Shown here: piece after piece, positions 1 through 64,000 of the stretch
How the letters are laid out: every line of letters starts with the position of its first letter
How positions within the stretch are numbered: position 1 is the stretch's first letter
Assembly (NCBI RefSeq): GCF_902499555.1
Contig: NZ_CABVMM010000009.1
Coordinates: 93,178-157,177, forward strand
Direction of reading: 5' to 3'
Source of the DNA: Mesonia oceanica
GTDB taxonomy: Bacteria > Bacteroidota > Bacteroidia > Flavobacteriales > Flavobacteriaceae
DNA: 64,000 nucleotides
Notes under the pieces: generated by a model
Seen by the model: only the letters and a program-made list of their open reading frames with translations
The model's database searches: none
What the model was told of the DNA's origin: nothing
Made by a program: the position numbers and the translations under genes

Positions 1-341
1 TCTTCAATATCTTTAGAAATTCGAAAGGCAATTTCAGCTTCGGCACGAGGTTGAATCCAACGCTTAGCTTCGACTTCTTCTTTGTTTAATATTTCCATGG
101 AATTGGTGAGTACTCCCCAAATAAGGTCATGAACGCCCATTTGTTCCATTTTTGCACGGTTGGTGAAACCAAGTTTGTAACCGGTAACATATTCGCCGCG
201 GTCTAACCTTTTGCCAACACAAAGGTTTTGTATTTCATAAGCAGCATCTAAATCTATTTGGTAAGTGGCTGCTAATTGTGATGTGGGTCTAGCATGCCTT
301 GCGGCCTGATCTAAAATCTCTGCTATCTCCTGATGAGTCAT
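1..341 (-). CDS. Fumarylacetoacetate-hydrolase family / 2-keto-4-pentenoate hydratase-like protein, N-terminal part (5' end inside window, rest off the left edge)
   Basis: Reverse-strand ATG at 341..339; translation MTHQEIAEILDQAARHARPTSQLAATYQIDLDAAYEIQNL... resembles MhpD/HpaH hydratase N-termini; not in ORF track because truncated by window edge. Confidence 0.5.
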   Translation of the reverse strand, partial: MTHQEIAEILDQAARHARPTSQLAATYQIDLDAAYEIQNLCVGKRLDRGEYVTGYKLGFTNRAKMEQMGVHDLIWGVLTNSMEILNKEEVEAKRWIQPRAEAEIAFRISKDIE

Positions 342-370
342 TTTTATTAATTTAGTTTATTTTTAGTAAA

Positions 371-480
371 TCGTCATCCTGAACTTGTTTAATTACGTTG
401 AATCTTTGATTTCAGGATCACATCTTTAAGCTTCATTTATCTATTGATGATGAGATTCTGTGTCAAGCACGGAATGACGG
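371..480. repeat. REP/MITE-like palindromic element (family copy: cgtcatcctgaac...ttcaggatcacatc plus gatgagattctgtgtcaagcacggaatgacg)
   Basis: Inverted repeat with the same core words (CGTCA(T/C)CC..GAAC / GATGAGA..CAAG..GGAATGACG) seen at 6 other loci in this window. Confidence 0.6.
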
Positions 481-525
481 ATATATATTTACTGAATATG
501 ATGTATACTTAATTGATTTTATTTC

Positions 526-1917
526 TTAATAAACAACGGTATCTTCTTGTAAAATATTTTTAGTTTCCTCTTTTACTAAATTAAGCTTTTCTTTTAAACT
601 TAATTGATCGTTTATTTTCTGCTCAGAGAGTAATCGCAACATCGCTTTGTCTTGGGCCCGTCCGCGTTGCATCGCTTCGGCATAACCAATTTGTTCTTGA
701 AACGTTACCAAGCGGTATTTTGAGGCATATTCAGCAGGGAATTCTTGTTCTAAAGCGGTTTCCAGTTTTCTTTTCTGTTGAAAAATAGGAGCAGCTGTGT
801 GTTCTTTCATTTCATAAAAATTATCAATCGCTAAATCGGCAATCGCATCGGTATCTTTTTTACGAATATTTTGATAGGTTTTAAAGGTAGCTTCCCAATC
901 TCCGGTGTGTTTTTCTAAAACTTCATCAAAAACTACTACGTCTTCAAAAGAAGCATTCATTCCCTGACCATAAAATGGTACGATCGCGTGTGCTGCATCG
1001 CCCATTAACAAGCTTTTTCCATGGCTATACCAAGGTGAACATTTTACTGTCCCTAAAGCTCCCGTGGGATTTTTAAAAAATTCTTCCCCTAAATTCGGCA
1101 TGAGTTTTAAGGCATCGGGATAATATTTTTGGAAGTATTCTTCTGCTTTTGCTGCGGAAGTAATATTGTCGAAATTATAATCTCCTTCTGCATACGACAT
1201 AAATAGCGTCACGGTAAAACTTCCATCTAAATTAGGAAGCGCAATAAGCATATTTTCACCTCTTGGCCAAATGTGCAATGCATTTTTATAGAGTTGAAAA
1301 TCACCTTCAGTAGAGGGTTCAATGGTTAATTCTTTGTAACCGTGTTGTAGATAGTCTTGCGAAAAGCTGAATAGGAAACTGTGATCTTCCATCATACTTT
1401 TTCGTAGAGCAGAACCTGCACCATCAGTGCCAAAAATAAGATCGGCTGAAATGGTTTTTTCTTCTCCAGAATGATAATCTCTAAAGCTTGCTTTTGCTTC
1501 TGCCGAATTTACAGCTAAACACTCCTGATTAAACTGAATGGAAACATTTTCCATTTTTTCAGCTTCCTCTAATAAAAGTGCATTGAGATCTGTTCTGGAA
1601 ATGGAATTGATGTATTCGTGTTCTAAACCACTATAGGGGGAAAGAAAGGTATTTTCTTCTTGATCGTGAATCATTCGTCCATTCATTGGGATGCAAATTT
1701 CTAAAGCTTTTTGCTCTAAGCCAACGAGTTTCATGGCTTTTATTCCACGGTTGGAAAATGCCAAATTGATGGATCTTCCTGCTGAGATATCGGTTTTTCT
1801 TAAATCGGGACGTTTTTCAATAAGTTGAACTTGATAGCCGCGTTGCGCCATTCGTAAGGCCAATAAGGAACCGCAAAGTCCGGCACCGATAATAAGGATG
1901 TTTTCTTTCTTTTGCAT
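526..1917 (-). CDS. kmo: Kynurenine 3-monooxygenase (FAD-dependent)
   Basis: 463 aa; N-terminal Rossmann GAGLCGSLLA; motifs RSINLAFSNRG and IPMNGRMIH typical of KMO; adjacent to kynureninase. Confidence 0.8.
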   Translation of the reverse strand: MQKKENILIIGAGLCGSLLALRMAQRGYQVQLIEKRPDLRKTDISAGRSINLAFSNRGIKAMKLVGLEQKALEICIPMNGRMIHDQEENTFLSPYSGLEHEYINSISRTDLNALLLEEAEKMENVSIQFNQECLAVNSAEAKASFRDYHSGEEKTISADLIFGTDGAGSALRKSMMEDHSFLFSFSQDYLQHGYKELTIEPSTEGDFQLYKNALHIWPRGENMLIALPNLDGSFTVTLFMSYAEGDYNFDNITSAAKAEEYFQKYYPDALKLMPNLGEEFFKNPTGALGTVKCSPWYSHGKSLLMGDAAHAIVPFYGQGMNASFEDVVVFDEVLEKHTGDWEATFKTYQNIRKKDTDAIADLAIDNFYEMKEHTAAPIFQQKRKLETALEQEFPAEYASKYRLVTFQEQIGYAEAMQRGRAQDKAMLRLLSEQKINDQLSLKEKLNLVKEETKNILQEDTVVY

Positions 1918-3188
1918 TATAAGAGTGCTTTTAAACGTTCAACCATTTTGTATACATTTTCAAAAGAATTGTAGAGTGGGGCAGGAGCTACGCGAATTAC
2001 ATTCGGTTCACGCCAATCGGCAATTACTCCGGCTGCCATCAATTTATCGAATAAAGCTTTATTGGCATGTTGAACCTTAATGGATAGTTGACAACCTCGT
2101 TCTTCTGGATTTTTTGGAGTGATAATTTCAATTTGATCGCCTTCAATTTCCTCCAGCAAATACTCTAAGTAATTGGTGATTTTTACCGATTTAGCTCTAA
2201 TATTTTCAAATCCGGCTTCATCAAAAATCGCTAAAGAAGCTCTAATAGCTGCTAAGGATAAAATGGGTGGATTGCTTAATTGCCAACCTTCTGCTCCGGG
2301 AATTGGGTCAAATTCGTGACGCATATTAAAACGCGTTTGTTTGTTATGTCCCCACCAACCCGTAAAGCGTTTTAAATCTTTGTTGTTGGCATGGCGTTCG
2401 TGAACAAAGCAACCCCCAACACTTCCAGGGCCGCTGTTTAAATATTTATAGGAACACCAAACGGCGAAATCCGGTCCTGTTTCGTGTAAATTAGGTTGAA
2501 TATTTCCTGCACCGTGTGCTAAATCGAAACCAACTTTGGCTCCGTGACGATGTCCTAATTCGGTGATTTTTTTTAAAGGAAAAGATTGCCCTGTATAATA
2601 GTTGGTAGAGCCAATAAGCAAGAGTGCAATATCATCTCCTTGCTCCTCCATTATATTTTCTAAATCTTCATAACGGCAAAGTTCTTCACCTTCTCTAGGC
2701 TTCCATTCAATTAAAGCATCTTTTGGTTGATGTCCGTGAAATTTCAGTTGAGATTCTACAGCATATTTATCGGATGGGAAAGCATCGCTTTCTATCACAA
2801 TTTTATAGCGTCCTATACTTGGACGATAAAAAGAAACCATCATTAAATGTAAATTGACACTTAAGGTATTCATCATGACAACTTCAGATGGTTTTGCTCC
2901 AACAATTTTTGCCATTTTATCCGTTAAAAATTCGTGGTAAGGCATCCAAGGGTTTTTAGCCTCGGTATGACCTTCAACGCCTAAATTGCTCCAATCTTCC
3001 AATTCTTGTAGAATGTATTCTTGGGTGAGTTTAGGTTGTAATCCTAATGAATTTCCGCAGAGGTAAACTTGTTCTTCCCCGTTTTTATCTTTGGGAATAT
3101 GAAATTGATTTCTAAAGCGTTTTAAAGGGTCTTTTTGGTCTTGCTCTTTCGCAAATTCCAAGGTGTTTTTATGTTGGGTTGTTTGCAT
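1917..3188 (-). CDS. kynU: Kynureninase (PLP-dependent)
   Basis: 423 aa; aminotransferase class V-like, conserved YKYLNSGPGSVGG segment; stop/start overlap with kmo. Confidence 0.8.
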   Translation of the reverse strand: MQTTQHKNTLEFAKEQDQKDPLKRFRNQFHIPKDKNGEEQVYLCGNSLGLQPKLTQEYILQELEDWSNLGVEGHTEAKNPWMPYHEFLTDKMAKIVGAKPSEVVMMNTLSVNLHLMMVSFYRPSIGRYKIVIESDAFPSDKYAVESQLKFHGHQPKDALIEWKPREGEELCRYEDLENIMEEQGDDIALLLIGSTNYYTGQSFPLKKITELGHRHGAKVGFDLAHGAGNIQPNLHETGPDFAVWCSYKYLNSGPGSVGGCFVHERHANNKDLKRFTGWWGHNKQTRFNMRHEFDPIPGAEGWQLSNPPILSLAAIRASLAIFDEAGFENIRAKSVKITNYLEYLLEEIEGDQIEIITPKNPEERGCQLSIKVQHANKALFDKLMAAGVIADWREPNVIRVAPAPLYNSFENVYKMVERLKALL

Positions 3189-3314
3189 TTTTATGTTCTA
3201 AAAAATGAGTTTTCCACAAATTTAGCAATAATTAATGAGTTGCTTTTGATTAATTCAAACGTTTGAATGATTGTTTTGTAGAATTTGAAATAATGAGAAT
3301 TACTTCACAAGTAA

Positions 3315-3989
3315 CTATTCAACTTTAATATTTGTAAAATAGAGTTTAAAATTTCCTTCTTTGTTTTGATGGGAAGTTGCGATTTTAAGTCCTTTAAAGT
3401 CTTGGTAACCTTCCCAAGTAGTTGATAAATTTGGTTCTTGACTACCTGAAGCAATGTAAGACCATTCTCTAATGATAAAATCTTTATCGACATAAATTTT
3501 ATAAGTATCGCCCGGTGTATAACCGTCTTGATGATCGTAGGCAATGGTGATTTCTTTCATTGATTTTTCACTAATAGGTGCTTTTACATTTTCTTCTACA
3601 GAATATTGAAAACCTTTGTCCCAAACCAATTGAAAAGGGAAGAGTAACCAATATTTATCGTTGATAAAACCTTGGTCTGTTTGTTGCTGAATACTGTCCA
3701 TATCTTTACGGAAATATTCAATCGTGTCTTTAGCTGATAGCATTTTGACCTCATTCTTTTGAGGATACCATTGCCAAGATCTCTCGTAGTGGCTCGAATC
3801 ACGATCTACATTAAAAGTGTAATTAAGCTTTTTAATATTTTTCCAATTTTTATAGCCGTGAGCATTAGCAATTTTTTCTAAGATGGAAAGCTCTTTTGCA
3901 GAGGAAGTAGATGTTTTGGTTTTTTCAGAATCGTTTTTACAACCTATCACGCAAGTTGATAGGATGAGAAGAAGAATGAGTTGTTTCAT
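3315..3989 (-). CDS. Hypothetical lipoprotein
   Basis: Lipoprotein signal MKQLILLLILSTCVIGC; 224 aa. Confidence 0.5.
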   Translation of the reverse strand: MKQLILLLILSTCVIGCKNDSEKTKTSTSSAKELSILEKIANAHGYKNWKNIKKLNYTFNVDRDSSHYERSWQWYPQKNEVKMLSAKDTIEYFRKDMDSIQQQTDQGFINDKYWLLFPFQLVWDKGFQYSVEENVKAPISEKSMKEITIAYDHQDGYTPGDTYKIYVDKDFIIREWSYIASGSQEPNLSTTWEGYQDFKGLKIATSHQNKEGNFKLYFTNIKVE

Positions 3990-4020
3990 GTTGGAATGAT
4001 TTATTTATTAAAAATAAAAA

Positions 4021-4045
4021 AACCTCTTGATGATCTCAAGAGGTT
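4021..4045 (-). terminator. Rho-independent terminator hairpin (aacctcttga-tgatc-tcaagaggtt) with A-run on + (T-run on -)
   Basis: Perfect 10-bp stem, flanking aaaaaaa at 4014-4020. Confidence 0.5.
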
Positions 4046-4068
4046 TCTGTTTTATTGTTGATGAAAGA

Positions 4069-4287
4069 TTAATCTACAGCGTCTTTCACATCGTCTGCAG
4101 CATCTTCCATAGAATCACCAACATCATCTGCGGCATCTTCTATTTTGTCTCCAGTACTTTTTTCTTCTCTACAACTTGTAAATGTAGTTGCTAAAGATCC
4201 TACTAAAAATAGGCATAAAAATAATTTTTTCATAATTCTAATTTTAATTGATTCGTTAATTAATTTACGGTCTTCTGCCAGTGGCAA
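4069..4287 (-). CDS. Small secreted/lipo-protein with tandem DAADDV repeats
   Basis: Signal peptide + Cys (LATTFTSC); repeated EDAADDVGD/EDAADDVKD. Confidence 0.4.
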   Translation of the reverse strand: MPLAEDRKLINESIKIRIMKKLFLCLFLVGSLATTFTSCREEKSTGDKIEDAADDVGDSMEDAADDVKDAVD

Positions 4288-4423
4288 GTCTATATAATAT
4301 TCCGATTACGGCTAAGACTAAAAGGATGTGTATTAAACTACCAACAGCTTCGCCAAAACCAAAAAAGCCTATGAGCCATCCTATAAGTAGGATTACTATA
4401 ATAAGCCAAATTAAATCACCCAT
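4265..4423 (-). CDS. Small (52 aa) membrane protein, lmo0937/YqaE-like family candidate (not in ORF track)
   Basis: ATG at 4423..4421, TAA at 4267..4265; MGDLIWLIIVILLIGWLIGFFGFGEAVGSLIHILLVLAVIGILYRLATGRRP, two hydrophobic helices. Confidence 0.4.
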   Translation of the reverse strand: MGDLIWLIIVILLIGWLIGFFGFGEAVGSLIHILLVLAVIGILYRLATGRRP

Positions 4424-4509
4424 GGTTTTTTATTTTTATAGTTAGTCGAAGTAAATGTATATAATAAGATTTTTCGCTTGCGATTGTTTAACTATCAATT
4501 AACTAAGAA

Positions 4510-6045
4510 TTAATACTTATTTGGGTTTTTTAGGATGTCTGCGGCTCGCTCTTTATGTTTTTTTAAGGTTTCAGAATTCATCTTGTTCAAAAGGCTCATC
4601 ATCATATTCATGCGTTGGTTATCTTGAAAATGTTCTCGCTTCTCGTCTAAAAAATTCCAATACAAAGAATTGAAGGGACAAGCGTCTTCTCCTTGCTTTT
4701 TATTGACATTGTAATGACAATCTTTACAGTAATTGCTCATTTTGTTAATGTAACTTCCACTGGAAACATAAGGTTTGGTAGCAACAATTCCTCCATCGGC
4801 AAACTGACTCATTCCACGGGTGTTGGGCATTTCTACCCATTCAATCGCATCTATATAAATACCTAAATACCAAGCGTCAACTTCGTCTGGATGTACTTGT
4901 GCTAATAAAGCAAAATTGCCCGTAATCATTAATCGTTGAATATGATGCGCATAAGCTTCCTCTAAACTTTGTTTGATGGAATGATTAAGGCAATTCATTT
5001 TTGTTTCGGCGTTCCAATAAAAATCGGGGAGTTTGTTTTGATTGTCTAATTTGTTGCTTCTGCGGTAACCGGGCATTTCTTTCCAATAAATACCACGCAT
5101 ATATTCGCGCCAGCCTAAAATTTGCCGAACAAACCCTTCCACTTGAGAAATATCAATATCACTTTTATTTTCATGGTAGGTATCGATCACTTTTTCAATA
5201 ACTTCTTGCGGCGATAGCATTTTAGAATTCATCGCAAAAGAAAGCCGGGAATGAAAAAGGTATAGCTGTTCTGTATGCATGGCGTCTTGATAATCTCCAA
5301 AATGAACTAATAAATTTTCGCAGAAATAGTTCAATACTTTTAAGCAATCGGGGCGAGAAGTTGGCCAGTTAAAGTTTTTCTCCTGGATACTTCCCATGGT
5401 TTTGATTTCCTGCTGTTCAATTTGTTTTACAATGTTAGAAACATCTTTTCTAAAGCCTCTTTCGTGCGGAATTTCAGGTTGACCTTTCCATTTTTTACGG
5501 TTGCTTTTATCGAAATTCCATTGACCGCCTTCCGGATTTTTTTCATTTTGCATGAGAATAGAATGTTTCTTACGCATATCGCGGTAAAAATATTCCATCG
5601 TCATTTCTTTTTTGCCTTTGTAAAATTCAGCTAAATCTGTGCGAGAAGTATAAAAATGTTCGGTGTCGAAAGCTTCAGAATCAATTTCTAGATTCGAGCA
5701 GAAATCTTTGAGTTGTTCATTTAAACGGTACTCATCGGGAAGTTGATATTCAAATTTTTCAATTTCATACTTATCGATAAGCTGCTGGAGGTTTTCAATT
5801 AAATCCTGTTTGTTTTCCTTGGCATCAATTTCATAATAAATTACTTGATGACCTTTGTCTTTTAAATGCTGATAGAAGTTTCGCATAGCAGCGAAAAACG
5901 CGACAACTTTTTGAATATGATGTACGGTATAATCGGTTTCCTGACGCATCTCTGCCATAAAATAGAGCGTGTCTTTGTCTGGTGAAGAAAACCAAGAATG
6001 TTTGTGATGGAGCTGGTCGCCAAGTAGAAATCGAAGTTTTTTCAT
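4510..6045 (-). CDS. Cryptochrome/photolyase family protein, FeS-BCP/(6-4) photolyase-like (C-terminal Cys cluster)
   Basis: 511 aa; photolyase-like architecture with C-terminal Cys cluster CKDCHYNV...CPFNSLYW, characteristic of the [4Fe-4S] bacterial cryptochrome/photolyase clade. Confidence 0.65.
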   Translation of the reverse strand: MKKLRFLLGDQLHHKHSWFSSPDKDTLYFMAEMRQETDYTVHHIQKVVAFFAAMRNFYQHLKDKGHQVIYYEIDAKENKQDLIENLQQLIDKYEIEKFEYQLPDEYRLNEQLKDFCSNLEIDSEAFDTEHFYTSRTDLAEFYKGKKEMTMEYFYRDMRKKHSILMQNEKNPEGGQWNFDKSNRKKWKGQPEIPHERGFRKDVSNIVKQIEQQEIKTMGSIQEKNFNWPTSRPDCLKVLNYFCENLLVHFGDYQDAMHTEQLYLFHSRLSFAMNSKMLSPQEVIEKVIDTYHENKSDIDISQVEGFVRQILGWREYMRGIYWKEMPGYRRSNKLDNQNKLPDFYWNAETKMNCLNHSIKQSLEEAYAHHIQRLMITGNFALLAQVHPDEVDAWYLGIYIDAIEWVEMPNTRGMSQFADGGIVATKPYVSSGSYINKMSNYCKDCHYNVNKKQGEDACPFNSLYWNFLDEKREHFQDNQRMNMMMSLLNKMNSETLKKHKERAADILKNPNKY

Positions 6046-6075
6046 ATTAAATCAAAAAAGGATTGAAGTTGAGTT

Positions 6076-7395
6076 TTAGAACAATTCTTTTTGACCAGAT
6101 AACCAAGTTTGTTGGTATTTCTGATTGGGGTCGTAACGTTTTGCTTGTGATTTTATATTAAACTTCCGATCTCTAGGGTCGTTGCCTACGCCACTATTAT
6201 ACATCCAATTGCCCCAATTGCTGTGCACATCATAATCGATGAGCATACTTTCAAAATAGGCAGCGCCCACTCGCCAATCTTGTTTTAATTCTTTTGCCCA
6301 AAAACTATTTACATTTTGTCGACCACGATTGCTCATAAATCCGGTGGCATCAATTTCCTTCATATTTGCATTCACAAAGGGTTCTTGAGTCTCACCATTT
6401 ACCCATTTTGCAAGCGTTTCTGTATCGTGGTTCCAGTCTAAATTTTTAGTTGAAATTCCGTTAAGCTGAAATAGTTTATTGCCGTGTTTTAAGGAAATGT
6501 ATTTGAAGTAATCCCGCCAAATCAATTCAAAAATGAGCCAATAGGTGCTATCGTTTTTTACAATTTGCTTTTCAAATTTTTTGATTTCCCAATAAATTTT
6601 TCTTGCGGAAATACTTCCATTGGCTAACCAAGCTGAAAGTTTAGAACTGTAATCTGCGCCTAGAAGTCCGTTACGTGTTTCTTTATAATGCTGAAGTTGA
6701 CATGTGTCCCAAAAATAATGCTGTATACGTTTATCGGCTTCATCTTCGCCTCCACGAAAAGGAAATGCAGATCTCGAATCTATTTCAACTTCACTTAACT
6801 CTAAATCTTTTAATGGAGGAACTTGCGTTGTATGTTTTACAAGGTATTCTTCAGGTTGAGGTTGAGGTAAATTAGCCGGGGGTTTTACATTAACGTGGTA
6901 TTCTGTTTTTTTTCTGAATTGGGTGTAAATTTCCGGGATATTTTGAAACGATTCGTAAGGAATATCTTCCGGATGAAATAAAAATTGATCGTAGGTTTCA
7001 ATAAAATCAACTTCGGGAAGATGGTATTTTAGATTTTGCTGAACTTCGGCTTCTTCTTGTGTCCATTCTTTTTGCAGAAAAATTTTTTGAAAATGATATT
7101 TTTCCGCAAGATTTGGAATTATTTTCTCGGGATAATCATTAAAAACCAATAGGCTAATATGGAGTTTTTCTTTTAAATTTTTTTGTAAATTTTGTACACT
7201 TTCCAACAGAAATTTAGCCCTAAATTTTTCAGTTTTTTTAAAACCAAATGTAGTCTCCTCAAAATGCCGAGGATCAAAACAGTAAACTGCTAAAATTGGT
7301 CGGGATTCTTGACATGCCTTTTGAATGGAATAATTATCAAAAACCCGTAAGTCGTTTCTGAACCAGATTACATTGTATGTTTGTTTTTCGCGCAT
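6076..7395 (-). CDS. DASH-type cryptochrome / deoxyribodipyrimidine photolyase
   Basis: 439 aa; N-terminal photolyase alpha/beta domain ([13 protein letters not shown]), FAD-binding C-terminal region with W-rich motifs. Confidence 0.7.
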
Positions 7396-7505
7396 TTTTT
7401 ACTGCAATATTTTACGTGTTCCCAATCCTTTTCCCATTTTTTACGCCACGAAAAGGGTCGTTGACAAACCGGACAAATTTTAGTGGGAAGTTCACTTTTC
7501 TTCAT
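7368..7505 (-). CDS. DUF2256-like small Cys-rich protein (45 aa), not in ORF track
   Basis: ATG 7505..7503, TAA 7370..7368; [45 protein letters not shown] with CxxC...C...C pattern; this family is classically encoded next to cry-DASH genes; overlaps the photolyase start. Confidence 0.55.
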
Positions 7506-8139
7506 CTAAAATAGAATTCACTTCCTTGTTGGGCTTAGCATGATCAAACCGGTCGATGAGGTGTGTTTCTGTATAACCATCTAATCCATTTATGGCTATA
7601 GTTTCTGCTTTTTCAAGGTTAAGCCAGCCATCTTTTTCTTCAATACCGTCTTCAAAAAGTAAATGTTCTATTTCCCCAATAATCATTCGGCATTGGTTTT
7701 CTTTCAAGTAATAATAATTAACCAGCTTGCAACCAATTTTTATTTTTGCCTCTTTTACAAAAGGTGGGTAAAAGCCTTTGTGATATTCTTCGGTTAAATC
7801 AGTTTTATCGAATTCTGAAATCTTTCCATCATATTTAGCTGAAGTATGGTGAGCATCTTTAATAATTCCTTTGTGGATGTGGTTTACTGTAAATTCTCCG
7901 GTAGAAACTAAATTATCATACGTGTTTCTCTCCACAGAAGTGGGGCGTAAAATAAAGCCGAGTAAAGGTGGATTGCTACCTAGGTGAATTACAGAACTAT
8001 AAATAGCGACATTGGTAATTTCATCTTTAGATTTTGTAGCAATTAGGTTGGCAGATTTGTAGCCACTTAAGCTATTTACCAAATTAATTCTAAATTGCTT
8101 TTCCAAGTTTTCAATATCTTCTCTATTGTAATAATTCAT
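7492..8139 (-). CDS. Flavin reductase-like FMN-binding domain protein (tentative)
   Basis: 215 aa; segment [38 protein letters not shown] resembles the flavin reductase-like domain core. Confidence 0.4.
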
Positions 8140-8268
8140 TTGGGGTAAGTTTAAGGCATAGTTTGTTTAATTTTTAATAAATAAGATTAAACAAAAAATA
8201 GTTTTATTCTAAAAAAGCTGTCGATGAAGACAGCTTTATATTTTATGGTATGTTTTTATATATACCCA

Positions 8269-8412
8269 TTACTCTTTATTTTTTTGTTTTCTGATGGTAG
8301 GTTCATCAAAATCTACTTTATTGGTGTTTTTTTTGCGATCACCTATATTTCCTAATGGACTTTCAGTGTCATCATGTTTTCTTTTTCTGCGATTATCTTC
8401 AATATGTCCCAT
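8269..8412 (-). CDS. Small (47 aa) highly basic K/R-rich hypothetical protein with own terminator
   Basis: ATG 8412..8410, TAA 8271..8269; followed (minus strand) by hairpin 8215-8236 aaaaaagctgtc-gatgaa-gacagcttt. Confidence 0.3.
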   Translation of the reverse strand: MGHIEDNRRKRKHDDTESPLGNIGDRKKNTNKVDFDEPTIRKQKNKE

Positions 8413-8662
8413 AATACAATTTTTTATTTTCCTTAAAGGTAGGTATAAATTATAGTTAGGTTTATTAAAAGGATTGTAAAATCTTGTTAAGTGAACTTTA
8501 AAGTTGTTTAAAATTCTTATTCTTTTATAGAATTAATTCAATGTATGCTATCAAGAACATGATAGGAATCTATAATTTTCGGATGAAAGAATACCATTTA
8601 GGCAATCGTATAAATTTTAATAAGAAATTAAACAATCATGAATAAATGCTCTTGATTTTTAT

Positions 8663-10258
8663 TTAATGAGCTGAGGCATGATCTGTTTTATTGCTTCCTT
8701 TTTTAATGAACAATACAAAAGGTACACATACTAGAAATAATATACCTAGATATAAAAATACATCCATATAAGCAATTATCGTGCTTTGTTTCATAATGAT
8801 TCCTTCCATAGTTTGATAGGTTTTATTTAAAGATTCGTTGATACTAAACCCTTTGGAAATAAACATTTGCTGAAAAGCATTAATGCGTTGTTGAACTTGA
8901 AATTTATTAGGATTTATGTTAGGAATTAAATCTATTCGGTTTTGTTGTGTCCAACGCGAAACCATGGTAGTGATAATAGCAATACCAAAGGAACCTCCTA
9001 GTTGTCTCATCATTCCGGTAAAGGCGGCACCTTCTCCAATATTTTTTCCTCTTAATGTAGAGAGTGATAATGTTGTAATAGGAACAAACAATAAACCTAG
9101 CCCAACACCTCTTACTACTAGTGGCCAGAAAAAATGTTCTGAACCGGTATCGGGAGTCATTAATACATACATCCAATAACTGTAAACGAAAAATATAATA
9201 AACCCTCCGGCAGCTAAGTATTTTTGAGAAACTCCACGTTCAAGTAATTTACCTATAATGGGCATCATTAATCCAGTGGTGATAGAACTTGGGATTAACA
9301 ACAATCCGGCATCGGTCGCGGTCCATCCTAAGATGGATTGGGTGTAGATAGGAATAATAAAAGTAGAACCAAAAAGACCGAATCCTAAAATAAAGGTAAG
9401 AATGGTACCAATGCGTAAGTTGCCATCTTTTAAAACCCGTAAATTTACTATGGGGTTCTCATACACGAGTTCACGCCATATAAAAAGAATTAAACCTAAT
9501 ATAGATACTAGAGATAAGCTCACAATCATTGAATCTTCAAACCAATCATCTTGTTGGCCGTGTTCTAACACAAATTGTAAAGAACCAACGAATGAAGCTA
9601 ATAAAATAATACCCCACCAATCTACTTGGTTTACTTTAAGTTTCTCACCATACTTGGGACTTTTTACAAAAAAAATGGTTAAAAAGGTAGCTACGATTCC
9701 AATGGGAATGTTAATGTAAAAAATATAAGGCCAAGAAAAATTATCTACTAAATATCCGCCTAATGGTGGCCCTAAAGTTGGTCCTACAATAACGCCCATT
9801 CCGTAAATGGCTTGAGCCATTCCGCGTTTTTTAATGGGGTAGACTTCAGTAATAATAGTTTGAGCTGTTACTAGCAGGGCTCCACCGCCCATCCCTTGAA
9901 TAAATCTAAAGGTTACCAATTCCCATATATTAGTAGCATTTCCGCATAAAAATGAAGAAACCGTAAAAAGGATAATTGAAGCTGCGAAATAATTTCTGCG
10001 TCCAAACTGTTTAGAGAGCCAGCTTGTCATCGGGATAACAATTACATTGGCAATAGCATAAGCAGTGATTACCCAAGCAACGTCTGTAAGGGTAGCCCCA
10101 AGGCTTCCGCGCATATCATTAAGTGCTACATTGACAATAGTGGTATCAATAATTTCAAGTAGTGCGCAAAGTATGGCAGTAATGGTAATAATTACCCTTC
10201 TAAAGCCATATTCAACTAAGCTATCATCATCTTGTATATTTGCTTGAGCTTGGGCCAT
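8663..10258 (-). CDS. MFS transporter, DHA2 (EmrB/QacA) family, 14-TMS efflux permease
   Basis: 531 aa, multiple hydrophobic segments, DHA2-type motifs; last gene of TetR-TolC-HlyD-MFS operon. Confidence 0.8.
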   Translation of the reverse strand: MAQAQANIQDDDSLVEYGFRRVIITITAILCALLEIIDTTIVNVALNDMRGSLGATLTDVAWVITAYAIANVIVIPMTSWLSKQFGRRNYFAASIILFTVSSFLCGNATNIWELVTFRFIQGMGGGALLVTAQTIITEVYPIKKRGMAQAIYGMGVIVGPTLGPPLGGYLVDNFSWPYIFYINIPIGIVATFLTIFFVKSPKYGEKLKVNQVDWWGIILLASFVGSLQFVLEHGQQDDWFEDSMIVSLSLVSILGLILFIWRELVYENPIVNLRVLKDGNLRIGTILTFILGFGLFGSTFIIPIYTQSILGWTATDAGLLLIPSSITTGLMMPIIGKLLERGVSQKYLAAGGFIIFFVYSYWMYVLMTPDTGSEHFFWPLVVRGVGLGLLFVPITTLSLSTLRGKNIGEGAAFTGMMRQLGGSFGIAIITTMVSRWTQQNRIDLIPNINPNKFQVQQRINAFQQMFISKGFSINESLNKTYQTMEGIIMKQSTIIAYMDVFLYLGILFLVCVPFVLFIKKGSNKTDHASAH

Positions 10259-10261
10259 AAT

Positions 10262-11359
10262 TTATTTTAAATGTACATCAACAAGAACATTCATACCTGA
10301 AAGTAATTTTTGGAGATCTTCTGGATTGTTGTTTTTAGTGAAATTTATTTTTACCGGTATACGTTGTACAGTTTTCACAAAATTGCCGGTCGCATTATCG
10401 GGTGGCAATAATGAAAAGCGGGCACCGGTGGCGGGAGAGAATGCAGAAATTTCCCCTTCAAGCTCCATATCAGGATAAGCATCTACTTCAATGCTAACTT
10501 TTTGTCCTACTTTCATTTTTGTAAGCTGTGTTTCTTTAAAGTTGGCTATTACCCATTTTTTAGTTATGTTAACTAAATAAAATAGCGATTGTCCCGGTTG
10601 AACAAATTGGCCTCTTTCTAGATCTACCTCAGAAAGCTGTCCATCGATTTGTGCAATAACTACGGTATATCCTAAATTTAATTGAGCAGCTTCCAAAACA
10701 GCTTTCGCACTTTCTACATTGGCCTCTGCAACTGAAACTTGTTTTTCGGTAACTTCGGTTTGCGATTGTGCAGCATTTTGCTGACTTGTGGTAGCGTTTT
10801 TTTGTTGCTGGAGAATTTTTAATTCTTCTTCTGCTTCCTTTTTAGTAGCTTCAGCTTGTTCAAATTGTTGAGCGGTGATCGAATGATTTTCATAGAGATT
10901 TTTATAACGTTCAAAATCTTGGGTAGCCCTCCATAATTTAATTTTTGCAGTTTCTATATTTCCCTTGGCAGAACTTACTTCAGCAACAGAGGTTTGTACA
11001 TTTGCACGGGAAGAACCAATACCGGCCTCTGTAACTGCTAATTGACTTTTAGCAGCAGTTAGGCTCGCCTTGGCTTGTTGTAGTTTTACTAAATAGTCGC
11101 GATTATCGATGGTGAAAAGGGTATCCCCTTTTTTAACTTTTTCATTATCGGTTACATATACTTTTTCTATATAGCCGCCTACACGTGGAATAATAGGGCT
11201 CATATTGGTAGCAATCTGAGCATCATCTGTATCTTCATGAGATAAAGAATGAATAAACTTATAGCTACCGTAGGCCAATCCAATTATTACCAATACAGAA
11301 ATTATAACAATAAATTTTTTATTGGTTTTTTTCTTTTGTTCCATTTTATTTGATTCCAT
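10262..11359 (-). CDS. HlyD/EmrA-family membrane fusion (periplasmic adaptor) protein
   Basis: 365 aa; N-terminal TM, long coiled-coil, C-terminal beta-barrel region. Confidence 0.8.
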   Translation of the reverse strand: MESNKMEQKKKTNKKFIVIISVLVIIGLAYGSYKFIHSLSHEDTDDAQIATNMSPIIPRVGGYIEKVYVTDNEKVKKGDTLFTIDNRDYLVKLQQAKASLTAAKSQLAVTEAGIGSSRANVQTSVAEVSSAKGNIETAKIKLWRATQDFERYKNLYENHSITAQQFEQAEATKKEAEEELKILQQQKNATTSQQNAAQSQTEVTEKQVSVAEANVESAKAVLEAAQLNLGYTVVIAQIDGQLSEVDLERGQFVQPGQSLFYLVNITKKWVIANFKETQLTKMKVGQKVSIEVDAYPDMELEGEISAFSPATGARFSLLPPDNATGNFVKTVQRIPVKINFTKNNNPEDLQKLLSGMNVLVDVHLK

Positions 11360-11361
11360 TT

Positions 11362-12681
11362 TTATTTGAACTGGTTTGTTAAAGTACCTTCAGCTTTATA
11401 TAATTGATATTTCATCAAGGTGATATTGGCTTTGGCATAGGCCAAATTAATTTTAGATTGTAATTTTTGTAAATCTGCTTCCAGCAAATCGTTGGTGTCT
11501 ACCAGGCCATTATCATATTTATCTTTTACTATTCGGTAATTTTCAATAGCTTGTTCTTCAGATTCTGCAAATACATCAAGCTTTCTTTGGGCGAGTTCAT
11601 ATTCTTGTCGAGCATTTTCTATTTCAACGTTTATTTGGTCATCTAAGATTTTTAAATTGTATTCTACTTCTTCAGCTTTACTTTTTGCTTTTCTAACTTC
11701 ACTTTTGTTTTTAAAAATATTGGATAGGTCGTAAGATAGTCCCATACCTATATTCATAGCATTGGTAACTGTAATGGCGTTTTTAATATCTGCAGCGATA
11801 TAACCTCCTAAAAGGGAAACCGATGGGTAATAGTTACTTTTAGCTACTTTTATTCCATTTTCAGAAGCTTGTTGACGATAGCGCAAAGCTTCTAGTTCTG
11901 GCCTGGCATCACCATCGTTAATGGCAATTTCTTTTGGGGGTAAACCGAAATTTTCTTGTATTTGAAATTGAGTGTTTCGGGGTTGTTTTAGAAAAATAGC
12001 TAATCTATAGTTTAAGATTTTTACTTGTTTTTGAGCTTCTTCCAAACTCAACCGAACATTAGCTTCTTGAAGTTTTGCCTTTAATAAATCGTTTCTGGCC
12101 AGTAACCCGTTTTCTTCCATTGCCGAAAAATCTTTTACCCGTTGCTGTGAGCTTTTCAGGTTCTCCTTAAAGAGTTCAACAGTTTGTTGTGCTTTATAGA
12201 GGTTAATGTAGTTTTGAATGGTTGTTAGTGCAATTTGCTCTTTGCTTTCTTTCGCATCAAAACTAACAGCCTTAAAATTATTTTCATTGGCTTCAATGGT
12301 ATTTTGAATCTTAAAACCAGAAAAAACGGGAACACTTAAACTGGCTTGTCCTAAAAGAAGTTGGTTGACATTTGGAGAGGCGGTAGCTTGGCCTTCAGCT
12401 GCATCGGGATTTTGATTGGAAAATAATTTTACATCTACATCCGGCTTAAATAAATGTTGATACTGGCCAGAGATACTCAAATCTGGGTATTGAAGGTTTT
12501 TAGTAGATTGAAGTTGATTTTCTGCTGTTCGAACTTTTGTGTCTGCCAGTTTTGCTTCATCACTATTGTTTAATGCTATTTCTACAGCTTTTTCTATGGA
12601 GAGTTTTTGCATTTCCTGTGCTTTAAGTGAACTCCAAGCGGTTACAAGTAGAAAAAGAATTAATAAATATTTAATTCTCAT
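11362..12681 (-). CDS. TolC-family outer membrane efflux protein
   Basis: 439 aa with signal peptide, two-repeat coiled-coil/OMP architecture. Confidence 0.75.
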   Translation of the reverse strand: MRIKYLLILFLLVTAWSSLKAQEMQKLSIEKAVEIALNNSDEAKLADTKVRTAENQLQSTKNLQYPDLSISGQYQHLFKPDVDVKLFSNQNPDAAEGQATASPNVNQLLLGQASLSVPVFSGFKIQNTIEANENNFKAVSFDAKESKEQIALTTIQNYINLYKAQQTVELFKENLKSSQQRVKDFSAMEENGLLARNDLLKAKLQEANVRLSLEEAQKQVKILNYRLAIFLKQPRNTQFQIQENFGLPPKEIAINDGDARPELEALRYRQQASENGIKVAKSNYYPSVSLLGGYIAADIKNAITVTNAMNIGMGLSYDLSNIFKNKSEVRKAKSKAEEVEYNLKILDDQINVEIENARQEYELAQRKLDVFAESEEQAIENYRIVKDKYDNGLVDTNDLLEADLQKLQSKINLAYAKANITLMKYQLYKAEGTLTNQFK

Positions 12682-13312
12682 AGGTTAAAAGGGCTTTAAT
12701 AGTAATTTGTATGTGTTGAGTAAGTTCATTTTTTACAAAATGATCTATAGAAGTATCGGGATCCCAACCGTGAATGATTTTAAAATAGTTGTGATTGTAA
12801 TAAAAGTTAAAATAGGTGCCTAAAATGGTGGAAGAAATAAGCTTAATATTTACATCTTTACTAAAAACACCTACTTTTTGTCCATCATTAATAAAGCTTT
12901 CAATAATTTTATAGGTCTCCTTCTTTCTTATTAAATGATCATTGATAATCGATCTTCTAGTATTGGTGGTGCTTTCAAAATGTAAGATTTTGTATATGCG
13001 ACGGTTTTTGTGTACACGTTCTATCATCACCGCTACCATCTCATCTATTTTTTGTAGATAAGAAATATCTTTTGCCAGTACCTCTTTTAGTTGAGCTTTA
13101 AAACCTTGTGAACGATAATATAAAAGAGATTCTAATAATTTTTCTTTAGAACCAAAGTAATAAGAGATCATCGCAATATTTACTTGCGCTTGTTTTGCAA
13201 TTGTCCTAACAGAAGTGCCATCAAAGCCATGTTCTGAAAAAAGGCGTTCAGTAACCTGTAGAATTTTTAATTGCTTTTCGTTTATTCCCATATGAGATGC
13301 GAAATTAAACAT
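12671..13312 (-). CDS. TetR/AcrR family transcriptional regulator
   Basis: 213 aa; N-terminal HTH LKILQVTERLFSEHGFDGTSVRTIAKQAQVNIAMISYYFGSKEKL; overlaps start of TolC gene by 11 nt. Confidence 0.8.
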   Translation of the reverse strand: MFNFASHMGINEKQLKILQVTERLFSEHGFDGTSVRTIAKQAQVNIAMISYYFGSKEKLLESLLYYRSQGFKAQLKEVLAKDISYLQKIDEMVAVMIERVHKNRRIYKILHFESTTNTRRSIINDHLIRKKETYKIIESFINDGQKVGVFSKDVNIKLISSTILGTYFNFYYNHNYFKIIHGWDPDTSIDHFVKNELTQHIQITIKALLTYEN

Positions 13313-13571
13313 TTGTTTAAATTAAACGTTTGTTTAATTTGTTTTTATTGAATTTTTTTAAATTTCAGTAAAATCCTACCGTAGTAGTTTTGTAGGAATT
13401 GATTTGTCTTTTGCGCAATTAATAGTATAGCTAGACCAACCGTAGATTAATGTATGTGGAACAGCTAGTGAGTTGTATAGGGAAGGAAGTTGAAAATTAA
13501 TTTTTTGGAGAGATTCATGATCCACTACACCTGACTTATTTTTAAGTCATTTTACGTAGTTTTGAGGCTTT

Positions 13572-13925
13572 TTATTTCTTTGTCGAATTTACCCAATTTA
13601 CAGCTTCATGGAGACTGTCAAAATGAAGTATTTTATCTTTAAAGAACATTTTCTCAAACTTGATATTGAACATGGAAGATTTGCTACGGTGAACAATGAG
13701 GTATGAACTTATACGATGCTCAGATTTATAAAATTTAATCCAATCTGCTGGATTTACGAAGTAACTGTTTTTTCTATTGGAAATATAATGAGGTTTCTTG
13801 CCACTACCATAAAAATTGAGGGCTAACTTTATTAATCTATTAGCTTTTTTCCAGTCATAGAAAACACCCTCCTTAATTTCACCAATAATATAATTTTTAT
13901 AAAAATAAAAGCTACCAAAATACAA
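13572..13925 (-). CDS. Hypothetical protein (117 aa)
   Basis: ORF only; aromatic-rich, no recognisable motif. Confidence 0.3.
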   Translation of the reverse strand: MYFGSFYFYKNYIIGEIKEGVFYDWKKANRLIKLALNFYGSGKKPHYISNRKNSYFVNPADWIKFYKSEHRISSYLIVHRSKSSMFNIKFEKMFFKDKILHFDSLHEAVNWVNSTKK

Positions 13926-14105
13926 TTGGTGTTTTTCTAATGCTAGCTTATATATTTCTTGATCTTTGATATTTACATTTTTAACCCATGTAAATTATTG
14001 ATTTTTTTAATAGAAATATAAGTTTTAAGTAAAATTTAATGCTTTCTGGAGGTATAAAAATAAAGCCCTGTCTTTAACAAGGCTTTACTTTTTTGCTGTT
14101 TTGCA

Positions 14106-15938
14106 TTAAATAGAAGAATTAACAAGCCGAACAAATTCTGCCCGATAACCTTCTTTGTCTTTTCCTTTTCCGGCTTCTGCCAATTGAACGATTTTTTCTT
14201 TGGAAATATTCTTAGCGTATTCAGATGCTCTTAAATGCATCCCGAACATCGCAAGTGCCGCACTAAATTTAAAATCTGCTGAAGCTTTTTCAAGTGGAGT
14301 GTTTTCATCTTTCACAACTTTAGTGATGAGTTTACTTTTATCGCCATCTGGTTTTTTGTATCTAAATTTTACCGTTAATAATTCATCAGCATTCCCTTTT
14401 ATTTTTTTATCAGAATACTTTAAATCATCCACATCTTTTAACCATTCACTTTTTACACCAACAGGAATAATTTCATAAAGTGCCGTTACCGTATGGCCGC
14501 TTCCTAATTCACCGGCATCTTTTTTATCATCATTAAAATCTTCTGCGTTAAGTAAGCGATTTTCATAACCAATCAAGCGGTAAGCCTGTACTTTAGCCGG
14601 GTTAAATTCTACCTGAATTTTTACATCTTTAGCAATCGTATATAAAGTGCCGCCAAACTCGGTACCTAGAACGCGTTGGGCTTCTTGCATGGTGTCGATG
14701 TACGCGTGATTTCCATTACCTTTATCAGCTAGCGTTTCCATTTTGGAATCTTGGTAATTTCCGGTACCAAAACCTAAGCAAGTAAGGAAAACGCCACTTT
14801 TTCTTTTTTCAAGAATTAAATCTTCCATGGCTTGATCACTGCTGGCACCAACATTAAAATCGCCATCAGTGGCTAGAATCACTCGGTTATTTCCGTTTTT
14901 AATGAAGTTTTCTTCTGCAATTTTATAAGCCAATTGTATTCCTTGACCGCCCGCCGTTGAACCTCCTGCATTAAGTTTGTCAAGAGCTTCTATGATTTTA
15001 TTTTTATCTGAAGTAGGTTCTAGCGCCAGTCCTGCAGCTCCGGCATAGGTAACGATGCTAATTTTATCTTCGTCACGTAATTGATTGACCAATACTTTGA
15101 AAGCCGATTTTAAAAGCGGAAGTTTGTTAGGAGAATTCATCGAACCGGAAACATCAATTAGAAATACTAAGTTAGATGGAGGAATGTCACCTAATGGAAC
15201 TTCTTTTCCTTGCAAGCCAATCTTTACCAGTTGGGTATCTTTATTCCACGGAGATTTCGCGACTTCGGTGTTAATTGAAAACGGATCTTTACCGGTAGGT
15301 TGCGGATAATCATAATCGAAATAATTAATAAACTCTTCGATTTTCACGGCATCCTTTGGAATTTCTTGTCCGTTGTTAATCATTCTACGCACATTGCTAT
15401 AACTCGCTTTATCCACATCTATCGAAAAGGTAGAAAGCGGTGAAGCATTCACCATTTTAAAGGTGTTTTCTTCAATTTCTTTATAAGATTCTCGGTTTTG
15501 GACTGGTTGCGGATTTGCTGGAATAGTTGAATTAGCTCCACGGAATAATAACTGAGAATTAGAACTGGGCATTGAATTTTCTACTTTTATTCCTTGCGTT
15601 CTACCAGAAAGTATTTTCTTGTCGAAACCAGTAATAACAACTTCATCTAATTGAGATTTATTAACGATTAAAGTAATGTTGATTACCGCTTTGTTTTTAA
15701 TCTTTTTTTCTAATTTTTCAAAACCTATAGCAGTATATACAAGTATATCTCCTTTTTCGGCTTCAATCTCGTAATTTCCGTCAAAATCTGTATAGGTACT
15801 TACCGTTGAGTTTTTTAAATGAACATTTGCACTTGGTATTGGCATACCTTGTTCATCGGTTACTGTTCCAGTAATTTTTTTTGCAAAACAGAGTATTGTA
15901 AAGAAAAATGATAAAGTGAAGAGTAATGCGTTTTTCAT
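14106..15938 (-). CDS. von Willebrand factor A domain protein (YfbK-like) with N-terminal carboxypeptidase-regulatory-like domain
   Basis: 610 aa; signal peptide; MIDAS-type motif LIDVSGSM; N-terminal CarbopepD_reg-like beta domain. Confidence 0.7.
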   Translation of the reverse strand: MKNALLFTLSFFFTILCFAKKITGTVTDEQGMPIPSANVHLKNSTVSTYTDFDGNYEIEAEKGDILVYTAIGFEKLEKKIKNKAVINITLIVNKSQLDEVVITGFDKKILSGRTQGIKVENSMPSSNSQLLFRGANSTIPANPQPVQNRESYKEIEENTFKMVNASPLSTFSIDVDKASYSNVRRMINNGQEIPKDAVKIEEFINYFDYDYPQPTGKDPFSINTEVAKSPWNKDTQLVKIGLQGKEVPLGDIPPSNLVFLIDVSGSMNSPNKLPLLKSAFKVLVNQLRDEDKISIVTYAGAAGLALEPTSDKNKIIEALDKLNAGGSTAGGQGIQLAYKIAEENFIKNGNNRVILATDGDFNVGASSDQAMEDLILEKRKSGVFLTCLGFGTGNYQDSKMETLADKGNGNHAYIDTMQEAQRVLGTEFGGTLYTIAKDVKIQVEFNPAKVQAYRLIGYENRLLNAEDFNDDKKDAGELGSGHTVTALYEIIPVGVKSEWLKDVDDLKYSDKKIKGNADELLTVKFRYKKPDGDKSKLITKVVKDENTPLEKASADFKFSAALAMFGMHLRASEYAKNISKEKIVQLAEAGKGKDKEGYRAEFVRLVNSSI

Positions 15939-16045
15939 AATGATAAGTTTTAAGTTATAAATTCAATAACAAACAACTTGCCAAAAAAAACAATAATTTT
16001 ACGTACTTATTAGATTTACATAAATTTTTTAATCTAAATTCAAAA

Positions 16046-16585
16046 ATGAGTCAGCAATATGTAGCCTTATTACGAGGGATAAATGTAGGTGGAAAGCGAA
16101 AATTAAAAATGGCAGATTTACGTGAATCGGTCTTGAAAATAGGTTTCAAAGAGGTTGCTACTTACATACAAAGCGGAAATTTATTTTTTACTGCGGAAGA
16201 GAAAAATAGTGCGGTTCTTGAAGAGAAACTGGCACAACATTTACTAGAAGAATATAGTTACGAAATTCCGGTAATTGTTAGAACTTCGAAAGAAATTGAA
16301 GCAGCGATCACTCAAAATCCGTTTCCTGATGTAGAAGATTTTAAGCAATTGCATCTAATTTTCTTAAAAGAAAAGCCGGAAGAAGATTTAGTGAAAGACT
16401 TTAAAGAATTAGAATTTGCATCGGAAGAATTTAAAATACAAGGGAAGCATCTTTTTGTAAATTATATCGAGGGTGTTCGTAATTCAAAACTCTCTACCAC
16501 GCTTATCGAAAAAAAACTAAGCACCAAAGCCACCGCTCGAAATTGGAAAACGCTTTTAAAAATTTCTAGTTTATTAAAAGATTGA
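16046..16585 (+). CDS. DUF1697 domain protein
   Basis: 179 aa; N-terminal YVALLRGINVGGKRKL motif characteristic of DUF1697. Confidence 0.65.
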   Translation: MSQQYVALLRGINVGGKRKLKMADLRESVLKIGFKEVATYIQSGNLFFTAEEKNSAVLEEKLAQHLLEEYSYEIPVIVRTSKEIEAAITQNPFPDVEDFKQLHLIFLKEKPEEDLVKDFKELEFASEEFKIQGKHLFVNYIEGVRNSKLSTTLIEKKLSTKATARNWKTLLKISSLLKD

Positions 16586-16612
16586 TTGAATACCCGTAGA
16601 ATCATAATAAGA

Positions 16613-16700
16613 AACCGTTACCCTGAACCTGCCCGTCCGGTAGGCGGGCTTGATTCAGGGTCTCATCCTTACTATTTTTGTTTTTCAATGTAGAATGACG
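16613..16700. repeat. REP/MITE-like palindromic element (ccctgaacctgcccgtccggtaggcgggcttgattcagggtctcatcc ... agaatgacg)
   Basis: Same family as 371-480, 19219-19449, 19797-19955, 21849-21910, 22551-22628, 33185-33286. Confidence 0.6.
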
Positions 16701-16745
16701 AAAACACCCATTATTATAAATCACAGATAATCAAAAAGATTAATT

Positions 16746-17510
16746 TTACATTCTAATCTGCTTGATAAAACCATCAATATGCTGGGTTCCGTTTTCAGTT
16801 AAGTGTTTGATAAATGCTGAACCAATGATCGCTCCTTTGGCAAATTTTGTTGCTTTCTGAAAAGTTTCAGCATTGCTGATTCCAAAACCAACAATTTGTG
16901 GATGTTGAAGTTGCATTTGGTCGATTCTTTCAAAATAAGCTTGTTGTGCTTCACCAAAACTATTTGTACTTCCCGTAATACTTGCTGAACTTACCATATA
17001 GATAAAGCCTTCGGAAACTTGATCAATTTGTTGAATTCGCTCTTCAGTGGTTTGTGGCGTAATTAAAAATATATTTTGTAAACCATATTGCTGAAAAATT
17101 TCTTGATATTCTTCGGTATAAACTTCTAAGGGAAGATCAGGAATGATGAGTCCGTCAATGCCTATTTCCTCACATTTTTGGCAGAACTTCTCAATTCCAT
17201 ATTGAAGCATCGGATTAAAATATCCCATGATAATCAAGGGAATGGAAACCGATTTTCGAATGTCTTTCAATTGCTCAAAAAGTTTTTCGCTAGTCATTCC
17301 ATTTTTTAAAGCTTGGGTAGAACTTGCTTGTATGGTTGGGCCATCGGCAAGCGGATCGCTAAAGGGTAAACCAATTTCTACTACATCTACCCCCGATTTT
17401 TCTAATTGCTCAAGAATGGTTTTGGTATCGTCGATTTGAGGGTAGCCAGCGGTGAAATAGATAGAAAGTAACTTTTTGTTTTCTCGTAATTTATGGGTGA
17501 TGCGATTCAT
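16746..17510 (-). CDS. trpA: Tryptophan synthase alpha chain
   Basis: 254 aa, last gene of trpEGDCFBA cluster; TrpA-like fold motifs. Confidence 0.85.
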   Translation of the reverse strand: MNRITHKLRENKKLLSIYFTAGYPQIDDTKTILEQLEKSGVDVVEIGLPFSDPLADGPTIQASSTQALKNGMTSEKLFEQLKDIRKSVSIPLIIMGYFNPMLQYGIEKFCQKCEEIGIDGLIIPDLPLEVYTEEYQEIFQQYGLQNIFLITPQTTEERIQQIDQVSEGFIYMVSSASITGSTNSFGEAQQAYFERIDQMQLQHPQIVGFGISNAETFQKATKFAKGAIIGSAFIKHLTENGTQHIDGFIKQIRM

Positions 17511-17524
17511 TATTTTTAGTTTTG

Positions 17525-17580
17525 TTTACAGTTTACAGTTTACAGTTTACAGTTTACAGTTTACAGTTTACAGTTTACAG
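17525..17580. repeat. Perfect heptanucleotide microsatellite (TTTACAG)x8 (on minus strand CTGTAAA), flanked by degenerate units tttgttt / tttgtga
   Basis: Direct reading of sequence between trpB stop (17693) and trpA start (17510). Confidence 0.9.
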
Positions 17581-17692
17581 TTTGTGATTTTTTTGCGCTA
17601 GGGATAGTAGCGGCATCCTTTTTTGTTGTACTTCGACAAGCTCATTATGACAACAAAAAAGATATAGCGAATAGCCCGCTCAGGCGCCCAAT

Positions 17693-18880
17693 TTATAAAT
17701 CAAAATAATTTATATAAGTTTCTAGGTCTTTATCACCACGTCCGGATAAGTTAATGACAACTACCTCATCGGGTTGAAATTTTTTCTGTCCTAATGCCGC
17801 TAAAGCGTGAGCACTTTCAATTGCTGGGATAATCCCTTCTAATTTAGTAAGCTCAGCTCCGGCTTGCATGGCTTGATCATCGGTAACCGATAAAAATTCT
17901 GCTCGTTTACTGCTAAATAAATGGGCGTGCATTGGGCCAACACCAGGATAATCCAGTCCCGCAGAAATAGAATAAGGTTCGGTAATCTGACCGTCTTTGC
18001 TTTGCATTAATAGCGTTTTACTTCCGTGGATAATTCCGTTATTCCCTAATTGAGAAGTTGCGGCACTTTCTCCACTGTTAATTCCTTTTCCGGCAGCTTC
18101 TACGGCGATGAGGTTGACCTCTTTTTCATCTAAATAATGATAAAAAGCCCCGGCAGCATTGCTACCACCACCTACACAAGCAATAATGTGATCGGGTTGG
18201 GTTCGATTCTCTTTTTCTTGTAGTTGCAATTTAATTTCTTGTGAAATAATGCTTTGCAAACGTGCCACCATATCCGGATAAGGGTGCGGTCCAACCACCG
18301 AACCAATAATATAATGGGTTTCTTCAGGATGATTAATCCAATCTCGAATCGCGTCGTTGGTAGCATCTTTTAAGGTTTTACTCCCTGAGGTTGATGGGAT
18401 CACTTCTGCGCCTAGCATTTTCATACGAGCTACATTGGGCGCTTGGCGTTTCATATCTATTTCACCCATATACACAAAACACGGCATTCCCATGAGTGCG
18501 CAAACCGTAGCGGTGGCTACTCCGTGTTGTCCGGCCCCAGTTTCAGCAATAATTCTTTTTTTACCTAAGCGTTTAGCTAACAGAATTTGACCAACTGTAT
18601 TGTTCACTTTGTGAGCACCGGTATGGCAAAGGTCTTCGCGTTTTAAATAGATGTTGGTGTTGTATTTTTCACTTAACCGTTTGGCAAAGTAGAGTGGAGT
18701 AGGGCGACCTACATAATCTCGTAACAATTGCTGATATTCTTCTTGAAATGATTGCTCGCTAAGAATAGCTAAGTAGTTTTCTTTTAACTGTGCAATATTT
18801 GGGTAGAGCATTTCAGGAATAAAAGCACCGCCGTATTCACCGTAATAGCCTTGTTCATTTATATGATTTGTTGTACTCAT
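17693..18880 (-). CDS. trpB: Tryptophan synthase beta chain (PLP-dependent)
   Basis: 395 aa; conserved TrpB motifs (HTGAHK, GGGSNA). Confidence 0.9.
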   Translation of the reverse strand: MSTTNHINEQGYYGEYGGAFIPEMLYPNIAQLKENYLAILSEQSFQEEYQQLLRDYVGRPTPLYFAKRLSEKYNTNIYLKREDLCHTGAHKVNNTVGQILLAKRLGKKRIIAETGAGQHGVATATVCALMGMPCFVYMGEIDMKRQAPNVARMKMLGAEVIPSTSGSKTLKDATNDAIRDWINHPEETHYIIGSVVGPHPYPDMVARLQSIISQEIKLQLQEKENRTQPDHIIACVGGGSNAAGAFYHYLDEKEVNLIAVEAAGKGINSGESAATSQLGNNGIIHGSKTLLMQSKDGQITEPYSISAGLDYPGVGPMHAHLFSSKRAEFLSVTDDQAMQAGAELTKLEGIIPAIESAHALAALGQKKFQPDEVVVINLSGRGDKDLETYINYFDL

Positions 18881-19785
18881 AGCAATTGAGTTTTAAAATT
18901 TTTTAAATCGTCTATATTTTTTTTGCCGGGTTGGGTTTCAAACTTACTGTTTACATCTAGGGCATAAAGCGGTAAATTAAATTCTTGAAACGCCTTAATT
19001 TTTTCGACTTCTTCTAAACCAATACCTCCACTTAAGAAAAATGGTTTTTGAAAAGGGTAATTTTTTAAGACTTGCCAATCGAAAGTGAAACCATTTCCTC
19101 CAGGATTTTTTCCTTTGGTGTCAAATAAAAAGTAATCTACCACCGGAAGATATGTTTCCAATTCCTGAAAATTGAATTGATCTTGAATAGAAAATGCTTT
19201 GATGATTTCAATGGAATTTGATTTGGTTTGATGTGATGCTGTCCCTCGACTCCGCTCGGGATAATTTTCAATAAGTTGATTTTGTTTTTTTAGAGCATCA
19301 CCCTGAATATGTTTCAGGGGCTCATTCTTATTCTCATTTTTGATGTGATGCTGAATCGAGTTCAGCATGACGTCGGGAAATTCGTCATCCCGGACCTGCC
19401 CGTCCGGCAGGCGGGCTTGATCCGGGATCTCATCTCGCTTTTTATTACTGAATAAATTTCTTAATTGTTGGCAATACTCCACATTTTCGTTCCCGTGAAG
19501 TTGAATGGCCTGTAAATTGTAATCTTCAACTTTTTGTTGAATAAAACTTGGTTCTGCGTTCACAAAAACACCTGTTTTTTTTATGGATGAATGAATATCA
19601 GGAATATTTTCATTCATAAACCGAGGTGATTTTTCATAGAAAATAAAACCCATATAGTCGGGTTGGAGTTGGGTTAACTCCAAAATATTTTCTTCATATT
19701 TCATTCCGCAGACTTTAAGCCCCAACCTAGCCTTCCCCCAAGGGGAAGGAAATGGAACATTTGTATTTGGCTTATTATTTTTCAT
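18877..19785 (-). CDS. trpF: Phosphoribosylanthranilate isomerase carrying an in-frame ~85-codon insertion derived from REP/MITE elements
   Basis: 302 aa vs ~210 typical; N-half (LKVCGM...IQLHGNE) and C-half (VDYFLFDTKG...GGNGFTFDW...LSGGI) match TrpF; central segment aa ~112-196 is encoded by palindromic repeat copies (19219-19449). Confidence 0.7.
   Translation of the reverse strand: MKNNKPNTNVPFPSPWGKARLGLKVCGMKYEENILELTQLQPDYMGFIFYEKSPRFMNENIPDIHSSIKKTGVFVNAEPSFIQQKVEDYNLQAIQLHGNENVEYCQQLRNLFSNKKRDEIPDQARLPDGQVRDDEFPDVMLNSIQHHIKNENKNEPLKHIQGDALKKQNQLIENYPERSRGTASHQTKSNSIEIIKAFSIQDQFNFQELETYLPVVDYFLFDTKGKNPGGNGFTFDWQVLKNYPFQKPFFLSGGIGLEEVEKIKAFQEFNLPLYALDVNSKFETQPGKKNIDDLKNFKTQLL
19219..19449. 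repeat. Cluster of REP/MITE-like elements lying inside the trpF reading frame
   Basis: Contains tgatgtgatgctgtccctcgactccgctcgg, tgatgtgatgctgaatcgagttcagcatgacg and cgtcatcccggacctgcccgtccggcaggcgggcttgatccgggatctcatc, all matching intergenic copies elsewhere. Confidence 0.65.
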
Positions 19786-19796
19786 ATTTGGTTCTT

Positions 19797-19955
19797 TTCG
19801 TCATCCCAGACCTGCCTGTCCGTCAGGCGAACTTGATCTGGGGTCTCATCTTGATTTGCTCTTTTGATGTGATGCTGTCCCTCGACTCCGCTCGGGGTGA
19901 CTAAGATCTTCAATTAGACGCTTTATCTCGTCTTCCGTATCTGACACGGAATCTC
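19797..19955. repeat. REP/MITE-like elements in trpC-trpF intergenic region (3 units)
   Basis: tcgtcatcccagacctgcctgtccgtcaggcgaacttgatctggggtctcatc; gatgtgatgctgtccctcgactccgctcggggtgac; cgtcttccgtatctgacacggaatctcatc. Confidence 0.65.
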
Positions 19956-19958
19956 ATC

Positions 19959-20753
19959 TTACTTTTTCCGTTCAATTTCTTCAATAAAATTTTTAGCACT
20001 TTCCCCGGGATTTTCAGTTTTCATGAACGTTTCTCCTATCAAAAAACCTCGGTAACCATATTCTCTTAATTCTAAAGTATCGGAAGTAGATTGGAGTCCG
20101 CTTTCAGAAATTTTCACCATTTCTTCAGGAATTAAGGAAGATAGTTGTTTACTGATTTCCGTAGAAACTTCAAATGTTTTTAGGTTCCGGTTGTTTACTC
20201 CAATGAGTTGAACTTGTGCCTGAAGGTTTGCTTGTAATTCTTCTGTGTTGTGAACTTCTAATAAAACTTCCATCCCTAATTCATTAGCGAGTAAAGCGAA
20301 ATTTTTTATTTGTTGCGGACTCAAAATGGCAGCAATTAATAGGATTACATCGGCGCCGTTAGCTTTGGCCTCTAGCATTTGATACTCATCGATGATGAAA
20401 TCTTTTCGCAGCAAAGGGAATTGTACACTCGATCTAGCCAGTTGTAAATCTTCTAAAGAACCTCCGAAAAAACTATTATCGGTTAAAACAGAACTTCCGC
20501 ATGCTCCCGCTTTTTGATAGCTTACAAGCACTTCATTCACATATAAATTTTGATTGATGTTGGGCTTAGAAGGAGATCTTCGTTTGTGCTCTGCTATAAT
20601 TCCGCTTTCACTTTTCTTTAAAGCTTGGCTTAACGAAAAACATGCTCGGTTAAAAAGTGGCGATTGCTCTACATATTTTATGGGAAGCAATTCTTTTTTT
20701 AGCTGAATTTCTGTAAGCTTATGCTTGACGATGGTATCTAAAATAGTAGCCAT
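19959..20753 (-). CDS. trpC: Indole-3-glycerol phosphate synthase
   Basis: 264 aa; IGPS motifs (IAEHKRRSPS, LLIAAIL). Confidence 0.85.
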   Translation of the reverse strand: MATILDTIVKHKLTEIQLKKELLPIKYVEQSPLFNRACFSLSQALKKSESGIIAEHKRRSPSKPNINQNLYVNEVLVSYQKAGACGSSVLTDNSFFGGSLEDLQLARSSVQFPLLRKDFIIDEYQMLEAKANGADVILLIAAILSPQQIKNFALLANELGMEVLLEVHNTEELQANLQAQVQLIGVNNRNLKTFEVSTEISKQLSSLIPEEMVKISESGLQSTSDTLELREYGYRGFLIGETFMKTENPGESAKNFIEEIERKK

Positions 20754-21745
20754 TATGCACTTAATTTTTGGAGTGTTTTTAATTTTTCTAAGGCTTTACC
20801 ACTTTTTAGTGATTCTTCTGCCAAGGCTAAGCCTTCTGAAATACTACAGTTTTTAGCGGTTGAAATGGCTAGGGCAGCATTGGCACAAACCACTTGATGT
20901 TGAGCTTTAGAACCTTGACCGTTTAAAATTTTCTGAAAAATCTTTACCGCTTCAGGAATCGTTTCTCCTCCATAAATTTCTTCGGCTTTAATTTTTTCAG
21001 CTTTAAAATCTTCGGGAGTTAAAACCGTATTTATTTGATTACCTACAATTTTGGTATCTCCGGTGAGGGAAACTTCATCGTAACCATCAAGGGCGTGTAC
21101 AATTTTAAAATTAGTATCGGTATGTTGATAGAGATAACTGTAAATTCTCGCTAATTCCAAACTAAAAACTCCTACTATTTGGTTGGGCGGTTTTGCAGGG
21201 TTTACCATGGGACCTAACATATTGAAGAACGTTTTTACCGCTAAATCTTTTCGTATCGGAGCGACAAACTTCATAGCCGGATGAAAAAGTGGTGCGTGTA
21301 GCACGCATATGCCTGCTTTTTCTAAACAGGTTTCTAAAAACGCCTGATCGTTAGAAAATTTGACTCCAAGATTTTCCAGAACATTACTACTTCCGCTGAC
21401 CGAAGAAACACTGTAATTTCCGTGTTTGGTCACCTTAACTCCAGCTCCGGCAGTGATGAACGATGCTAGGGTAGATATGTTAAACGTGTTTTTGCCATCG
21501 CCGCCCGTTCCACATAAATCGATGGGATGATGATCTGCTAAATTGAGGGGAACCGCAAGTTCTAATAAAGCATCACGAAAACCTGCTAACTCTTCAATGG
21601 TAATGCTACGCATCATATAAACGGTAAGAAAACTAGCAACCTGACTATGATTTGCTTTGCCTTCAGAAATATTGATAAGCGCTTGTTTAGCTTCCGCTTT
21701 GCTTAAAATTTCGTGATGTGTTAATCTGTTGAGTAATTGTTTCAT
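20753..21745 (-). CDS. trpD: Anthranilate phosphoribosyltransferase
   Basis: 330 aa; GTGGDG and KHGN motifs. Confidence 0.85.
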   Translation of the reverse strand: MKQLLNRLTHHEILSKAEAKQALINISEGKANHSQVASFLTVYMMRSITIEELAGFRDALLELAVPLNLADHHPIDLCGTGGDGKNTFNISTLASFITAGAGVKVTKHGNYSVSSVSGSSNVLENLGVKFSNDQAFLETCLEKAGICVLHAPLFHPAMKFVAPIRKDLAVKTFFNMLGPMVNPAKPPNQIVGVFSLELARIYSYLYQHTDTNFKIVHALDGYDEVSLTGDTKIVGNQINTVLTPEDFKAEKIKAEEIYGGETIPEAVKIFQKILNGQGSKAQHQVVCANAALAISTAKNCSISEGLALAEESLKSGKALEKLKTLQKLSA

Positions 21746-21848
21746 TTTTACCTATTTTCCTTCTAAAAAAGAGTTTTAGATGATGAATTTATTTTAAAAG
21801 GACGTTTTTCATTTATTCGATTCCTGTGAATTTTCAATCAGCGTGTTC

Positions 21849-21910
21849 TCATCCTTCTGATGTGACCCTGAATCAAGCCCGCCTGCCGGACGGGCAGGTT
21901 CAGGGTGACG
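21849..21910. repeat. REP/MITE-like element (inverse orientation: gtgaccctgaatcaagcccgcctgccggacgggcaggttcagggtgacg)
   Basis: Reverse complement of the 19385-19440 unit. Confidence 0.6.
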
Positions 21911-21918
21911 ATAGGGAA

Positions 21919-22512
21919 TTAAGCTGAGACCGTTTCTTCATTTTTAACTGGGATTTCTATCCAATTTTTTAAGATTTCTTTTCCTTGTGGCGTGAGTACC
22001 GATTCCGGATGAAATTGGACACCATACACCTGAAAATCTCGGTGACGCAATGACATGATTTGTCCGTTTTCATCATAAGAAGTTGGGATTAATGAGTGGG
22101 GTAAGTCTTGAACTACCCAAGAATGGTAGCGGCCTACTTCTAATTTCTGCGGAAGATTTTTAAAGAGCGTCTCCTCATGGTCAATAATTTGAATTGGGGT
22201 AGCAACTCCATGAAAAACCTGATTTAAATTGTTGAGTTTTCCTCCAAAAACTTCACCTATGGCTTGTTGCCCTAAGCAAACGCCTAAAATACTTTTAGTA
22301 GGCGCATAAGTACTTACAATCTTGTTCAGTAATCCTGCTTCTGAGGGAATGCCAGGTCCCGGGGAAAGTAAGATTCTATCGAAGACTTCAATTTCATCTA
22401 AATCAATTTCGTTATTTCTTCTTACGATGACTTCACAATCGAGATCTTCTAAGTAGTGAACCAAGTTGTATACAAAACTATCGTAATTATCGATGACTAA
22501 TATCTTTTTCAT
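21919..22512 (-). CDS. trpG: Anthranilate synthase component II (glutamine amidotransferase)
   Basis: 197 aa class-I GATase, catalytic GVCLGQQ and HPES motifs. Confidence 0.85.
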   Translation of the reverse strand: MKKILVIDNYDSFVYNLVHYLEDLDCEVIVRRNNEIDLDEIEVFDRILLSPGPGIPSEAGLLNKIVSTYAPTKSILGVCLGQQAIGEVFGGKLNNLNQVFHGVATPIQIIDHEETLFKNLPQKLEVGRYHSWVVQDLPHSLIPTSYDENGQIMSLRHRDFQVYGVQFHPESVLTPQGKEILKNWIEIPVKNEETVSA

Positions 22513-22550
22513 TTTTATGAGATTTCATATTCTAATTAATGAACTCTTTA

Positions 22551-22628
22551 GTCATGCTGATTTTATTTCAGCATCTCATCATCAATTTTACAAGTTGGAT
22601 GAGAACCTGAATCAAGTTCAGGTTGACG
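22551..22628. repeat. REP/MITE-like elements in trpE-trpG intergenic region
   Basis: gtcatgctgattttatttcagcatctcatc and gatgagaacctgaatcaagttcaggttgacg. Confidence 0.6.
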
Positions 22629-22640
22629 CATAGTTTCATT

Positions 22641-24035
22641 TTATAATTCTTTAGCTATTTCAAGGGCTTTGGTAAGTGCTCCTAGTTTATTATAGACTTC
22701 TTGCAATTCGTTTTCAGGTTTAGAGTCGGTTACAATTCCGGCGCCGGCTTGCCAATGAAGTTGATGATCTTTACTTAAAAATGTTCTAATCATTATAGCA
22801 TGGTTAAAGTTTCCTTTAAAATCCATCACTCCTATGGCACCTCCATAAAACGTTCTGTTGACCGTTTCATATTTCTCTATTAACTCTAACGCTTTATATT
22901 TTGGAGCTCCACTTAAAGTTCCTGCAGGAAAGGTGTCTGCCACTAACTGCATGGTGTTGATGTTGTTTTTCTTTTTTCCGGTGACTTTGCTAACCAAGTG
23001 GATCACGTGTGAGAAAAACTGAATTTCACGATAGGTTTCCACGTTTACTTCAGCACAGTTCCTACTTAAATCGTTTCGCGCCAAATCTACGAGCATCACG
23101 TGTTCTGAGTTTTCTTTGGCATCTGAAGCGAGTTGTTTGGCAAGTTCTGCATCCCGTTCATCATTTCCGGAGCGTTTGATGGTGCCGGCAATGGGATGAA
23201 TTTCTGCTATTTCGTTCTCGACAACCAGTTGTGCTTCTGGAGAGCTTCCGAAGATTTTAAAATTTCCGTAGTCAAAATAAAAAAGGTAAGGAGAGGGGTT
23301 TACACTTCGTAAAGCACGATAAACATTAAAATCGTCTCCTTTGAATTTCTGAGTGAAACGCTTCGATAGTACCAGTTGAAAAACGTCACCACGTGCACAA
23401 TGTTGCTTTGCTTTTTCTACGTTTTGTTTGTAAACTTCATCTTCTATATTCGAGATGATTTCTCCGTCGGTTGTAAAATTGAATTGCGCAAAATTCTTGG
23501 TTTGCAGTATAGCTAAAAGTGAATCTAAATTGCTTTCTGAATTGTAGTTGTGCGAAAATAAATAAGCTTCATTGTTAAAATGATTAATGGCAATAATGTT
23601 TTGATACACGGCGTAATAAAAATCTGGTATATCAAGTTTGTCTTCTTTTTCTCGAAGTTCAATACTTTCAAAATATTTTACAGCATCATAACCGGTGTAG
23701 CCAAAAATACCGTTGTGAATGAATTTATAATTGGTTTCTTCGGTTTTAAATTGTTGAGCAAAATTTTCTATTTCTGAAGGAATATGAACTTCTGGGGTGA
23801 TTTTTTTTTCAATTTTTTTTCCGTCAGGGTAACTAACCAAAAGCGTATTGTTTTTAGCTTTTATGGAAGCAATTGGATTGCAACAGATGTACGAAAAGCT
23901 GTTTTTATTGGCGTGATAGTCGCTACTTTCTAATAATAAACTATGCGGAAATTGATCACGTAGTTTAAGGTAAATACTCACCGGTGTGATGGTATCTGCG
24001 ATAATTTTTTTGGATTCGGTTGTAAGGGTGTACAT
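22641..24035 (-). CDS. trpE: Anthranilate synthase component I
   Basis: 464 aa; chorismate-binding domain motifs (LVDLARNDL, GGAIG). Confidence 0.85.
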   Translation of the reverse strand: MYTLTTESKKIIADTITPVSIYLKLRDQFPHSLLLESSDYHANKNSFSYICCNPIASIKAKNNTLLVSYPDGKKIEKKITPEVHIPSEIENFAQQFKTEETNYKFIHNGIFGYTGYDAVKYFESIELREKEDKLDIPDFYYAVYQNIIAINHFNNEAYLFSHNYNSESNLDSLLAILQTKNFAQFNFTTDGEIISNIEDEVYKQNVEKAKQHCARGDVFQLVLSKRFTQKFKGDDFNVYRALRSVNPSPYLFYFDYGNFKIFGSSPEAQLVVENEIAEIHPIAGTIKRSGNDERDAELAKQLASDAKENSEHVMLVDLARNDLSRNCAEVNVETYREIQFFSHVIHLVSKVTGKKKNNINTMQLVADTFPAGTLSGAPKYKALELIEKYETVNRTFYGGAIGVMDFKGNFNHAIMIRTFLSKDHQLHWQAGAGIVTDSKPENELQEVYNKLGALTKALEIAKEL

Positions 24036-24060
24036 GATCTTGTTTTAAAATTCATTCAAT

Positions 24061-24088
24061 AAAAAAAGGCTTGTCGTGATGACAAGCC
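24061..24088 (-). terminator. Attenuator terminator hairpin GGCTTGTC-ATCAC-GACAAGCC followed by T7 on minus strand, 28 nt upstream of trpE ATG
   Basis: Perfect 8-bp GC-containing stem plus U-tract; sits between a WWW leader ORF and trpE. Confidence 0.6.
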
Positions 24089-24124
24089 TTTTTGGATATG
24101 GTAAATATACAAAGCGGTGTTAGC

Positions 24125-24181
24125 TCACGACGTTTTTCGTAAGTTATTCCACCACCAAGTATGTACAGTTAAAATTTTCAT
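24125..24181 (-). CDS. trpL: trp operon leader peptide (18 aa: MKILTVHTWWWNNLRKTS) with three consecutive Trp codons
   Basis: Reverse-strand ATG 24181..24179, TGA 24127..24125; TGG TGG TGG at 24157..24149; followed by terminator hairpin; classic ribosome-mediated attenuation layout. Confidence 0.55.
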   Translation of the reverse strand: MKILTVHTWWWNNLRKTS

Positions 24182-24225
24182 TAGTTCAAAGATAAGTAGG
24201 AAATTGAAATTTCCAAATCTTTTAG

Positions 24226-24801
24226 TTAGAATTTAAGTTTTACGTCTAATTTAAATTCATCATAGATCACTTTGTCACCTAAACCGTCAAAGATACTTCC
24301 TGATCCGTATTTTACATCATATTTCGTTCTGTCTATGGTTAAATCTGCAGTTGCGGTATCTCCATTCATTTCTAAATCAAAAGTTACCGGATTTGTTTTT
24401 CCTTTAATGGTAAGGTCTGCAATTATACCGTAAGCATCTCCTTTTTTAGTAGCGTTTTTAATCACTAATTTAGCGGTTGGATGATTGGCAACTCCAAAAA
24501 AGTCATCAGATTTTAAGTGACCTTCTAATTTTTGTTTTCCTTCCCCTTCCAGGTCAGTAGCAGCGATAGAAGTCATATCTACGATAAACTCACCTCCGGT
24601 AATTTTATCACCATCCATAGTTAAGTAACCTTCTTTGAACATGATTGTTCCTTCGTGAGAACCGGTTAGTTTTTCACCTTCCCATTCAATTTTACTTTCT
24701 TTTGTATTTAAAGTTTTCTTTTTAATAGGATTTGTGGTAAAAGAAATCATTGTGAATACCATGGCTAAAAGCCCAGCAGATTTTAAAATTTTTGTGTTCA
24801 T
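24226..24801 (-). CDS. YceI-family periplasmic polyisoprenoid-binding protein
   Basis: 191 aa with signal peptide; YceI-like beta-barrel segments. Confidence 0.6.
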   Translation of the reverse strand: MNTKILKSAGLLAMVFTMISFTTNPIKKKTLNTKESKIEWEGEKLTGSHEGTIMFKEGYLTMDGDKITGGEFIVDMTSIAATDLEGEGKQKLEGHLKSDDFFGVANHPTAKLVIKNATKKGDAYGIIADLTIKGKTNPVTFDLEMNGDTATADLTIDRTKYDVKYGSGSIFDGLGDKVIYDEFKLDVKLKF

Positions 24802-24827
24802 CTTTTTGATAATTAAAGTGTTTATAG

Positions 24828-25460
24828 TTAAATATTGATAAATAAATCTTCGTTAGATTTTCTAACTTTCTTATAGTTTTGGGTAATATCCTCTTCACTT
24901 CTGTAACCTGCCGTTGCAATTACAGCGGTAGTCAAGCCTTTTTCTTTTAAACCTAGAATTTCATCAAATTCTTCCGCATTAAAGCCTTCCATCGGGCAAG
25001 TATCTATTTTTAATGTGGCAGCAGCATTTAATAAAAAGCCTAAGGCTATATAGGTTTGTTTAGCCGTCCAAACTGCTTGTTGGTCTTTTGGTAAGCTCAT
25101 CGATGCGCCTTTAATCATTTCTGCAAATTGATCTAATTCAGAAAGATCCATCCCTCTAGTTTCAGCCACATTTTTCATGTAATCTTGAATGTATTCTTCT
25201 TTTACTTCTGTATAAGAAGCAAAAACAAATACTTGAGATGCCTCGGTAAGTTGAGGTTGATTAAAGGCTGCTGCTCTTAGTTTTTCCTTTGTCTTTTCAT
25301 CTTCAATTACCAATACTTGGTAAGGTTGAAGTCCATAAGAAGAAGCGCTTAAGCGAACAGCTTCTTTTAGCGCTGAAAGGTCTTCAGCAGAGATTTTTTT
25401 ATTTTCGTCAAAACGTTTGGTGGCGTATCTCCAATTTAAATTTTCTAAGTGTGTTTTCAT
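24828..25460 (-). CDS. NAD(P)H nitroreductase family protein
   Basis: 210 aa; nitroreductase fold motifs (RYATKRF, conserved C-terminal GY). Confidence 0.7.
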   Translation of the reverse strand: MKTHLENLNWRYATKRFDENKKISAEDLSALKEAVRLSASSYGLQPYQVLVIEDEKTKEKLRAAAFNQPQLTEASQVFVFASYTEVKEEYIQDYMKNVAETRGMDLSELDQFAEMIKGASMSLPKDQQAVWTAKQTYIALGFLLNAAATLKIDTCPMEGFNAEEFDEILGLKEKGLTTAVIATAGYRSEEDITQNYKKVRKSNEDLFINI

Positions 25461-25500
25461 GATTGTTGTATGTACAAATGTTTAATTAAATTTTTTTGAG

Positions 25501-26031
25501 TTATGATCTTAATTTTTCAAGTAATCCATTGAGTTGTTCTAATTCTTGTTTGCTCAAGTTTTTAGTAGCTTCTTTTTCCGATTCTTCTACTTTTGGATCT
25601 AATTCTTTTAAAAGATTTAATCCTTCTTGAGTAATTAAAATTTCGACTTTACGTCTGTTTTCTTCACAAATACAGCGGTCTGCCAATTTTTTATCAATAA
25701 GCTTATCTACCAATCGAGTGGTATTACTCATTTTATTTACCATCCTGTCTTGAATAGTGCTAAGGTTAGCAGGTTTATTTCCTTGGCCGCGTAAAATTCT
25801 TAATACATTGAATTGAGGAACAGAAATTCCATAATTTTTAAGTAAGCACATCATTTCATTACTTGCTTGAGCACTAGTTAGCTGCAAGTTGATAAGCACC
25901 TTTTTATGAATAGAGAGCTTCGCTTTTGTTTTTAAAATTTCTTCAACTTTCATTGTATCGACAATATTTGTATGTACAAATGTATGATTGTTTGATGGAT
26001 ATTTTATTAATAGAATGTTAAAATTTAGCAT
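25501..26031 (-). CDS. MarR family transcriptional regulator (likely true start at 25953, MKVEEIL...)
   Basis: wHTH region QFNVLRILRGQGNKPANLSTIQDRM; first 26 aa of the long ORF look non-native. Confidence 0.7.
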   Translation of the reverse strand: MLNFNILLIKYPSNNHTFVHTNIVDTMKVEEILKTKAKLSIHKKVLINLQLTSAQASNEMMCLLKNYGISVPQFNVLRILRGQGNKPANLSTIQDRMVNKMSNTTRLVDKLIDKKLADRCICEENRRKVEILITQEGLNLLKELDPKVEESEKEATKNLSKQELEQLNGLLEKLRS

Positions 26032-26142
26032 ATTTAGGCTCTTCCTGTGGTTGAAGTTTTAGCTTTAGCCAAAAATTGGCATTAAACTATTGTTAATTCA
26101 GATGAGGTGAATAACAAAATATTCTAATTTTATAGGCTATAG

Positions 26143-26667
26143 GTGAATATGAGTATGAAGAAAATTTTTTTATTTTTTATAGGGATTATTTTTTTGGGTT
26201 GTAAAGAGAATAATTCTTCTAAAACCGAAGAAAATTTTCAGGCAAAAGACATCCCTACCTATAATTTTGAAGAGCTCGAAAAACAGCTTCCACAAACAGA
26301 TGATAAGGTTTATGTAGTAAATTTTTGGGCTACTTGGTGTGCTCCTTGTGTAGAAGAGCTGCCATTTTTGACGATGTTGGATGAAAAAGAGAAAGAGGTA
26401 GAGGTGATTTTAGTGAGTTTGGATATGCCTAAGATGAAAGATACTCATTTAAAGCCTTTTGTAGAAAAGAATAAAATTAAATCTAAGGTGATGTTATTGG
26501 ACGATCCCTACAGTAATAAATGGATTCCCAAAATAGATGAGAATTGGGATGGTGCTATTCCCGCCACTTTAATTTATAATTCTAAAAAGAAAAAGTTTTA
26601 CCCCAAAAAATTTGACACTTATCAAGAATTGCTTGACGAAGTTCAAAAATTTGAAAATGTCAATTAA
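26143..26667 (+). CDS. TlpA/ResA-like thiol:disulfide oxidoreductase lipoprotein (thioredoxin fold, WCAPC)
   Basis: 174 aa; lipoprotein signal ...FLGC; active-site motif WATWCAPC. Confidence 0.7.
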   Translation: MNMSMKKIFLFFIGIIFLGCKENNSSKTEENFQAKDIPTYNFEELEKQLPQTDDKVYVVNFWATWCAPCVEELPFLTMLDEKEKEVEVILVSLDMPKMKDTHLKPFVEKNKIKSKVMLLDDPYSNKWIPKIDENWDGAIPATLIYNSKKKKFYPKKFDTYQELLDEVQKFENVN

Positions 26668-26676
26668 AATATAATT

Positions 26677-27315
26677 ATGAGAACTTTTAAAATCTTAACC
26701 GTTTCTGCCGCTATCATTGCTGTTTCTGCTTTTGCTGTAAACAATGTTGTTGATAGTGAAGAATCTTCAAATTCATCTGAAAAAGGTTACCATATAGGAG
26801 ATACCGCTACCGATTTTGAATTAAAAAACATAGACGGAAAGATGGTTTCTTTAGCTGATTTTGAAAAAGCAAAAGGCTTTATCCTCATTTTTACGACAAA
26901 TCATTGTCCGTATGCCAAAGCTTATGAAGATAGGATTGTAGCTTTGGACAAAAAATATAAGCTGAAAGGATATCCTGTGATAGCGATAAATCCTAATGAT
27001 CCTTCTAAAAATGAGCAGGATAGTTTTGAAAATATGCAATTAAGAGCTAAACAAAAAGGTTTTACTTTTCCCTATTTATTAGATGAAGGCCAAAAAATCT
27101 ACCCGGTTTACGGAGCTACTAAAACCCCACACGTTTATATTTTACAGAAAGAAGCAGGAAAAAATATAGTACGGTACATAGGGGCAATTGATGATAATTA
27201 TCAAGATACAGAGGCAGTTAATGAAAAATTTGTAGAAAATGCTATCGATGAATTACTGGCTGGAGAAAAAGTTTCCCTAACAACCACCAAAGCTATTGGT
27301 TGTGGTATTAAATAA
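26677..27315 (+). CDS. Thioredoxin-fold (redoxin/peroxiredoxin-like) protein
   Basis: 212 aa; signal peptide; single Cys motif TTNHCPYAK in thioredoxin-like context. Confidence 0.5.
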   Translation: MRTFKILTVSAAIIAVSAFAVNNVVDSEESSNSSEKGYHIGDTATDFELKNIDGKMVSLADFEKAKGFILIFTTNHCPYAKAYEDRIVALDKKYKLKGYPVIAINPNDPSKNEQDSFENMQLRAKQKGFTFPYLLDEGQKIYPVYGATKTPHVYILQKEAGKNIVRYIGAIDDNYQDTEAVNEKFVENAIDELLAGEKVSLTTTKAIGCGIK

Positions 27316-27347
27316 AGTTTTACTTTTGTTGAAAATATAAATTATCT

Positions 27348-27662
27348 ATGAAAGAATTATCTCAAGAAGATTGGAAAAAACAATATGAAAATGATGAAAA
27401 CTCGTTTTTATTAGATGTTCGTACCGATGAAGAATATGATGAAAAACATATTCCCAATTCAACTCAACTTGATATTTTTCAAGCTCAGAAGTTTATGGAG
27501 GAAGTAAACGAGTTTGATAAATCTAAAAACTACTATGTTTATTGTAGATCGGGTAAAAGAAGTGCGCAAGCATGTCAGATTTTAGATCAAGCCGGTGTAG
27601 CCAATACCTATAACCTTCAAGGCGGTATTATGGAATGGAAAGGAGAGACTAATTCTAATTAA
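27348..27662 (+). CDS. Single-domain rhodanese-like sulfurtransferase
   Basis: 104 aa; active-site loop YCRSGKRS. Confidence 0.75.
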   Translation: MKELSQEDWKKQYENDENSFLLDVRTDEEYDEKHIPNSTQLDIFQAQKFMEEVNEFDKSKNYYVYCRSGKRSAQACQILDQAGVANTYNLQGGIMEWKGETNSN

Positions 27663-27670
27663 TTATTTGT

Positions 27671-28078
27671 TTGTTGAAGAAAAGTATTTTATACCTCAGT
27701 ATTTTAGTGATTTCATTCAATTTTTTCATATCCTGCAAAGAAGGGGTAGCAAAGGAAGAAAACACTATAGAGATGGTTACTTCGGAAGAAATGGAAAAAC
27801 TTTCTAAAATGGATGATGTGGAAGTTCTTGATGTTCGTACTGAAGAAGAGTTTATTACAGAACATATCAAGAATGCCCAGAATATTGTTTACGATGAAAA
27901 TTTCTCCGATAAAATTAAAGGTTTAGACAAAAGCAAGCCTGTCGTCGTATATTGCAAATCGGGAAGGAGAAGTGAAAAAAGTGCTCAACTATTAAAAGAT
28001 TCCGGTTTTGTGAAAGTTTATGATCTCAAGGGCGGCATCACTCAATGGAAATACGACCAAAAAGAAACTGAAAAATAA
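27671..28078 (+). CDS. Rhodanese-like domain protein (secreted/lipo)
   Basis: 135 aa; signal peptide; active-site loop YCKSGRRS. Confidence 0.75.
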   Translation: MLKKSILYLSILVISFNFFISCKEGVAKEENTIEMVTSEEMEKLSKMDDVEVLDVRTEEEFITEHIKNAQNIVYDENFSDKIKGLDKSKPVVVYCKSGRRSEKSAQLLKDSGFVKVYDLKGGITQWKYDQKETEK

Positions 28079-28085
28079 ACTCTAT

Positions 28086-28847
28086 CTAGAGTTTATTTTT
28101 CAGTTTTAAAAATTCCTGTTCCAGAAAATTCAGTTTTTCCTCTACATTTTTTCCTGAATTTTGCTCAGGGATACGTTTAAAAAATACATATCTTACTTTC
28201 CAGAGTTCTTTAATTTCATTCAAATCAAAAGTTAGATCATCCACACTTTTATGATCTGCTCTTAGCGTTAATTTATTCTTCGCAATATAGAGCCTGCGTA
28301 AAATAAGTTCGTCTTTCACAAGCGCTAGTACAATATTCCCGTTGTTTAATTTTTTATAAACACTGCTCGGTACATATTCACCAATCACTACATCTTTCGG
28401 GTAGAGACCTTGGTCGTGGTCGGTCATTTCTAAATTTGAAACCGTATAGGCCCTAAACTTTTTTTCGGTATTTATAGGAAGTTGAAGTGTAGGTAATCCT
28501 GCAATAAATTGATCATCTTCAAATTGAAGTAGGTAATCTTTTGTGTTTTGTTCTGTAATACACGGGATAGAAGCAAAACTCTCCTTCATCCTTTCTTCTA
28601 CTTTTAACGAAAGATCACCTTTAAACTTTAATAGATGATTTACGGTAAGTTCTTTAGTGAGCAAATCATCAATGGTGATGCTAAAATAATTAGCTATTTT
28701 AAGGATCGTTTCAATTTTGGGTTCACTTCTTCCTTCCTCATAAGCTCCTAAAGTTCCACGTTTTAAGTCAAATAAGTCTGCAAAGGCCTGCTGACTCATA
28801 TTTCTTACATTTCTTATTTTTCTAATGTTTTTACCAAAAAGAGACAT
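28086..28847 (-). CDS. XRE-family HTH + S24 (LexA/phage-repressor-like) domain transcriptional repressor
   Basis: 253 aa; N-terminal HTH_XRE (IRKIRNVRNMSQQAFADLF...YEEG), C-terminal S24-like beta domain (AGLP...GEYV...K); divergent from the pspA cluster. Confidence 0.6.
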   Translation of the reverse strand: MSLFGKNIRKIRNVRNMSQQAFADLFDLKRGTLGAYEEGRSEPKIETILKIANYFSITIDDLLTKELTVNHLLKFKGDLSLKVEERMKESFASIPCITEQNTKDYLLQFEDDQFIAGLPTLQLPINTEKKFRAYTVSNLEMTDHDQGLYPKDVVIGEYVPSSVYKKLNNGNIVLALVKDELILRRLYIAKNKLTLRADHKSVDDLTFDLNEIKELWKVRYVFFKRIPEQNSGKNVEEKLNFLEQEFLKLKNKL

Positions 28848-29114
28848 ATTTTGCTAATTATATTTGCAATATTAAATTTTATTTGTATCTTTATCTAAGA
28901 TTATTAGCTAATATACAATTAAATTGCTAATTAAATAGTCTGAATTTAAAATTAGACTAAAATAATTAGCATTAAATGTTAATTAAATTTTAAAAAAACG
29001 AAGCCTTATGTTATCTTTAATTTTAATAACTTATCCCCATTTGTATTGCTTTTTGGAGCAAAGTGGAATGTTATGTGAACTATTACTATAAACCAGCGAA
29101 AAACCAATATTTGA

Positions 29115-29510
29115 ATGAAAGATCATTTTCAAATTACCAAAAACTTTTTATTGGAGCTTAATTTCAATATTACTTATGAGAATCAAAAAGACGAAGTTAT
29201 AGTGGTACAAAAGGAAAACTTCGGCATTAAAAATTTAATTCTAGGAGTTTCACCGCCTATATTAATTATGGAGCAATTCATATTTAATATCAGCAATCAA
29301 TCAGAAAAAGTCTTTAGAAGTCTATTGCAGAAAAATCGGGATATTATTCATGGCGCTTTTGTGTTAGACGAATCTGGAACTCGTGTAATTTTTAGGGATA
29401 CACTCCAAATAGAAAATTTAGACCTTAATGAACTCGAAGGTTCGTTAAACTCATTGAGCTTATTAATGAGTGAATACTCAGACAACATCATAGAATTTTC
29501 AAAATATTAA
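29115..29510 (+). CDS. YbjN-like (T3SS-chaperone-like fold) putative sensory/chaperone protein
   Basis: 131 aa acidic protein, size and composition similar to YbjN family; first gene of cluster with pspA. Confidence 0.35.
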   Translation: MKDHFQITKNFLLELNFNITYENQKDEVIVVQKENFGIKNLILGVSPPILIMEQFIFNISNQSEKVFRSLLQKNRDIIHGAFVLDESGTRVIFRDTLQIENLDLNELEGSLNSLSLLMSEYSDNIIEFSKY

Positions 29511-29521
29511 AAACCATTATT

Positions 29522-30235
29522 ATGAACATATTTAGACGATTATTTAAAATAGGAGAGTCAGAAGCCAATTCTGCTATCGATAAAATGGAAGATCCCATTA
29601 AAATGACAGAACAAGGAATTAGGGATATGAAGCAAGATTTAGAAAAAAGCCTGGAAGCTTTAGCGCAAGTGAAAGCTTTAGCAATTCGTGCTAAAAACGA
29701 ACAGGAAGAACATCAGGATAAAGCTGAAGATTACCACAATAAAGCGATTTTAATTTTGAAAAAAGCTGAAAAAGGACAAATGGAAAAAGAGGAAGCAGAT
29801 CGTTTAGCTAAACAAGCTTTGGTAAAAAAAGAAGAAGCGCAGCAACACGTTAGCCGTTCTAAAGAAGAGGTGAAAAAGTTTAATGAATCGATCGCTCAAT
29901 TAGAAAATAATATTCAAAATATAAAAGCGAATATTAGCAATTGGGAGAACGAACTAAAAACGCTAAAAGCTCGGGTGAAGGTTTCTAATGCTACCAAGAA
30001 TTTGAATAAACAAATGGCAGAGATTGATAGCTCAAGTACCGTTTCTATGCTAGAGCGTATGAAAGAGAAAGTAGCCCAAGAAGAAGCTTTGGCTGAAGCT
30101 TATGGCGATATAGCCAATGCTTCTAAATCTATAGACGAAGAACTTGAAAAAGCCGCAGATACTTCAGAAGCAAAAGCCGATGACGATTTATCTAAACTTA
30201 AAGAACAATTAGGACTTAACAATAAAGACGCATAA
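29522..30235 (+). CDS. pspA: PspA/IM30 (phage shock protein A / Vipp1, ESCRT-III-like) family protein
   Basis: 237 aa all-helical coiled coil; N-terminus MNIFRRLFKIGESEANSAIDKMEDPIKMTEQGIRDMKQDLEK matches PspA/IM30. Confidence 0.8.
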   Translation: MNIFRRLFKIGESEANSAIDKMEDPIKMTEQGIRDMKQDLEKSLEALAQVKALAIRAKNEQEEHQDKAEDYHNKAILILKKAEKGQMEKEEADRLAKQALVKKEEAQQHVSRSKEEVKKFNESIAQLENNIQNIKANISNWENELKTLKARVKVSNATKNLNKQMAEIDSSSTVSMLERMKEKVAQEEALAEAYGDIANASKSIDEELEKAADTSEAKADDDLSKLKEQLGLNNKDA

Positions 30236-30237
30236 CC

Positions 30238-30939
30238 TTGAACGACTTGATCAACATCATATTTTCTGAAGTAAACCTTGTACTTACCTGTTTACTTCTT
30301 TTATTAGTCGTTTATTGGATATTAACGATGGTTAGCGGAATTGACTTTGACCTGGATGTTGATGTGGATATTGATGTAGACGTAGATGCCGATGCCGGGA
30401 TCGAAGGTGGGAATATGGATTTTCAAGACGTCTCGAATGCCGAAGTAGATAAAGATACGGTTGTTGGTAAACGACGTCAGCCCCTAAAATGGTGGCAAGT
30501 ATTTTTAATTTATTTCAATTTCGTAGGCTTGCCCTTTATGTTCACTTTTACCTGTTGGGTTTTTGTCTGGTGGTTTATTACTGTATTTACCACAAGCCTT
30601 ACACATAGTTACGACTCCAGTTTCGGATTTTTAATTATGATTTTAGCCTTTATTCCGGCGCTTATTATTACTAAGGTGATCACGACACCATTCAAGAATT
30701 TTTTCAAAAATCTGAATAAAGATGGAGATAAGGCAGTCGATTATATCGGGAGGCGTGGCGTTATGCTTTCAACAGTTTCCGAAGAAAAAATGGGAAATGC
30801 AGAAGTCGTCATCGATGGTAATTCATACAATATTTACGTGAAGTCGCTAGACGGTTCGACCATAGCTTATCATCAAGAAATTTTAATCATCAATAAGTCG
30901 AAAGACAACAATTATTTTTTAGTACAAATCTATAACTAA
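30238..30939 (+). CDS. NfeD/YqiJ-like inner-membrane protein (partner of flotillin)
   Basis: 233 aa; N-terminal TM, acidic DV-repeat (DLDVDVDIDVDVDADAG), 3 more TMs, C-terminal OB-like soluble region; located immediately upstream of an SPFH/flotillin gene as in E. coli yqiJK. Confidence 0.5.
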   Translation: MNDLINIIFSEVNLVLTCLLLLLVVYWILTMVSGIDFDLDVDVDIDVDVDADAGIEGGNMDFQDVSNAEVDKDTVVGKRRQPLKWWQVFLIYFNFVGLPFMFTFTCWVFVWWFITVFTTSLTHSYDSSFGFLIMILAFIPALIITKVITTPFKNFFKNLNKDGDKAVDYIGRRGVMLSTVSEEKMGNAEVVIDGNSYNIYVKSLDGSTIAYHQEILIINKSKDNNYFLVQIYN

Positions 30940-30955
30940 CTTAACTTAAATTATT

Positions 30956-33046
30956 ATGGGAGATGTTTTACAGTGGATAGCAATACCGCTTATAGGATTG
31001 GTATTTTTAATCGTGATATACTTTGCGATTATTGCAATGTTTTACAAAAAAGTGCATCAAGGCCAAGCACTTATCCGTACCGGTTTTGGAGGTACAAAAG
31101 TAGCTACCGATAAAGGGCTGTATGTCGTGCCGGTATTTCACCGTGTCGAAATTATGGACGTATCGGTAAAGAAAATTCAAATCGAGCGTCAAGCTCATGA
31201 AGGTCTTATTTGTAAAGACAATATGCGTGCCGATATAAAAGTTGCTTTTTTCGTTCGGGTTAATAACGACGTGAGTTACATAAAAAAAGTAGCACAAACT
31301 ATAGGAGTAGCACGAGCTTCTCGTATTGAAACCTTAGAAGATTTATTTGAAGCCAAATTTTCTGAAGCTTTAAAAACCGTGGGTAAAAAGTTCGAATTTA
31401 TTGAGCTTTATGAAGCCCGTAGAGAGTTTAGGGACGAGATTGTAAATATTATCGGTACCGATCTTAACGGTTATACCCTAGAAGATTGTGCGATCGATTT
31501 CTTGGAGCAAACTCCGGTACAACATCTAAAACCGGATAATATTTTAGATGCTGAAGGGATTAAGAAGATCACCGATCTTACGGCTGCTCAAAATATTAAA
31601 GCCAACTTAATTAAGCGTGATGAAGAAAAAACCATCCGTAAACAAGATGTAGAAGCACGTGAAGCCATTCTAGAATTAGATAAGCAATTAGCAGAAAAAG
31701 AAGAATCTCAAAAACGAGAAATCGCTAATATTAAAGCTAGAGAAGGTTCAGAAATTTTAAAGGTTGCTGAAGAAGAGCGCTTAAAGTCTGAAACTGCTCG
31801 TATTGCTACTGAAGAAAAAGTGAAGGTTGCCGAAGAGAATATGAACCGTCAAATTATTGTAGCTGAAAAGAATAAACTACGTACCGAGGCTGTGGAAACA
31901 GAACGAGTAGAAAAAGATCGTTTGTTGGAAGCTACAGAGAGAGAGCGCGTAGTCACTTTAGCTCAAATAGAAAAAGAAAAAGTAGTTGAAGTAGAGAAGA
32001 AAAACATACAAGATGTGATTAGAGATCGTGTCATGTTAGAAAAAGGAGTGGTAGAAGAGCAAGAAAATATGAAAGATATTGAAGCCTTTAAAACTGCCGA
32101 CCGTGAGAAGAAAGTAAAAGTAACCAATGCGGAAGCAAACGCTCAAGAAGAATTAATTAAAACCATTAAAGCTGCAGAAGCTCAAAAAGAAGCTGCCAAA
32201 CAGAAAGCAGAAGAAATTAATATAGAAGCGATGGCTCGTAAAGAAGCGAGTGAAAAAGAAGCCGAAGCTAGAAAGACATTAGCAGAAGCTCAAGCTAAAG
32301 AAGAAGCCATTATTGGTATGTCTGAAGCACAAGTAATGCATGCGAAAGCAGATGCTAACGAGCGTCAAGGTATTGTAGATGCTTCCATTATCGAGAAAAA
32401 AGCGAAAGCAGAAGCTGCAGGGATTGAAGCCAAGGCAGAAGCTTCTCGAAAAGAAGGTAAAGCAGAAGCAGAAGTGATTAAAGAGAAAGCCCTTGCCGAT
32501 GCTGCCGGAATTGAAGAAAAAGCTGCGGCCATGAAGAAGTTGGATGGTGTTGGTAAAGACCACGAAGAGTTTAAACTTCGTTTAGATAAAGAATTACAAA
32601 TTGATTTGGCACATATCAATATCCAAAAAGATATTGCCGATGCACAAGCGCAAGTTCTAGGTGATGCTTTAAAACAAGCGAAGATTGATATTGTTGGAGG
32701 TGAAACTATGTTCTTCGATAATATTGTATCGCAAATTAGTCGCGGTAAAGGTATCGACAGGTTAGTTCAAAACAGTGAGAATATTCAGCAAGTGAAAGAT
32801 TCTATTTTGGGGAGCGATGATATTCAAGGAAATCTATTAGAACGCGTTCGAGAATTTGCTGCTAAATATGGTATTTCTACCGAAGATCTCAAAAACTTAA
32901 CGATCGCCAATCTATTAATCGATTTAAAAAGCAAAACCAATAGTGATAAAGAACATACGATGTTTAGTAACCTATTGAACCTGGCTAAAGGTTTAGGATT
33001 GTCAGACAAGACCATTGGTGCCGTAGGAAGAGAGCGTTTAAGCTAA
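30956..33046 (+). CDS. Flotillin-family SPFH/band-7 protein (YqiK-like) with long E/A/K-rich coiled-coil tail
   Basis: 696 aa; N-terminal TM, SPFH domain, ~350 aa of EAKA-type heptads. Confidence 0.8.
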   Translation: MGDVLQWIAIPLIGLVFLIVIYFAIIAMFYKKVHQGQALIRTGFGGTKVATDKGLYVVPVFHRVEIMDVSVKKIQIERQAHEGLICKDNMRADIKVAFFVRVNNDVSYIKKVAQTIGVARASRIETLEDLFEAKFSEALKTVGKKFEFIELYEARREFRDEIVNIIGTDLNGYTLEDCAIDFLEQTPVQHLKPDNILDAEGIKKITDLTAAQNIKANLIKRDEEKTIRKQDVEAREAILELDKQLAEKEESQKREIANIKAREGSEILKVAEEERLKSETARIATEEKVKVAEENMNRQIIVAEKNKLRTEAVETERVEKDRLLEATERERVVTLAQIEKEKVVEVEKKNIQDVIRDRVMLEKGVVEEQENMKDIEAFKTADREKKVKVTNAEANAQEELIKTIKAAEAQKEAAKQKAEEINIEAMARKEASEKEAEARKTLAEAQAKEEAIIGMSEAQVMHAKADANERQGIVDASIIEKKAKAEAAGIEAKAEASRKEGKAEAEVIKEKALADAAGIEEKAAAMKKLDGVGKDHEEFKLRLDKELQIDLAHINIQKDIADAQAQVLGDALKQAKIDIVGGETMFFDNIVSQISRGKGIDRLVQNSENIQQVKDSILGSDDIQGNLLERVREFAAKYGISTEDLKNLTIANLLIDLKSKTNSDKEHTMFSNLLNLAKGLGLSDKTIGAVGRERLS

Positions 33047-33055
33047 ACTATTATT

Positions 33056-33086
33056 AACCTACAAGGTTTTACAAACCTTGTAGGTT
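33056..33086 (+). terminator. Perfect 14-bp palindrome AACCTACAAGGTTT-tac-AAACCTTGTAGGTT after flotillin gene
   Basis: Direct reading; shares CCTACAAGG core with hairpin at 38306-38347. Confidence 0.45.
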
Positions 33087-33184
33087 TGATCATAGATTTA
33101 GGATTGTCATCTGCTGTCAGTTTGAGACTTTCAGCGAAGCTCAATACAGGCTTAGTCAAGAACTATATAGCACCTAAAATTGAG

Positions 33185-33286
33185 CGTTACCCTGAACTTG
33201 TTTTAGGGGCTCATTCAGATGATTTCAAAATGAAGATGTGATGCTGAGTCAAGCTTGCCTGCCGGGTGGTCAGGCTCAGCATGACG
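33185..33286. repeat. REP/MITE-like elements (cgttaccctgaacttgttttaggggctcattcagatgatttc; gatgtgatgctgagtcaagcttgcctgccgggtggtcaggctcagcatgacg)
   Basis: Same word family as the trp-operon repeats. Confidence 0.6.
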
Positions 33287-33358
33287 TTAATTTTAACCAC
33301 AATCATTTCTTTTTAAAATTCAAAAAGAATTAATTAACCGCTTGTTCAAAAATTACTT

Positions 33359-36300
33359 ATGCAAGAAGAACAACAAGAACAAAACAATCAGACCTTAGAT
33401 GGTGGTACCTATGAGATTATAAAGAGCCGATTGCAAAAGCAGAAGCAAGAGCTTCAGCAGCGTTTGCAACAACTTAACGAAAGCAGAAAAGAAGTTTTCG
33501 GTTCTTTAGAAACCAAACTCATTGCCAATAATCGCATCAATACCGAGAATAATTGTATTGCTAGAGATATTGTTTCTATCGATAAGCTTTGCATCTTTGG
33601 ATACAATGTTCATTTTGGTTTACGTACCGAAATTACGCTAGATGATGTATTTAGTATTTACGAATATAAAGATCAGCAGTTTGAACCGGTTTCTTTAGCG
33701 CTTATTGAAGATAGTACTTTTCAGACCGATTTTACCAACCTTTACAAATATTACAGAAATACCATTTTTTCCAAGTTTGCCATCATCGGTAATTACTTAC
33801 ATATGGTTTTTCAGCTGAGTGATAGCGTCACCGATATAAAAACCTTCAAGTGGTTGATCAATGATGGCAAGCTAAGCTATATTGACAATCGAAGTGAACA
33901 CGAATATAAATTTCCGCAGCAGCACGAGTTCAATTGGCAACAAGCCGGAAGAGATGAACAGCGTCACGGGGAACATTCACATATTTCTATTTTAGATAAG
34001 GTTTTTGTAGAAACTATTGGTGGCGATCTCACGATAAAAATTGAAGACAACACTCACGATGGGAAAGGGATCTATAACGAACCGGTTGAATACCAAGATC
34101 AAACCTTGGATGACGGTCAGTTTAGATTTGCCAATTTAGGAAACCTCATTGTGTTAGAGATTAAACCTTTTCAGGAAGAGGCACGTTATTTTGTTTACAA
34201 CCATAAACTACAAGAGGTTCAAAAAATAGATAGCATAAAAGATGCTGCAGTGTTGCTACCCGATGAACAAGGCATCATTTTTCCGAATGGTTACTATTTG
34301 CAAACTGGGGAATATCAAATTTTTGATAGTGATACCCGCAATTTAAAATTTCAAAAGAGAATTGCTTCACCTAACGGGGAAGATTACCTTTTTGTGTTTT
34401 ACGCGCAAGATCGCGGGATGTATGTGTTAATGTCTTACAACGTGATTGAGCAAACGGTACAAACGCCAATTATTTGTAATGGTTATACCGTTCAGCCCAA
34501 TGGTGAGTTATGCTATTTTAAAGGTGAAGAGGAGCAAACCAAACACCATATGGTACAAATTTGGCAAACCCCATTTTTAAAAGGAGATATCATGCCTTCG
34601 CAACATCAAGATACGATGTTGTATAAGATAGGGAATAAGGATATTGTTCGCGCGATGGCAGAGGCCCAAGAGCTCATTAATTTATTAAGCAAAGAAGATA
34701 ATTATAGCGGACTTTATGATGATGTAGCCAAACTTTCTAAAGATATTTTAGATACTTATTATTGGCTGTCTGAAGAAGAAACCCAGCAGTTGAACCTTCC
34801 GTTATCAGAAATTAATAAAGCAGCCAATGCTGCTATTGATGAGTTTGAAAAAGTAGTTCAGCTTAAGCGGAATGCCAAGCAAGAAACAGAGAAATTTACC
34901 AAGAAAGCAGAAGAGGTTTTTTCAAAAGTAAAAAGCACTTCCTTTAAATCGATTGAAGATTTTGTAAAGCTTTTAAACCAAATGCGAACCTTACGTGGGG
35001 AAGCGATTGGTCTATATGAAATCAGGTATGTTGATGAAACCCTGATCAAATCGATAGAAGAAGAAATTGCTGAATTTACCGAAAAGATTTCTCAACGATG
35101 CGTTCAGTTTTTGTTAGATGAAAAAGCTTTGGCTCCGTATCATGAGAAGGTCGAAGAAAAAAAGATAGCGCTCGATAAAATTGAAAAAGTTATCGAAGCG
35201 AAAAATCTGGAAGAAGAAGTCAACCAAATTGCACAAGACTTAGAAATGCTTATCGAGATTGTTTCGAATCTTGATATTGAAGATACTTCGCACTCTACCA
35301 AGATCATCGATAATATTTCGTTGATTTTCGCTACGCTGAATCAATTAAAAGCGGCGATTAAAAATAAGCGGAAAAGTCTAGGGAGCAAAGAAGCTAAAGC
35401 CGATTTTGCAGCCCAATTAAAATTGATTGATCAGAGCATTATCAATTATTTGGATATTGCTGACACGACCGAGAAAACCGAAGATTTTCAAACTAAAATT
35501 TCAATTCAGTTAGAAGAGTTAGAAGGAAAGTTTGCCGATTTTGAAGAGTTTATCAGCCAAATCATTGAAAAGCGGGAGGAAGTTTACAATGCCTTTGAAG
35601 CGCGGAAAAATGCTATTACCGAAAAGCGAAACAAGCGAAGCTTAGCTTTAGAAAATGCCGCCGATCGCATTCTAAAAGGTGTGGATAAGCGTGCGTTAAA
35701 TTTAGGTTCTGCTACCGAGATCAATGGGTATTTTGCTTCCGATCTAATGGTGAATAAACTTCGGGATATTATTCAGCAATTAAAAGATTTGGACAATTCC
35801 GGGCGAGCAGAAGAGCTAGAAACCAAGCTAAAAGTCGCTCGGGAAGATGCCTTACGTAAGCTAAAAGATAAGCTAGAATTATACGAAGATGGCGATAACG
35901 TCATCAAGTTTGGGAAGCACAAATTTGGCGTGAATAAGCAAACGCTTGATTTAACAATTGTTTATCGTAATCATCAACTTCAATACCATTTAACGGGAAC
36001 CGATTTTTATGAAGAAGTGACCAATCCCATCTTATTAAATTCAAGAAGCCTTTGGGATCAAGAATATATTTCTGAAAATGAACAGGTGTATCGAAGTGCC
36101 TATTTGGCTTATAAATTATTCAGCAGTCTTCCTTTTTCAAAGCTAGCAAATGCCAATTCAGAAGAACTATTAAAAACTGTTCAAGAAGAAAGTAGTAGCA
36201 ATTATGCCGAAGGTTATGTAAAAGGAGTTCACGACAGAGATGCGGCTGATATTTTAGAAGTCTTGGTACGTAAACATCAAGAACTGGGTTTACTTCGCTA

Positions 36301-38227
36301 TTCGCCTAAAACCAGGGCTAAAGCTCAGTTTTTTTGGCATAGTTTACCAGAAGAACTTCAACAGAAATTTAATGAAGTTTTAAAATCTTCCGGAGAAGTT
36401 TTGAGCTTTTTTCCTGATACGAAAGAATACGATTTTTTAATTCAGCAATTAGAAAGTGCTATTTTTCAAGTGGCAGAAAACTCGGTCTTACTTTCTACGT
36501 CAAATAGCAAAGCGATGGCCAATTACTTGTTTGAAGAATTGCAGGGCGACGATCAGTTTCAAATAAGTGGAGATGCTTTGAAGATCAAAGAAGGTTTCTT
36601 GAAGACGCTTCAGGAAAAGCAAGCCGATTTAAAATTTAAGAACAGCTATGAAAAATTAGACGAGCTTGAAGCTAAAATTCAGCTAATTCGGCAATGGGTA
36701 AATTCTTTCCTAAGAACATCTTCTGCTAATTATGAGGAAGTCTATGTAGATGAGGTAGTGGCTATCATCTTGTTTAGCGATGATTCTGTTGAGAAAGTTA
36801 AGCATATTTCGGCAAGGGAAACCATTCAAGATTTAAAAGGCGATCACCCGACTTTAAAAGAAGGGGAGTTTCAATTTAACTATCATGAGTTTATTGCTGC
36901 TTTAGCCGCATATAATGAAGAAATTGTACCGGCTTACCAAGCGTTTAAAAAAGCAAAACAAGAAGTTACTGAAAGTTTAAAAGAAGATTTAAAACTGGAA
37001 GAATTGAAACCAAGGGTGTTGACTTCTTTTGTGAGAAACAAGCTCATCAACGAAGTGTATTTACCGCTTTTTGGAGATAATTTATCGAAGCAGTTAGGAA
37101 CTGTGGGCGATTACAAACGCACCGACAGAATGGGAATGTTGCTGCTCATTTCGCCACCGGGTTACGGAAAAACCACTCTAATGGAATATATTGCCAATCG
37201 GTTAGGATTGGTATTTATGAAAATCAATGGTCCTGCGATAGGACACGAAGTCACTTCGGTAGATCCGGCGGCAGCCAACAACTCGGCAGCGCGAGAAGAA
37301 CTAAAGCGACTGAATTTGGCTTTTGAAATGGGCAATAATGTCATGTTGTACTTAGATGATATTCAGCATTGCCATCCTGAATTTTTACAGAAATTTATTT
37401 CGCTCTCTGATGGAACCCGAAAAATAGAAGGGGTTTATAAAGAGAAATCAAAAACCTACGATTTACGCGGAAAGAAGTTTTGTGTGATTATGGCAGGAAA
37501 CCCATATACCGAAAGTGGAGAAAAGTTTAGGATTCCCGATATGTTGGCCAACCGAGCCGATATTTACAACTTAGGAGATATTATTGGTGATACCGCACAT
37601 TTATTCAAATTAAGTTTAATCGAAAATGCACTCACCTCTAACCCGACTTTACAGCAATTAAGCAGTAAACATTTTGATGATATTTATCGACTGATTGATC
37701 GTGTGGAAAATCAAAATCCTGAAATTCAGCTGGAAGGTAATCATACGCCACAAGAAGTGCAGGACTATGTTTCGGTTTTAGAGAAAGTAATTACGATTAG
37801 AGATACTGTGTTGAGGGTGAACGAAACCTACATCAAATCGGCTGCGATGGAAGATGAATATAGAACAGAACCGGCATTTAAATTACAAGGTTCTTATCGT
37901 GATATGAATAAACTGATCGGTAAAGTCGTGCCGATTATGAATAAAGAAGAACTTGCTACTTTATTACTGTCTCATTATGAAAGTGAATCGCAAACGCTCA
38001 CCACTTCTGCAGAAGCGAATTTATTAAAGTTTAAAGAGCTTCAACAAAATTTGACTGCCCAAGAAAATGAACGTTGGAATGTGATTAAAGAAACCTTTCT
38101 GAAAAACAATAAACTGAAAGGCTTAGGCAATAAAAATGAAATGGCTCAGGTATTGAACCAAATGGTGGCCTTCACAGATAATCTAGAAGGCATTAAACGA
38201 GTTTTGGAGCAAGGTTTTATGAAATAG
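33359..38227 (+). CDS. Giant (1622 aa) multidomain protein with C-terminal AAA+ ATPase domain of the MoxR/dynein-like (AAA_5) type; function unknown
   Basis: Walker A LLISPPGYGKTTLMEYIA (~aa 1265), Walker B VMLYLDDIQH, sensor-1 CVIMAGNP; Q/E-rich N-terminal coiled coil, beta-rich region aa ~60-420, long central helical/coiled-coil region. Confidence 0.7.
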   Translation: MQEEQQEQNNQTLDGGTYEIIKSRLQKQKQELQQRLQQLNESRKEVFGSLETKLIANNRINTENNCIARDIVSIDKLCIFGYNVHFGLRTEITLDDVFSIYEYKDQQFEPVSLALIEDSTFQTDFTNLYKYYRNTIFSKFAIIGNYLHMVFQLSDSVTDIKTFKWLINDGKLSYIDNRSEHEYKFPQQHEFNWQQAGRDEQRHGEHSHISILDKVFVETIGGDLTIKIEDNTHDGKGIYNEPVEYQDQTLDDGQFRFANLGNLIVLEIKPFQEEARYFVYNHKLQEVQKIDSIKDAAVLLPDEQGIIFPNGYYLQTGEYQIFDSDTRNLKFQKRIASPNGEDYLFVFYAQDRGMYVLMSYNVIEQTVQTPIICNGYTVQPNGELCYFKGEEEQTKHHMVQIWQTPFLKGDIMPSQHQDTMLYKIGNKDIVRAMAEAQELINLLSKEDNYSGLYDDVAKLSKDILDTYYWLSEEETQQLNLPLSEINKAANAAIDEFEKVVQLKRNAKQETEKFTKKAEEVFSKVKSTSFKSIEDFVKLLNQMRTLRGEAIGLYEIRYVDETLIKSIEEEIAEFTEKISQRCVQFLLDEKALAPYHEKVEEKKIALDKIEKVIEAKNLEEEVNQIAQDLEMLIEIVSNLDIEDTSHSTKIIDNISLIFATLNQLKAAIKNKRKSLGSKEAKADFAAQLKLIDQSIINYLDIADTTEKTEDFQTKISIQLEELEGKFADFEEFISQIIEKREEVYNAFEARKNAITEKRNKRSLALENAADRILKGVDKRALNLGSATEINGYFASDLMVNKLRDIIQQLKDLDNSGRAEELETKLKVAREDALRKLKDKLELYEDGDNVIKFGKHKFGVNKQTLDLTIVYRNHQLQYHLTGTDFYEEVTNPILLNSRSLWDQEYISENEQVYRSAYLAYKLFSSLPFSKLANANSEELLKTVQEESSSNYAEGYVKGVHDRDAADILEVLVRKHQELGLLRYSPKTRAKAQFFWHSLPEELQQKFNEVLKSSGEVLSFFPDTKEYDFLIQQLESAIFQVAENSVLLSTSNSKAMANYLFEELQGDDQFQISGDALKIKEGFLKTLQEKQADLKFKNSYEKLDELEAKIQLIRQWVNSFLRTSSANYEEVYVDEVVAIILFSDDSVEKVKHISARETIQDLKGDHPTLKEGEFQFNYHEFIAALAAYNEEIVPAYQAFKKAKQEVTESLKEDLKLEELKPRVLTSFVRNKLINEVYLPLFGDNLSKQLGTVGDYKRTDRMGMLLLISPPGYGKTTLMEYIANRLGLVFMKINGPAIGHEVTSVDPAAANNSAAREELKRLNLAFEMGNNVMLYLDDIQHCHPEFLQKFISLSDGTRKIEGVYKEKSKTYDLRGKKFCVIMAGNPYTESGEKFRIPDMLANRADIYNLGDIIGDTAHLFKLSLIENALTSNPTLQQLSSKHFDDIYRLIDRVENQNPEIQLEGNHTPQEVQDYVSVLEKVITIRDTVLRVNETYIKSAAMEDEYRTEPAFKLQGSYRDMNKLIGKVVPIMNKEELATLLLSHYESESQTLTTSAEANLLKFKELQQNLTAQENERWNVIKETFLKNNKLKGLGNKNEMAQVLNQMVAFTDNLEGIKRVLEQGFMK

Positions 38228-38305
38228 TTCGCTTATAAATAAACCAGAATTGAATAGAGAAATAGCTCAAATCCTGAATGGAAATTTGGTATGAGCTTTA
38301 CTGTT

Positions 38306-38347
38306 AAAAACCTACAAGGTCTTTTTTGTTTGACTTTGTAGGTTTTT
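38306..38347 (+). terminator. Rho-independent terminator (aaaaacctacaa...ttgtaggttttt + T-run) after the 1622-aa gene
   Basis: 12-bp stem, followed by ttttttt. Confidence 0.5.
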
Positions 38348-38743
38348 TTTATCCTATGACTATAAAAGCTTTTATTAAAGTTTAACGTTGAATGAAATTA
38401 GGGGATAAAATTTCCGGGGAAATTCAATAATTAGTCTAAAGTACCTAGAAAACTTTTGTATGAAATACAGTTTACTATTTCTATGATCGGTATTTTATCT
38501 TTAAAAACTAATGAATATCCAAGGTAGTTGTAGGTAAATAAGAATTTTATTTTCAATAAAAAAATATTAAAAAATCATTAAATTTATGTTTTCTTTACAT
38601 TATCTTTATTTTAAGGTGCATGATATAAGATTATTAAATTTTAACCTATGGATATTGTGATTAACGTAATAATGATATTAGGAGGTATTTCCTTTTTAGG
38701 GATTGTCTTGGATGAATTAATGAAGACTTTATAGGTCTTAACA

Positions 38744-38971
38744 TCAATCTTCCCAACCACAAAGGCTTCTTTTTAGTTTTTTAGCGTCTTCTAAGCTTAT
38801 CTTTTTAATACACGCTTTACAGGCATTTAGCCCTCTGCAATCATTTGTATAATGGTATTTCTTAGCGGTTTGACTATCGCAGATAAATACCGATTTTTCT
38901 GAACTTACCAGCGCTAAGTTGATACTGGAAAATGTAATGAAAACAATAAAAAAGAGTAGTTTCTGTTTCAT
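38744..38971 (-). CDS. Small secreted Cys-rich protein (75 aa, 6 Cys)
   Basis: Signal peptide MKQKLLFFIVFITFSSINLALVSS; CDSQ...CRGLNACKAC...C pattern. Confidence 0.4.
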   Translation of the reverse strand: MKQKLLFFIVFITFSSINLALVSSEKSVFICDSQTAKKYHYTNDCRGLNACKACIKKISLEDAKKLKRSLCGWED

Positions 38972-39254
38972 AATAATTGGTTGTAATAATAAGATTCTAT
39001 TAAAAAATTGAGTTTGTGATTTATAAAATCAGCGCTCAACTAATTTACAAAATATACTATAACTTAAACCGTTGCCTATTAAAAAATAAAATTCATCATC
39101 ATTTTCAAGGTATTTCTGGAACAAACGCTAGGGTAAAAGATTTTCGCAATTCTATAGTTGCCTATAAAATTATTGGTATTACAGGGCATCGAAATAGTAA
39201 GAGCTTTAAATATATTATCAAGTAAATTTTTTGGCTACAATTAGTACAGTAAAT

Positions 39255-39372
39255 AGAACTTTTAGAAAATATAATTATATGTAAACACATATAATATTTA
39301 GTTTTGTATTTTAATTATATGGAATCACATATAATTTTGTATATTTAACTGTATTTATACGTTAAAACATAT
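39255..39372 (+). promoter_or_regulatory. Three palindromic operator-like repeats TATATGT-N4/5-ACATATA(AT) upstream of hipB-like gene
   Basis: atatgtaaacacatataat; ttatatggaatcacatataa; aaaacatataATG (overlapping start codon). Confidence 0.5.
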
Positions 39373-39373
39373 A

Positions 39374-39595
39374 ATGGAATCATTAGCATCATTTGTAAAA
39401 GCACGAAGAAAAGAAGTAAACTTAACCCAAGAAGAGTTTGCAAATCGAGCAGGGGTAGCATTAACCGTTATCCGTAAGATAGAACAAAACCAAACAAATT
39501 TGAACCTGGATAAAGTAAATCAGGTGTTAAAAATGTTTGGTCATCAACTAGTACCGGTTAGTTTAAAAGATATAGAAGTTAATGAGGCAAGCTAA
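39374..39595 (+). CDS. hipB: HipB-like XRE-family HTH protein (73 aa)
   Basis: HTH_XRE motif LTQEEFANRAGVALTVIRKIEQNQTNLNLDKVNQVLKMFG; first gene of 3-gene operon with 14-nt overlap to next ORF. Confidence 0.65.
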   Translation: MESLASFVKARRKEVNLTQEEFANRAGVALTVIRKIEQNQTNLNLDKVNQVLKMFGHQLVPVSLKDIEVNEAS

Positions 39596-39914
39596 GATTT
39601 TTTACGATACTGCTTATTGTGGTAAACTAACAGAGACCAATGATGGAGAGTTCGTATTTAAATATGATGAAAATTACGTGCGTGACTATCCCAATCAATT
39701 TATCACTTTTACCATGCCTGTTCGTAAAAAAGAATATAAAGAAAAACGCCTGTTTGCCTTTTTTGAAGGTTTAATTCCTGAAGGTTGGCTATTGGATATT
39801 GCTTCCAAAAATTGGAAAGTTAATAGAAACGACCGAATGGGATTATTGTTGACTTGTTGTAAAGACTGTATAGGAGCAGTAAGTGTTCACCCCATAGCAA
39901 CTGATGATGAGTAA
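39582..39914 (+). CDS. hipS: HipS-like protein = stand-alone HipA N-terminal (couple_hipA) domain (110 aa), putative antitoxin
   Basis: FFEGLIPEGWLLDIASKNWKVNRNDRMGLLLTCCKDCIGAVSVHP matches HipA N-domain consensus (LLPEG...GxDCxGA). Confidence 0.65.
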   Translation: MRQAKIFYDTAYCGKLTETNDGEFVFKYDENYVRDYPNQFITFTMPVRKKEYKEKRLFAFFEGLIPEGWLLDIASKNWKVNRNDRMGLLLTCCKDCIGAVSVHPIATDDE

Positions 39915-40848
39915 GTGTTTATACTGTTATAAAGAGGTTTCGGGAGAAAGTGACTTTCATCAAGCTTGTAGTTTAAGGTTTTTTGGAACAAAAACTCCTC
40001 CTAAAATTGCTCATTCTATTCAAGAAATGAAGGAATTAGCTAAACAGGTTGTAGAACGTAGCATAGCTGTTCCTGGGGTGCAACCAAAAATATCGATGTC
40101 TATATTTGATAATAATAGCGATCAGAGGCTTACCGTGGTAGGGGCATTAGGAGGAAATTATATTTTTAAACCACCTTCAGAACATTTTCCTGAAATGCCT
40201 GCCAATGAACATGTCACGATGAAAATGGCTGAATTATTTAATATTTCCGTTGTCCCACATTCATTGATCAGGCTTTCTTCCGGTGAATTATCTTATATCA
40301 CCAAACGAATAGATCGTAAAGAAGATGGAAGTAAAATTCATATGATCGATATGTTTCAGGTCGTAGAAGCATTTGATAAATACCGAGGATCGATGGAACG
40401 TATAGGGAAGGCGGTTCTTGAATATGCAGAAAATACGCTATTAGATATTTTGCGTCTTTTTGAATTAACTGTTTTTAGTTATCTAACGGGAAATAACGAT
40501 ATGCACTTAAAAAACTTCTCCCTAATAAAAGCAGATTATGGATGGACGCTTTCTCCAGCTTATGATCTGCTAAATATTTCTATTGTAAATCCGGACGATC
40601 AGGAAGAACTGGCTTTAACACTTGCCGGGAAAAAGAAAAAAATAACTAGAAAATTATTAGTCGATTTTGGTCTTGGTTTAGAATTAACCCCAAAACAAAT
40701 AAACGGGGTTTTTAAAAGATTTCAAAAGTCTAAAAATAAAGCTATTGACTTAATTCATAATTCGTTTTTAAGTGAAGAAATGCAGAAGTCTTATATAAAA
40801 TTATTAGAAAATAGGTATGAAATTCTCTTGAAAGAAAATGAGTTGTAA
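39904..40848 (+). CDS. hipT: HipT-like Ser/Thr kinase = HipA C-terminal catalytic domain (314 aa), putative toxin
   Basis: VPGVQPKISMSI (HipA 'GaQpKfsl' motif), catalytic loop GNNDMHLKNFSL, SPAYDLLN motif; N-terminal CxxC...H..C extension. Confidence 0.7.
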   Translation: MMSKCLYCYKEVSGESDFHQACSLRFFGTKTPPKIAHSIQEMKELAKQVVERSIAVPGVQPKISMSIFDNNSDQRLTVVGALGGNYIFKPPSEHFPEMPANEHVTMKMAELFNISVVPHSLIRLSSGELSYITKRIDRKEDGSKIHMIDMFQVVEAFDKYRGSMERIGKAVLEYAENTLLDILRLFELTVFSYLTGNNDMHLKNFSLIKADYGWTLSPAYDLLNISIVNPDDQEELALTLAGKKKKITRKLLVDFGLGLELTPKQINGVFKRFQKSKNKAIDLIHNSFLSEEMQKSYIKLLENRYEILLKENEL

Positions 40849-40974
40849 ATCAAAATAATTTATGTTGAATAGTTCGGAGAAATTCTAGTAAGCAAATTTT
40901 ATATTGTATACGGAAGTTTTAACTAATATTTTATAGAATCTAAAGATTCTTTTTTTTGATTCTTAACGAGATGA

Positions 40975-41000
40975 AACAGGTAAGTAATCTACCTGTTTCT
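40975..41000 (+). terminator. Terminator hairpin AAACAGGTA-agtaatc-TACCTGTTT + T-rich tail after hipT
   Basis: Perfect 9-bp stem directly read; separates hipBST from the CRISPR array. Confidence 0.5.
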
Positions 41001-41038
41001 TGTTTATTGTGTTAAATGTTAGGGTAATATATCTTTAA

Positions 41039-41866
41039 GTTGTGAATACCTTTCCAACTAAAGGCTGTTACAACGGTTGCAAAACCATTGAAAAGGAGTT
41101 GCCTGTTGTGAATACCTTTCCAACTAAAGGCTGTTACAACATGGTAGGGAAACATAACAAAGACGAAAGTGTTGTGAATACCTTTCCAACTAAAGGCTGT
41201 TACAACATTCAATCAAACAATTGTATTATAAAATTAGTTGTGAATACCTTTCCAACTAAAGGCTGTTACAACCAACAATGTATGGGCGATGAATGCCGCC
41301 TTGTTGTGAATACCTTTCCAACTAAAGGCTGTTACAACCAGATCGCTAGACAAAAGATTAAAAGACGGGTTGTGAATACCTTTCCAACTAAAGGCTGTTA
41401 CAACATGGCGTTCAAGACAATTGGAGACAAATAGGTTGTGAATACCTTTCAAACTAAAGGCTGTTACAACTTGCGGGATATGGTTATGATGAGATCGCTC
41501 GTTGTGAATACCTTTCAAACTAAAGGCTGTTACAACATTACCAGATGTTTTAACCCCTGTTACTATGTTGTGAATACCTTTCCAACTAAAGGCTGTTACA
41601 ACTTGTGACGATTGTATAACAAAAGAATTCTAGTTGTGAATACCTTTCCAACTAAAGGCTGTTACAACCAATACACTCCTCACAAGGCTTTTCGGTATGT
41701 TGTGAATACCTTTCCAACTAAAGGCTGTTACAACAAAAAATTTGGTATCCCTATTGAATACGATGTTGTGAATACCTTTCCAACTAAAGGCTGTTACAAC
41801 CATCGATCTTTCTTCACAAACAAGCGACTTGTTGTGAATACCTTTCCAACTAAAGGCTGTTACAAC
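41039..41866 (-). CRISPR. Type VI-B CRISPR array: 13 repeats x 36 nt (GTTGTGAATACCTTTCCAACTAAAGGCTGTTACAAC on +; transcribed form likely GTTGTAACAGCCTTTAGTTGGAAAGGTATTCACAAC), 12 spacers x 30 nt
   Basis: Repeats at 41039,41105,41171,41237,41303,41369,41435,41501,41567,41633,41699,41765,41831 (each +35); repeats 7 and 8 carry the same C->A change (TTTCAAACT); 36/30 nt geometry is diagnostic of Cas13b arrays; minus-strand orientation inferred from similarity of the reverse-complement to the published B. zoohelcum DR. Confidence 0.95.
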
Positions 41867-41961
41867 CTATTTTATATAAGGTATTGTTAATTAATGTGTT
41901 TATTGAAAAACCTTCAGATAAAATGATGTCAAAGAGCTTTACAAAGCTAAAATCATAATGC

Positions 41962-44900
41962 TTATTTAAATTCTAGTATGGTTTGATTTGTATATTCTAG
42001 GAATAATTCATTAAAATTAATAGACACTGCATTAGGCACATTTTTATAAATTTCATCGTAATAAATTTTTCTTGGTAATTGATTATGTGAAAACTTATTA
42101 CGTATCATTACTAATAAAAAAGCTTTTTCCATAATTTTTGATTGTTTTTTCAACTCATCTATAGGAGTAGTATCAAAATCTTTTTTGGAAATTAGCCATT
42201 TTGCGTCTTCTTCAGAAACTAATTCTAAGCTTTTAAGGAATGTGGTCAAATATTTATTAAAATTAGGATGTTCATTAGTATCAATTAATGTGGGTAATTT
42301 CTTGATCATATATTTTTCAAATTCCTGAATACTTTTTAGTAAATAATCTCTTCGTATTACCTCATAAGAATTTGCTTTTAGTTCTAAAACTTCTTCTAAC
42401 TCTGTTTTATTCCAAATCTTCTGAGGTTTATATTCAAAAAGGGTTTGTACTTTTTGACTAGCAATAAATTTTTTGAATTTTCCAAGTTCTTTTAGTTTAA
42501 CTTGGGGTTCGTAGATATTTTTACTGCAATAAGGTACCGTTAATGTCCATGCAGAAGTAGATTTAATGATGTTTGCTGAATTATCACCAGTAGTTTTATG
42601 GCTTTGGATTAAGGCAGCCTCGATTTCTGCTTTACGTTCTGTTTGTGTTTTATAAATATCACTGAGATTTAAATCTAAATGTTCAGCATCCTCAGGTAGG
42701 TATAATTCATTAAAAATAATACTGGCCATTTTAGCTAGTAATACATCTTGTTGTTTTACTTTGTTGATTTTAGATCCTTGAACTCTAATAAATCGCTTTT
42801 CTGTTTTTTCCTGTTCACCTGATAAATAAGCCGATTTATAATCTCGATCCCAACTATAGAATTTTTGATAATCAGTATGTTGGTTCCAGGCAACATACCA
42901 GTCGGCAAAACATTCCGGATTTTCCTGTATACTTTTACCTTTGATATAAGTAGGTTTGTGATCAAAAACACCTTTTGGAAACTGCATGGGCTTAACCAAT
43001 AGTTTTTCTACCTGTTCTTCTATAGTATCAATAACATACAGTCGCTTATGAAATAAATTCCATAGATGTTGTTGTTTTATGAATTTATCTAAAATCTTTT
43101 TGTTTGATCTAATTCCATTCAACTGATCTTTGAATCTTTGGAAGGTTTCTTTTCTGTTGTTTAAATAAGAGGTATAGAATGAAATAAAATCTCGCTTATC
43201 AAATGATCTTCTAATCCCATTGTTCCATAGATAAGCTTCGTTCTTAAAATCCCAAACCTCTTCGAGCAAGCTTAAGGGCTCTTTAGGTTGAATATCATAG
43301 AAAGCCAAAGATTTTTGCAATTGGCTATGATGCTGTCCTCGCCAATTTTGCCTACTTCCTTTTGGCATAAAACGCTTTAAATCATTAGCTAGCCAGGTAA
43401 CTTGTAGCCCTATTTCTTTATTGGTAAAAACATATTTTCGCTTTTGTTTGGGATCGTTTCGTTCTTTAATATGTAGAGCTATGGTTTGTAGTTTGTCATT
43501 GGTAACCGCTATTTCTTTTTCTATTGCGAGTTGAAGTTTGTCCAGATTTACTTCCTTTTTTTGTTTAGCTTTTAGAAGGTTTTTGGTAATCTGTCCTTTA
43601 GAAATATCGTCACCAGCTTTATAGTTGGTCAGTACATTATAGCGTTCTGCAATCTTTTGAGCTATTATTATTTCAATTTCTTCTGGAGTCTTTTTAGTTA
43701 AAACTAGGTGTAATAACGCAGGTAACTCATTTAAAGACAGCATTGCAACTGGAGCCAGTTTTTCAGGTTTACCCAAATCCTGTAAAATAGCATCCGGTTT
43801 TATTTTATTATCGGTTCTAACTTTATATTCTTCTGGATGATCCGATTTGTAACTAGAGTTTCGTTTTTTTAAACGACCTGCCACAATTTTCACCTCTTTA
43901 GGAAAAAAGTGTTCATTTAAATTGAGATGAATAGGAATGTTGTTTCCTACGAAATTGTAAGATGGATTAGGATATAGTTGTAGTCCTATGCTTTGGTGAT
44001 TTTCTTTTTCTTCAAAATATTTTTGTTTTAATTGAGCAGCCTCGCTAAGTTTTGCGAATGCTTTAATTTTTTCTTTTACGATTCTCTCAGTTACATATTT
44101 TGTGCCTTCAATAGGCTTTTCCCTTTTATCGTGTACATAATTTCCTAAATGAAGTTGAAACCGTAGGGTTGGAAAATCTACAAATTCATCTAAAAATCGT
44201 AATGCAAAATATGCGAATTTATTTTCATAGCGCTTACGGATTACAGGATGAATAACGGTGGCTTTATCTAAACTTTCTGAATTTTCTTCTTTAAGATATT
44301 CATTCATATCTTCTAGAAATTCATTCTTTAATTCTTCAGGAAGTACCTGGTAAAGCTCATCTGGGACTTTGCTTAATTCATCTACAATTTGCGCAAGTAG
44401 TGTGTCTTTTGTGAACGTAGTCGTAAATCTGTTTTTTAAACCTTTAAAACCTAAATAGCCAAACACCCAGTGGGTAGCCATATATTTTAAGCTATTATTT
44501 TTCTTATTTATAGGATTTTCTGGGTTAACAATCAGTTTTGCTTTAAAACCTTTTACCCGGCTTCTTAGATCTTCACTTTGCTTTTTGGTAAGGAAAAGTC
44601 CAAGAAGAAAAATAATCCCACTTTCAGATATGGTTACACCATTTTCAGTATCGATATCTTCAGTAGGGACAGCACTATAATATTTGCTTATAGTGTTTTC
44701 TTTAGGAAGAAGATGGGAAAAACTGTCATTCAAAATAGCGTTGGTGATAGCCTCTTTATCATTTAAATTAACTTTTTTTCCTTCTCTTTTTAACTTTTTA
44801 AGGTCTTCTAATTTTAATTTTTCTAATTGTGCTAATTCTTCAATCAACCCTTTTTTTAGCAATTGTTTGGAAGCATCAGTTTTCATTCGATGTTTTTTAA

Positions 44901-45366
44901 CATCATTAGCTACTGCTAAAAAAAGATCGTCTAATAATTTATAAGTTTCAGGAAATACAGGGATAGGTTTGTGGAAATGATGCGTGTAGAAATTACGATA
45001 ATCTCTGATTAAATTTTTGAGTACCTTGAGAGAATTCTTAAAGTAATTTCTTTGTTCAGAAATTAATTGGTTTTTAGGTACATTTTCGAACCTTTTATGG
45101 GATGTAGGTAAGTATAAATATCGAATAACAGGTAAATTTTTTTGTAGAAATTCGACACCTAATTGATATTCTGCTATAGCCTTGTCTTGAGTGAAAAAAT
45201 CTAATATACAAGACTTTGGTTTCATCCCAAACTTTTCTTTAAAAGCCTTGGAAAGATCGTTAATGTTATTTTGAGCTAAGTTAAAATATCCTCCAAAATA
45301 ATGTTTATCTTCTATACTGGCATAATTATACTCTAAGCGTTTTGCTAAATAATCGGTTTCATTCAT
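41962..45366 (-). CDS. cas13b: Cas13b (C2c6) RNA-guided RNase, type VI-B effector, 1134 aa
   Basis: HEPN1 RNFYTH at aa 124-129 (nt 44997..44980) and HEPN2 RNKFSH at aa 1089-1094 (nt 42102..42085); long stretches near-identical to B. zoohelcum Cas13b (e.g. HPVIRKRYENKFAYFALRFLDEFVDFPTLRFQLHLGNYVHD; GIIFLLGLFLTKKQ); adjacent 36/30 array. Confidence 0.95.
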   Translation of the reverse strand: MNETDYLAKRLEYNYASIEDKHYFGGYFNLAQNNINDLSKAFKEKFGMKPKSCILDFFTQDKAIAEYQLGVEFLQKNLPVIRYLYLPTSHKRFENVPKNQLISEQRNYFKNSLKVLKNLIRDYRNFYTHHFHKPIPVFPETYKLLDDLFLAVANDVKKHRMKTDASKQLLKKGLIEELAQLEKLKLEDLKKLKREGKKVNLNDKEAITNAILNDSFSHLLPKENTISKYYSAVPTEDIDTENGVTISESGIIFLLGLFLTKKQSEDLRSRVKGFKAKLIVNPENPINKKNNSLKYMATHWVFGYLGFKGLKNRFTTTFTKDTLLAQIVDELSKVPDELYQVLPEELKNEFLEDMNEYLKEENSESLDKATVIHPVIRKRYENKFAYFALRFLDEFVDFPTLRFQLHLGNYVHDKREKPIEGTKYVTERIVKEKIKAFAKLSEAAQLKQKYFEEKENHQSIGLQLYPNPSYNFVGNNIPIHLNLNEHFFPKEVKIVAGRLKKRNSSYKSDHPEEYKVRTDNKIKPDAILQDLGKPEKLAPVAMLSLNELPALLHLVLTKKTPEEIEIIIAQKIAERYNVLTNYKAGDDISKGQITKNLLKAKQKKEVNLDKLQLAIEKEIAVTNDKLQTIALHIKERNDPKQKRKYVFTNKEIGLQVTWLANDLKRFMPKGSRQNWRGQHHSQLQKSLAFYDIQPKEPLSLLEEVWDFKNEAYLWNNGIRRSFDKRDFISFYTSYLNNRKETFQRFKDQLNGIRSNKKILDKFIKQQHLWNLFHKRLYVIDTIEEQVEKLLVKPMQFPKGVFDHKPTYIKGKSIQENPECFADWYVAWNQHTDYQKFYSWDRDYKSAYLSGEQEKTEKRFIRVQGSKINKVKQQDVLLAKMASIIFNELYLPEDAEHLDLNLSDIYKTQTERKAEIEAALIQSHKTTGDNSANIIKSTSAWTLTVPYCSKNIYEPQVKLKELGKFKKFIASQKVQTLFEYKPQKIWNKTELEEVLELKANSYEVIRRDYLLKSIQEFEKYMIKKLPTLIDTNEHPNFNKYLTTFLKSLELVSEEDAKWLISKKDFDTTPIDELKKQSKIMEKAFLLVMIRNKFSHNQLPRKIYYDEIYKNVPNAVSINFNELFLEYTNQTILEFK

Positions 45367-45837
45367 GCTATTTTAAAAAAAAATGAAAAGGTAAGATACA
45401 CAATAGATGTTTTTAGTTCAATTAATTTTAATCAGAAAATTAAAGAATTTATTTTTTATTTTAATCTTGACCTTATATGATTCAATTTATCATCCTGATT
45501 GTTATAGCTCAATAATTTATTATTCCCTTTAGTGTAAATTTCTATTGATGTCTGAACCTTTTTTTCTGACACCTTGGTTGTCTATAAATGAAATTCCTCA
45601 ACCAATTTTAGTTTGAATTTTATTCTTTTTAAGGTTAAAAACTAAATCATCAATAGAGTCAGAAATGTCTATAGCTTTGTAAATTTCTTCTTTCATATTG
45701 ATGCTTCGATAGGCTTTAGAAATAAATGCCTTTTGTGCTTTCAAGCTTTCTTTTTACTTCTCGTAGATTATATTTTTTCTCAATAAGACCTAAAAATACA
45801 TACTGTCAATTCAAGTGTTTGTCACCTATAAAAAATA

Positions 45838-45865
45838 AACCCCGTAAACACAGGGCTTACGGGGT
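45838..45865 (-). terminator. Terminator hairpin (ccccgtaa..ttacgggg) + T-run downstream of tmRNA on minus strand
   Basis: ccccgtaaacacagggcttacgggg with ttttttat following on minus strand. Confidence 0.6.
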
Positions 45866-45881
45866 TGTAGAGTGGAGTCGG

Positions 45882-46268
45882 GGAGATTCGAACTCCCGTC
45901 CAAACAAGCAATTCAATAGCTTTCTACACGCTTATTTTTCACTTCAATTTTCGAGAAAGATCTGGCAGAAAACCTCCCAATCTTTCCTTAACCTTTAAGA
46001 TTTCAATAGCCCTTAAAGGTATCGAGCTACCTAGATTTACTTTATCGGTGCCTCTAGTTGGAACGCCATAAATCAAGGCTTTCCAGAGACATCTTAGCCC
46101 TATGCCTTGCATAGGTTAAGGTAATCTTACTTTAGTTCAGATTACGCAGCTAAGGCGTAATTATTTTCGCCGTTTAAAAAAGTTTGAAATATGAGATTTA
46201 CGAGCTGTATCCCAGCGCTCGACGTGCTTACTACTCAATTAGACTCGCTGTCAAAACCAGTCGACCCC
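45882..46268 (-). ncRNA. ssrA: tmRNA (SsrA), tag peptide (G)ENNYALAA
   Basis: 5' GGGGTCGACTGGTTTTGACAG...; internal ORF GGC GAA AAT AAT TAC GCC TTA GCT GCG TAA (46172..46143) = GENNYALAA*; 3' end GGACGGGAGTTCGAATCTCCCCGACTCCAC matches canonical tmRNA T-arm/acceptor. Confidence 0.9.
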
Positions 46269-46561
46269 AGTTGGTATCCTTATTTAATAGCAAAATTTAC
46301 GTCTTTTGGGCGTTCCGCTTGCCTTTTCCGGCAATTGGCGGGCTATCCACTAGATCTTTTTATTTGTTCATTTCGAGCGAAGTCGACAAACAAAATAAAA
46401 AAGATAAATTTATCCTGAGCATAGCCGAAGGGCTGTTATCCCTAACGCAAAAATAATATGTAAAAGAACGATTAACTTTTAAAGTAAGGCTGGCAAAGAT
46501 ACAATAAAATCATATATTTACCCAACAACAATTAAATTGCAAAGCCTGTGCCAAGCTAACC

Positions 46562-47800
46562 TTGTCAGGCTTACTTCAATATAAATTAAAATTTATGAAA
46601 ATAGGAATTATTAGAGAGCGAAAAACACCACCCGATAGAAGAGTTGTTTTTTCACCTGATAAACTTAAAGAACTTCAAGAAAAATTTCCACAGACCCAAT
46701 TAAAAGTAGAAAGTTCATCTATTCGGGTTTTCCCGGATGCTGCTTATCAAGAACACCAGATAGAAGTGGCAGAAGACTTATCTGATTGCGATGTGCTTTT
46801 AGGCGTTAAAGAAGTTCCTATAGAAGCCTTAATTCCCAATAAAAAATATTTTTTCTTTTCACATACCATCAAAAAGCAGCCTTACAATCGGGATTTATTA
46901 CAAGCTATTTTAGAAAAGAACATAGAACTTTACGATCACGAAACCATTACCGATCATAAAGGAAACCGTCTCATTGGTTTTGGTCGTTATGCCGGAATTG
47001 TAGGAGCTTACAATGGTTTTCGTGCTTTTGGAATTCGGGAAAATGCTTTTCAGCTTGAAAAAGTAGAAAACCTCTCAGATTATAAAGCTGTACAACAAGA
47101 ACTAAAGAAGGTACAACTTCCCAACTTAAAAATTCTACTTACCGGAGGAGGGAAAGTGGCTAATGGCGCTCGGGAAATTCTCGAACACCTTCATTTAAAA
47201 GAAGTCAATGTTCAAGATTATTTGGTGAATGATTTTGAAGAGCCGGTGTTCTGCCAAATCGACGTGATGGATTACAATAAACGAAAAGATGGCAAAAACT
47301 TAGACCGCTACGATTTTTATAACAACCCCGATGAATACGAATCAGATTTTATGCGTTTTGCGAAAGTGAGTGATGTATTTATCGCCGGGCATTTTTATGG
47401 CGATGGAGCTCCGTTTTTGTTTAGCCGGGAAGATGCCAAACACCCTGATTTTAAAATTAAGTTGGTCGCCGATGTAAGTTGCGATATTGATGGTCCGGTG
47501 GCGAGTACATTAAGACCTTCTACGATTGCCGATCCGTTTTATGGTTACCATCCTGAGACAGAAAAAGAAGTCGAGTTTAACCATCCCGAAGCGATTACGG
47601 TCATGGCAGTCGATAATTTACCTTGCGAATTACCCAAAGATGCAAGTGAAGGTTTTGGAGAAATGTTTTTAGAAAATGTGATTCCTGCCTTTTTTAATGA
47701 AGACATAGATGGAATTTTAGAACGTGCCCAGATGACTTTTCAAGGAAAGTTAACGCCACGTTTCGCTTATTTACAAGATTTTGTAGACGGTAAAGAATAA
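46562..47800 (+). CDS. AlaDH/PNT-family NAD-dependent dehydrogenase (saccharopine dehydrogenase-like); probable true start 46595
   Basis: 412 aa; MKIGIIRERK... N-terminal AlaDh_PNT_N-like pattern and central Rossmann GGGKVANGA. Confidence 0.5.
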   Translation: MSGLLQYKLKFMKIGIIRERKTPPDRRVVFSPDKLKELQEKFPQTQLKVESSSIRVFPDAAYQEHQIEVAEDLSDCDVLLGVKEVPIEALIPNKKYFFFSHTIKKQPYNRDLLQAILEKNIELYDHETITDHKGNRLIGFGRYAGIVGAYNGFRAFGIRENAFQLEKVENLSDYKAVQQELKKVQLPNLKILLTGGGKVANGAREILEHLHLKEVNVQDYLVNDFEEPVFCQIDVMDYNKRKDGKNLDRYDFYNNPDEYESDFMRFAKVSDVFIAGHFYGDGAPFLFSREDAKHPDFKIKLVADVSCDIDGPVASTLRPSTIADPFYGYHPETEKEVEFNHPEAITVMAVDNLPCELPKDASEGFGEMFLENVIPAFFNEDIDGILERAQMTFQGKLTPRFAYLQDFVDGKE

Positions 47801-47817
47801 TAAAAACGAATAATCAC

Positions 47818-48657
47818 ATGAAAAAACAGGTATTAATAATAGTAGTTTTGCTTGTAATTTTGCCCTTAAGTCTTTCAGCGCAGGAAGAATTTACGGCAAT
47901 GACGTATAACATTAAATATGCTAATGAAAATGATGGAGAAAACAGTTGGTCGAAGCGTAAAGACTTTTTTGCCAATCAACTCAAATTTTACCATCCACAG
48001 ATTTTTGGAGTTCAGGAGGCGTTAAAATCACAAATAGACTTTATCGAAGAGATTTTGCCCAATTATGAACACGTAGGTGTAGGCAGGGAAGGAGGAGATC
48101 AAGGAGAGTTTAGTGCGATTTTTTATGATTCGACTAAATTTAAAGTCTTAGAAAGCAATACGTTTTGGCTTTCAGAAACTCCTAATGAAATCTCCAAAGG
48201 ATGGGATGCGAGTTTAAATAGAATTTGTACGTATGTGTTAGTGAAAGACAAAGAAAGCGGAGATAAATTTTATTTCTTCAATACCCATTTTGATCATCAA
48301 GGAGATGAAGCTCGAAAAAACAGTGCTCGATTAATCATTCAAAAAATAAAAGAAATAAATGCTAAACATTATCCCATACTGTTAACAGGTGATTTTAATC
48401 TAGAACCGGACACGGAAGCCATTCAATATATTAAATCTTATTTGGATGATTCTAAAGATGCTTCCGCAGAAATAAAACTAGGACCATCGGGAACATTTAA
48501 CGGGTACGATTTTTCAAGACCCGTTACCCGTAGGATTGATTATGTATTTCATTCCAAGGATGTTAAAATTAAAACCTATGCAGTTTTAAGCGATAACGAA
48601 GAAGGTAGGTATGCTTCCGACCATCTACCTGTTTTTGTTAAATTTATATTAAATTAA
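47818..48657 (+). CDS. Endonuclease/exonuclease/phosphatase (EEP) family protein, secreted
   Basis: 279 aa; signal peptide; EEP motifs (MTYNIKY, NTHFDH, SDHLPV). Confidence 0.7.
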   Translation: MKKQVLIIVVLLVILPLSLSAQEEFTAMTYNIKYANENDGENSWSKRKDFFANQLKFYHPQIFGVQEALKSQIDFIEEILPNYEHVGVGREGGDQGEFSAIFYDSTKFKVLESNTFWLSETPNEISKGWDASLNRICTYVLVKDKESGDKFYFFNTHFDHQGDEARKNSARLIIQKIKEINAKHYPILLTGDFNLEPDTEAIQYIKSYLDDSKDASAEIKLGPSGTFNGYDFSRPVTRRIDYVFHSKDVKIKTYAVLSDNEEGRYASDHLPVFVKFILN

Positions 48658-48721
48658 AATTATTTAATTAGCAATTAAAGTGTTAAGTTTGTTTTAATCG
48701 AAATTACTTAACACTTTTTTA

Positions 48722-49822
48722 ATGCGAATAAATTATTATTTTTTAGTTTTATCTGCTATTTTCTTAATCTCATGTAGCGATGACGAAGGCTACTCTGAAA
48801 TTAGCGATGAATATCCTCCGGGGGAAACCCCTAAAGAAGAAATGGTAAGCTTCGATTTAGAAGCTGTTCCCTATTCAAAATTATCCGATTATAATTTTTA
48901 TGATGGAGAGTTGAAAGCTATGGAACCGGTAAGCACTGTCTTACCGTACGAATTGATAACTCCACTTTTTACAGATTACGCTAAGAAAAAGCGATTTATA
49001 TGGATGCCGGCCACAGAAAAAGCTTTGTTTGTAGCCGATAAAGAGATTTTTAACTTTCCTAACAGTACAGTTTTAATAAAAAATTTTTATTACGAGAAGG
49101 TCCTGCCCGAAAATGAACAAAAAATTATAGAAACCCGTTTACTATTTAAAAGAAACGGAAATTGGGAATTTGCCGATTATGTTTGGAATGATGAACAAAC
49201 AGAAGCTTATCTCGATTTAGAAGGGAGTTACGTTGCGTTAGAATGGGAAGAGAACGGGGAGATAAAAAGTACAGATTATCGAATTCCTTCAGAAAATGAA
49301 TGCGTAACCTGTCATAAAACAAATGAGATGCCAATCCCCATAGGGCCAAAACCTCAAAACCTAAATAGACTCTACAATTATACAGATGGAGAACAGCATC
49401 AGCTTCAAAAATGGGTAGACAAAGGTTTTTTAGAGAGTTTTCCTAAAGAAATTGTAACTGTAAAAGATTGGACAGACGAATCTCAACCTTTAGAACAACG
49501 GGTAAGGTCTTATTTTGATATTAATTGTGCCCACTGTCATTCTGAAAATGCCCATTGCTCCTATAGATCATTACGATTAGCTTATTCAGAATCTGAAAGC
49601 TTAGAACATATGGGAGTTTGTATAGAACCTGAAGAATATATAGCTCCTGGTTTGCTTTATATAATTATGGGAAATAACAAAGAGCGGTCTAATATGTATT
49701 ACCGTTTAAATAGCGAAGATGAAGCTTCAAGAATGCCTTTGTTGGGCAGAACAATTGTACATCGAGAGTATGTTGAATTGCTTGAAGAGTGGATTAATTC
49801 TTTAGAAAATAATTGCCAATAA
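48722..49822 (+). CDS. Lipoprotein with two CxxCH haem-c binding motifs (putative dihaem c-type cytochrome)
   Basis: 366 aa; lipobox LISCSD; CVTCH (~aa 195) and CAHCH (~aa 270). Confidence 0.5.
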   Translation: MRINYYFLVLSAIFLISCSDDEGYSEISDEYPPGETPKEEMVSFDLEAVPYSKLSDYNFYDGELKAMEPVSTVLPYELITPLFTDYAKKKRFIWMPATEKALFVADKEIFNFPNSTVLIKNFYYEKVLPENEQKIIETRLLFKRNGNWEFADYVWNDEQTEAYLDLEGSYVALEWEENGEIKSTDYRIPSENECVTCHKTNEMPIPIGPKPQNLNRLYNYTDGEQHQLQKWVDKGFLESFPKEIVTVKDWTDESQPLEQRVRSYFDINCAHCHSENAHCSYRSLRLAYSESESLEHMGVCIEPEEYIAPGLLYIIMGNNKERSNMYYRLNSEDEASRMPLLGRTIVHREYVELLEEWINSLENNCQ

Positions 49823-49838
49823 CCTTAAACTTAAACCA

Positions 49839-51839
49839 ATGAAAAAAATTACTTTTTTTACCTTATGTATCGCAAGTATAAGCTTGTGTATGGCTCAAGA
49901 TCTTTGTGAAGAAGCTCTAGGAGTTGATTTTGGAACCTATTCGGTAGGTGGGATCGATGGAGAACCCGCACCAGAAAACTGTATTAACCTTTTTAATAAT
50001 GGAGAAGCGGGCGAATGGTACAAATTTGTACCCCAACAAGATTATTACCTTGAAATTAGTACAGATTTAGCAGTGAATACGGGGAAAGATACACGTTTTC
50101 ATGTGTATGTAGGAAACTGTGATGACTTGACTTGCTTAGGGGGGGATGAAGATTCCGGTAACAATCTTTTATCTAAATTCCATTTTAATGCTACTCAAGG
50201 AACCACTTATTTTATAGTGTTTGATAACAAATGGTCCAGTGAAGGTTTTGATTTCGAAATTTCTGAATATGTAGCACCTGAAACTTTAATAGCTTTTGAA
50301 GCTTCCGTTATCAATCCAATGCCTCCTGGAAATACCTTAGGAGCAGTAGATATGACAGGAGATTTTTTAGATGACATTGTTTCTATAGCCGCAGATAATG
50401 TAAATATTCTAGAACAAACCACTCCTGGTACTTTTAATGAAATTAATATACCCACCTCTAATGCACCATTTATTCCTTCTTGGAGTTTTGCGGTAGCCGA
50501 CTTTGATAGAAATGGTTTTAATGATTTGTTGTATGGGGGGGGGGCTGGAGTAACTTTTATGAAAGCTTCTAGTGATGGAACAAGTTTTACAGAAATTAGC
50601 GATGATCAATTTGTGTTTTCACAACGTTCAAATTTTGTAGATATTAATAAAGATGGACATTTAGATGCATTTGTTTGTCACGATTGGGAACCCAATGTGT
50701 ATTATTTAAATGATGGTTTTGGTAATTTAGTTTTTAATCAAGGCGGTTTAGGAGATTCAGAACAAGGAGGTAATTATGGGTCTATCTGGGTAGATTATGA
50801 TAATGATGGCGATTTAGATTTATTTATAGCAAAATGTAGAGGTGGTAATACTGAAATTAAAATAAACCAAATGCATAGAAATAATGGGGACGGTACCTTT
50901 TCTGAAGTAGCGGAAGAAATTGGATTGGCAGACCCTATTCAAACTTGGTCTTCTGCTTGGGCAGATTTTGATAACAATGGTTTTATGGATGTTTTTGTAG
51001 GAGCAAGTTCGTTTGAGGATGGAAGTCATAAGCTCATGTATAATAACGGTGATGGCACATTTACCGATTTTACTACAGGAACAGGCATAGAAAATATGAT
51101 GTCTATGGGAACAGAAAATGTAGCCTATGATTTTAATAATGATGGCTATGTGGATATTTATGGAATCGGAGGGAGAATCTTGATTAATAATGGTGATATG
51201 ACTTTCACTGACGCACAAATCGATATCCCTAATGGACCTGTGGGCGATTTTAATAACGATGGATTTTTAGATATTATCGATTACGATAAAATTCAATACA
51301 ACCAACCCAACGGAAACAACTGGCTAAAAGTAGCACTTGTCGGTACAGAAAGTAATATCAATGGAATTGGAGCGAGAATTGAAGTGATCAGTGCGCTGGG
51401 TAAACAAATTAGAGATGTGAAAGCCGGTATTGGTTTTAGATATATGAATAGTTTAAATACCCATTTTGGTATAGGAGAAGATACAGAAATTTCCAAAGTC
51501 ATTGTGAAATGGCCTTCAGGAATTGTTGATGAAATAAGTAACCCAGATTTTAATAAAACCCTTGTGGTAGAGGAAGGATCTTTCCTTTCTGTAAATAAAA
51601 CGGCATACAAAAACTTGAGTTTATATCCTAACCCTGCCACAGAGGTGATACATATCAATTCGGCTTTTAATATTGAAGGTGAGAAATACGAAGTATTCTC
51701 TATTACAGGACAAAGACAGATCTCAGGAACCATTCAACAAGCTAGTTCTATTCAAATAGATCGATTAAGTTCAGGTATTTATTTTTTAAAAGTTTATGCA
51801 AATGGAAAAGTATTTCAGCGGAAATTTATAAAAGAATAA
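49839..51839 (+). CDS. FG-GAP/ASPIC-UnbV (CRTAC1-like) beta-propeller protein with T9SS C-terminal sorting domain
   Basis: 666 aa; signal peptide; repeated FDxNxDGxxD motifs (FDRNGFNDLL, DYDNDGDLDLF, DFDNNGFMDVF, DFNNDGYVDIY); UnbV_ASPIC-like KVIVKWPSG; C-terminal LSLYPNPATEVIHI...SGIYFLKV. Confidence 0.7.
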   Translation: MKKITFFTLCIASISLCMAQDLCEEALGVDFGTYSVGGIDGEPAPENCINLFNNGEAGEWYKFVPQQDYYLEISTDLAVNTGKDTRFHVYVGNCDDLTCLGGDEDSGNNLLSKFHFNATQGTTYFIVFDNKWSSEGFDFEISEYVAPETLIAFEASVINPMPPGNTLGAVDMTGDFLDDIVSIAADNVNILEQTTPGTFNEINIPTSNAPFIPSWSFAVADFDRNGFNDLLYGGGAGVTFMKASSDGTSFTEISDDQFVFSQRSNFVDINKDGHLDAFVCHDWEPNVYYLNDGFGNLVFNQGGLGDSEQGGNYGSIWVDYDNDGDLDLFIAKCRGGNTEIKINQMHRNNGDGTFSEVAEEIGLADPIQTWSSAWADFDNNGFMDVFVGASSFEDGSHKLMYNNGDGTFTDFTTGTGIENMMSMGTENVAYDFNNDGYVDIYGIGGRILINNGDMTFTDAQIDIPNGPVGDFNNDGFLDIIDYDKIQYNQPNGNNWLKVALVGTESNINGIGARIEVISALGKQIRDVKAGIGFRYMNSLNTHFGIGEDTEISKVIVKWPSGIVDEISNPDFNKTLVVEEGSFLSVNKTAYKNLSLYPNPATEVIHINSAFNIEGEKYEVFSITGQRQISGTIQQASSIQIDRLSSGIYFLKVYANGKVFQRKFIKE

Positions 51840-51844
51840 CAAAC

Positions 51845-51875
51845 AAAAAAGCAGGCTGAAGAGCCTGCTTTTTTG
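51845..51875. terminator. Bidirectional terminator aaaaaaGCAGGCTgaagAGCCTGCtttttt between convergent genes
   Basis: Direct reading. Confidence 0.6.
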
Positions 51876-51878
51876 TTT

Positions 51879-53228
51879 TTAAGAAGCTGAACTCCAATCT
51901 ATTTTTCGGGAAGCAAACATGATGATTGCTAGAATCATAAATAACCCAATACTTCCTATTAATAAAGCATAATTTTCAAGTTGAATAATAACGTAAATAA
52001 AACTGTACACTCCTGCCAAAGAGAAACTAATGAGTAACGGGAATTTGATATTTTTAAAAATGAACCGGGAGTAAATCCCTATTAACACCAAGACCGAACT
52101 ACCGGCGATGAGATAAGCTTTAAAATAGGTAGCATGTTCAGAAATGGAAATGAGTAAACTGTAAAACATCACTAAGGCCAAACCAATCATTAAATATTGA
52201 AATGGATGGATGTAAATTTTGCTCACTAATTGAATCAAGAAGAAAACAATTAACGTTAAGCTAATCACCATAAAACCATATTTGGCAGTACGTTCATTTT
52301 TCTGATAATCATCAACAGGAATAATTAAATTGGTGCCGAAAGCAAATTGCGTGAGGTCGGGTAAATTTCCTTTAAACGATTGCTCAAATTGCCGGTTAAT
52401 TTGTAAGATTTTCCATTCTGCTTTAAATCCATTTTCGGTGATTTCGCGGGAACCATCTTCCGGTAAAAAGTTACCATCAAAACTAGGTGAAGCCCAATTG
52501 GAAATCATTTTCGCTTCTGTAGTTTTTCCTATCGGGATAAATTTTAATCGTTCACTTCCATTGATATCAATGTTTAGTTGAAAAGGAATCTTTTCATCTT
52601 TCACCTCTGCGAATTTAGAAATCGCTTCCGATTGTAAGGTCTTTAAGTTCTCTTGATTGTAAATAGGCATTAATGGAGAAGAAAGCGAAGCTAATTGTAT
52701 TTCTAACTGATTTTTAATTCCTTTTAGATTCGAAGTTTTAACCAATATACTGGCTTTTTCCCATAGCACATTTTCTGTAGGAATTTCAAATTCTTCCGTA
52801 GAAATTTTAGGGAAAAATCCTTTTAAATTTATTTGAGAATGATAAACAACCGACTTGTAAATACTACGTTCCAAAGGTTTGGTTTTTACATTAGCATCGA
52901 TAATTAATTCGTCCGGGAAGTAGTACAAATAGGAGAGGTGTTCTTCTTTTTTGGTGAGCATTTCTTCCCGTTTTTTATCGTATTCTTTTATTTCTGTATA
53001 ATAATGATAGGGGATTTTTAAAATAGGACCGGAGAGCAAAACTTCGTTTCCCCATTTTTGGTTGATCTCTGAAATCACTTGCGATTGCCGATTGGAGCGT
53101 TCATAAATAATATTTTTAACAAAACTAAGCGGTATGAGCAAGGCTAAGGCTAAAATACCTACAATGAGCATTTTGGCGGTGATGGAGTTTCTTAACCAAT
53201 TTCCAAATTTTCCTTTTTGATTTTCCAT
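51879..53228 (-). CDS. creD: Cell envelope integrity inner-membrane protein CreD
   Basis: 449 aa; N-terminal TM + LLIPLSFVKNIIYERSNRQ segment resembling E. coli CreD; C-terminal multi-TM block. Confidence 0.6.
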   Translation of the reverse strand: MENQKGKFGNWLRNSITAKMLIVGILALALLIPLSFVKNIIYERSNRQSQVISEINQKWGNEVLLSGPILKIPYHYYTEIKEYDKKREEMLTKKEEHLSYLYYFPDELIIDANVKTKPLERSIYKSVVYHSQINLKGFFPKISTEEFEIPTENVLWEKASILVKTSNLKGIKNQLEIQLASLSSPLMPIYNQENLKTLQSEAISKFAEVKDEKIPFQLNIDINGSERLKFIPIGKTTEAKMISNWASPSFDGNFLPEDGSREITENGFKAEWKILQINRQFEQSFKGNLPDLTQFAFGTNLIIPVDDYQKNERTAKYGFMVISLTLIVFFLIQLVSKIYIHPFQYLMIGLALVMFYSLLISISEHATYFKAYLIAGSSVLVLIGIYSRFIFKNIKFPLLISFSLAGVYSFIYVIIQLENYALLIGSIGLFMILAIIMFASRKIDWSSAS

Positions 53229-53734
53229 AATGATTGATTTATATTAATGTTGAATTGAAGCTGATTTGTAATAGTGGCTTTGCTAAAAACCATCGATTGA
53301 AATACTTTATAATCAAGGTGTAAAACCTGTTCATAATCAAAATGATGAAAAGGATGAGCCTGTTTCCCGATTTGATAAGATTGTAGATAGAATGAAATAT
53401 ATTCCGGCAAAATGAGTGTCCCCAACAAAATTGCTCCGTACATATACGGACTTTTTTTACCATTGCCCATGCACAAGTATTGCAGACCAATTTCTTCTTC
53501 TACGCGAGTTCCATAATTAGTGAGTGTATGGTAAGCGTCGTGACGCTCAACTTTTGGAATGAGCTGAAAATTGTTCTTCTGTAAGAATTCACCTAAATGA
53601 AAGCCAAAAGTTTCTGTAGGAAATTGTAGTAGATCTTCTGTAGTGACTTCCCAAGGAATATGGTTCTTTTTGAAAAATTTAGTGTAAAGGCTTTTGGAAA
53701 TTTCAAATAGAAAGACGACAAGTTTTTTTCGCAT
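53192..53734 (-). CDS. Coq4-like protein (HDxxH-x11-E motif)
   Basis: 180 aa; HDAYHTLTNYGTRVEEE matches the Coq4 zinc-ligand motif. Confidence 0.45.
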   Translation of the reverse strand: MRKKLVVFLFEISKSLYTKFFKKNHIPWEVTTEDLLQFPTETFGFHLGEFLQKNNFQLIPKVERHDAYHTLTNYGTRVEEEIGLQYLCMGNGKKSPYMYGAILLGTLILPEYISFYLQSYQIGKQAHPFHHFDYEQVLHLDYKVFQSMVFSKATITNQLQFNININQSLWKIKKENLEIG

Positions 53735-53788
53735 AATGATTAATTTTAAAGTACTTTGAATCGCAAAGTTTATAGGTAAAAAAATAGA

Positions 53789-54556
53789 TTAGTTAGGTTG
53801 ACGGTCTAAGGCTTTGATTTCGGATTTATAGGCATTGGGTAAAATAAGTGCTTTAAGAAAAACATCGGCTTTTACCAATTGACTTAATTTATAAATGGGG
53901 ATAATTGGTTTTAGTAATGAATGCTTTCTGAAATTCAACAGCTTTTTGATAGGGGGCGGAGCCATTAAGGTTTGTGCTTCCAATACCAATTGATAGCGGA
54001 AATAACCTAAGTGCTTTTTATACTGAAGGAATAAATCTTGCGTATATTTACTGTAGGCAAAATTTTCTTGAAGTTGAAGTTTTCGCTGTTCTTCCCAATC
54101 ACCAAAACTATTTGGTAATTCGGGAATTTGCATTAATTTTCCTACACGATTGAAAACTTCAAAGGCTTCATTTTTTTCTTTAGAAGTTAGTTTTCGTTCT
54201 AAACTTTCGTAAGCACGAATCGAATAATCAATCAACATAAATAATACATCGCGATAGGCCCAATCGGGAATATTAAAACCGCGTTTTTCTTCAACTTTTG
54301 TGTGAATATAATTCATCTGCTGGATGGCTTGGATAGCTGCTTCCTCTTCAGCAAACACAATTAGCTTGGCATAATTCACAGTAGAAAATAACCTACCTAG
54401 AGGATCTGCCGGCAATTTCCCGGTAAAGTACAACCAATCTACTGCTTTATTTAAGGCAAATTCAGCAGCCGCTCCGGCAAAAATAAACATCACCGTATCT
54501 GCTTTTCCCCAAATTTGCCGTACGATAGAATTTTTTTGGACGAAGTATGTTTTCAT
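53789..54556 (-). CDS. DUF2236 (MpaB-like oxygenase) domain protein
   Basis: 255 aa; general resemblance to ER-bound oxygenase/rubber oxygenase-like bacterial DUF2236. Confidence 0.4.
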   Translation of the reverse strand: MKTYFVQKNSIVRQIWGKADTVMFIFAGAAAEFALNKAVDWLYFTGKLPADPLGRLFSTVNYAKLIVFAEEEAAIQAIQQMNYIHTKVEEKRGFNIPDWAYRDVLFMLIDYSIRAYESLERKLTSKEKNEAFEVFNRVGKLMQIPELPNSFGDWEEQRKLQLQENFAYSKYTQDLFLQYKKHLGYFRYQLVLEAQTLMAPPPIKKLLNFRKHSLLKPIIPIYKLSQLVKADVFLKALILPNAYKSEIKALDRQPN

Positions 54557-54614
54557 AGTAAGTAATTTTTATTTCACTTTGAAATTCAAAGTAGATATGT
54601 AAAAAAATATAGAT

Positions 54615-54914
54615 TTACTTCATTTGCTTTTTAATGATCTTTTCTAAAGCTTCAATATGTTTTTTAAACTCTGCTCTTCCCAATTTAGTAGCAATGTATT
54701 GCGTATTGGGTTTACGATCGATAAACGATTTTTCTACGATAATATATTCGGCTTTTTCTAATGCTTTTATGTGACTGGCAAGATTACCATCGGTTACTTC
54801 AAGCAATTCTTTTAACCGTTTAAAATTCACTTTTTCATTCACCATCAAAATCGACATAATTCCCAAACGAATTCGGTGATCAAAAAGTTTATTAATGTTG
54901 TCTATAATACTCAA
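54615..54914 (-). CDS. Winged-helix transcriptional regulator (99 aa)
   Basis: wHTH pattern LKELLEVTDGNLASHIKALEKAEYI. Confidence 0.5.
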   Translation of the reverse strand: MSIIDNINKLFDHRIRLGIMSILMVNEKVNFKRLKELLEVTDGNLASHIKALEKAEYIIVEKSFIDRKPNTQYIATKLGRAEFKKHIEALEKIIKKQMK

Positions 54915-54915
54915 G

Positions 54916-55521
54916 TTACTGTCTTTTTTCTTCTCTTAACATTAAGGCCCCGTAAACGATGTGAAGCACGCCAAAACCTAAAGCCCAAAAATATAAACCA
55001 AAACCCGGAAGTGCAGCACAAATGAGCCCTAAAATTAGTTCAGCGCAACCTAAATATTTTACATTGCCAATGGTGAATTTGGAAGCATTTATTAAAGCCA
55101 GTCCATAAAAAATAAGCATTAGTGACGCTCCCATACCATAGTGTTGTTGGTATGCCTGAATTAAAATATAAATTCCGCCAGCGACCAATGGAATTAGAAA
55201 ATTGACTAATAATCGTTGGGTGGTCGCATCCCAAATTTTTTCTCCGTTGCTTTTGGCCTTTTTTATCGTTAGGATAATGGCTGTTACGATACTCAAAGTC
55301 GCAATGAGTACCAGGTCTAAAATGATATATTCAAGTTTTAGAGTACTTTTAGATGAATAGTCAAACTGTTTCGGAAGAAAATAGATGTAAGCGATGGCCG
55401 CTCCTATAAGGGCATAACACCCGGCTAAAATTCCTGAAAGACCACTTAATGAGATAAACCTTGAGGATTTATTCATTAAGTCTTTAATTTCTGAAATGTC
55501 TTTAAAATAATCTTTTTGCAT
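54916..55521 (-). CDS. Hypothetical integral membrane protein (201 aa, ~5 TMS)
   Basis: Hydrophobic segments only. Confidence 0.4.
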   Translation of the reverse strand: MQKDYFKDISEIKDLMNKSSRFISLSGLSGILAGCYALIGAAIAYIYFLPKQFDYSSKSTLKLEYIILDLVLIATLSIVTAIILTIKKAKSNGEKIWDATTQRLLVNFLIPLVAGGIYILIQAYQQHYGMGASLMLIFYGLALINASKFTIGNVKYLGCAELILGLICAALPGFGLYFWALGFGVLHIVYGALMLREEKRQ

Positions 55522-55586
55522 ATTTAAAGTACTTTGAAAAACAAAGTAAAATTAAAAAATTGATTTATGCAAATGAAAAATAAAAA

Positions 55587-55612
55587 AAGCCTCTCCAAAT
55601 TAGAGAGGCTTA
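55587..55612 (-). terminator. Terminator hairpin GCCTCTC-caaatta-GAGAGGC with flanking A/T runs
   Basis: Direct reading, downstream of mscS-family gene. Confidence 0.5.
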
Positions 55613-55618
55613 AAAGAT

Positions 55619-57406
55619 TTATAATTTACTGCTTGACCCCTCGGGCGGGTAGTCTATTTTATTTTTGAGATTATCAATTTGTTCTTCTGTAAAACGGGGG
55701 AGAGGCATTTCTTTTTTGACTCTCCATTGTTCTACTGTTTCGTCTGTACTTTTAGAATTTTCTTTATCTAAACCATCGTCTTTTGCAAAATAGAGAGTTT
55801 GTGAAGGGAAAGCAAATCCGGTTCCGCTTTGCTTCACTACTTCCATAATTCGAAGCATAATATCCTCTCGAATCTCTAAAAATTCATTGTTATTATCAGC
55901 AACGATATAAGCGAAAATTTCAATATCCAACGAATGCGCTCCAAAATTCACAAAGCGAACTCTTGAAGGTTCTTCGTATACTTTAGGGTGAGAATAGAGT
56001 ATTTTACGAAACTCAGCTAATAAATACCGAATTTGATCTGGGGAAGACTCGTACCTGAAATTAAGGGTTGATATCATTCTAAACTTATCTCTAAATGCAA
56101 AATTTTCAATCGTTTCTGAAGAAAATAAACCGTTAGGAATAGTAACCAAAGTTCGGTCTAGGGTTCTAATATTGGTAGAGCGAATTCCAATTTTTTCGAT
56201 AGTTCCTGTAATTTGCCCTACACGGCAAAAATCACCCACTCGAATAGGACGATCGGCAATAAGAGTTACACTTCCTACAAAGTTTTCAACTGTTTTTTGA
56301 GCTCCTAGCGCCAAAGCAATACCGCCTATTCCTAAAGCAGCAAGACCGGTGGTGATATCGATTCCAAAGGTGCTTAAAATCGCAATTATACCAAAGATCA
56401 CTAAAGCTATTTTTGCTGCTCTTTCTAAAAATAAGATCACTGATAATCCTGATGGGTTACTCCTTAATTCCATTTGTTTTTTAGAAAAATCGCCGATATA
56501 ATCAATAAGGCGCCATAGTAAAATTAAAATAGCTGTAATGCCAATAATTAATGTAATCGTACTAAAATATTGGCGTAAAATGATGGAAAGGCCTGCTCTT
56601 TGACTAAATTCAATAAAAAGAAATACAGAAAAGTAAAGTTTTGCCGGTAATCTGAGGGCATCAATAATTCCAGAAATAGGTTCTTGACGAGATTTTTTCC
56701 AAAATAGCCTTAATAATTGTACAAGTAAAAAGATAATGATGTGCGTAATTACAAAACTTAAAGCAAATATTAATACCGCTATGATCCACTGTGCAGCAGG
56801 GACACCAGCCCATAAATAATGGTTTAATTTTGGCGGAATTATATAATCTATCCAAGCATCATATTCTAAACTTACTTCTTGTATAGCATCGAGGGTAGCC
56901 TCTGAAAATAACCAAATCAACTCTTCATTTTCAGTTTTTTCCCTATTAAGCAATACATCTATCGCCTTTTCATCGGTATTGATCATCCCAACTTTTTCAA
57001 AATTTTGAGCAAGGTTGTCATCGAGTTTCCCTTCGGGTTGATTACTAATGCTTGAATAAGGGAAGATTGTTCCTTTCTTATCAAATAAATGTTTTAAGAC
57101 AAGAACAATGTTTTCTCTTTCTTCTGCTTCATCGATGTCTGATGGATAATGAAGGTAATGAGACGCTTTCTGATAGTTTTTAGCAGCAATGGATTCAATA
57201 AACCCTCTAACACTTCCTCTTGGTGTATTTCTTCCCCAAGGATCGTTTAATACAGGTTCATCAATAGTTTCTTTTGAATTGCTTTTGTTTAATAAAGGAA
57301 TTTGACCAAAAGTTGCTGAATTAAAAAATAAAACAAAAACAAACAATAGTTTGACTTGAAAAATAGGATTGATTTTCATTTCAAATAAATTTGTAAATAG
57401 ATACAT
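55619..57406 (-). CDS. Mechanosensitive ion channel, MscS family (large, with periplasmic N-terminal domain)
   Basis: 595 aa; signal peptide; MscS core VTLIADRPIRVGDFCRVGQITGTIEKIGIRSTNIRTLD. Confidence 0.8.
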   Translation of the reverse strand: MYLFTNLFEMKINPIFQVKLLFVFVLFFNSATFGQIPLLNKSNSKETIDEPVLNDPWGRNTPRGSVRGFIESIAAKNYQKASHYLHYPSDIDEAEERENIVLVLKHLFDKKGTIFPYSSISNQPEGKLDDNLAQNFEKVGMINTDEKAIDVLLNREKTENEELIWLFSEATLDAIQEVSLEYDAWIDYIIPPKLNHYLWAGVPAAQWIIAVLIFALSFVITHIIIFLLVQLLRLFWKKSRQEPISGIIDALRLPAKLYFSVFLFIEFSQRAGLSIILRQYFSTITLIIGITAILILLWRLIDYIGDFSKKQMELRSNPSGLSVILFLERAAKIALVIFGIIAILSTFGIDITTGLAALGIGGIALALGAQKTVENFVGSVTLIADRPIRVGDFCRVGQITGTIEKIGIRSTNIRTLDRTLVTIPNGLFSSETIENFAFRDKFRMISTLNFRYESSPDQIRYLLAEFRKILYSHPKVYEEPSRVRFVNFGAHSLDIEIFAYIVADNNNEFLEIREDIMLRIMEVVKQSGTGFAFPSQTLYFAKDDGLDKENSKSTDETVEQWRVKKEMPLPRFTEEQIDNLKNKIDYPPEGSSSKL

Positions 57407-57428
57407 TAAATAATTAGGTTACTAAAAT

Positions 57429-57458
57429 AACAAAAGCCTTCAATGGAAGGCTTTTGTT
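57429..57458 (-). terminator. Terminator hairpin aacaaaagccttc-caat-ggaaggcttttgtt
   Basis: Direct reading between usp and mscS genes. Confidence 0.5.
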
Positions 57459-57485
57459 ATATAAAAAGATGGACGTAAAAAGTAT

Positions 57486-58343
57486 TTATTTAACTATCAA
57501 TAAGGGGCTTTTTAAACTCTCATTGAATAACTCTTCGGTTAAACTTCCTATAAGAAGCGAAGAGATATTATTTCCGCCTTTGTCTGAAAGTACCACTAAA
57601 TCTGGATGACGTTTTTCAATTTCAAATAAAAATCTTTCACTTACACTTTTATCTTTAGCATAAATCATTTCATTTTTATCTGGGGTGTTGATTAAAAATT
57701 TCTTGAAAAACTTTGATGATTTTTGCTGTAAGTGCTTTTCTATTTTCCCTACAGCATCATCTTTTGGAACATAGGGCGAAAACTGAATGGGCACGTGATA
57801 AATGTGAAGTGAGTTTAATTGAAATTTAATTTTGTTTCTAATGGGCTCTATAAATTGGAATGACTTTTTTGAGGGCCCTGAAAAATCGGTTCCTATCCAT
57901 ACTTCATCTAGTTTTATACTTGCTGTTTGAGGAACAGTAATTATATGGGATTTAAGAAGTCGCAACAACTTTCCTGTAAGCACACCAGTACCTGCTTTGG
58001 GTTCTTTGTTTCCAACAATGGTAAGGTTAATCCTATATTTGTTAGCTACATAATCGATAAGGGATTCTGTATTGGAATCTTCAGAAATGAGCACTTCCCA
58101 ATTCACTTTTGCCGTAAATCTTTGTTCTATTTTTTCATTGAGTTCATCACCTATAAGTTGATCTAAATTAATTTTGTTGAGTTCTTCTTCAAAAAGTTCA
58201 GAAATCTCATATTTTTTGATGTTATGAACAAAATAAACATTTTCAGCTTCTAATTTTTCAGCAAGAAAAGAGCTATATTCAATAAGGTGATTATCTATTG
58301 AAGAGAGGTCTAAGGCGACTAAAATATTTTTTACAGTTTCCAT
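57486..58343 (-). CDS. Universal stress protein (tandem UspA domains)
   Basis: 285 aa; NILVALDLS N-terminal Usp pattern, second Usp-like half. Confidence 0.55.
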   Translation of the reverse strand: METVKNILVALDLSSIDNHLIEYSSFLAEKLEAENVYFVHNIKKYEISELFEEELNKINLDQLIGDELNEKIEQRFTAKVNWEVLISEDSNTESLIDYVANKYRINLTIVGNKEPKAGTGVLTGKLLRLLKSHIITVPQTASIKLDEVWIGTDFSGPSKKSFQFIEPIRNKIKFQLNSLHIYHVPIQFSPYVPKDDAVGKIEKHLQQKSSKFFKKFLINTPDKNEMIYAKDKSVSERFLFEIEKRHPDLVVLSDKGGNNISSLLIGSLTEELFNESLKSPLLIVK

Positions 58344-58345
58344 TA

Positions 58346-59959
58346 TTATTGGTCTTTTTTATTTCTTCGTTCTACAATTTCTTTAACGACTTCTTCATAG
58401 TCGTCCATTTGTTTTTCAGATTTTTTCTTTTCCAGTTTTTGCAGGTCTTCCTTCAAGCCCTTGTAGAGTGAATAGCACATAATGAGCAAGATGACGGCAA
58501 AGGGAAGTCCTGTAACAATGGTGGCGGTTTGCAAAGCTTCTAAACCACCCCCAATTAAAAGAACAGCGGCTACGGAACCTTCGGTGACAGCCCAGAAAAT
58601 ACGCTGTCCTACCGGAGCGTCAATTTTTCCTCCAGAAGTTAAACTATCAACCACTAAGGAACCGGAATCTGATGAGGTAATAAAGAACCCGGCGATAAGA
58701 ATCACGGCTACTACATTAATGACCATCGCAAATGGATAATCTTGAAAAAACACGAATAGAGCCGTAGAAATATTGTCTTCAACTGCTGTAACAATAGTGC
58801 TATCGCCACTTAATGCTTGCTGAATAGAAACACTACCAAAAGCCGACATCCAGAAAAAGGTTACTAGGGAAGGAACTAATAAAACGCCTAAAATAAACTC
58901 CCGAATGGTTCGCCCTTTAGAAATTCTAGCGATAAACATTCCTACAAATGGAGACCAACCAATCCACCAGCCCCAATAGAATACGGTCCAATCGTTTTGC
59001 CAGGATTTTCCACTATAGGTTTCGCTCCAAGTAGAAATTTTTAAGAAATTAAATAAATAACTTCCGGTGTTTTCTACAAACGAACGGAAAATAAATAGGG
59101 TAGGGCCTAAAATTAATGCCAGTAATAATAACACTACGGCTACCCGCATATTCCATTCACTTAAAAATTTGACACCTTTATCAACTCCTAATACTACCGA
59201 AGTTGTCGCTATTAAAGTAATCCCTGCGATTAATAGCACTTGGGTAAGAATACCATCAGGAAGCCCGAAAACATGATTAAGTCCGCTGGCAATTTGTTGC
59301 ACCCCAAACCCTAAAGAAGTAGCTAAGCCAAAAAGCGTTGCGAGCACGGCAAAAATATCGATGGCATCTCCAATTCTACCGTGAATTTTGTCACCCAAAA
59401 ATGGATAAAAAATAGACCTAATGGTAAGCGGTAATCCTCTAGAATATGTAAAATAAGAAAGCGCTAATCCTACTAGCGCATAAACGGCCCAAGCGTGGAA
59501 ACCCCAATGCAAAAAAGTGAAATTCATCGCTTCTTGAGCGGCAGCAATTGTATTCGGTTCAGCGGTTGCCGGTTTAATCAGGTGTTTTATGGGTTCGGCA
59601 ACGCTAAAAAAGAGTAGTCCAATTCCCATTCCGGCACTAAAGAGCATAGCAAACCAAGACATGGTTTTAAATTCTGGTTTGGCTTTTTGGCCACCAATCC
59701 TCAGCTTTCCATATTTTCCTGCAGCGAGGTAAACTAAGAATACCAAGAATAAATTAATGCATAATATGAAGAACCAGTCAGCATTTTCAGCTACTGCATG
59801 TTGGATATTCTTAAATGCTTTTTCTGCTTGCTTTTCAAAAATTAAAGTGAGTGTAATACTTATAATGATGAAAATGGAAGAAGTGAAAAAAACAGGACCA
59901 TTGACGTCCAGTCCAAAAATTGATTTTTTTTCGTCGCTTCGAGTAACTTTTTTAGCCAT
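58346..59959 (-). CDS. BCCT-family (betaine/carnitine/choline) transporter
   Basis: 537 aa, 12 TMS, BCCT signature region WTVFYWGWWIGWSPFVGMFIARIS. Confidence 0.8.
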   Translation of the reverse strand: MAKKVTRSDEKKSIFGLDVNGPVFFTSSIFIIISITLTLIFEKQAEKAFKNIQHAVAENADWFFILCINLFLVFLVYLAAGKYGKLRIGGQKAKPEFKTMSWFAMLFSAGMGIGLLFFSVAEPIKHLIKPATAEPNTIAAAQEAMNFTFLHWGFHAWAVYALVGLALSYFTYSRGLPLTIRSIFYPFLGDKIHGRIGDAIDIFAVLATLFGLATSLGFGVQQIASGLNHVFGLPDGILTQVLLIAGITLIATTSVVLGVDKGVKFLSEWNMRVAVVLLLLALILGPTLFIFRSFVENTGSYLFNFLKISTWSETYSGKSWQNDWTVFYWGWWIGWSPFVGMFIARISKGRTIREFILGVLLVPSLVTFFWMSAFGSVSIQQALSGDSTIVTAVEDNISTALFVFFQDYPFAMVINVVAVILIAGFFITSSDSGSLVVDSLTSGGKIDAPVGQRIFWAVTEGSVAAVLLIGGGLEALQTATIVTGLPFAVILLIMCYSLYKGLKEDLQKLEKKKSEKQMDDYEEVVKEIVERRNKKDQ

Positions 59960-59973
59960 AAATTATTTTTTGA

Positions 59974-61125
59974 TTAAAAGTAGTATCCAATATTAATGTT
60001 AAACCGTGCTTCCCAATTTGCATCGGGATTTCCGGTTGAAAAATCGTCTTCAAAGTTTCCGCCCAACCAAGAATGATTATATCCTGCGGCATAGTCAATA
60101 TAGGTATAAACTTGTCCTGCGGTAAGGAGTAAACCGGTTACATTCATAAAAGAATCGGTGAATTCTTTTTCCTTTTTCTGCATATAACCGAAATCATTAT
60201 AAACTTCGATTTCTGAAACTGGTCCCCATGCTACGGAAATTTTTTTAGAAAGCCCAATCGTATACATATTAAAATCGGCTGCAATTTCATAAGGAGCTCC
60301 ATAAGCGCCCATTTTTATAATTTTATTAGATTGTCCTTCTTTATTTTCGGGAGAATGGGAAACAGTGATTATTTCGGTTTTAAGATTCCATTTGTTCCAA
60401 TTCAATTCATAATGGAGAGCCAGTGCATAATGGTTTCCATTTTTATTAGTGTCGATATTATAGAGACTTCCATATTGTCCTGAAAATCCTATTCGATGTT
60501 GAATGCTATCGCCTAGTTTACGAACAATTTTAGCATTAAACTGATTGGTTTCTTTGTTTCTTCCCACTACATCATAAGAATACCTGCTGGAATTGTTCTC
60601 GGTATCTCCGCCAAAATTCAATTCTTCAGCATTTTTTAAGAAAGCAAAAGCATATTCCCATTTTTCATCTTCATGAAGGTACTTGAACCCCATATCATGA
60701 TCGTCCTCTAAACCAACATAATAGGTGATGTTGAAAAACCAATTGTGGGAATTATATTGTTTAATACCAAAGGGAACGTAAACCAATCCTACATGAAATT
60801 GGTTTTTCTCGTTGAACTTGTAACCAATCCAGCCTTGTTTAAGAAAACCACCTCCAAAAGCTTCAGAATATAATCGATATTCAGCGTTAAGGAAAATACC
60901 TTTGTAGGAAGCTTTGGCATTAATACGAAACATATCATAACCAAATTCACCGCCTTTTGTTTTTTGTTCTTCTTTCCAGGAAGAATAAATATAGTTGAAG
61001 CGTAAAGCTCCGCCTAGGTCAAGCTCTGGCTTTTCTTTTTGTTCTTTTTCTTGGCCAAAACATAAAAAGGGTAATATTAAAAAAATAGACAGCTTTACGA
61101 AATACGAAAGTTTTAGAATCTTCAA
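59974..61125 (-). CDS. Outer-membrane beta-barrel (porin-like) protein
   Basis: 383 aa; signal peptide; alternating beta pattern; C-terminal ...NIGYYF. Confidence 0.45.
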   Translation of the reverse strand: MKILKLSYFVKLSIFLILPFLCFGQEKEQKEKPELDLGGALRFNYIYSSWKEEQKTKGGEFGYDMFRINAKASYKGIFLNAEYRLYSEAFGGGFLKQGWIGYKFNEKNQFHVGLVYVPFGIKQYNSHNWFFNITYYVGLEDDHDMGFKYLHEDEKWEYAFAFLKNAEELNFGGDTENNSSRYSYDVVGRNKETNQFNAKIVRKLGDSIQHRIGFSGQYGSLYNIDTNKNGNHYALALHYELNWNKWNLKTEIITVSHSPENKEGQSNKIIKMGAYGAPYEIAADFNMYTIGLSKKISVAWGPVSEIEVYNDFGYMQKKEKEFTDSFMNVTGLLLTAGQVYTYIDYAAGYNHSWLGGNFEDDFSTGNPDANWEARFNINIGYYF

Positions 61126-61210
61126 TACACTTAATTTTGAGATTGGTAATTCGGGAAATTAAGACGAAAATTCTAGAACTTCTTCAGAAAAGCTGAATAT
61201 TAATAATATT

Positions 61211-62029
61211 TTAAAACTTATTGATGGTTTGTCTGATTTGAACCAGATTTGATAATAGTTGTTCTAGGTATTGAAGATCGAGCATATTGGCACCATCACT
61301 TTTTGCATTCGCAGGATCAAAATGCGTTTCTATAAAAAGTCCGTCCACATGGTTAACCACTCCGGCCCGGGCGATTGTTTCAATCATATCTGGTCTTCCG
61401 CCGGTCACACCACTACTTTGGTTAGGTTGCTGAAGGGAATGCGTCACGTCTAAAACGGTAGGGGCAAATTTACGCATGGTTGGGATTCCACGGAAATCAA
61501 CAATTAAATCCTGATAGCCAAACATTGTTCCGCGATCAGTTACCATTACTTGCTCATTATTACAATCACTTACTTTAGTAACGGCATGTTGCATACTTTC
61601 CGGACTCATAAACTGTCCTTTCTTTAGGTTGACGACTTTTCCGGTTTCTGCTGCAGCAACGACCAAATCGGTTTGACGTACGAGAAATGCCGGAATTTGA
61701 AGAACATCTACATATTCAGCAGCTTTTTGAGCATCGGTAATTTCGTGAATATCGGTAACGGTAGGAACATTAAAAGTCTCTGAAACTTTACGAAGAATTT
61801 TTAAAGCTTTTTCATCACCAATTCCGGTGAAGCTGTCAATTCTACTTCGGTTAGCTTTTTTGAAACTTCCTTTAAATACATAAGGGATGCCTAATTTATC
61901 GGTAATATGAACTACTTTTTCTGCAATACGTAAAGCCATTTCTTCGCCTTCAATTGCGCAAGGACCAGCTAATAAGAAAAAGTTGTCTTTATCGGTATGT
62001 TTTATATTTGGAATGTTCTCTAATTTCAT
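61211..62029 (-). CDS. kdsA: 3-deoxy-8-phosphooctulonate (KDO8P) synthase
   Basis: 272 aa; LLAGPCAIE and KGSFKKANRS motifs of KdsA. Confidence 0.85.
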   Translation of the reverse strand: MKLENIPNIKHTDKDNFFLLAGPCAIEGEEMALRIAEKVVHITDKLGIPYVFKGSFKKANRSRIDSFTGIGDEKALKILRKVSETFNVPTVTDIHEITDAQKAAEYVDVLQIPAFLVRQTDLVVAAAETGKVVNLKKGQFMSPESMQHAVTKVSDCNNEQVMVTDRGTMFGYQDLIVDFRGIPTMRKFAPTVLDVTHSLQQPNQSSGVTGGRPDMIETIARAGVVNHVDGLFIETHFDPANAKSDGANMLDLQYLEQLLSNLVQIRQTINKF

Positions 62030-62256
62030 TATCTGAATTTTAATGCAAAGGTAAATAATTATTCAGTAGTTAAAGTTTAAATTCAGAGGTATTGAATCCG
62101 GTTTAATACTACTATTGTAAAAGATCGATTTGCTTCAAAGTTAAGACTTTGCGACTCTAATTTCAACATTCTATTAAATAGCTGTATAATTTTACGTTTA
62201 TTGCTTTATTTCCAGAAAATTAAGTTTACATTTGCAGCCTTTTAAAAGAGGCTTTT

Positions 62257-64000
62257 ATGACAGCAATTAGAAATATTGCAATTATTGCACACGTTGACCA
62301 CGGTAAAACTACTTTGGTTGATAAAATTATGTATCACTGTAGTCTTTTTCGTGAAAATGAAAATACAGGTGATCTTATCTTAGATAACAACGATTTAGAA
62401 AGAGAACGTGGGATTACCATTACCTCTAAAAACGTTTCAGTTACTTATAAAGATACCAAAATTAATATTATAGATACCCCTGGTCACGCCGATTTTGGTG
62501 GTGAAGTTGAGCGTGTCTTGAATATGGCAGATGGCGTACTTTTGTTGGTAGATGCTTTTGAAGGACCAATGCCACAAACACGTTTTGTACTTCAAAAAGC
62601 AATTGACCTTGGTTTGAAACCTTGTGTGGTTGTGAATAAGGTAGATAAAGAAAACTGTACCCCAGACGAAGTACACGAAAAAGTGTTCGATTTGATGTTT
62701 GAATTGGGTGCAGAAGAGTGGCAATTAGATTTTCCTACCGTTTATGGTTCTGCTAAGAATAACTGGATGAGCGATGACTGGAAAAAGGAAACCGATAATA
62801 TTGAACCTTTATTAGATATGGTTATGGAACATATTCCTGGACCAAAAGTAGATAAAGAAGGAACGCCACAAATGTTGATTACTTCGTTAGATTTCTCTTC
62901 TTTTACCGGAAGAATTGCGATTGGACGTTTACAACGTGGTGTTTTAAAAGAAGGAATGCAGGTTTCTTTAGTGAAGCGTGATGGAAGCATTAAAAAAGCT
63001 AAAATAAAAGAACTACATACGTTTGAAGGTTTAGGCCGTAGAAAAATAGAAGAAGTAGTAGCGGGAGATATTTGTGCTGTAGTTGGTTTGGAAGGTTTTG
63101 ATATTGGTGATACCATTGCTGATCTTGAAAATCCTGAAGGCTTAAAAACCATCGCTATTGATGAGCCAACAATGAGTATGTTGTTTACCATTAACGATTC
63201 TCCTTTCTTCGGAAAAGATGGAAAGTTTGTGACTTCTAGACACATTAAGGATCGTTTAATGAAAGAGTTGGAGAAAAACTTAGCTCTTCGTGTACAAGAA
63301 ACCGATAGTGCCGATAAGTTTATGGTGTATGGTCGTGGAGTTCTGCATTTATCAGTTCTTATTGAAACCATGCGTCGTGAAGGCTATGAGTTACAAATTG
63401 GTCAGCCACAAGTTATCATCAAAGAAATTGATGGTGTGAAATGTGAACCGGTAGAAGAGTTAACTATTGATTTACCGGAATCTGTTTCTGGAAAAGCGGT
63501 AGAGTTTGTAACCCTTCGTAAAGGTGAGATGTTAAGTATGGAAGCTAAAGGTGACCGTATGGTTTGTGAATTTATGATTCCATCTCGTGGTATCATTGGT
63601 TTACGTAACCAATTGTTAACCGCAACTGCTGGTGAAGCGATTATGGCGCACCGTTTTAAAGAATATCAGCCGTTAAAAGGAGGTATTCCGGAGCGTTTGA
63701 ATGGTTCATTGGTTTCTATGGAAAAAGGAACAGCTATTCCTTATTCTATCGATAAACTTCAGGATAGAGGTCGTTTCTTTGTAGATCCGGGAGAAGATAT
63801 TTATGAAGGTCAGGTAATTGGAGAAAATTCACGTCAAGATGATATGACTGTAAATATCACCAAAACCAAAAAACTTTCGAATGTACGTTCTTCAGGAGCC
63901 GATGAAAAAGCGAAAATCGTTCCTGCGATTAAGTTTAGCTTGGAAGAAGCTTTAGAATATATTCAGAAGGATGAATATGTTGAGGTGACCCCCAACCACT
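62257..64000 (+). CDS. typA: Translational GTPase TypA/BipA (3' end beyond window)
   Basis: ATG at 62257; [23 protein letters not shown]...[14 protein letters not shown]...NKVDK; open to window end; antisense ORFs in track are artefacts. Confidence 0.9.

What the first reader, a model, noticed from the sequence alone, without database searches (positions are those of the whole stretch)
39374..40848. Tripartite HipB-HipS-HipT toxin-antitoxin module (split HipA kinase) converging on the CRISPR array
Three overlapping ORFs: a 73-aa XRE HTH protein; a 110-aa protein that is a free-standing HipA N-terminal domain (LIPEG...CKDCIGA); and a 314-aa HipA catalytic domain (GVQPKISMS, GNNDMHLKNFS, SPAYDLLN). 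This is the architecture of the recently characterised HipBST system. In HipBST the HipA-N-like HipS is the antitoxin and the HipT kinase is known from established work to phosphorylate tryptophanyl-tRNA synthetase. Here it lies next to a cas13b locus and in a genome with a tightly attenuated trp operon. The HipT homologue has an N-terminal CxxC-x11-H-x2-C extension (MMSKCLYCYKEVSGESDFHQAC) that may be a zinc-ribbon not present in the E. coli protein. A TA module flanking a single-effector CRISPR locus could stabilise the island or cooperate with Cas13b collateral RNase activity in abortive infection.
Basis: partly seen in the sequence, partly recalled or inferred. Interest (0 to 1): 0.7.

Follow-up and report, generated by a model that had tools for sequence, protein, structure and literature searches.

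The report
Legionella-type HipBST kinase toxin-antitoxin operon
This is a genuine three-gene "split HipA" toxin-antitoxin operon of a type already described and common in Bacteroidota; it sits next to the Cas13b CRISPR locus only because both lie in a variable spot beside the tmRNA gene, and its one little-known feature is a conserved probable zinc-binding motif at the start of the kinase.

Summary
Three overlapping ORFs encode an HTH HipB (73 aa), a stand-alone HipA N-subdomain-1 protein HipS (110 aa) and a core HipA-type kinase HipT (314 aa). All three match the Legionella pneumophila HipBST proteins best, and the HipT model superposes on HipT(Lp) at TM 0.91. The catalytic motifs, the RxDR motif and the HipS Glu/Trp wedge are intact. 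Three 20-bp palindromes 40 bp apart lie upstream of hipB, at positions conserved in relatives.

- **TrpS target:** the published work on HipT(Lp) found that TrpS and GltX do not rescue its toxicity. The TrpS/trp-operon link is therefore unsupported.
- **Cas13b link:** 0 of 80 related loci carry cas13b within 10 kb. A relative has hipBST beside the same tmRNA gene without cas13b, so the CRISPR cassette is a 5-kb indel.
- **Cys/His motif:** it is real (CxxC-x10-HxxC, not x11) and as conserved as the catalytic residues (116 of 124 diverse representatives). It lies in the N-terminal mini-domain that E. coli and Legionella HipT also have, but without the ligands.
- **Gly-rich loop:** it reads AVP, so it lacks both autophosphorylation serines, as in 49 of 80 relatives.

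Verdict: an ordinary new member of a known family, with modest interest.

The parts
39275..39294 (.). Putative HipB operator O1 (TTATATGTAAACACATATAA; TTATAT-N8-ATATAA palindrome), 99 nt upstream of the hipB ATG
   Evidence: Perfect match to the consensus. A site at this same position occurs in 58 of 77 related upstream regions. Shuffled regions give 0.34 sites per region.
39315..39334 (.). Putative HipB operator O2 (TTATATGGAATCACATATAA), at -59; overlaps the predicted promoter
   Evidence: Perfect match, 40 bp from O1. The position is conserved in 60 of 77 regions.
39332..39339 (+). Candidate Bacteroidota -7 promoter element TAnnTTTG (TAATTTTG); a second near-match, TATATTTA, lies at 39340-39347
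   Evidence: Sequence read. TAnnTTTG occurs at -45 to -25 in 60 of 77 related regions. The Bacteroidota promoter consensus comes from established knowledge; the promoter assignment is an inference.
39355..39374 (.). Putative HipB operator O3 (TTATACGTTAAAACATATAA), at -19; its right half-site runs into the hipB start codon
   Evidence: One mismatch to the consensus. The position is conserved in 67 of 77 regions.
39374..39595 (+). hipB: 73-aa XRE/HTH protein, the predicted autorepressor
   Evidence: HTH_3 4e-10 and TIGR03070 couple_hipB 2e-19. The best solved relative is HipB(Lp) 8ezt. Present in 79 of 80 related loci.
39582..39914 (+). hipS: 110-aa stand-alone HipA N-subdomain 1, the predicted antitoxin. 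E67 (39780-39782) and W69 (39786-39788) correspond to E. coli HipS E63 and W65.
   Evidence: Couple_hipA 4e-24 and TIGR03071 2e-26. HipS(Lp) 2e-13 and HipS(Ec) 4e-11. E67 and W69 are invariant in 80 of 80 loci.
39904..40848 (+). hipT: 314-aa core HipA-type Ser/Thr kinase, the predicted toxin (313 aa if translation starts at 39907)
   Evidence: HipA_C 5e-43. HipT(Lp) 7vkb/8ezr 9e-48 over residues 2-306. AF2 model pLDDT 94.6. Foldseek TM 0.90-0.91 to 7wcf/7vkc.
39916..39969 (+). [quoted passage not shown]
   Evidence: The four residues are at least 90% conserved in a 105-sequence alignment with 36% mean column identity. CCHC in 80 of 80 loci. Present in 116 of 124 N-complete 50%-cluster representatives. 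In the AF2 model C5 and C8 lie in the hairpin between beta 3-4 and beta 11-12, and H19 and C22 at the start of helix 20-27, with pLDDT 91-97.
40066..40089 (+). Gly-rich (P) loop A55-V-P-G-V-Q-P-K62; it lacks Ser/Thr at both autophosphorylation positions (Lp S54/Q56; Ec S57/S59)
   Evidence: Alignment to HipT(Lp). In the 80 loci: AVP 44, SVP 22, TVP 8, AIP 5, TIP 1. In the 120 closest homologues: SVP 104, AVP 12.
40498..40515 (+). Catalytic motif D199-M-H201-L-K203-N204
   Evidence: K203 is invariant and D199, H201 and N204 are at least 90% conserved in A2. The motif aligns with GNEDMHLKN of HipT(Lp).
40564..40566 (+). Mg2+-binding Asp D221 (in SPAYDLLN)
   Evidence: At least 90% conserved in A2. 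Aligns with SPAYDLLN of HipT(Lp).
40973..40999 (+). Intrinsic-terminator-like hairpin (10-bp stem followed by a T-rich tail) ending the hipBST transcript, 40 nt before the last CRISPR repeat

Best explanation
This is a chromosomal type II toxin-antitoxin operon of the HipBST family, in the Legionella-type (HipBST-Lp) subclade that is widespread in Bacteroidota. HipT is an active HipA-fold Ser/Thr kinase that arrests growth when free (inferred from homology). HipS, the detached N-subdomain 1 of HipA, binds the kinase N-lobe and blocks it; its conserved Glu67/Trp69 probably hold the Gly-rich loop in the ejected, ATP-incompetent state (inferred from the E. coli structure). HipB is a dimeric HTH repressor that, alone or as a HipB-HipT-HipS complex, binds three evenly spaced palindromic operators covering the promoter and the start codon, and so autoregulates the operon. 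The operators are shown as conserved sequence; binding is inferred from Legionella EMSA data. The phosphorylation target is unknown and is probably not TrpS. Regulation by Gly-rich-loop autophosphorylation is unlikely in this protein, because the loop reads AVP. The N-terminal mini-domain probably binds one zinc ion through C5, C8, H19 and C22. The module is independent of the Cas13b locus. Both are cargo of the variable region next to the tmRNA gene, and the cas13b-CRISPR cassette is an indel between hipBST and ssrA.
For: Domain and family hits are. All three proteins match the L. pneumophila HipBST chains best in the PDB. The AF2 model has pLDDT 94.6 and TM 0.90-0.91 to HipT(Lp) over the whole length. 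The catalytic, Mg-binding and RxDR residues are conserved. HipS E67/W69 are invariant in 80 of 80 loci. The hipB-hipS-hipT order is kept in 80 of 80 loci, with HipB detected in 79. Three operators sit at -99, -59 and -19 with 40-bp spacing, conserved in position in about 58-67 of 77 loci, against 0.34 sites per shuffled region. Legionella HipB binds three evenly spaced operators in EMSA (PMC10653801). HipBST-Lp homologues are reported as widely distributed in the FCB group. For Cas13b independence: 0 of 80 loci carry cas13b. L088 has hipBST next to the same tmRNA/AlaDh/Exo_endo_phos genes without cas13b. DNA homology stops at the hipT stop codon and resumes at the tmRNA gene.
Against: No experiment exists on this or any Bacteroidota member: toxicity, neutralisation by HipS, DNA binding and zinc binding are all inferred. 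The lack of a Ser/Thr at the autophosphorylation position could in principle mean altered or lost activity. However, HipT(Lp) S54A stays toxic, and Ala is the commonest state among relatives. I could not read model coordinates, so the geometry of the Cys/His site was not measured.
Confidence: 0.85

Rival explanations
1. One reading: HipT phosphorylates tryptophanyl-tRNA synthetase, as E. coli O127 HipT does, and is physiologically tied to the attenuated trp operon in the same window.
For: E. coli, H. influenzae and T. auensis HipT act on TrpS (PMC6581861; summarised). A trpEGDCFBA operon is present at 16746-24035.
Against: This HipT belongs to the Legionella-type subclade (9e-48 against 2e-19 for the E. 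coli protein; TM 0.91 against 0.82-0.86). HipT(Lp) toxicity is not rescued by TrpS or GltX, and phosphoproteomics did not recover TrpS. The trp operon lies 15 kb away on the other strand, with unrelated genes between. Nothing links the two.
Confidence: 0.1
2. HipBST is functionally coupled to the type VI-B CRISPR locus, either as an accessory that cooperates with Cas13b collateral RNase activity in abortive infection, or as an addiction module selected to stabilise the cas13b island.
For: The two are adjacent and convergent, 190 bp apart. The same arrangement occurs in several marine metagenome contigs of this organism. Some relatives sit in defence islands: Gabija-like genes in Z. profunda and type I R-M/Fic in Lutibacter. 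Weak PADLOC matches point to the candidate defence system PDC-M03. HipA-family kinases have been validated in phage defence elsewhere (PMC13092281).
Against: 0 of 80 related loci carry cas13b within 10 kb. A relative with 82-83% identical HipT has hipBST at the same tmRNA-flanking site without cas13b or CRISPR. Other relatives sit among housekeeping genes or IS elements. A separate terminator ends the hipBST transcript. Generic stabilisation of a variable region by a TA module cannot be excluded, but it is not specific to Cas13b.
Confidence: 0.08
3. The module is a decayed or non-toxic remnant. Loss of the Gly-rich-loop serine (A55, P57) marks an inactive or re-purposed kinase.
For: A55 and P57 replace both known autophosphorylation sites. 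S57A in E. coli HipT and S150A in HipA abolish toxicity.
Against: All catalytic residues, HipS and HipB are intact and under strong conservation. AVP or AIP is the majority state in 80 species-level relatives (49 of 80). HipT(Lp) S54A remains toxic.
Confidence: 0.06

Closest known systems
HipBST of Legionella pneumophila (Lpg2368-2370; PDB 7VKB/7VKC/7WCF, 8EZR/8EZS/8EZT; Zhen et al. 2022, Lin et al. 2023)
   Same: Same gene order and overlapping ORFs. HipB is about 73 aa, without the long N-terminal extension of E. coli HipB. Full-length HipT homology (34-37% identity, TM 0.90-0.91), including the N-terminal mini-domain. Same catalytic, RxDR and Mg motifs. Three evenly spaced HipB operators upstream. 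The subclade is reported as widespread in the FCB group.
   Different: HipT here keeps four Cys/His ligands (C5, C8, H19, C22) that Legionella has lost (MKHCPITYEKISDQENYSQRG). The Gly-rich loop is AVP, not SVQ, so there is no S54 equivalent. HipS keeps the Trp wedge (PEGW), where Legionella has I65/M66. The operators differ: a 20-bp TTATAT-N8-ATATAA with 40-bp periodicity and O3 over the start codon, against an 18-nt repeat with 53-bp gaps.
HipBST of enteropathogenic E. coli O127:H6 (PDB 7AB3-5; Vang Nielsen 2019, Baerentsen 2023)
   Same: Tripartite architecture. HipS acts as the antitoxin with Glu63/Trp65, conserved here as E67/W69. HipB is the repressor. HipT has an N-terminal mini-domain.
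   Different: Much more distant (2e-19; about 20% structural-alignment identity). The E. coli loop is S57-I-S59 with dual autophosphorylation. The E. coli target is TrpS. The E. coli mini-domain has no Cys/His site. E. coli HipB is 107 aa.
Canonical HipBA (E. coli K-12, S. oneidensis) and unsplit HipA-like kinases of the same clade
   Same: Same kinase fold (TM 0.65-0.71). HipS corresponds to N-subdomain 1. HipB uses palindromic operators with an N8 spacer. Unsplit Couple_hipA+HipA_C relatives (about 440-460 aa) carry the same CxxC..HxxC motif between the two domains.
   Different: HipA is a single polypeptide neutralised by HipB. In the window's system the N-subdomain is a separate gene and serves as the antitoxin.

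Membership tests
HipBST tripartite TA (split HipA) | Three co-directional, overlapping or adjacent genes in the order hipB-hipS-hipT | tested here: met
   overlaps of 14 and 11 nt. The same order is found in 80 of 80 related loci.
HipBST tripartite TA (split HipA) | HipS is a stand-alone protein of about 100 aa homologous to HipA N-subdomain 1 | tested here: met
   Couple_hipA 4e-24 covering positions 2-98 of the 99-position profile. HipS(Lp) 2e-13, HipS(Ec) 4e-11, HipA N-terminus 5e-4.
HipBST tripartite TA (split HipA) | HipT is a core HipA kinase that lacks N-subdomain 1 and has the Gly-rich loop, catalytic D-x-H-x-K-N motif and Mg-binding Asp | tested here: met
   HipA_C 5e-43. G58/Q60/K62, D199/H201/K203/N204 and D221 are conserved. 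Fold TM 0.91 to HipT(Lp).
HipBST tripartite TA (split HipA) | HipB is an HTH protein that autoregulates through upstream operators | tested here: met
   HTH_3 and couple_hipB hits. Three conserved palindromes at -99, -59 and -19. Actual binding is not testable here.
HipBST tripartite TA (split HipA) | [quoted passage not shown] | tested here: not met
   The loop is A55-V-P57. The same lack is found in 49 of 80 relatives. This feature is regulatory rather than definitional; other Hip families also lack it (PMC8262856).
HipBST tripartite TA (split HipA) | HipT is toxic and is neutralised by HipS, not by HipB | not testable with these tools
   Needs expression experiments. Only the HipS Glu/Trp interface residues could be checked; they are conserved in 80 of 80 loci.
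E. coli-type HipT (TrpS kinase) | Phosphorylates and inhibits TrpS | not testable with these tools
   The closest characterised relative, HipT(Lp), is not rescued by TrpS. The E. coli protein is far more distant.
HipBST-Lp subclade (Lin et al. 2023) | All three proteins are closer to the Legionella system than to the E. coli system; taxonomic distribution in the FCB group | tested here: met
   Relatives are Flavobacteriaceae and other Bacteroidota or Chlorobiota.
Type VI-B CRISPR accessory gene (csx27/csx28-like linkage) | Conserved co-occurrence with cas13b across genomes | tested here: not met
   0 of 80 loci carry cas13b within 10 kb. A syntenic relative lacks cas13b.
Structural zinc finger (treble-clef-like CCHC) | Four conserved Cys/His ligands arranged as a CxxC knuckle in a beta-hairpin, plus a second pair at the N-terminus of a helix | tested here: met
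   Conservation is shown. AF2 secondary structure is beta 3-4, beta 11-12 and helix 20-27, with pLDDT 91-97. No Pfam model covers the region; only sub-threshold RING-like/C2HC hits appear in two homologues.
Structural zinc finger (treble-clef-like CCHC) | Actual metal binding with tetrahedral ligand geometry | not testable with these tools
   Model coordinates cannot be read with these tools. Metal analysis of purified protein is needed.
   The second ligand pair (H19, C22) is predicted at a helix N-terminus, not in a hairpin. This argues against a classical ribbon, but it rests on a model only.

The most novel reading that the evidence does not exclude
[quoted passage not shown] About 94% of this clade retains it, including unsplit HipA-like kinases. 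It has escaped notice because both experimentally studied HipT proteins (E. coli, Legionella) have lost the ligands. Because it leads directly into the Gly-rich loop and sits at the HipS side of the N-lobe, it could act as a switch. Oxidation, zinc loss or a phage cue might control HipS release or ATP-loop positioning, replacing the serine autophosphorylation control that this protein lacks. Alternatively it could be the element that recognises the still-unknown, non-TrpS substrate.
Probability: 0.15. Interest if true: 0.55.

Novelty: new member of a known kind. Interest (0 to 1): 0.3.

Why it matters
As a HipBST operon it adds little. The family, its split-kinase logic and its abundance in Bacteroidota are published.

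Two points could matter to toxin-antitoxin specialists.
- Most kinases of the Legionella-type clade carry a strictly conserved CxxC...HxxC site in the mini-domain whose role is unknown. The two model proteins are atypical in lacking it.
- More than half of the Bacteroidota members lack any phosphorylatable residue at the Gly-rich loop. The autophosphorylation-based regulation worked out in E. coli therefore cannot be general.

Both points are directly testable. They bear on the open question of what this clade phosphorylates and how it is switched on.

For CRISPR biology the result is negative. The Cas13b adjacency is a hotspot coincidence, not an accessory relationship.

Tried and rejected
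1. The first AlphaFold run used 49 close homologues (69-86% identity). It gave an unusable model (pLDDT 54.7). It was repeated with a diverse 105-sequence alignment, which gave pLDDT 94.6.

2. I looked for a duplicated tmRNA 3'-end (att-like repeat) that would delimit an integrated island. Only the tmRNA gene itself matched, allowing up to 3 mismatches, so no island boundary could be defined.

3. The GC profile shows only mildly lower GC (0.27-0.33) across 38-45.5 kb, against 0.36-0.39 in the flanks. This is suggestive of variable DNA but not decisive.

4. PADLOC gave only partial, weak hits: PDC-M03A 2.6e-12 on HipT residues 85-221, and PDC-M03B 1.6e-4 on HipS. This is not enough to place the module in a defence system.

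5. Literature searches for HipA/HipT together with zinc or cysteine found nothing relevant. The four core HipBST papers do not mention zinc or a cysteine motif. This covers only the held library, so prior description elsewhere is not excluded.

6. A Pfam scan of the isolated mini-domain found no family.

Six contexts were inspected by hand instead.

8. The 130-aa 'ORF' at 41042-41434 and its neighbours are translations of CRISPR repeats, not genes.
Full report
**1. Observation**

The three ORFs exist exactly as described.
- hipB: 39374-39595, 73 aa.
- hipS: 39582-39914, 110 aa.
- hipT: 39904-40848, 314 aa.

All are on the + strand, with overlaps of 14 and 11 nt. Most homologues begin MSKCLYC, so the second ATG (39907) may be the true hipT start (the NCBI call of 313 aa appears).

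- HipB: HTH_3 4e-10, and TIGR03070 'couple_hipB' 2e-19 (69.3 bits, just under the 71.65 cut-off).
- HipS: Couple_hipA 4e-24 and TIGR03071 2e-26.
- HipT: HipA_C 5e-43.

Downstream on the opposite strand lie a 13-repeat, 36-nt CRISPR array (41039-41866) and cas13b (41962-45366; NF038190 2e-258). A hairpin terminator at 40973-40999 closes the hipBST transcript.

**2. Which HipBST**

Against all PDB sequences, each protein matches the Legionella pneumophila system best.

| Protein | Best match, L. pneumophila | E. coli O127 match |
|---|---|---|
| HipT | HipT(Lp) 7VKB/8EZR, 9e-48 over residues 2-306 | 2e-19 |
| HipS | HipS(Lp), 2e-13 | 4e-11 |
| HipB | HipB(Lp) 8EZT, top hit | not among the hits |

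An AlphaFold2 model built on a diverse alignment has mean pLDDT 94.6.
- HipT(Lp): TM 0.90-0.91 over all 314 columns.
- E. coli HipT: TM 0.82-0.86.
- HipA: TM 0.65-0.71.

Lin et al. 2023 (PMC10653801) defined the HipBST-Lp subclade. They reported it as rare in Gammaproteobacteria outside Legionella but widely distributed in the FCB superphylum.

The window's protein fits that description. It has thousands of homologues, the closest in Zunongwangia, Salegentibacter, Gelidibacter and other Flavobacteriaceae. It also matches 5135 cluster representatives at E up to 1e-3. In 80 species-level genome loci the hipB-hipS-hipT order is kept in all. HipB was detected in 79, and the missing one lies at a contig end.

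**3. Is it functional**

In a 105-sequence alignment with only 36% mean column identity, the following are invariant or at least 90% conserved.
- G58, Q60 and K62 of the Gly-rich loop.
- R135, D137 and R138 (the RxDR motif).
- D199, H201, K203 and N204 (the catalytic motif).
- D221 (Mg2+ binding).

HipS carries PEGW. E67 and W69 correspond to E. coli HipS E63 and W65, the residues that insert beside the ejected Gly-rich loop (PMC10627512). They are invariant in 80 of 80 relatives. Legionella HipS has Ile/Met at the Trp position. So the kinase resembles the Legionella protein, while the antitoxin keeps the E. coli-type wedge.

**4. Regulation**

Upstream of hipB are three copies of the 20-bp palindrome TTATAT-N8-ATATAA.

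| Operator | Coordinates | Position relative to the hipB ATG |
|---|---|---|
| O1 | 39275-39294 | -99 |
| O2 | 39315-39334 | -59 |
| O3 | 39355-39374 | -19 |

They are spaced exactly 40 bp apart, and the last runs into the ATG. Across 77 upstream regions, including the window:
- sites occur at exactly these three positions in 58, 60 and 67 regions;
- a spacing of 40 bp is seen 122 times;
- shuffled sequence gives 0.34 sites per region;
- a Bacteroidota -7 element (TAnnTTTG) lies between O2 and O3 in 60 of 77 regions.

This parallels Legionella, where HipB binds three evenly spaced operators and HipT and HipS join the DNA complex. Autorepression by HipB is therefore well supported by sequence conservation, though it was not shown directly.

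**5. What differs from the characterised systems**

*(a) The Gly-rich loop.* The loop reads A55-V-P57-G. Legionella has S54-V-Q and E. coli has S57-I-S59, so neither known autophosphorylation position is phosphorylatable here.

This is not decay.
- Among the 80 species-level relatives the states are AVP 44, SVP 22, TVP 8, AIP 5 and TIP 1.
- Among 124 diverse representatives the first position is S or T in 71 and another residue in 53.
- HipT(Lp) S54A remains toxic.

The published 48-protein survey listed (S/T)-psi-P and psi-psi-T groups, but not a group lacking Ser/Thr at both positions.

*(b) The N-terminal Cys/His motif.* It is real: C5-x2-C8-x10-H19-x2-C22.

The four residues are as conserved as the catalytic ones.
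- At least 90% conserved in the diverse alignment.
- CCHC in 80 of 80 loci.
- CxxC...HxxC in 116 of 124 N-complete representatives.
- Present in 13 of 16 unsplit forms of about 440-460 aa. All five such forms scanned proved to be Couple_hipA plus HipA_C, and there the motif lies between the two domains.

The model places C5 and C8 in the turn of a beta-hairpin (beta 3-4 and beta 11-12), and H19 and C22 at the start of helix 20-27, with pLDDT 91-97. That is the treble-clef pattern rather than a zinc ribbon. I could not measure ligand distances.

[quoted passage not shown] In those proteins the ligands are replaced: MKHCPITYEKISDQENYSQRG in Legionella, and ...NERDEQRGYSTQGLKRL in E. coli.

No Pfam family covers the segment. 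Two homologues give sub-threshold RING-like/C2HC hits. That may explain why Lpg2370 was once thought to resemble the RING ligase FANCL.

None of the four core HipBST papers mentions zinc or a cysteine motif.

**6. Target**

For HipT(Lp), neither TrpS nor GltX rescued toxicity. An ASKA library screen and phosphoproteomics gave no validated target.

The trpEGDCFBA operon at 16746-24035 is 15 kb away and has no detectable connection. The target here is unknown. An aminoacyl-tRNA synthetase or another translation factor remains the best guess by family analogy, which is inference only.

**7. Relation to Cas13b**

None of the 80 related loci has a Cas13b homologue within 10 kb.

The window comes from a marine Flavobacteriaceae-like MAG (GCA_002696985.1). 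The same arrangement appears in Tara metagenome contigs.

A tmRNA gene lies at 45872-46268, immediately beyond cas13b. In genome CP051246.1 (HipT 82-83% identical), hipBST lies beside the orthologous tmRNA, AlaDh_PNT and Exo_endo_phos genes. Only a small PLCC-like ORF and an IS66 fragment lie between.

DNA homology runs from window 39143 to 40833, which is the promoter, operators and hipBST. It stops at the hipT stop codon and resumes at 45818, the tmRNA gene. The terminator, CRISPR array and cas13b therefore form a cassette of about 5 kb, inserted or lost between hipBST and ssrA.

Other relatives sit in varied contexts:
- next to Gabija-like genes (Z. profunda);
- next to a type I R-M/Fic cluster (Lutibacter);
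- next to a tRNA-Arg gene and IS fragments (Algibacter);
- among housekeeping genes (Olleya).

This is the usual behaviour of a mobile TA module in variable regions. It fits a generic role in island stabilisation or abortive infection, but gives no evidence of a specific partnership with Cas13b. No csx27/csx28-like accessory ORF is present around cas13b.

**8. Verdict**

The finding is a correct identification of a HipBST operon, but an over-reading of its context. It is a new member of the published Legionella-type HipBST subclade, and typical of hundreds of Bacteroidota relatives.

The points worth a specialist's attention are clade-wide rather than specific to this window:
- the strictly conserved, apparently undescribed CCHC site in the mini-domain;
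- the frequent absence of any autophosphorylation residue;
- the conserved three-operator promoter.

Interest is 0.3.

Noticed in passing
window 45872-46268 (- strand): A tmRNA (ssrA) gene with tag GENNYALAA lies directly next to cas13b. The region between it and hipBST differs between relatives: cas13b plus CRISPR here, a PLCC-like ORF plus an IS66 fragment in CP051246.1. The ssrA flank therefore behaves as an insertion hotspot. No att-like duplicate of the tmRNA 3' end was found in the window.
   Followed up: yes
window 41039-45366 (- strand): The type VI-B locus consists of cas13b plus a 13-repeat array (36-nt repeats, 30-nt spacers). Two repeats carry a C-to-A variant. No csx27/csx28-like accessory ORF is nearby. 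The reverse complement of the repeat resembles published Cas13b repeats (from memory), so the array is probably transcribed on the - strand, downstream of cas13b.
   Followed up: partly
window 29115-38227 (+ strand): An apparent operon lies just upstream of hipBST. It encodes a CesT_Tir_1-like protein, a PspA/IM30 protein, an unknown 233-aa protein, a 696-aa SPFH/Band 7 protein and a 1622-aa DUF3686/DUF7902/AAA+ ATPase. It looks like a membrane-stress or possibly defence-type cluster. PADLOC gave only a marginal mad8 hit for the ATPase.
   Followed up: partly
window 28086-28847 (- strand): A LexA/CI-like protein (HTH_3 plus Peptidase_S24, 253 aa) is encoded divergently from the PspA cluster.
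   Followed up: no
window 38744-38971 (- strand) and 38228-39140: A 75-aa ORF has a signal-peptide-like N-terminus and five Cys residues, with no family hit. It sits in a 1.1-kb low-GC (0.27-0.29) stretch between the ATPase gene and hipBST. DNA homology to the relative's hipBST locus starts only at 39143.
   Followed up: partly
protein P0261 (1387 aa): A relative fuses the zinc-motif HipT kinase to a NACHT NTPase and an FGE-sulfatase-like domain. This is an NLR-like architecture with a Hip kinase as the probable effector, which hints at immune use of this kinase clade. Proteins P0258 (624 aa) and P0234 (574 aa) also carry unannotated C-terminal extensions.
   Followed up: partly
locus L019 (uncultured Saccharicrinis sp., OY782088.1) 7552-10933: hipB-hipS and hipT are separated by about 1.9 kb, instead of overlapping. 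This suggests an insertion that splits the operon.
   Followed up: no
proteins P0018 and P0019; locus L088 holds only the P0018 copy: The hit table gives the same longest-contig length (4,734,907 bases, the length of CP051246.1) for two distinct close HipT paralogues (83% and 82% identical to the window's protein). This suggests that the genome carries two hipBST copies. Only P0018 was located, in L088; P0019 was not looked up.
   Followed up: no
window 16746-24035 (- strand): A complete trpE-G-D-C-F-B-A operon is present. The TrpF-like ORF is unusually long (302 aa), and its PRAI domain matches in two stretches.
   Followed up: no

Follow-up and report, generated by a model that had tools for sequence, protein, structure and literature searches.

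A HipBST and type VI-B CRISPR–Cas13b cassette, probably gained by recombination, in a variable slot beside the tmRNA gene of Mesonia oceanica

In Mesonia oceanica, the DNA that lies directly 3' of the tmRNA gene ssrA, between positions 39052 and 45857 of the 64,000-nt stretch of contig NZ_CABVMM010000009.1 analyzed here (hereafter the window), is probably a horizontally acquired defence cassette, gained or exchanged by recombination in a plastic ssrA-flanking slot, and whose route of entry can no longer be read. We propose that this composite cassette combines a HipBST kinase toxin–antitoxin with a minimal type VI-B CRISPR–Cas13b system, that it would occupy a recombination-prone slot with ssrA on one side and a Cys-rich ORF plus a DUF3686 ATPase gene on the other, and that gain or replacement by recombination is to be favoured over a still recognizable integrative element targeted to ssrA. 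By predicted function, the crRNAs of the array would guide Cas13b to cut phage transcripts, its collateral RNase activity leading to growth arrest, and the HipT kinase toxin would be restrained by HipS together with HipB. The VI-B locus, the HipBST operon and the tmRNA-flanking variable region are all of already known kinds; what the case offers is a precisely delimited minimal Cas13b system that appears to be swapped as a cassette in a variable slot by the tmRNA gene of an abundant marine flavobacterium, and a correction to the inference that ssrA-adjacent DNA must be an integrated island.

Components of the cassette

The initial annotation had listed cas13b, a CRISPR array and hipBST beyond a gene-less spacer next to ssrA, and all three were confirmed, by NCBIfam, repeat calls and Pfam/PDB matches (table 1). 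The Cas13b score of 860 bits compares with a cutoff of 150 bits for NF038190, the protein matches the BzCas13b structure (PDB 6AAY) with E=2e-121, and both of its HEPN RxxxxH motifs (R124/H129 and R1089/H1094) are intact and invariant in an alignment of 18 sequences. The array is built of 36-nt repeats (GTTGTAACAGCCTTTAGTTGGAAAGGTATTCACAAC; GTTGTAAC...CACAAC) with GTTG...CAAC ends and of 30-nt spacers, as described for VI-B arrays, whose repeats of the same length have GUUG...CAAC ends and whose spacers are of 30 nt (Smargon et al. 2016/2017, bioRxiv 10.1101/092577). Further likenesses to the type VI-B loci of that study are the single effector of ~1130 aa, which carries a HEPN RxxxxH motif towards each terminus, the locus without cas1/cas2 and the Bacteroidota host. 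Neither cas1/cas2 nor any further cas gene is found within the cassette. In contrast with the described loci, Csx27/Csx28 is missing beside cas13b, whose neighbours here are the HipBST operon and the tmRNA gene: the interval from hipT to ssrA holds no ORF of ~200 aa except cas13b, and its small ORFs have no PADLOC match. About 80% of VI-B loci carry a Csx27/Csx28 accessory gene, and csx27 is inconsistently present in VI-B1 (bioRxiv 10.1101/092577); its absence is thus compatible with VI-B membership, because ~20% of known loci are also without accessory. Judged by its gene content, the locus is a minimal type VI-B CRISPR–Cas13b system made of effector and array only. The 3 array spacers out of 12 that were searched have no exact match in IMG/VR, Cas13b has no match in PLSDB, and hipST gave weak nucleotide matches on Bacteroidota plasmids and nothing stronger.

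Table 1. Features in and around the cassette, in window positions (L104 is the ssrA locus of assembly GCA_008692195.1)
Feature	Position	Strand	Evidence
DUF3686/DUF7902/AAA+ ATPase, 1622 aa	33359..38227	+	Pfam
Cys-rich 75-aa ORF, signal-peptide-like N-terminus	38744..38971	-	L104 homolog; ~80% nt identity over 38640-39051
Lineage-specific cassette, 6806 nt	39052..45857	.	Loss and regain of homology with L104 (blastn, junction alignments)
Two tandem palindromes (ATTATATG-N6-CATATAAT), upstream of hipB	39273..39336	.	Repeat search, families D2 and I6
hipB (73 aa), hipS (110 aa), hipT (314 aa), tripartite toxin–antitoxin operon	39374..40848	+	Pfam HTH_3, Couple_hipA, HipA_C
CRISPR array, 13 repeats and 12 spacers	41039..41866	-	Co-oriented with cas13b
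cas13b, type VI-B effector, 1134 aa	41962..45366	-	NCBIfam NF038190 VI_Cas13b, 860 bits; PADLOC Cas13b; PDB 6AAY
AT-rich non-coding spacer upstream of cas13b	45367..45837	.	ORF lengths at chance; no family matches
ssrA intrinsic terminator	45838..45866	-	12-bp stem, then T-run
ssrA (tmRNA)	45872..46268	-	ARAGORN 45872-46268; Rfam RF00023, 135 bits, 45870-46268

The other component is an operon whose hipB, hipS and hipT ORFs overlap by 14 and 11 nt, with Pfam E-values of 4e-24 for Couple_hipA and 5e-43 for HipA_C. HipT matches the Legionella HipT structure 7vkb over its full length (E=9e-48) as well as E. coli O127 HipT (7ab3_C), and HipS matches 7vkb_B and 7ab3_B. The hipB-hipS-hipT order, the overlapping ORFs and the correspondence of HipS to the N-terminal subdomain of HipA and of HipT to its kinase core are shared with the HipBST systems of E. 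coli O127 (PDB 7AB3) and Legionella pneumophila (PDB 7VKB/8EZR), from which the present one differs by its host, a marine flavobacterium, and by its linkage to CRISPR–Cas13b, its kinase role being a predicted one. The palindromes upstream of hipB are likely to be HipB operators. Outside cas13b, the ORFs of at least 60 aa between 39052 and 45871 are hipB/S/T, one 69-aa ORF without PADLOC match, and artefactual ORFs that run across the CRISPR repeats.

On the ssrA side, the tmRNA gene had been correctly described as to its strand, its right end and its tag peptide (GENNYALAA), and it is complete; its 3' end, initially put at 45882, lies 10 nt away at 45872 according to ARAGORN, Rfam and the position of the 3'-terminal 30-mer, the previously quoted 3'-end sequence, which occurs once in the window, at 45872-45901. 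Since the tmRNA ends there, the spacer up to cas13b, rightly called gene-less, measures 505 nt (45367-45871, 26.5% GC) rather than 515 nt. The gene has, as stated before, its own terminator, a hairpin followed by a T-run, and each of the relatives has its own hairpin at the same place. The spacer presumably holds a candidate cas13b promoter; no canonical Bacteroidetes TAnnTTTG motif or -7 box is found in it, and no Rfam family besides the 3' end of the tmRNA.

Short reverse-strand reading-frame fragments in this spacer had been read as decayed coding sequence, and their comparison with integrase, Csx27 and Csx28 families had been suggested. The fragments do exist, but their lengths are those expected by chance: against 2000 Markov shuffles, the longest start-to-stop ORF (48 aa) has P=0.31 and the longest stop-to-stop stretch (51 aa) P=0.58. 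Neither Pfam nor PADLOC has a match to them at E<=10, and tblastx of the spacer yielded no match with the 80 flavobacterial ssrA loci (E<=0.1) or with L093-L096, the loci that carry the closest Cas13b homologs (E<=1). With tblastn of large serine recombinases (LSRs) negative too, the idea that the spacer holds the remains of an integrase, of Csx27 or of Csx28 has no support and was dropped.

Limits of the cassette and its flanks

The extent of the cassette was read from the closest available relative (L104), whose AlaDH is 92% identical in amino acids and whose flanks and ssrA are 85-87% and 93% identical in nucleotides. Its gene order is DUF3686, a homolog of the 75-aa Cys-rich ORF, an 897-aa SF1 helicase on the minus strand, ssrA and AlaDH. 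In blastn against the window, homology with L104 is lost after 39051 and is back at 45858, 14 nt past the end of ssrA; slot-specific DNA amounts to 6806 nt in the window versus 2955 nt in L104. Lineage-specific DNA consequently starts at 39052, ~0.8 kb to the right of the limit of ~38.2 kb set in the initial annotation, which had also counted the Cys-rich ORF as part of the accessory segment. Because it is conserved in L104, which itself has no cassette, this ORF is placed outside; together with a 103-nt block (38636-38738) that includes a 28-aa hydrophobic ORF (38648-38734) and is conserved in relatives without the cassette, it belongs to the conserved flank. The Cys-rich ORF was likewise rejected as cargo or as a Cas13b accessory, being kept in L104, which has no cas13b. 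The earlier view that core genes resume at ~38.2 kb was broadly right in that the DUF3686 block is ancestral to the subclade, except that the Cys-rich ORF and the 103-nt block are flank too.

The anchors on both sides behave as core genes. On the right, all but one of 60 scanned Flavobacteriaceae loci (59) keep the divergent pair formed by ssrA (-) and the AlaDH-like gene (+), and the AlaDH-like protein shares 84% identity with its Mesonia phycicola counterpart and 82% with the one in M. aestuariivivens; ssrA thus anchors the variable slot on its right side as a conserved gene, and is itself intact, without role in the function inferred for the cassette. On the left, the DUF3686 ATPase is 83% identical in M. 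phycicola and ~70% identical in other genera, the same levels as for the AlaDH-like gene, and its synteny is conserved in L101-L104, which points to a core-like left anchor in this Mesonia subclade. Between these anchors, content changes quickly: DUF3686 is 94% identical between L101 and L104, yet L101 has different breakpoints and extra genes, and the helicase gene common to both is only 79% identical. These differences in breakpoints and content show that the slot is plastic even between closely related genomes.

The composition of the segment from 38228 to 45871, which contains the cassette, agrees with its initial description as AT-rich and accessory. Its GC content is 0.308 versus 0.348±0.011 in the core, a low that none of 300 core chunks of the same size reaches and to which intergenic DNA and the CRISPR array contribute in part; its tetranucleotide L1 distance, 0.218 versus 0.111±0.013, is about twice the null and is likewise more extreme than in all 300 core chunks. 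Neither a donor element nor an identical copy of the cassette turned up elsewhere, so that the case for a horizontal origin rests on this composition and on the absence of the cassette from relatives.

The slot across relatives and the route of entry

Around ssrA, relatives differ widely in what they carry. Where the window has cas13b and hipBST, L104 has the helicase; the ssrA site of M. hippocampi is empty, with a rhodanese gene directly adjoining ssrA; in M. aestuariivivens, genes for a TonB receptor, MbnP and MauG take up 6.4 kb at this place, and Olleya has another cargo again. When the ORFs of 80 ssrA loci were clustered, none of the window genes between 28086 and 45366 was present within 10 kb of the 3' end of ssrA at the 79 other-species loci that extend far enough, and no family-wide cas13b-hipBST synteny beside ssrA emerged from the comparison of relatives that had been suggested at the outset. 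Farther left, the block at 20.0-28.08 kb (trp genes, YceI, nitroreductase, MarR, two AhpC/TSA genes and two rhodaneses) stops directly at the 3' end of ssrA in each of M. hippocampi, Olleya and Gilvibacter, with the rhodanese gene next to ssrA, which first pointed to an insertion of 17.8 kb. The following block (rhodanese–HTH/S24–CesT-like–PspA–233 aa–flotillin–DUF3686), however, recurs in M. phycicola as well as on two contigs of sister species. A single recent island of 17.8 kb (28.08-45.87 kb) was rejected on the ground that the HTH/S24–PspA–flotillin–DUF3686 part is conserved at core-gene identity; by synteny, the rhodanese-to-DUF3686 block rather appears to be an older, clade-level rearrangement, ancestral to the Mesonia subclade.

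Like defence islands and plasticity hotspots, the slot has CRISPR–Cas, toxin–antitoxin and, in the sister genome, a possible defence helicase alternating between conserved flanks, and Septu, TmtA, type I RM, PDC-S28 and PDC-M62 are found beside ssrA in some other Flavobacteriaceae. It differs from them in that cargo at this place is, across the family, mostly metabolic or transport-related (TonB/MbnP/MauG, a mannosylglycerate-utilization cluster, glycosyltransferases), for which reason we do not regard the slot as a dedicated defence hotspot.

Within the population of the window, the assembly collection has over 100 blocks with exact copies of Cas13b, AlaDH, HTH/S24 and rhodanese; those contigs with such copies that were read are mostly Tara Oceans marine metagenome assemblies, plus the MAG GCA_002696985.1. 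Every metagenomic contig of the population keeps the same arrangement with the cassette, without any polymorphism. One further metagenome contig (L083), which is identical to the window as far as a point 47 nt within the 5' end of ssrA and Flagellimonas-like from there on, is a probable chimeric assembly and was not used. Another contig (L105) has an AlaDH that is 99% identical and ends before ssrA.

The fixation of the arrangement in the sampled population would also be expected if cas13b–hipBST beside ssrA were ancestral to the Mesonia subclade and had been lost or replaced in relatives, and cas13b does occur elsewhere in the genus, the closest Cas13b being that of M. hippocampi (67% identity). 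This scenario nevertheless strikes us as very improbable. The M. hippocampi gene sits at an unrelated locus, on a separate contig where its neighbours are a type I RM system, DUF4365 and RteC, and the ssrA site of that species is empty; nucleotide homology between that locus and the window is limited to cas13b and the repeats, covering neither hipBST nor the spacer; and the Cas13b identity of 67% is below the 72% of the AlaDH-like protein, in gene contexts that differ. Besides, the presence of the helicase in both L104 and L101 makes it the more parsimonious older state of the slot, and the GC content of the segment is below that of every core chunk sampled. As for Neptunitalea, its Cas13b homologs lie at yet another locus, and one of them adjoins HicAB.

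The more debatable question is how the cassette came in. Transfer-messenger RNA genes are well known as integration sites of islands, for instance of the ssrA islands of Dehalococcoides (PMC3146451), and the initial annotation had suggested the ssrA 3' end as a possible site of this kind. Other loci provide a positive control: among the 104 proteins closest to ssrA at 57 loci, Pfam identified LSRs in L030 and L044, with a clustered homolog in L049, and their ORFs run straight into the ssrA 3' end in antisense; tblastn added an LSR C-terminal remnant adjoining ssrA in L032. Since LSR genes abut the ssrA 3' end in these three loci, elements of the Flavobacteriaceae do integrate at ssrA, and the initial annotation was right on this point. 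In addition, an att search over 59 loci revealed copies of the ssrA end of 13-14 nt, ~155-187 nt downstream, in L027, L047 and L059. The cassette resembles these LSR elements and the islands and prophages integrated at ssrA or tRNA genes in being deviant accessory DNA directly 3' of ssrA, at a site that varies across relatives.

On this basis, the cassette could be the eroded remainder of an element that was inserted site-specifically at the ssrA 3' end, its LSR gene and distal att having been deleted later, all the more as its right-hand limit falls at the 3' end of ssrA with the terminator and as its composition is foreign. We regard this as unlikely, though clearly worth weighing, for the window lacks what distinguishes such islands: there is no integrase or recombinase, no ssrA 3'-end repeat, no mobility gene, and the cassette is of 6.8 kb only. 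The lack of a distal repeat, already reported from the letters of the sequence, holds window-wide in exact and fuzzy searches: the 30-mer has no second copy with up to 3 mismatches, the terminal 80 nt of ssrA have no other exact match of at least 13 nt, and the matches of 11-12 nt are scattered and unrelated to the cassette boundary, near which no exact match of at least 11 nt is found. Nor do direct or inverted repeats bracket the cassette. No recombinase gene or remnant was detected among cassette ORFs of at least 60 aa, by Pfam/PADLOC on the spacer or by tblastn of three LSRs against the window, which returned only stretches of 22-56 aa encoded antisense to ssrA (E 0.3-3). Where an LSR abuts ssrA in the occupied sites, the window has ssrA's own terminator and ~470 nt of non-coding DNA whose ORFs are of chance length and match no family. 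In the sister genome, moreover, the slot is filled by a non-mobile occupant, the helicase of L104, which is likewise without recombinase, and left breakpoints vary between close relatives. Most of the cargo that relatives carry in the slot does not resemble mobile elements, and this, with the differing breakpoints, would suit a general plasticity by recombination no less than it would suit site-specific integration. Of the ssrA-integrated island initially suggested, there remains an accessory, lineage-specific and AT-rich segment at a variable site; the recombinase, the att duplication and the coding decay do not, and gain or replacement by recombination is the reading that we favour.

Neighbourhood of ssrA and HipA-family modules

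A further possibility is that the adjacency to ssrA is itself functional, either because read-through from the highly transcribed ssrA drives basal expression of cas13b and the crRNAs or because tmRNA rescues ribosomes stalled on mRNAs cleaved by Cas13b. Such a link might be imagined from the fact that cas13b and the array follow ssrA on the minus strand, which carries all three, and from the missing -7 box of the spacer. We give it next to no credence, as a strong terminator follows ssrA, as tmRNA acts in trans and would not need to be encoded nearby, and as the linkage is not conserved: no tmRNA gene occurs near any of 36 other cas13b loci (3 genomic and 33 metagenomic, flanks up to 10 kb), among which a tRNA is found near one distinct locus only, 2.4 kb away.

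The HipA-family neighbours of cas13b, for their part, constitute a lead for defence-system synergy. One could speculate that, where Cas13b has no accessory gene, HipA-family kinase modules recur as its functional partners and amplify dormancy as substitutes for Csx27/Csx28, an idea that we hold to be improbable; in a weaker form of it, placement behind ssrA may give read-through expression or tie Cas13b damage to trans-translation. With these data, the recurrence is not statistically distinguishable from the ordinary clustering of defence islands. It consists of the HipBST of the window, of a HipBA directly upstream of cas13b in L109 and of another ~0.9 kb upstream in L133, three associations that are taken to be independent because the three cas13b genes are just 40-44% identical.

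Integration and possible recombination at ssrA

Large serine recombinase (LSR) genes were found at the tmRNA gene (ssrA) in other Flavobacteriaceae (table). The final ~30 codons of the LSR genes in loci L030, L044, and L049 run antisense to the ssrA 3′ end, and their coding sequence contains the ssrA terminator hairpin. This arrangement indicates that ssrA was the exact insertion site of LSR-type elements in Kordia and in MAGs of uncultured Flavobacteriaceae/Flavobacterium. Two loci from Gilvibacter and one from Flavobacterium carry short copies of the extreme ssrA 3′ end ~155–187 nt downstream of the gene; these may be either att scars or chance matches.

A discontinuity at ssrA is also seen in contig L083 (ERZ27286482 k119_1490103), which is 100% identical to window positions 31962–46221 and differs by 11 mismatches, all within the first 47 nt of ssrA (junction at window 46222–46264). 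Past this junction, L083 carries a Flagellimonas-like flank, in which the AlaDH-like gene divergent from ssrA is only 67% identical in nucleotides to that of the window; the contig could be either a chimeric assembly joined at ssrA or a genuine recombinant.

Cas13b neighbors and other occupants of the slot

Toxin–antitoxin modules recur as neighbors of cas13b, as shown by canonical HipB+HipA modules at two metagenomic loci unrelated to each other and by HicAB in Neptunitalea. In one of the two former loci (L133), cas13b is directly preceded by a small serine resolvase gene and followed by UmuDC, and in the other (L109) a Fic protein gene lies downstream of cas13b. Directly upstream of hipB in the window, two tandem imperfect palindromes are likely to be HipB operator sites.

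In sister genomes, the slot is occupied by the gene for an SF1 helicase, a possible defence gene. In PADLOC, the helicase domain partially matched Mokosh MkoA/MkoC, Hhe, and PDC-S37. Between L101 and L104, this helicase is far more divergent (79% nucleotide identity) than the adjoining DUF3686 gene (94%).

Flanking genes

The genes of the PspA–flotillin–DUF3686 cluster are vertically inherited, despite a strongly deviant dinucleotide signature (delta* of 94 vs 30±7 for the core). Downstream of it lies a 28-aa hydrophobic ORF, which probably encodes a real small membrane protein: its amino acid sequence is conserved in L101, L102, and L104, within an intergenic region that is otherwise unalignable. 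Beyond ssrA, the second variable segment is probably polymorphic within the species: its two genes are missing both from L104, the closest available relative, where 0.8 kb stands in their place, and from L105, a contig with a 99% identical AlaDH-like gene.

Coordinates of features in the window and comparison loci
Feature	Location	Strand	Description
Flavo-1 sRNA	window 17590-17685	+	Rfam, 60 bits
Bacteroidete tryptophan leader (Bacteroid-trp)	window 24081-24201	-	Rfam, 81 bits; upstream of trp genes
Conserved cluster	window 28086-38227		HTH/Peptidase_S24 repressor, CesT_Tir_1-like, PspA/IM30, 233-aa unknown, 696-aa SPFH/flotillin, 1622-aa DUF3686-DUF7902-AAA+ ATPase
Second, paralogous PspA/CesT-like cluster	L101:17535-23794		with spermine synthase, AdoMetDC, DUF350, DUF4178
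Hydrophobic ORF, 28 aa	window 38648-38734	+	MDIVINVIMILGGISFLGIVLDELMKTL; downstream of DUF3686 ATPase
Imperfect palindrome, two copies	window 39273-39295, 39314-39336		ATTATATG-N6-CATATAAT
Second variable segment	window 48658-51892		cytochrome-c-like 366-aa gene, 666-aa FG-GAP/UnbV_ASPIC/Por_Secre_tail gene
SF1 (AAA_11/AAA_12) helicase, 897 aa	L104:6266-8959, L101:14830-17523	-	in slot
HipB+HipA	L109:547-2195		immediately adjoins cas13b
HipB+HipA	L133:7319-9129		immediately adjoins cas13b
HicAB	L095:13610-14210		next to cas13b
ssrA 3′-end copies, 13-14 nt	L027:9227, L047:9356, L059:9231		
LSR gene	L030:7851-9533		Resolvase+Recombinase domains
LSR gene	L044:7759-9345		Resolvase+Recombinase domains
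LSR gene	L049:504-2090		clustered homolog, 62% identical to L044 LSR
LSR remnant	L032:9011-9307		decayed copy adjoining ssrA in Wocania
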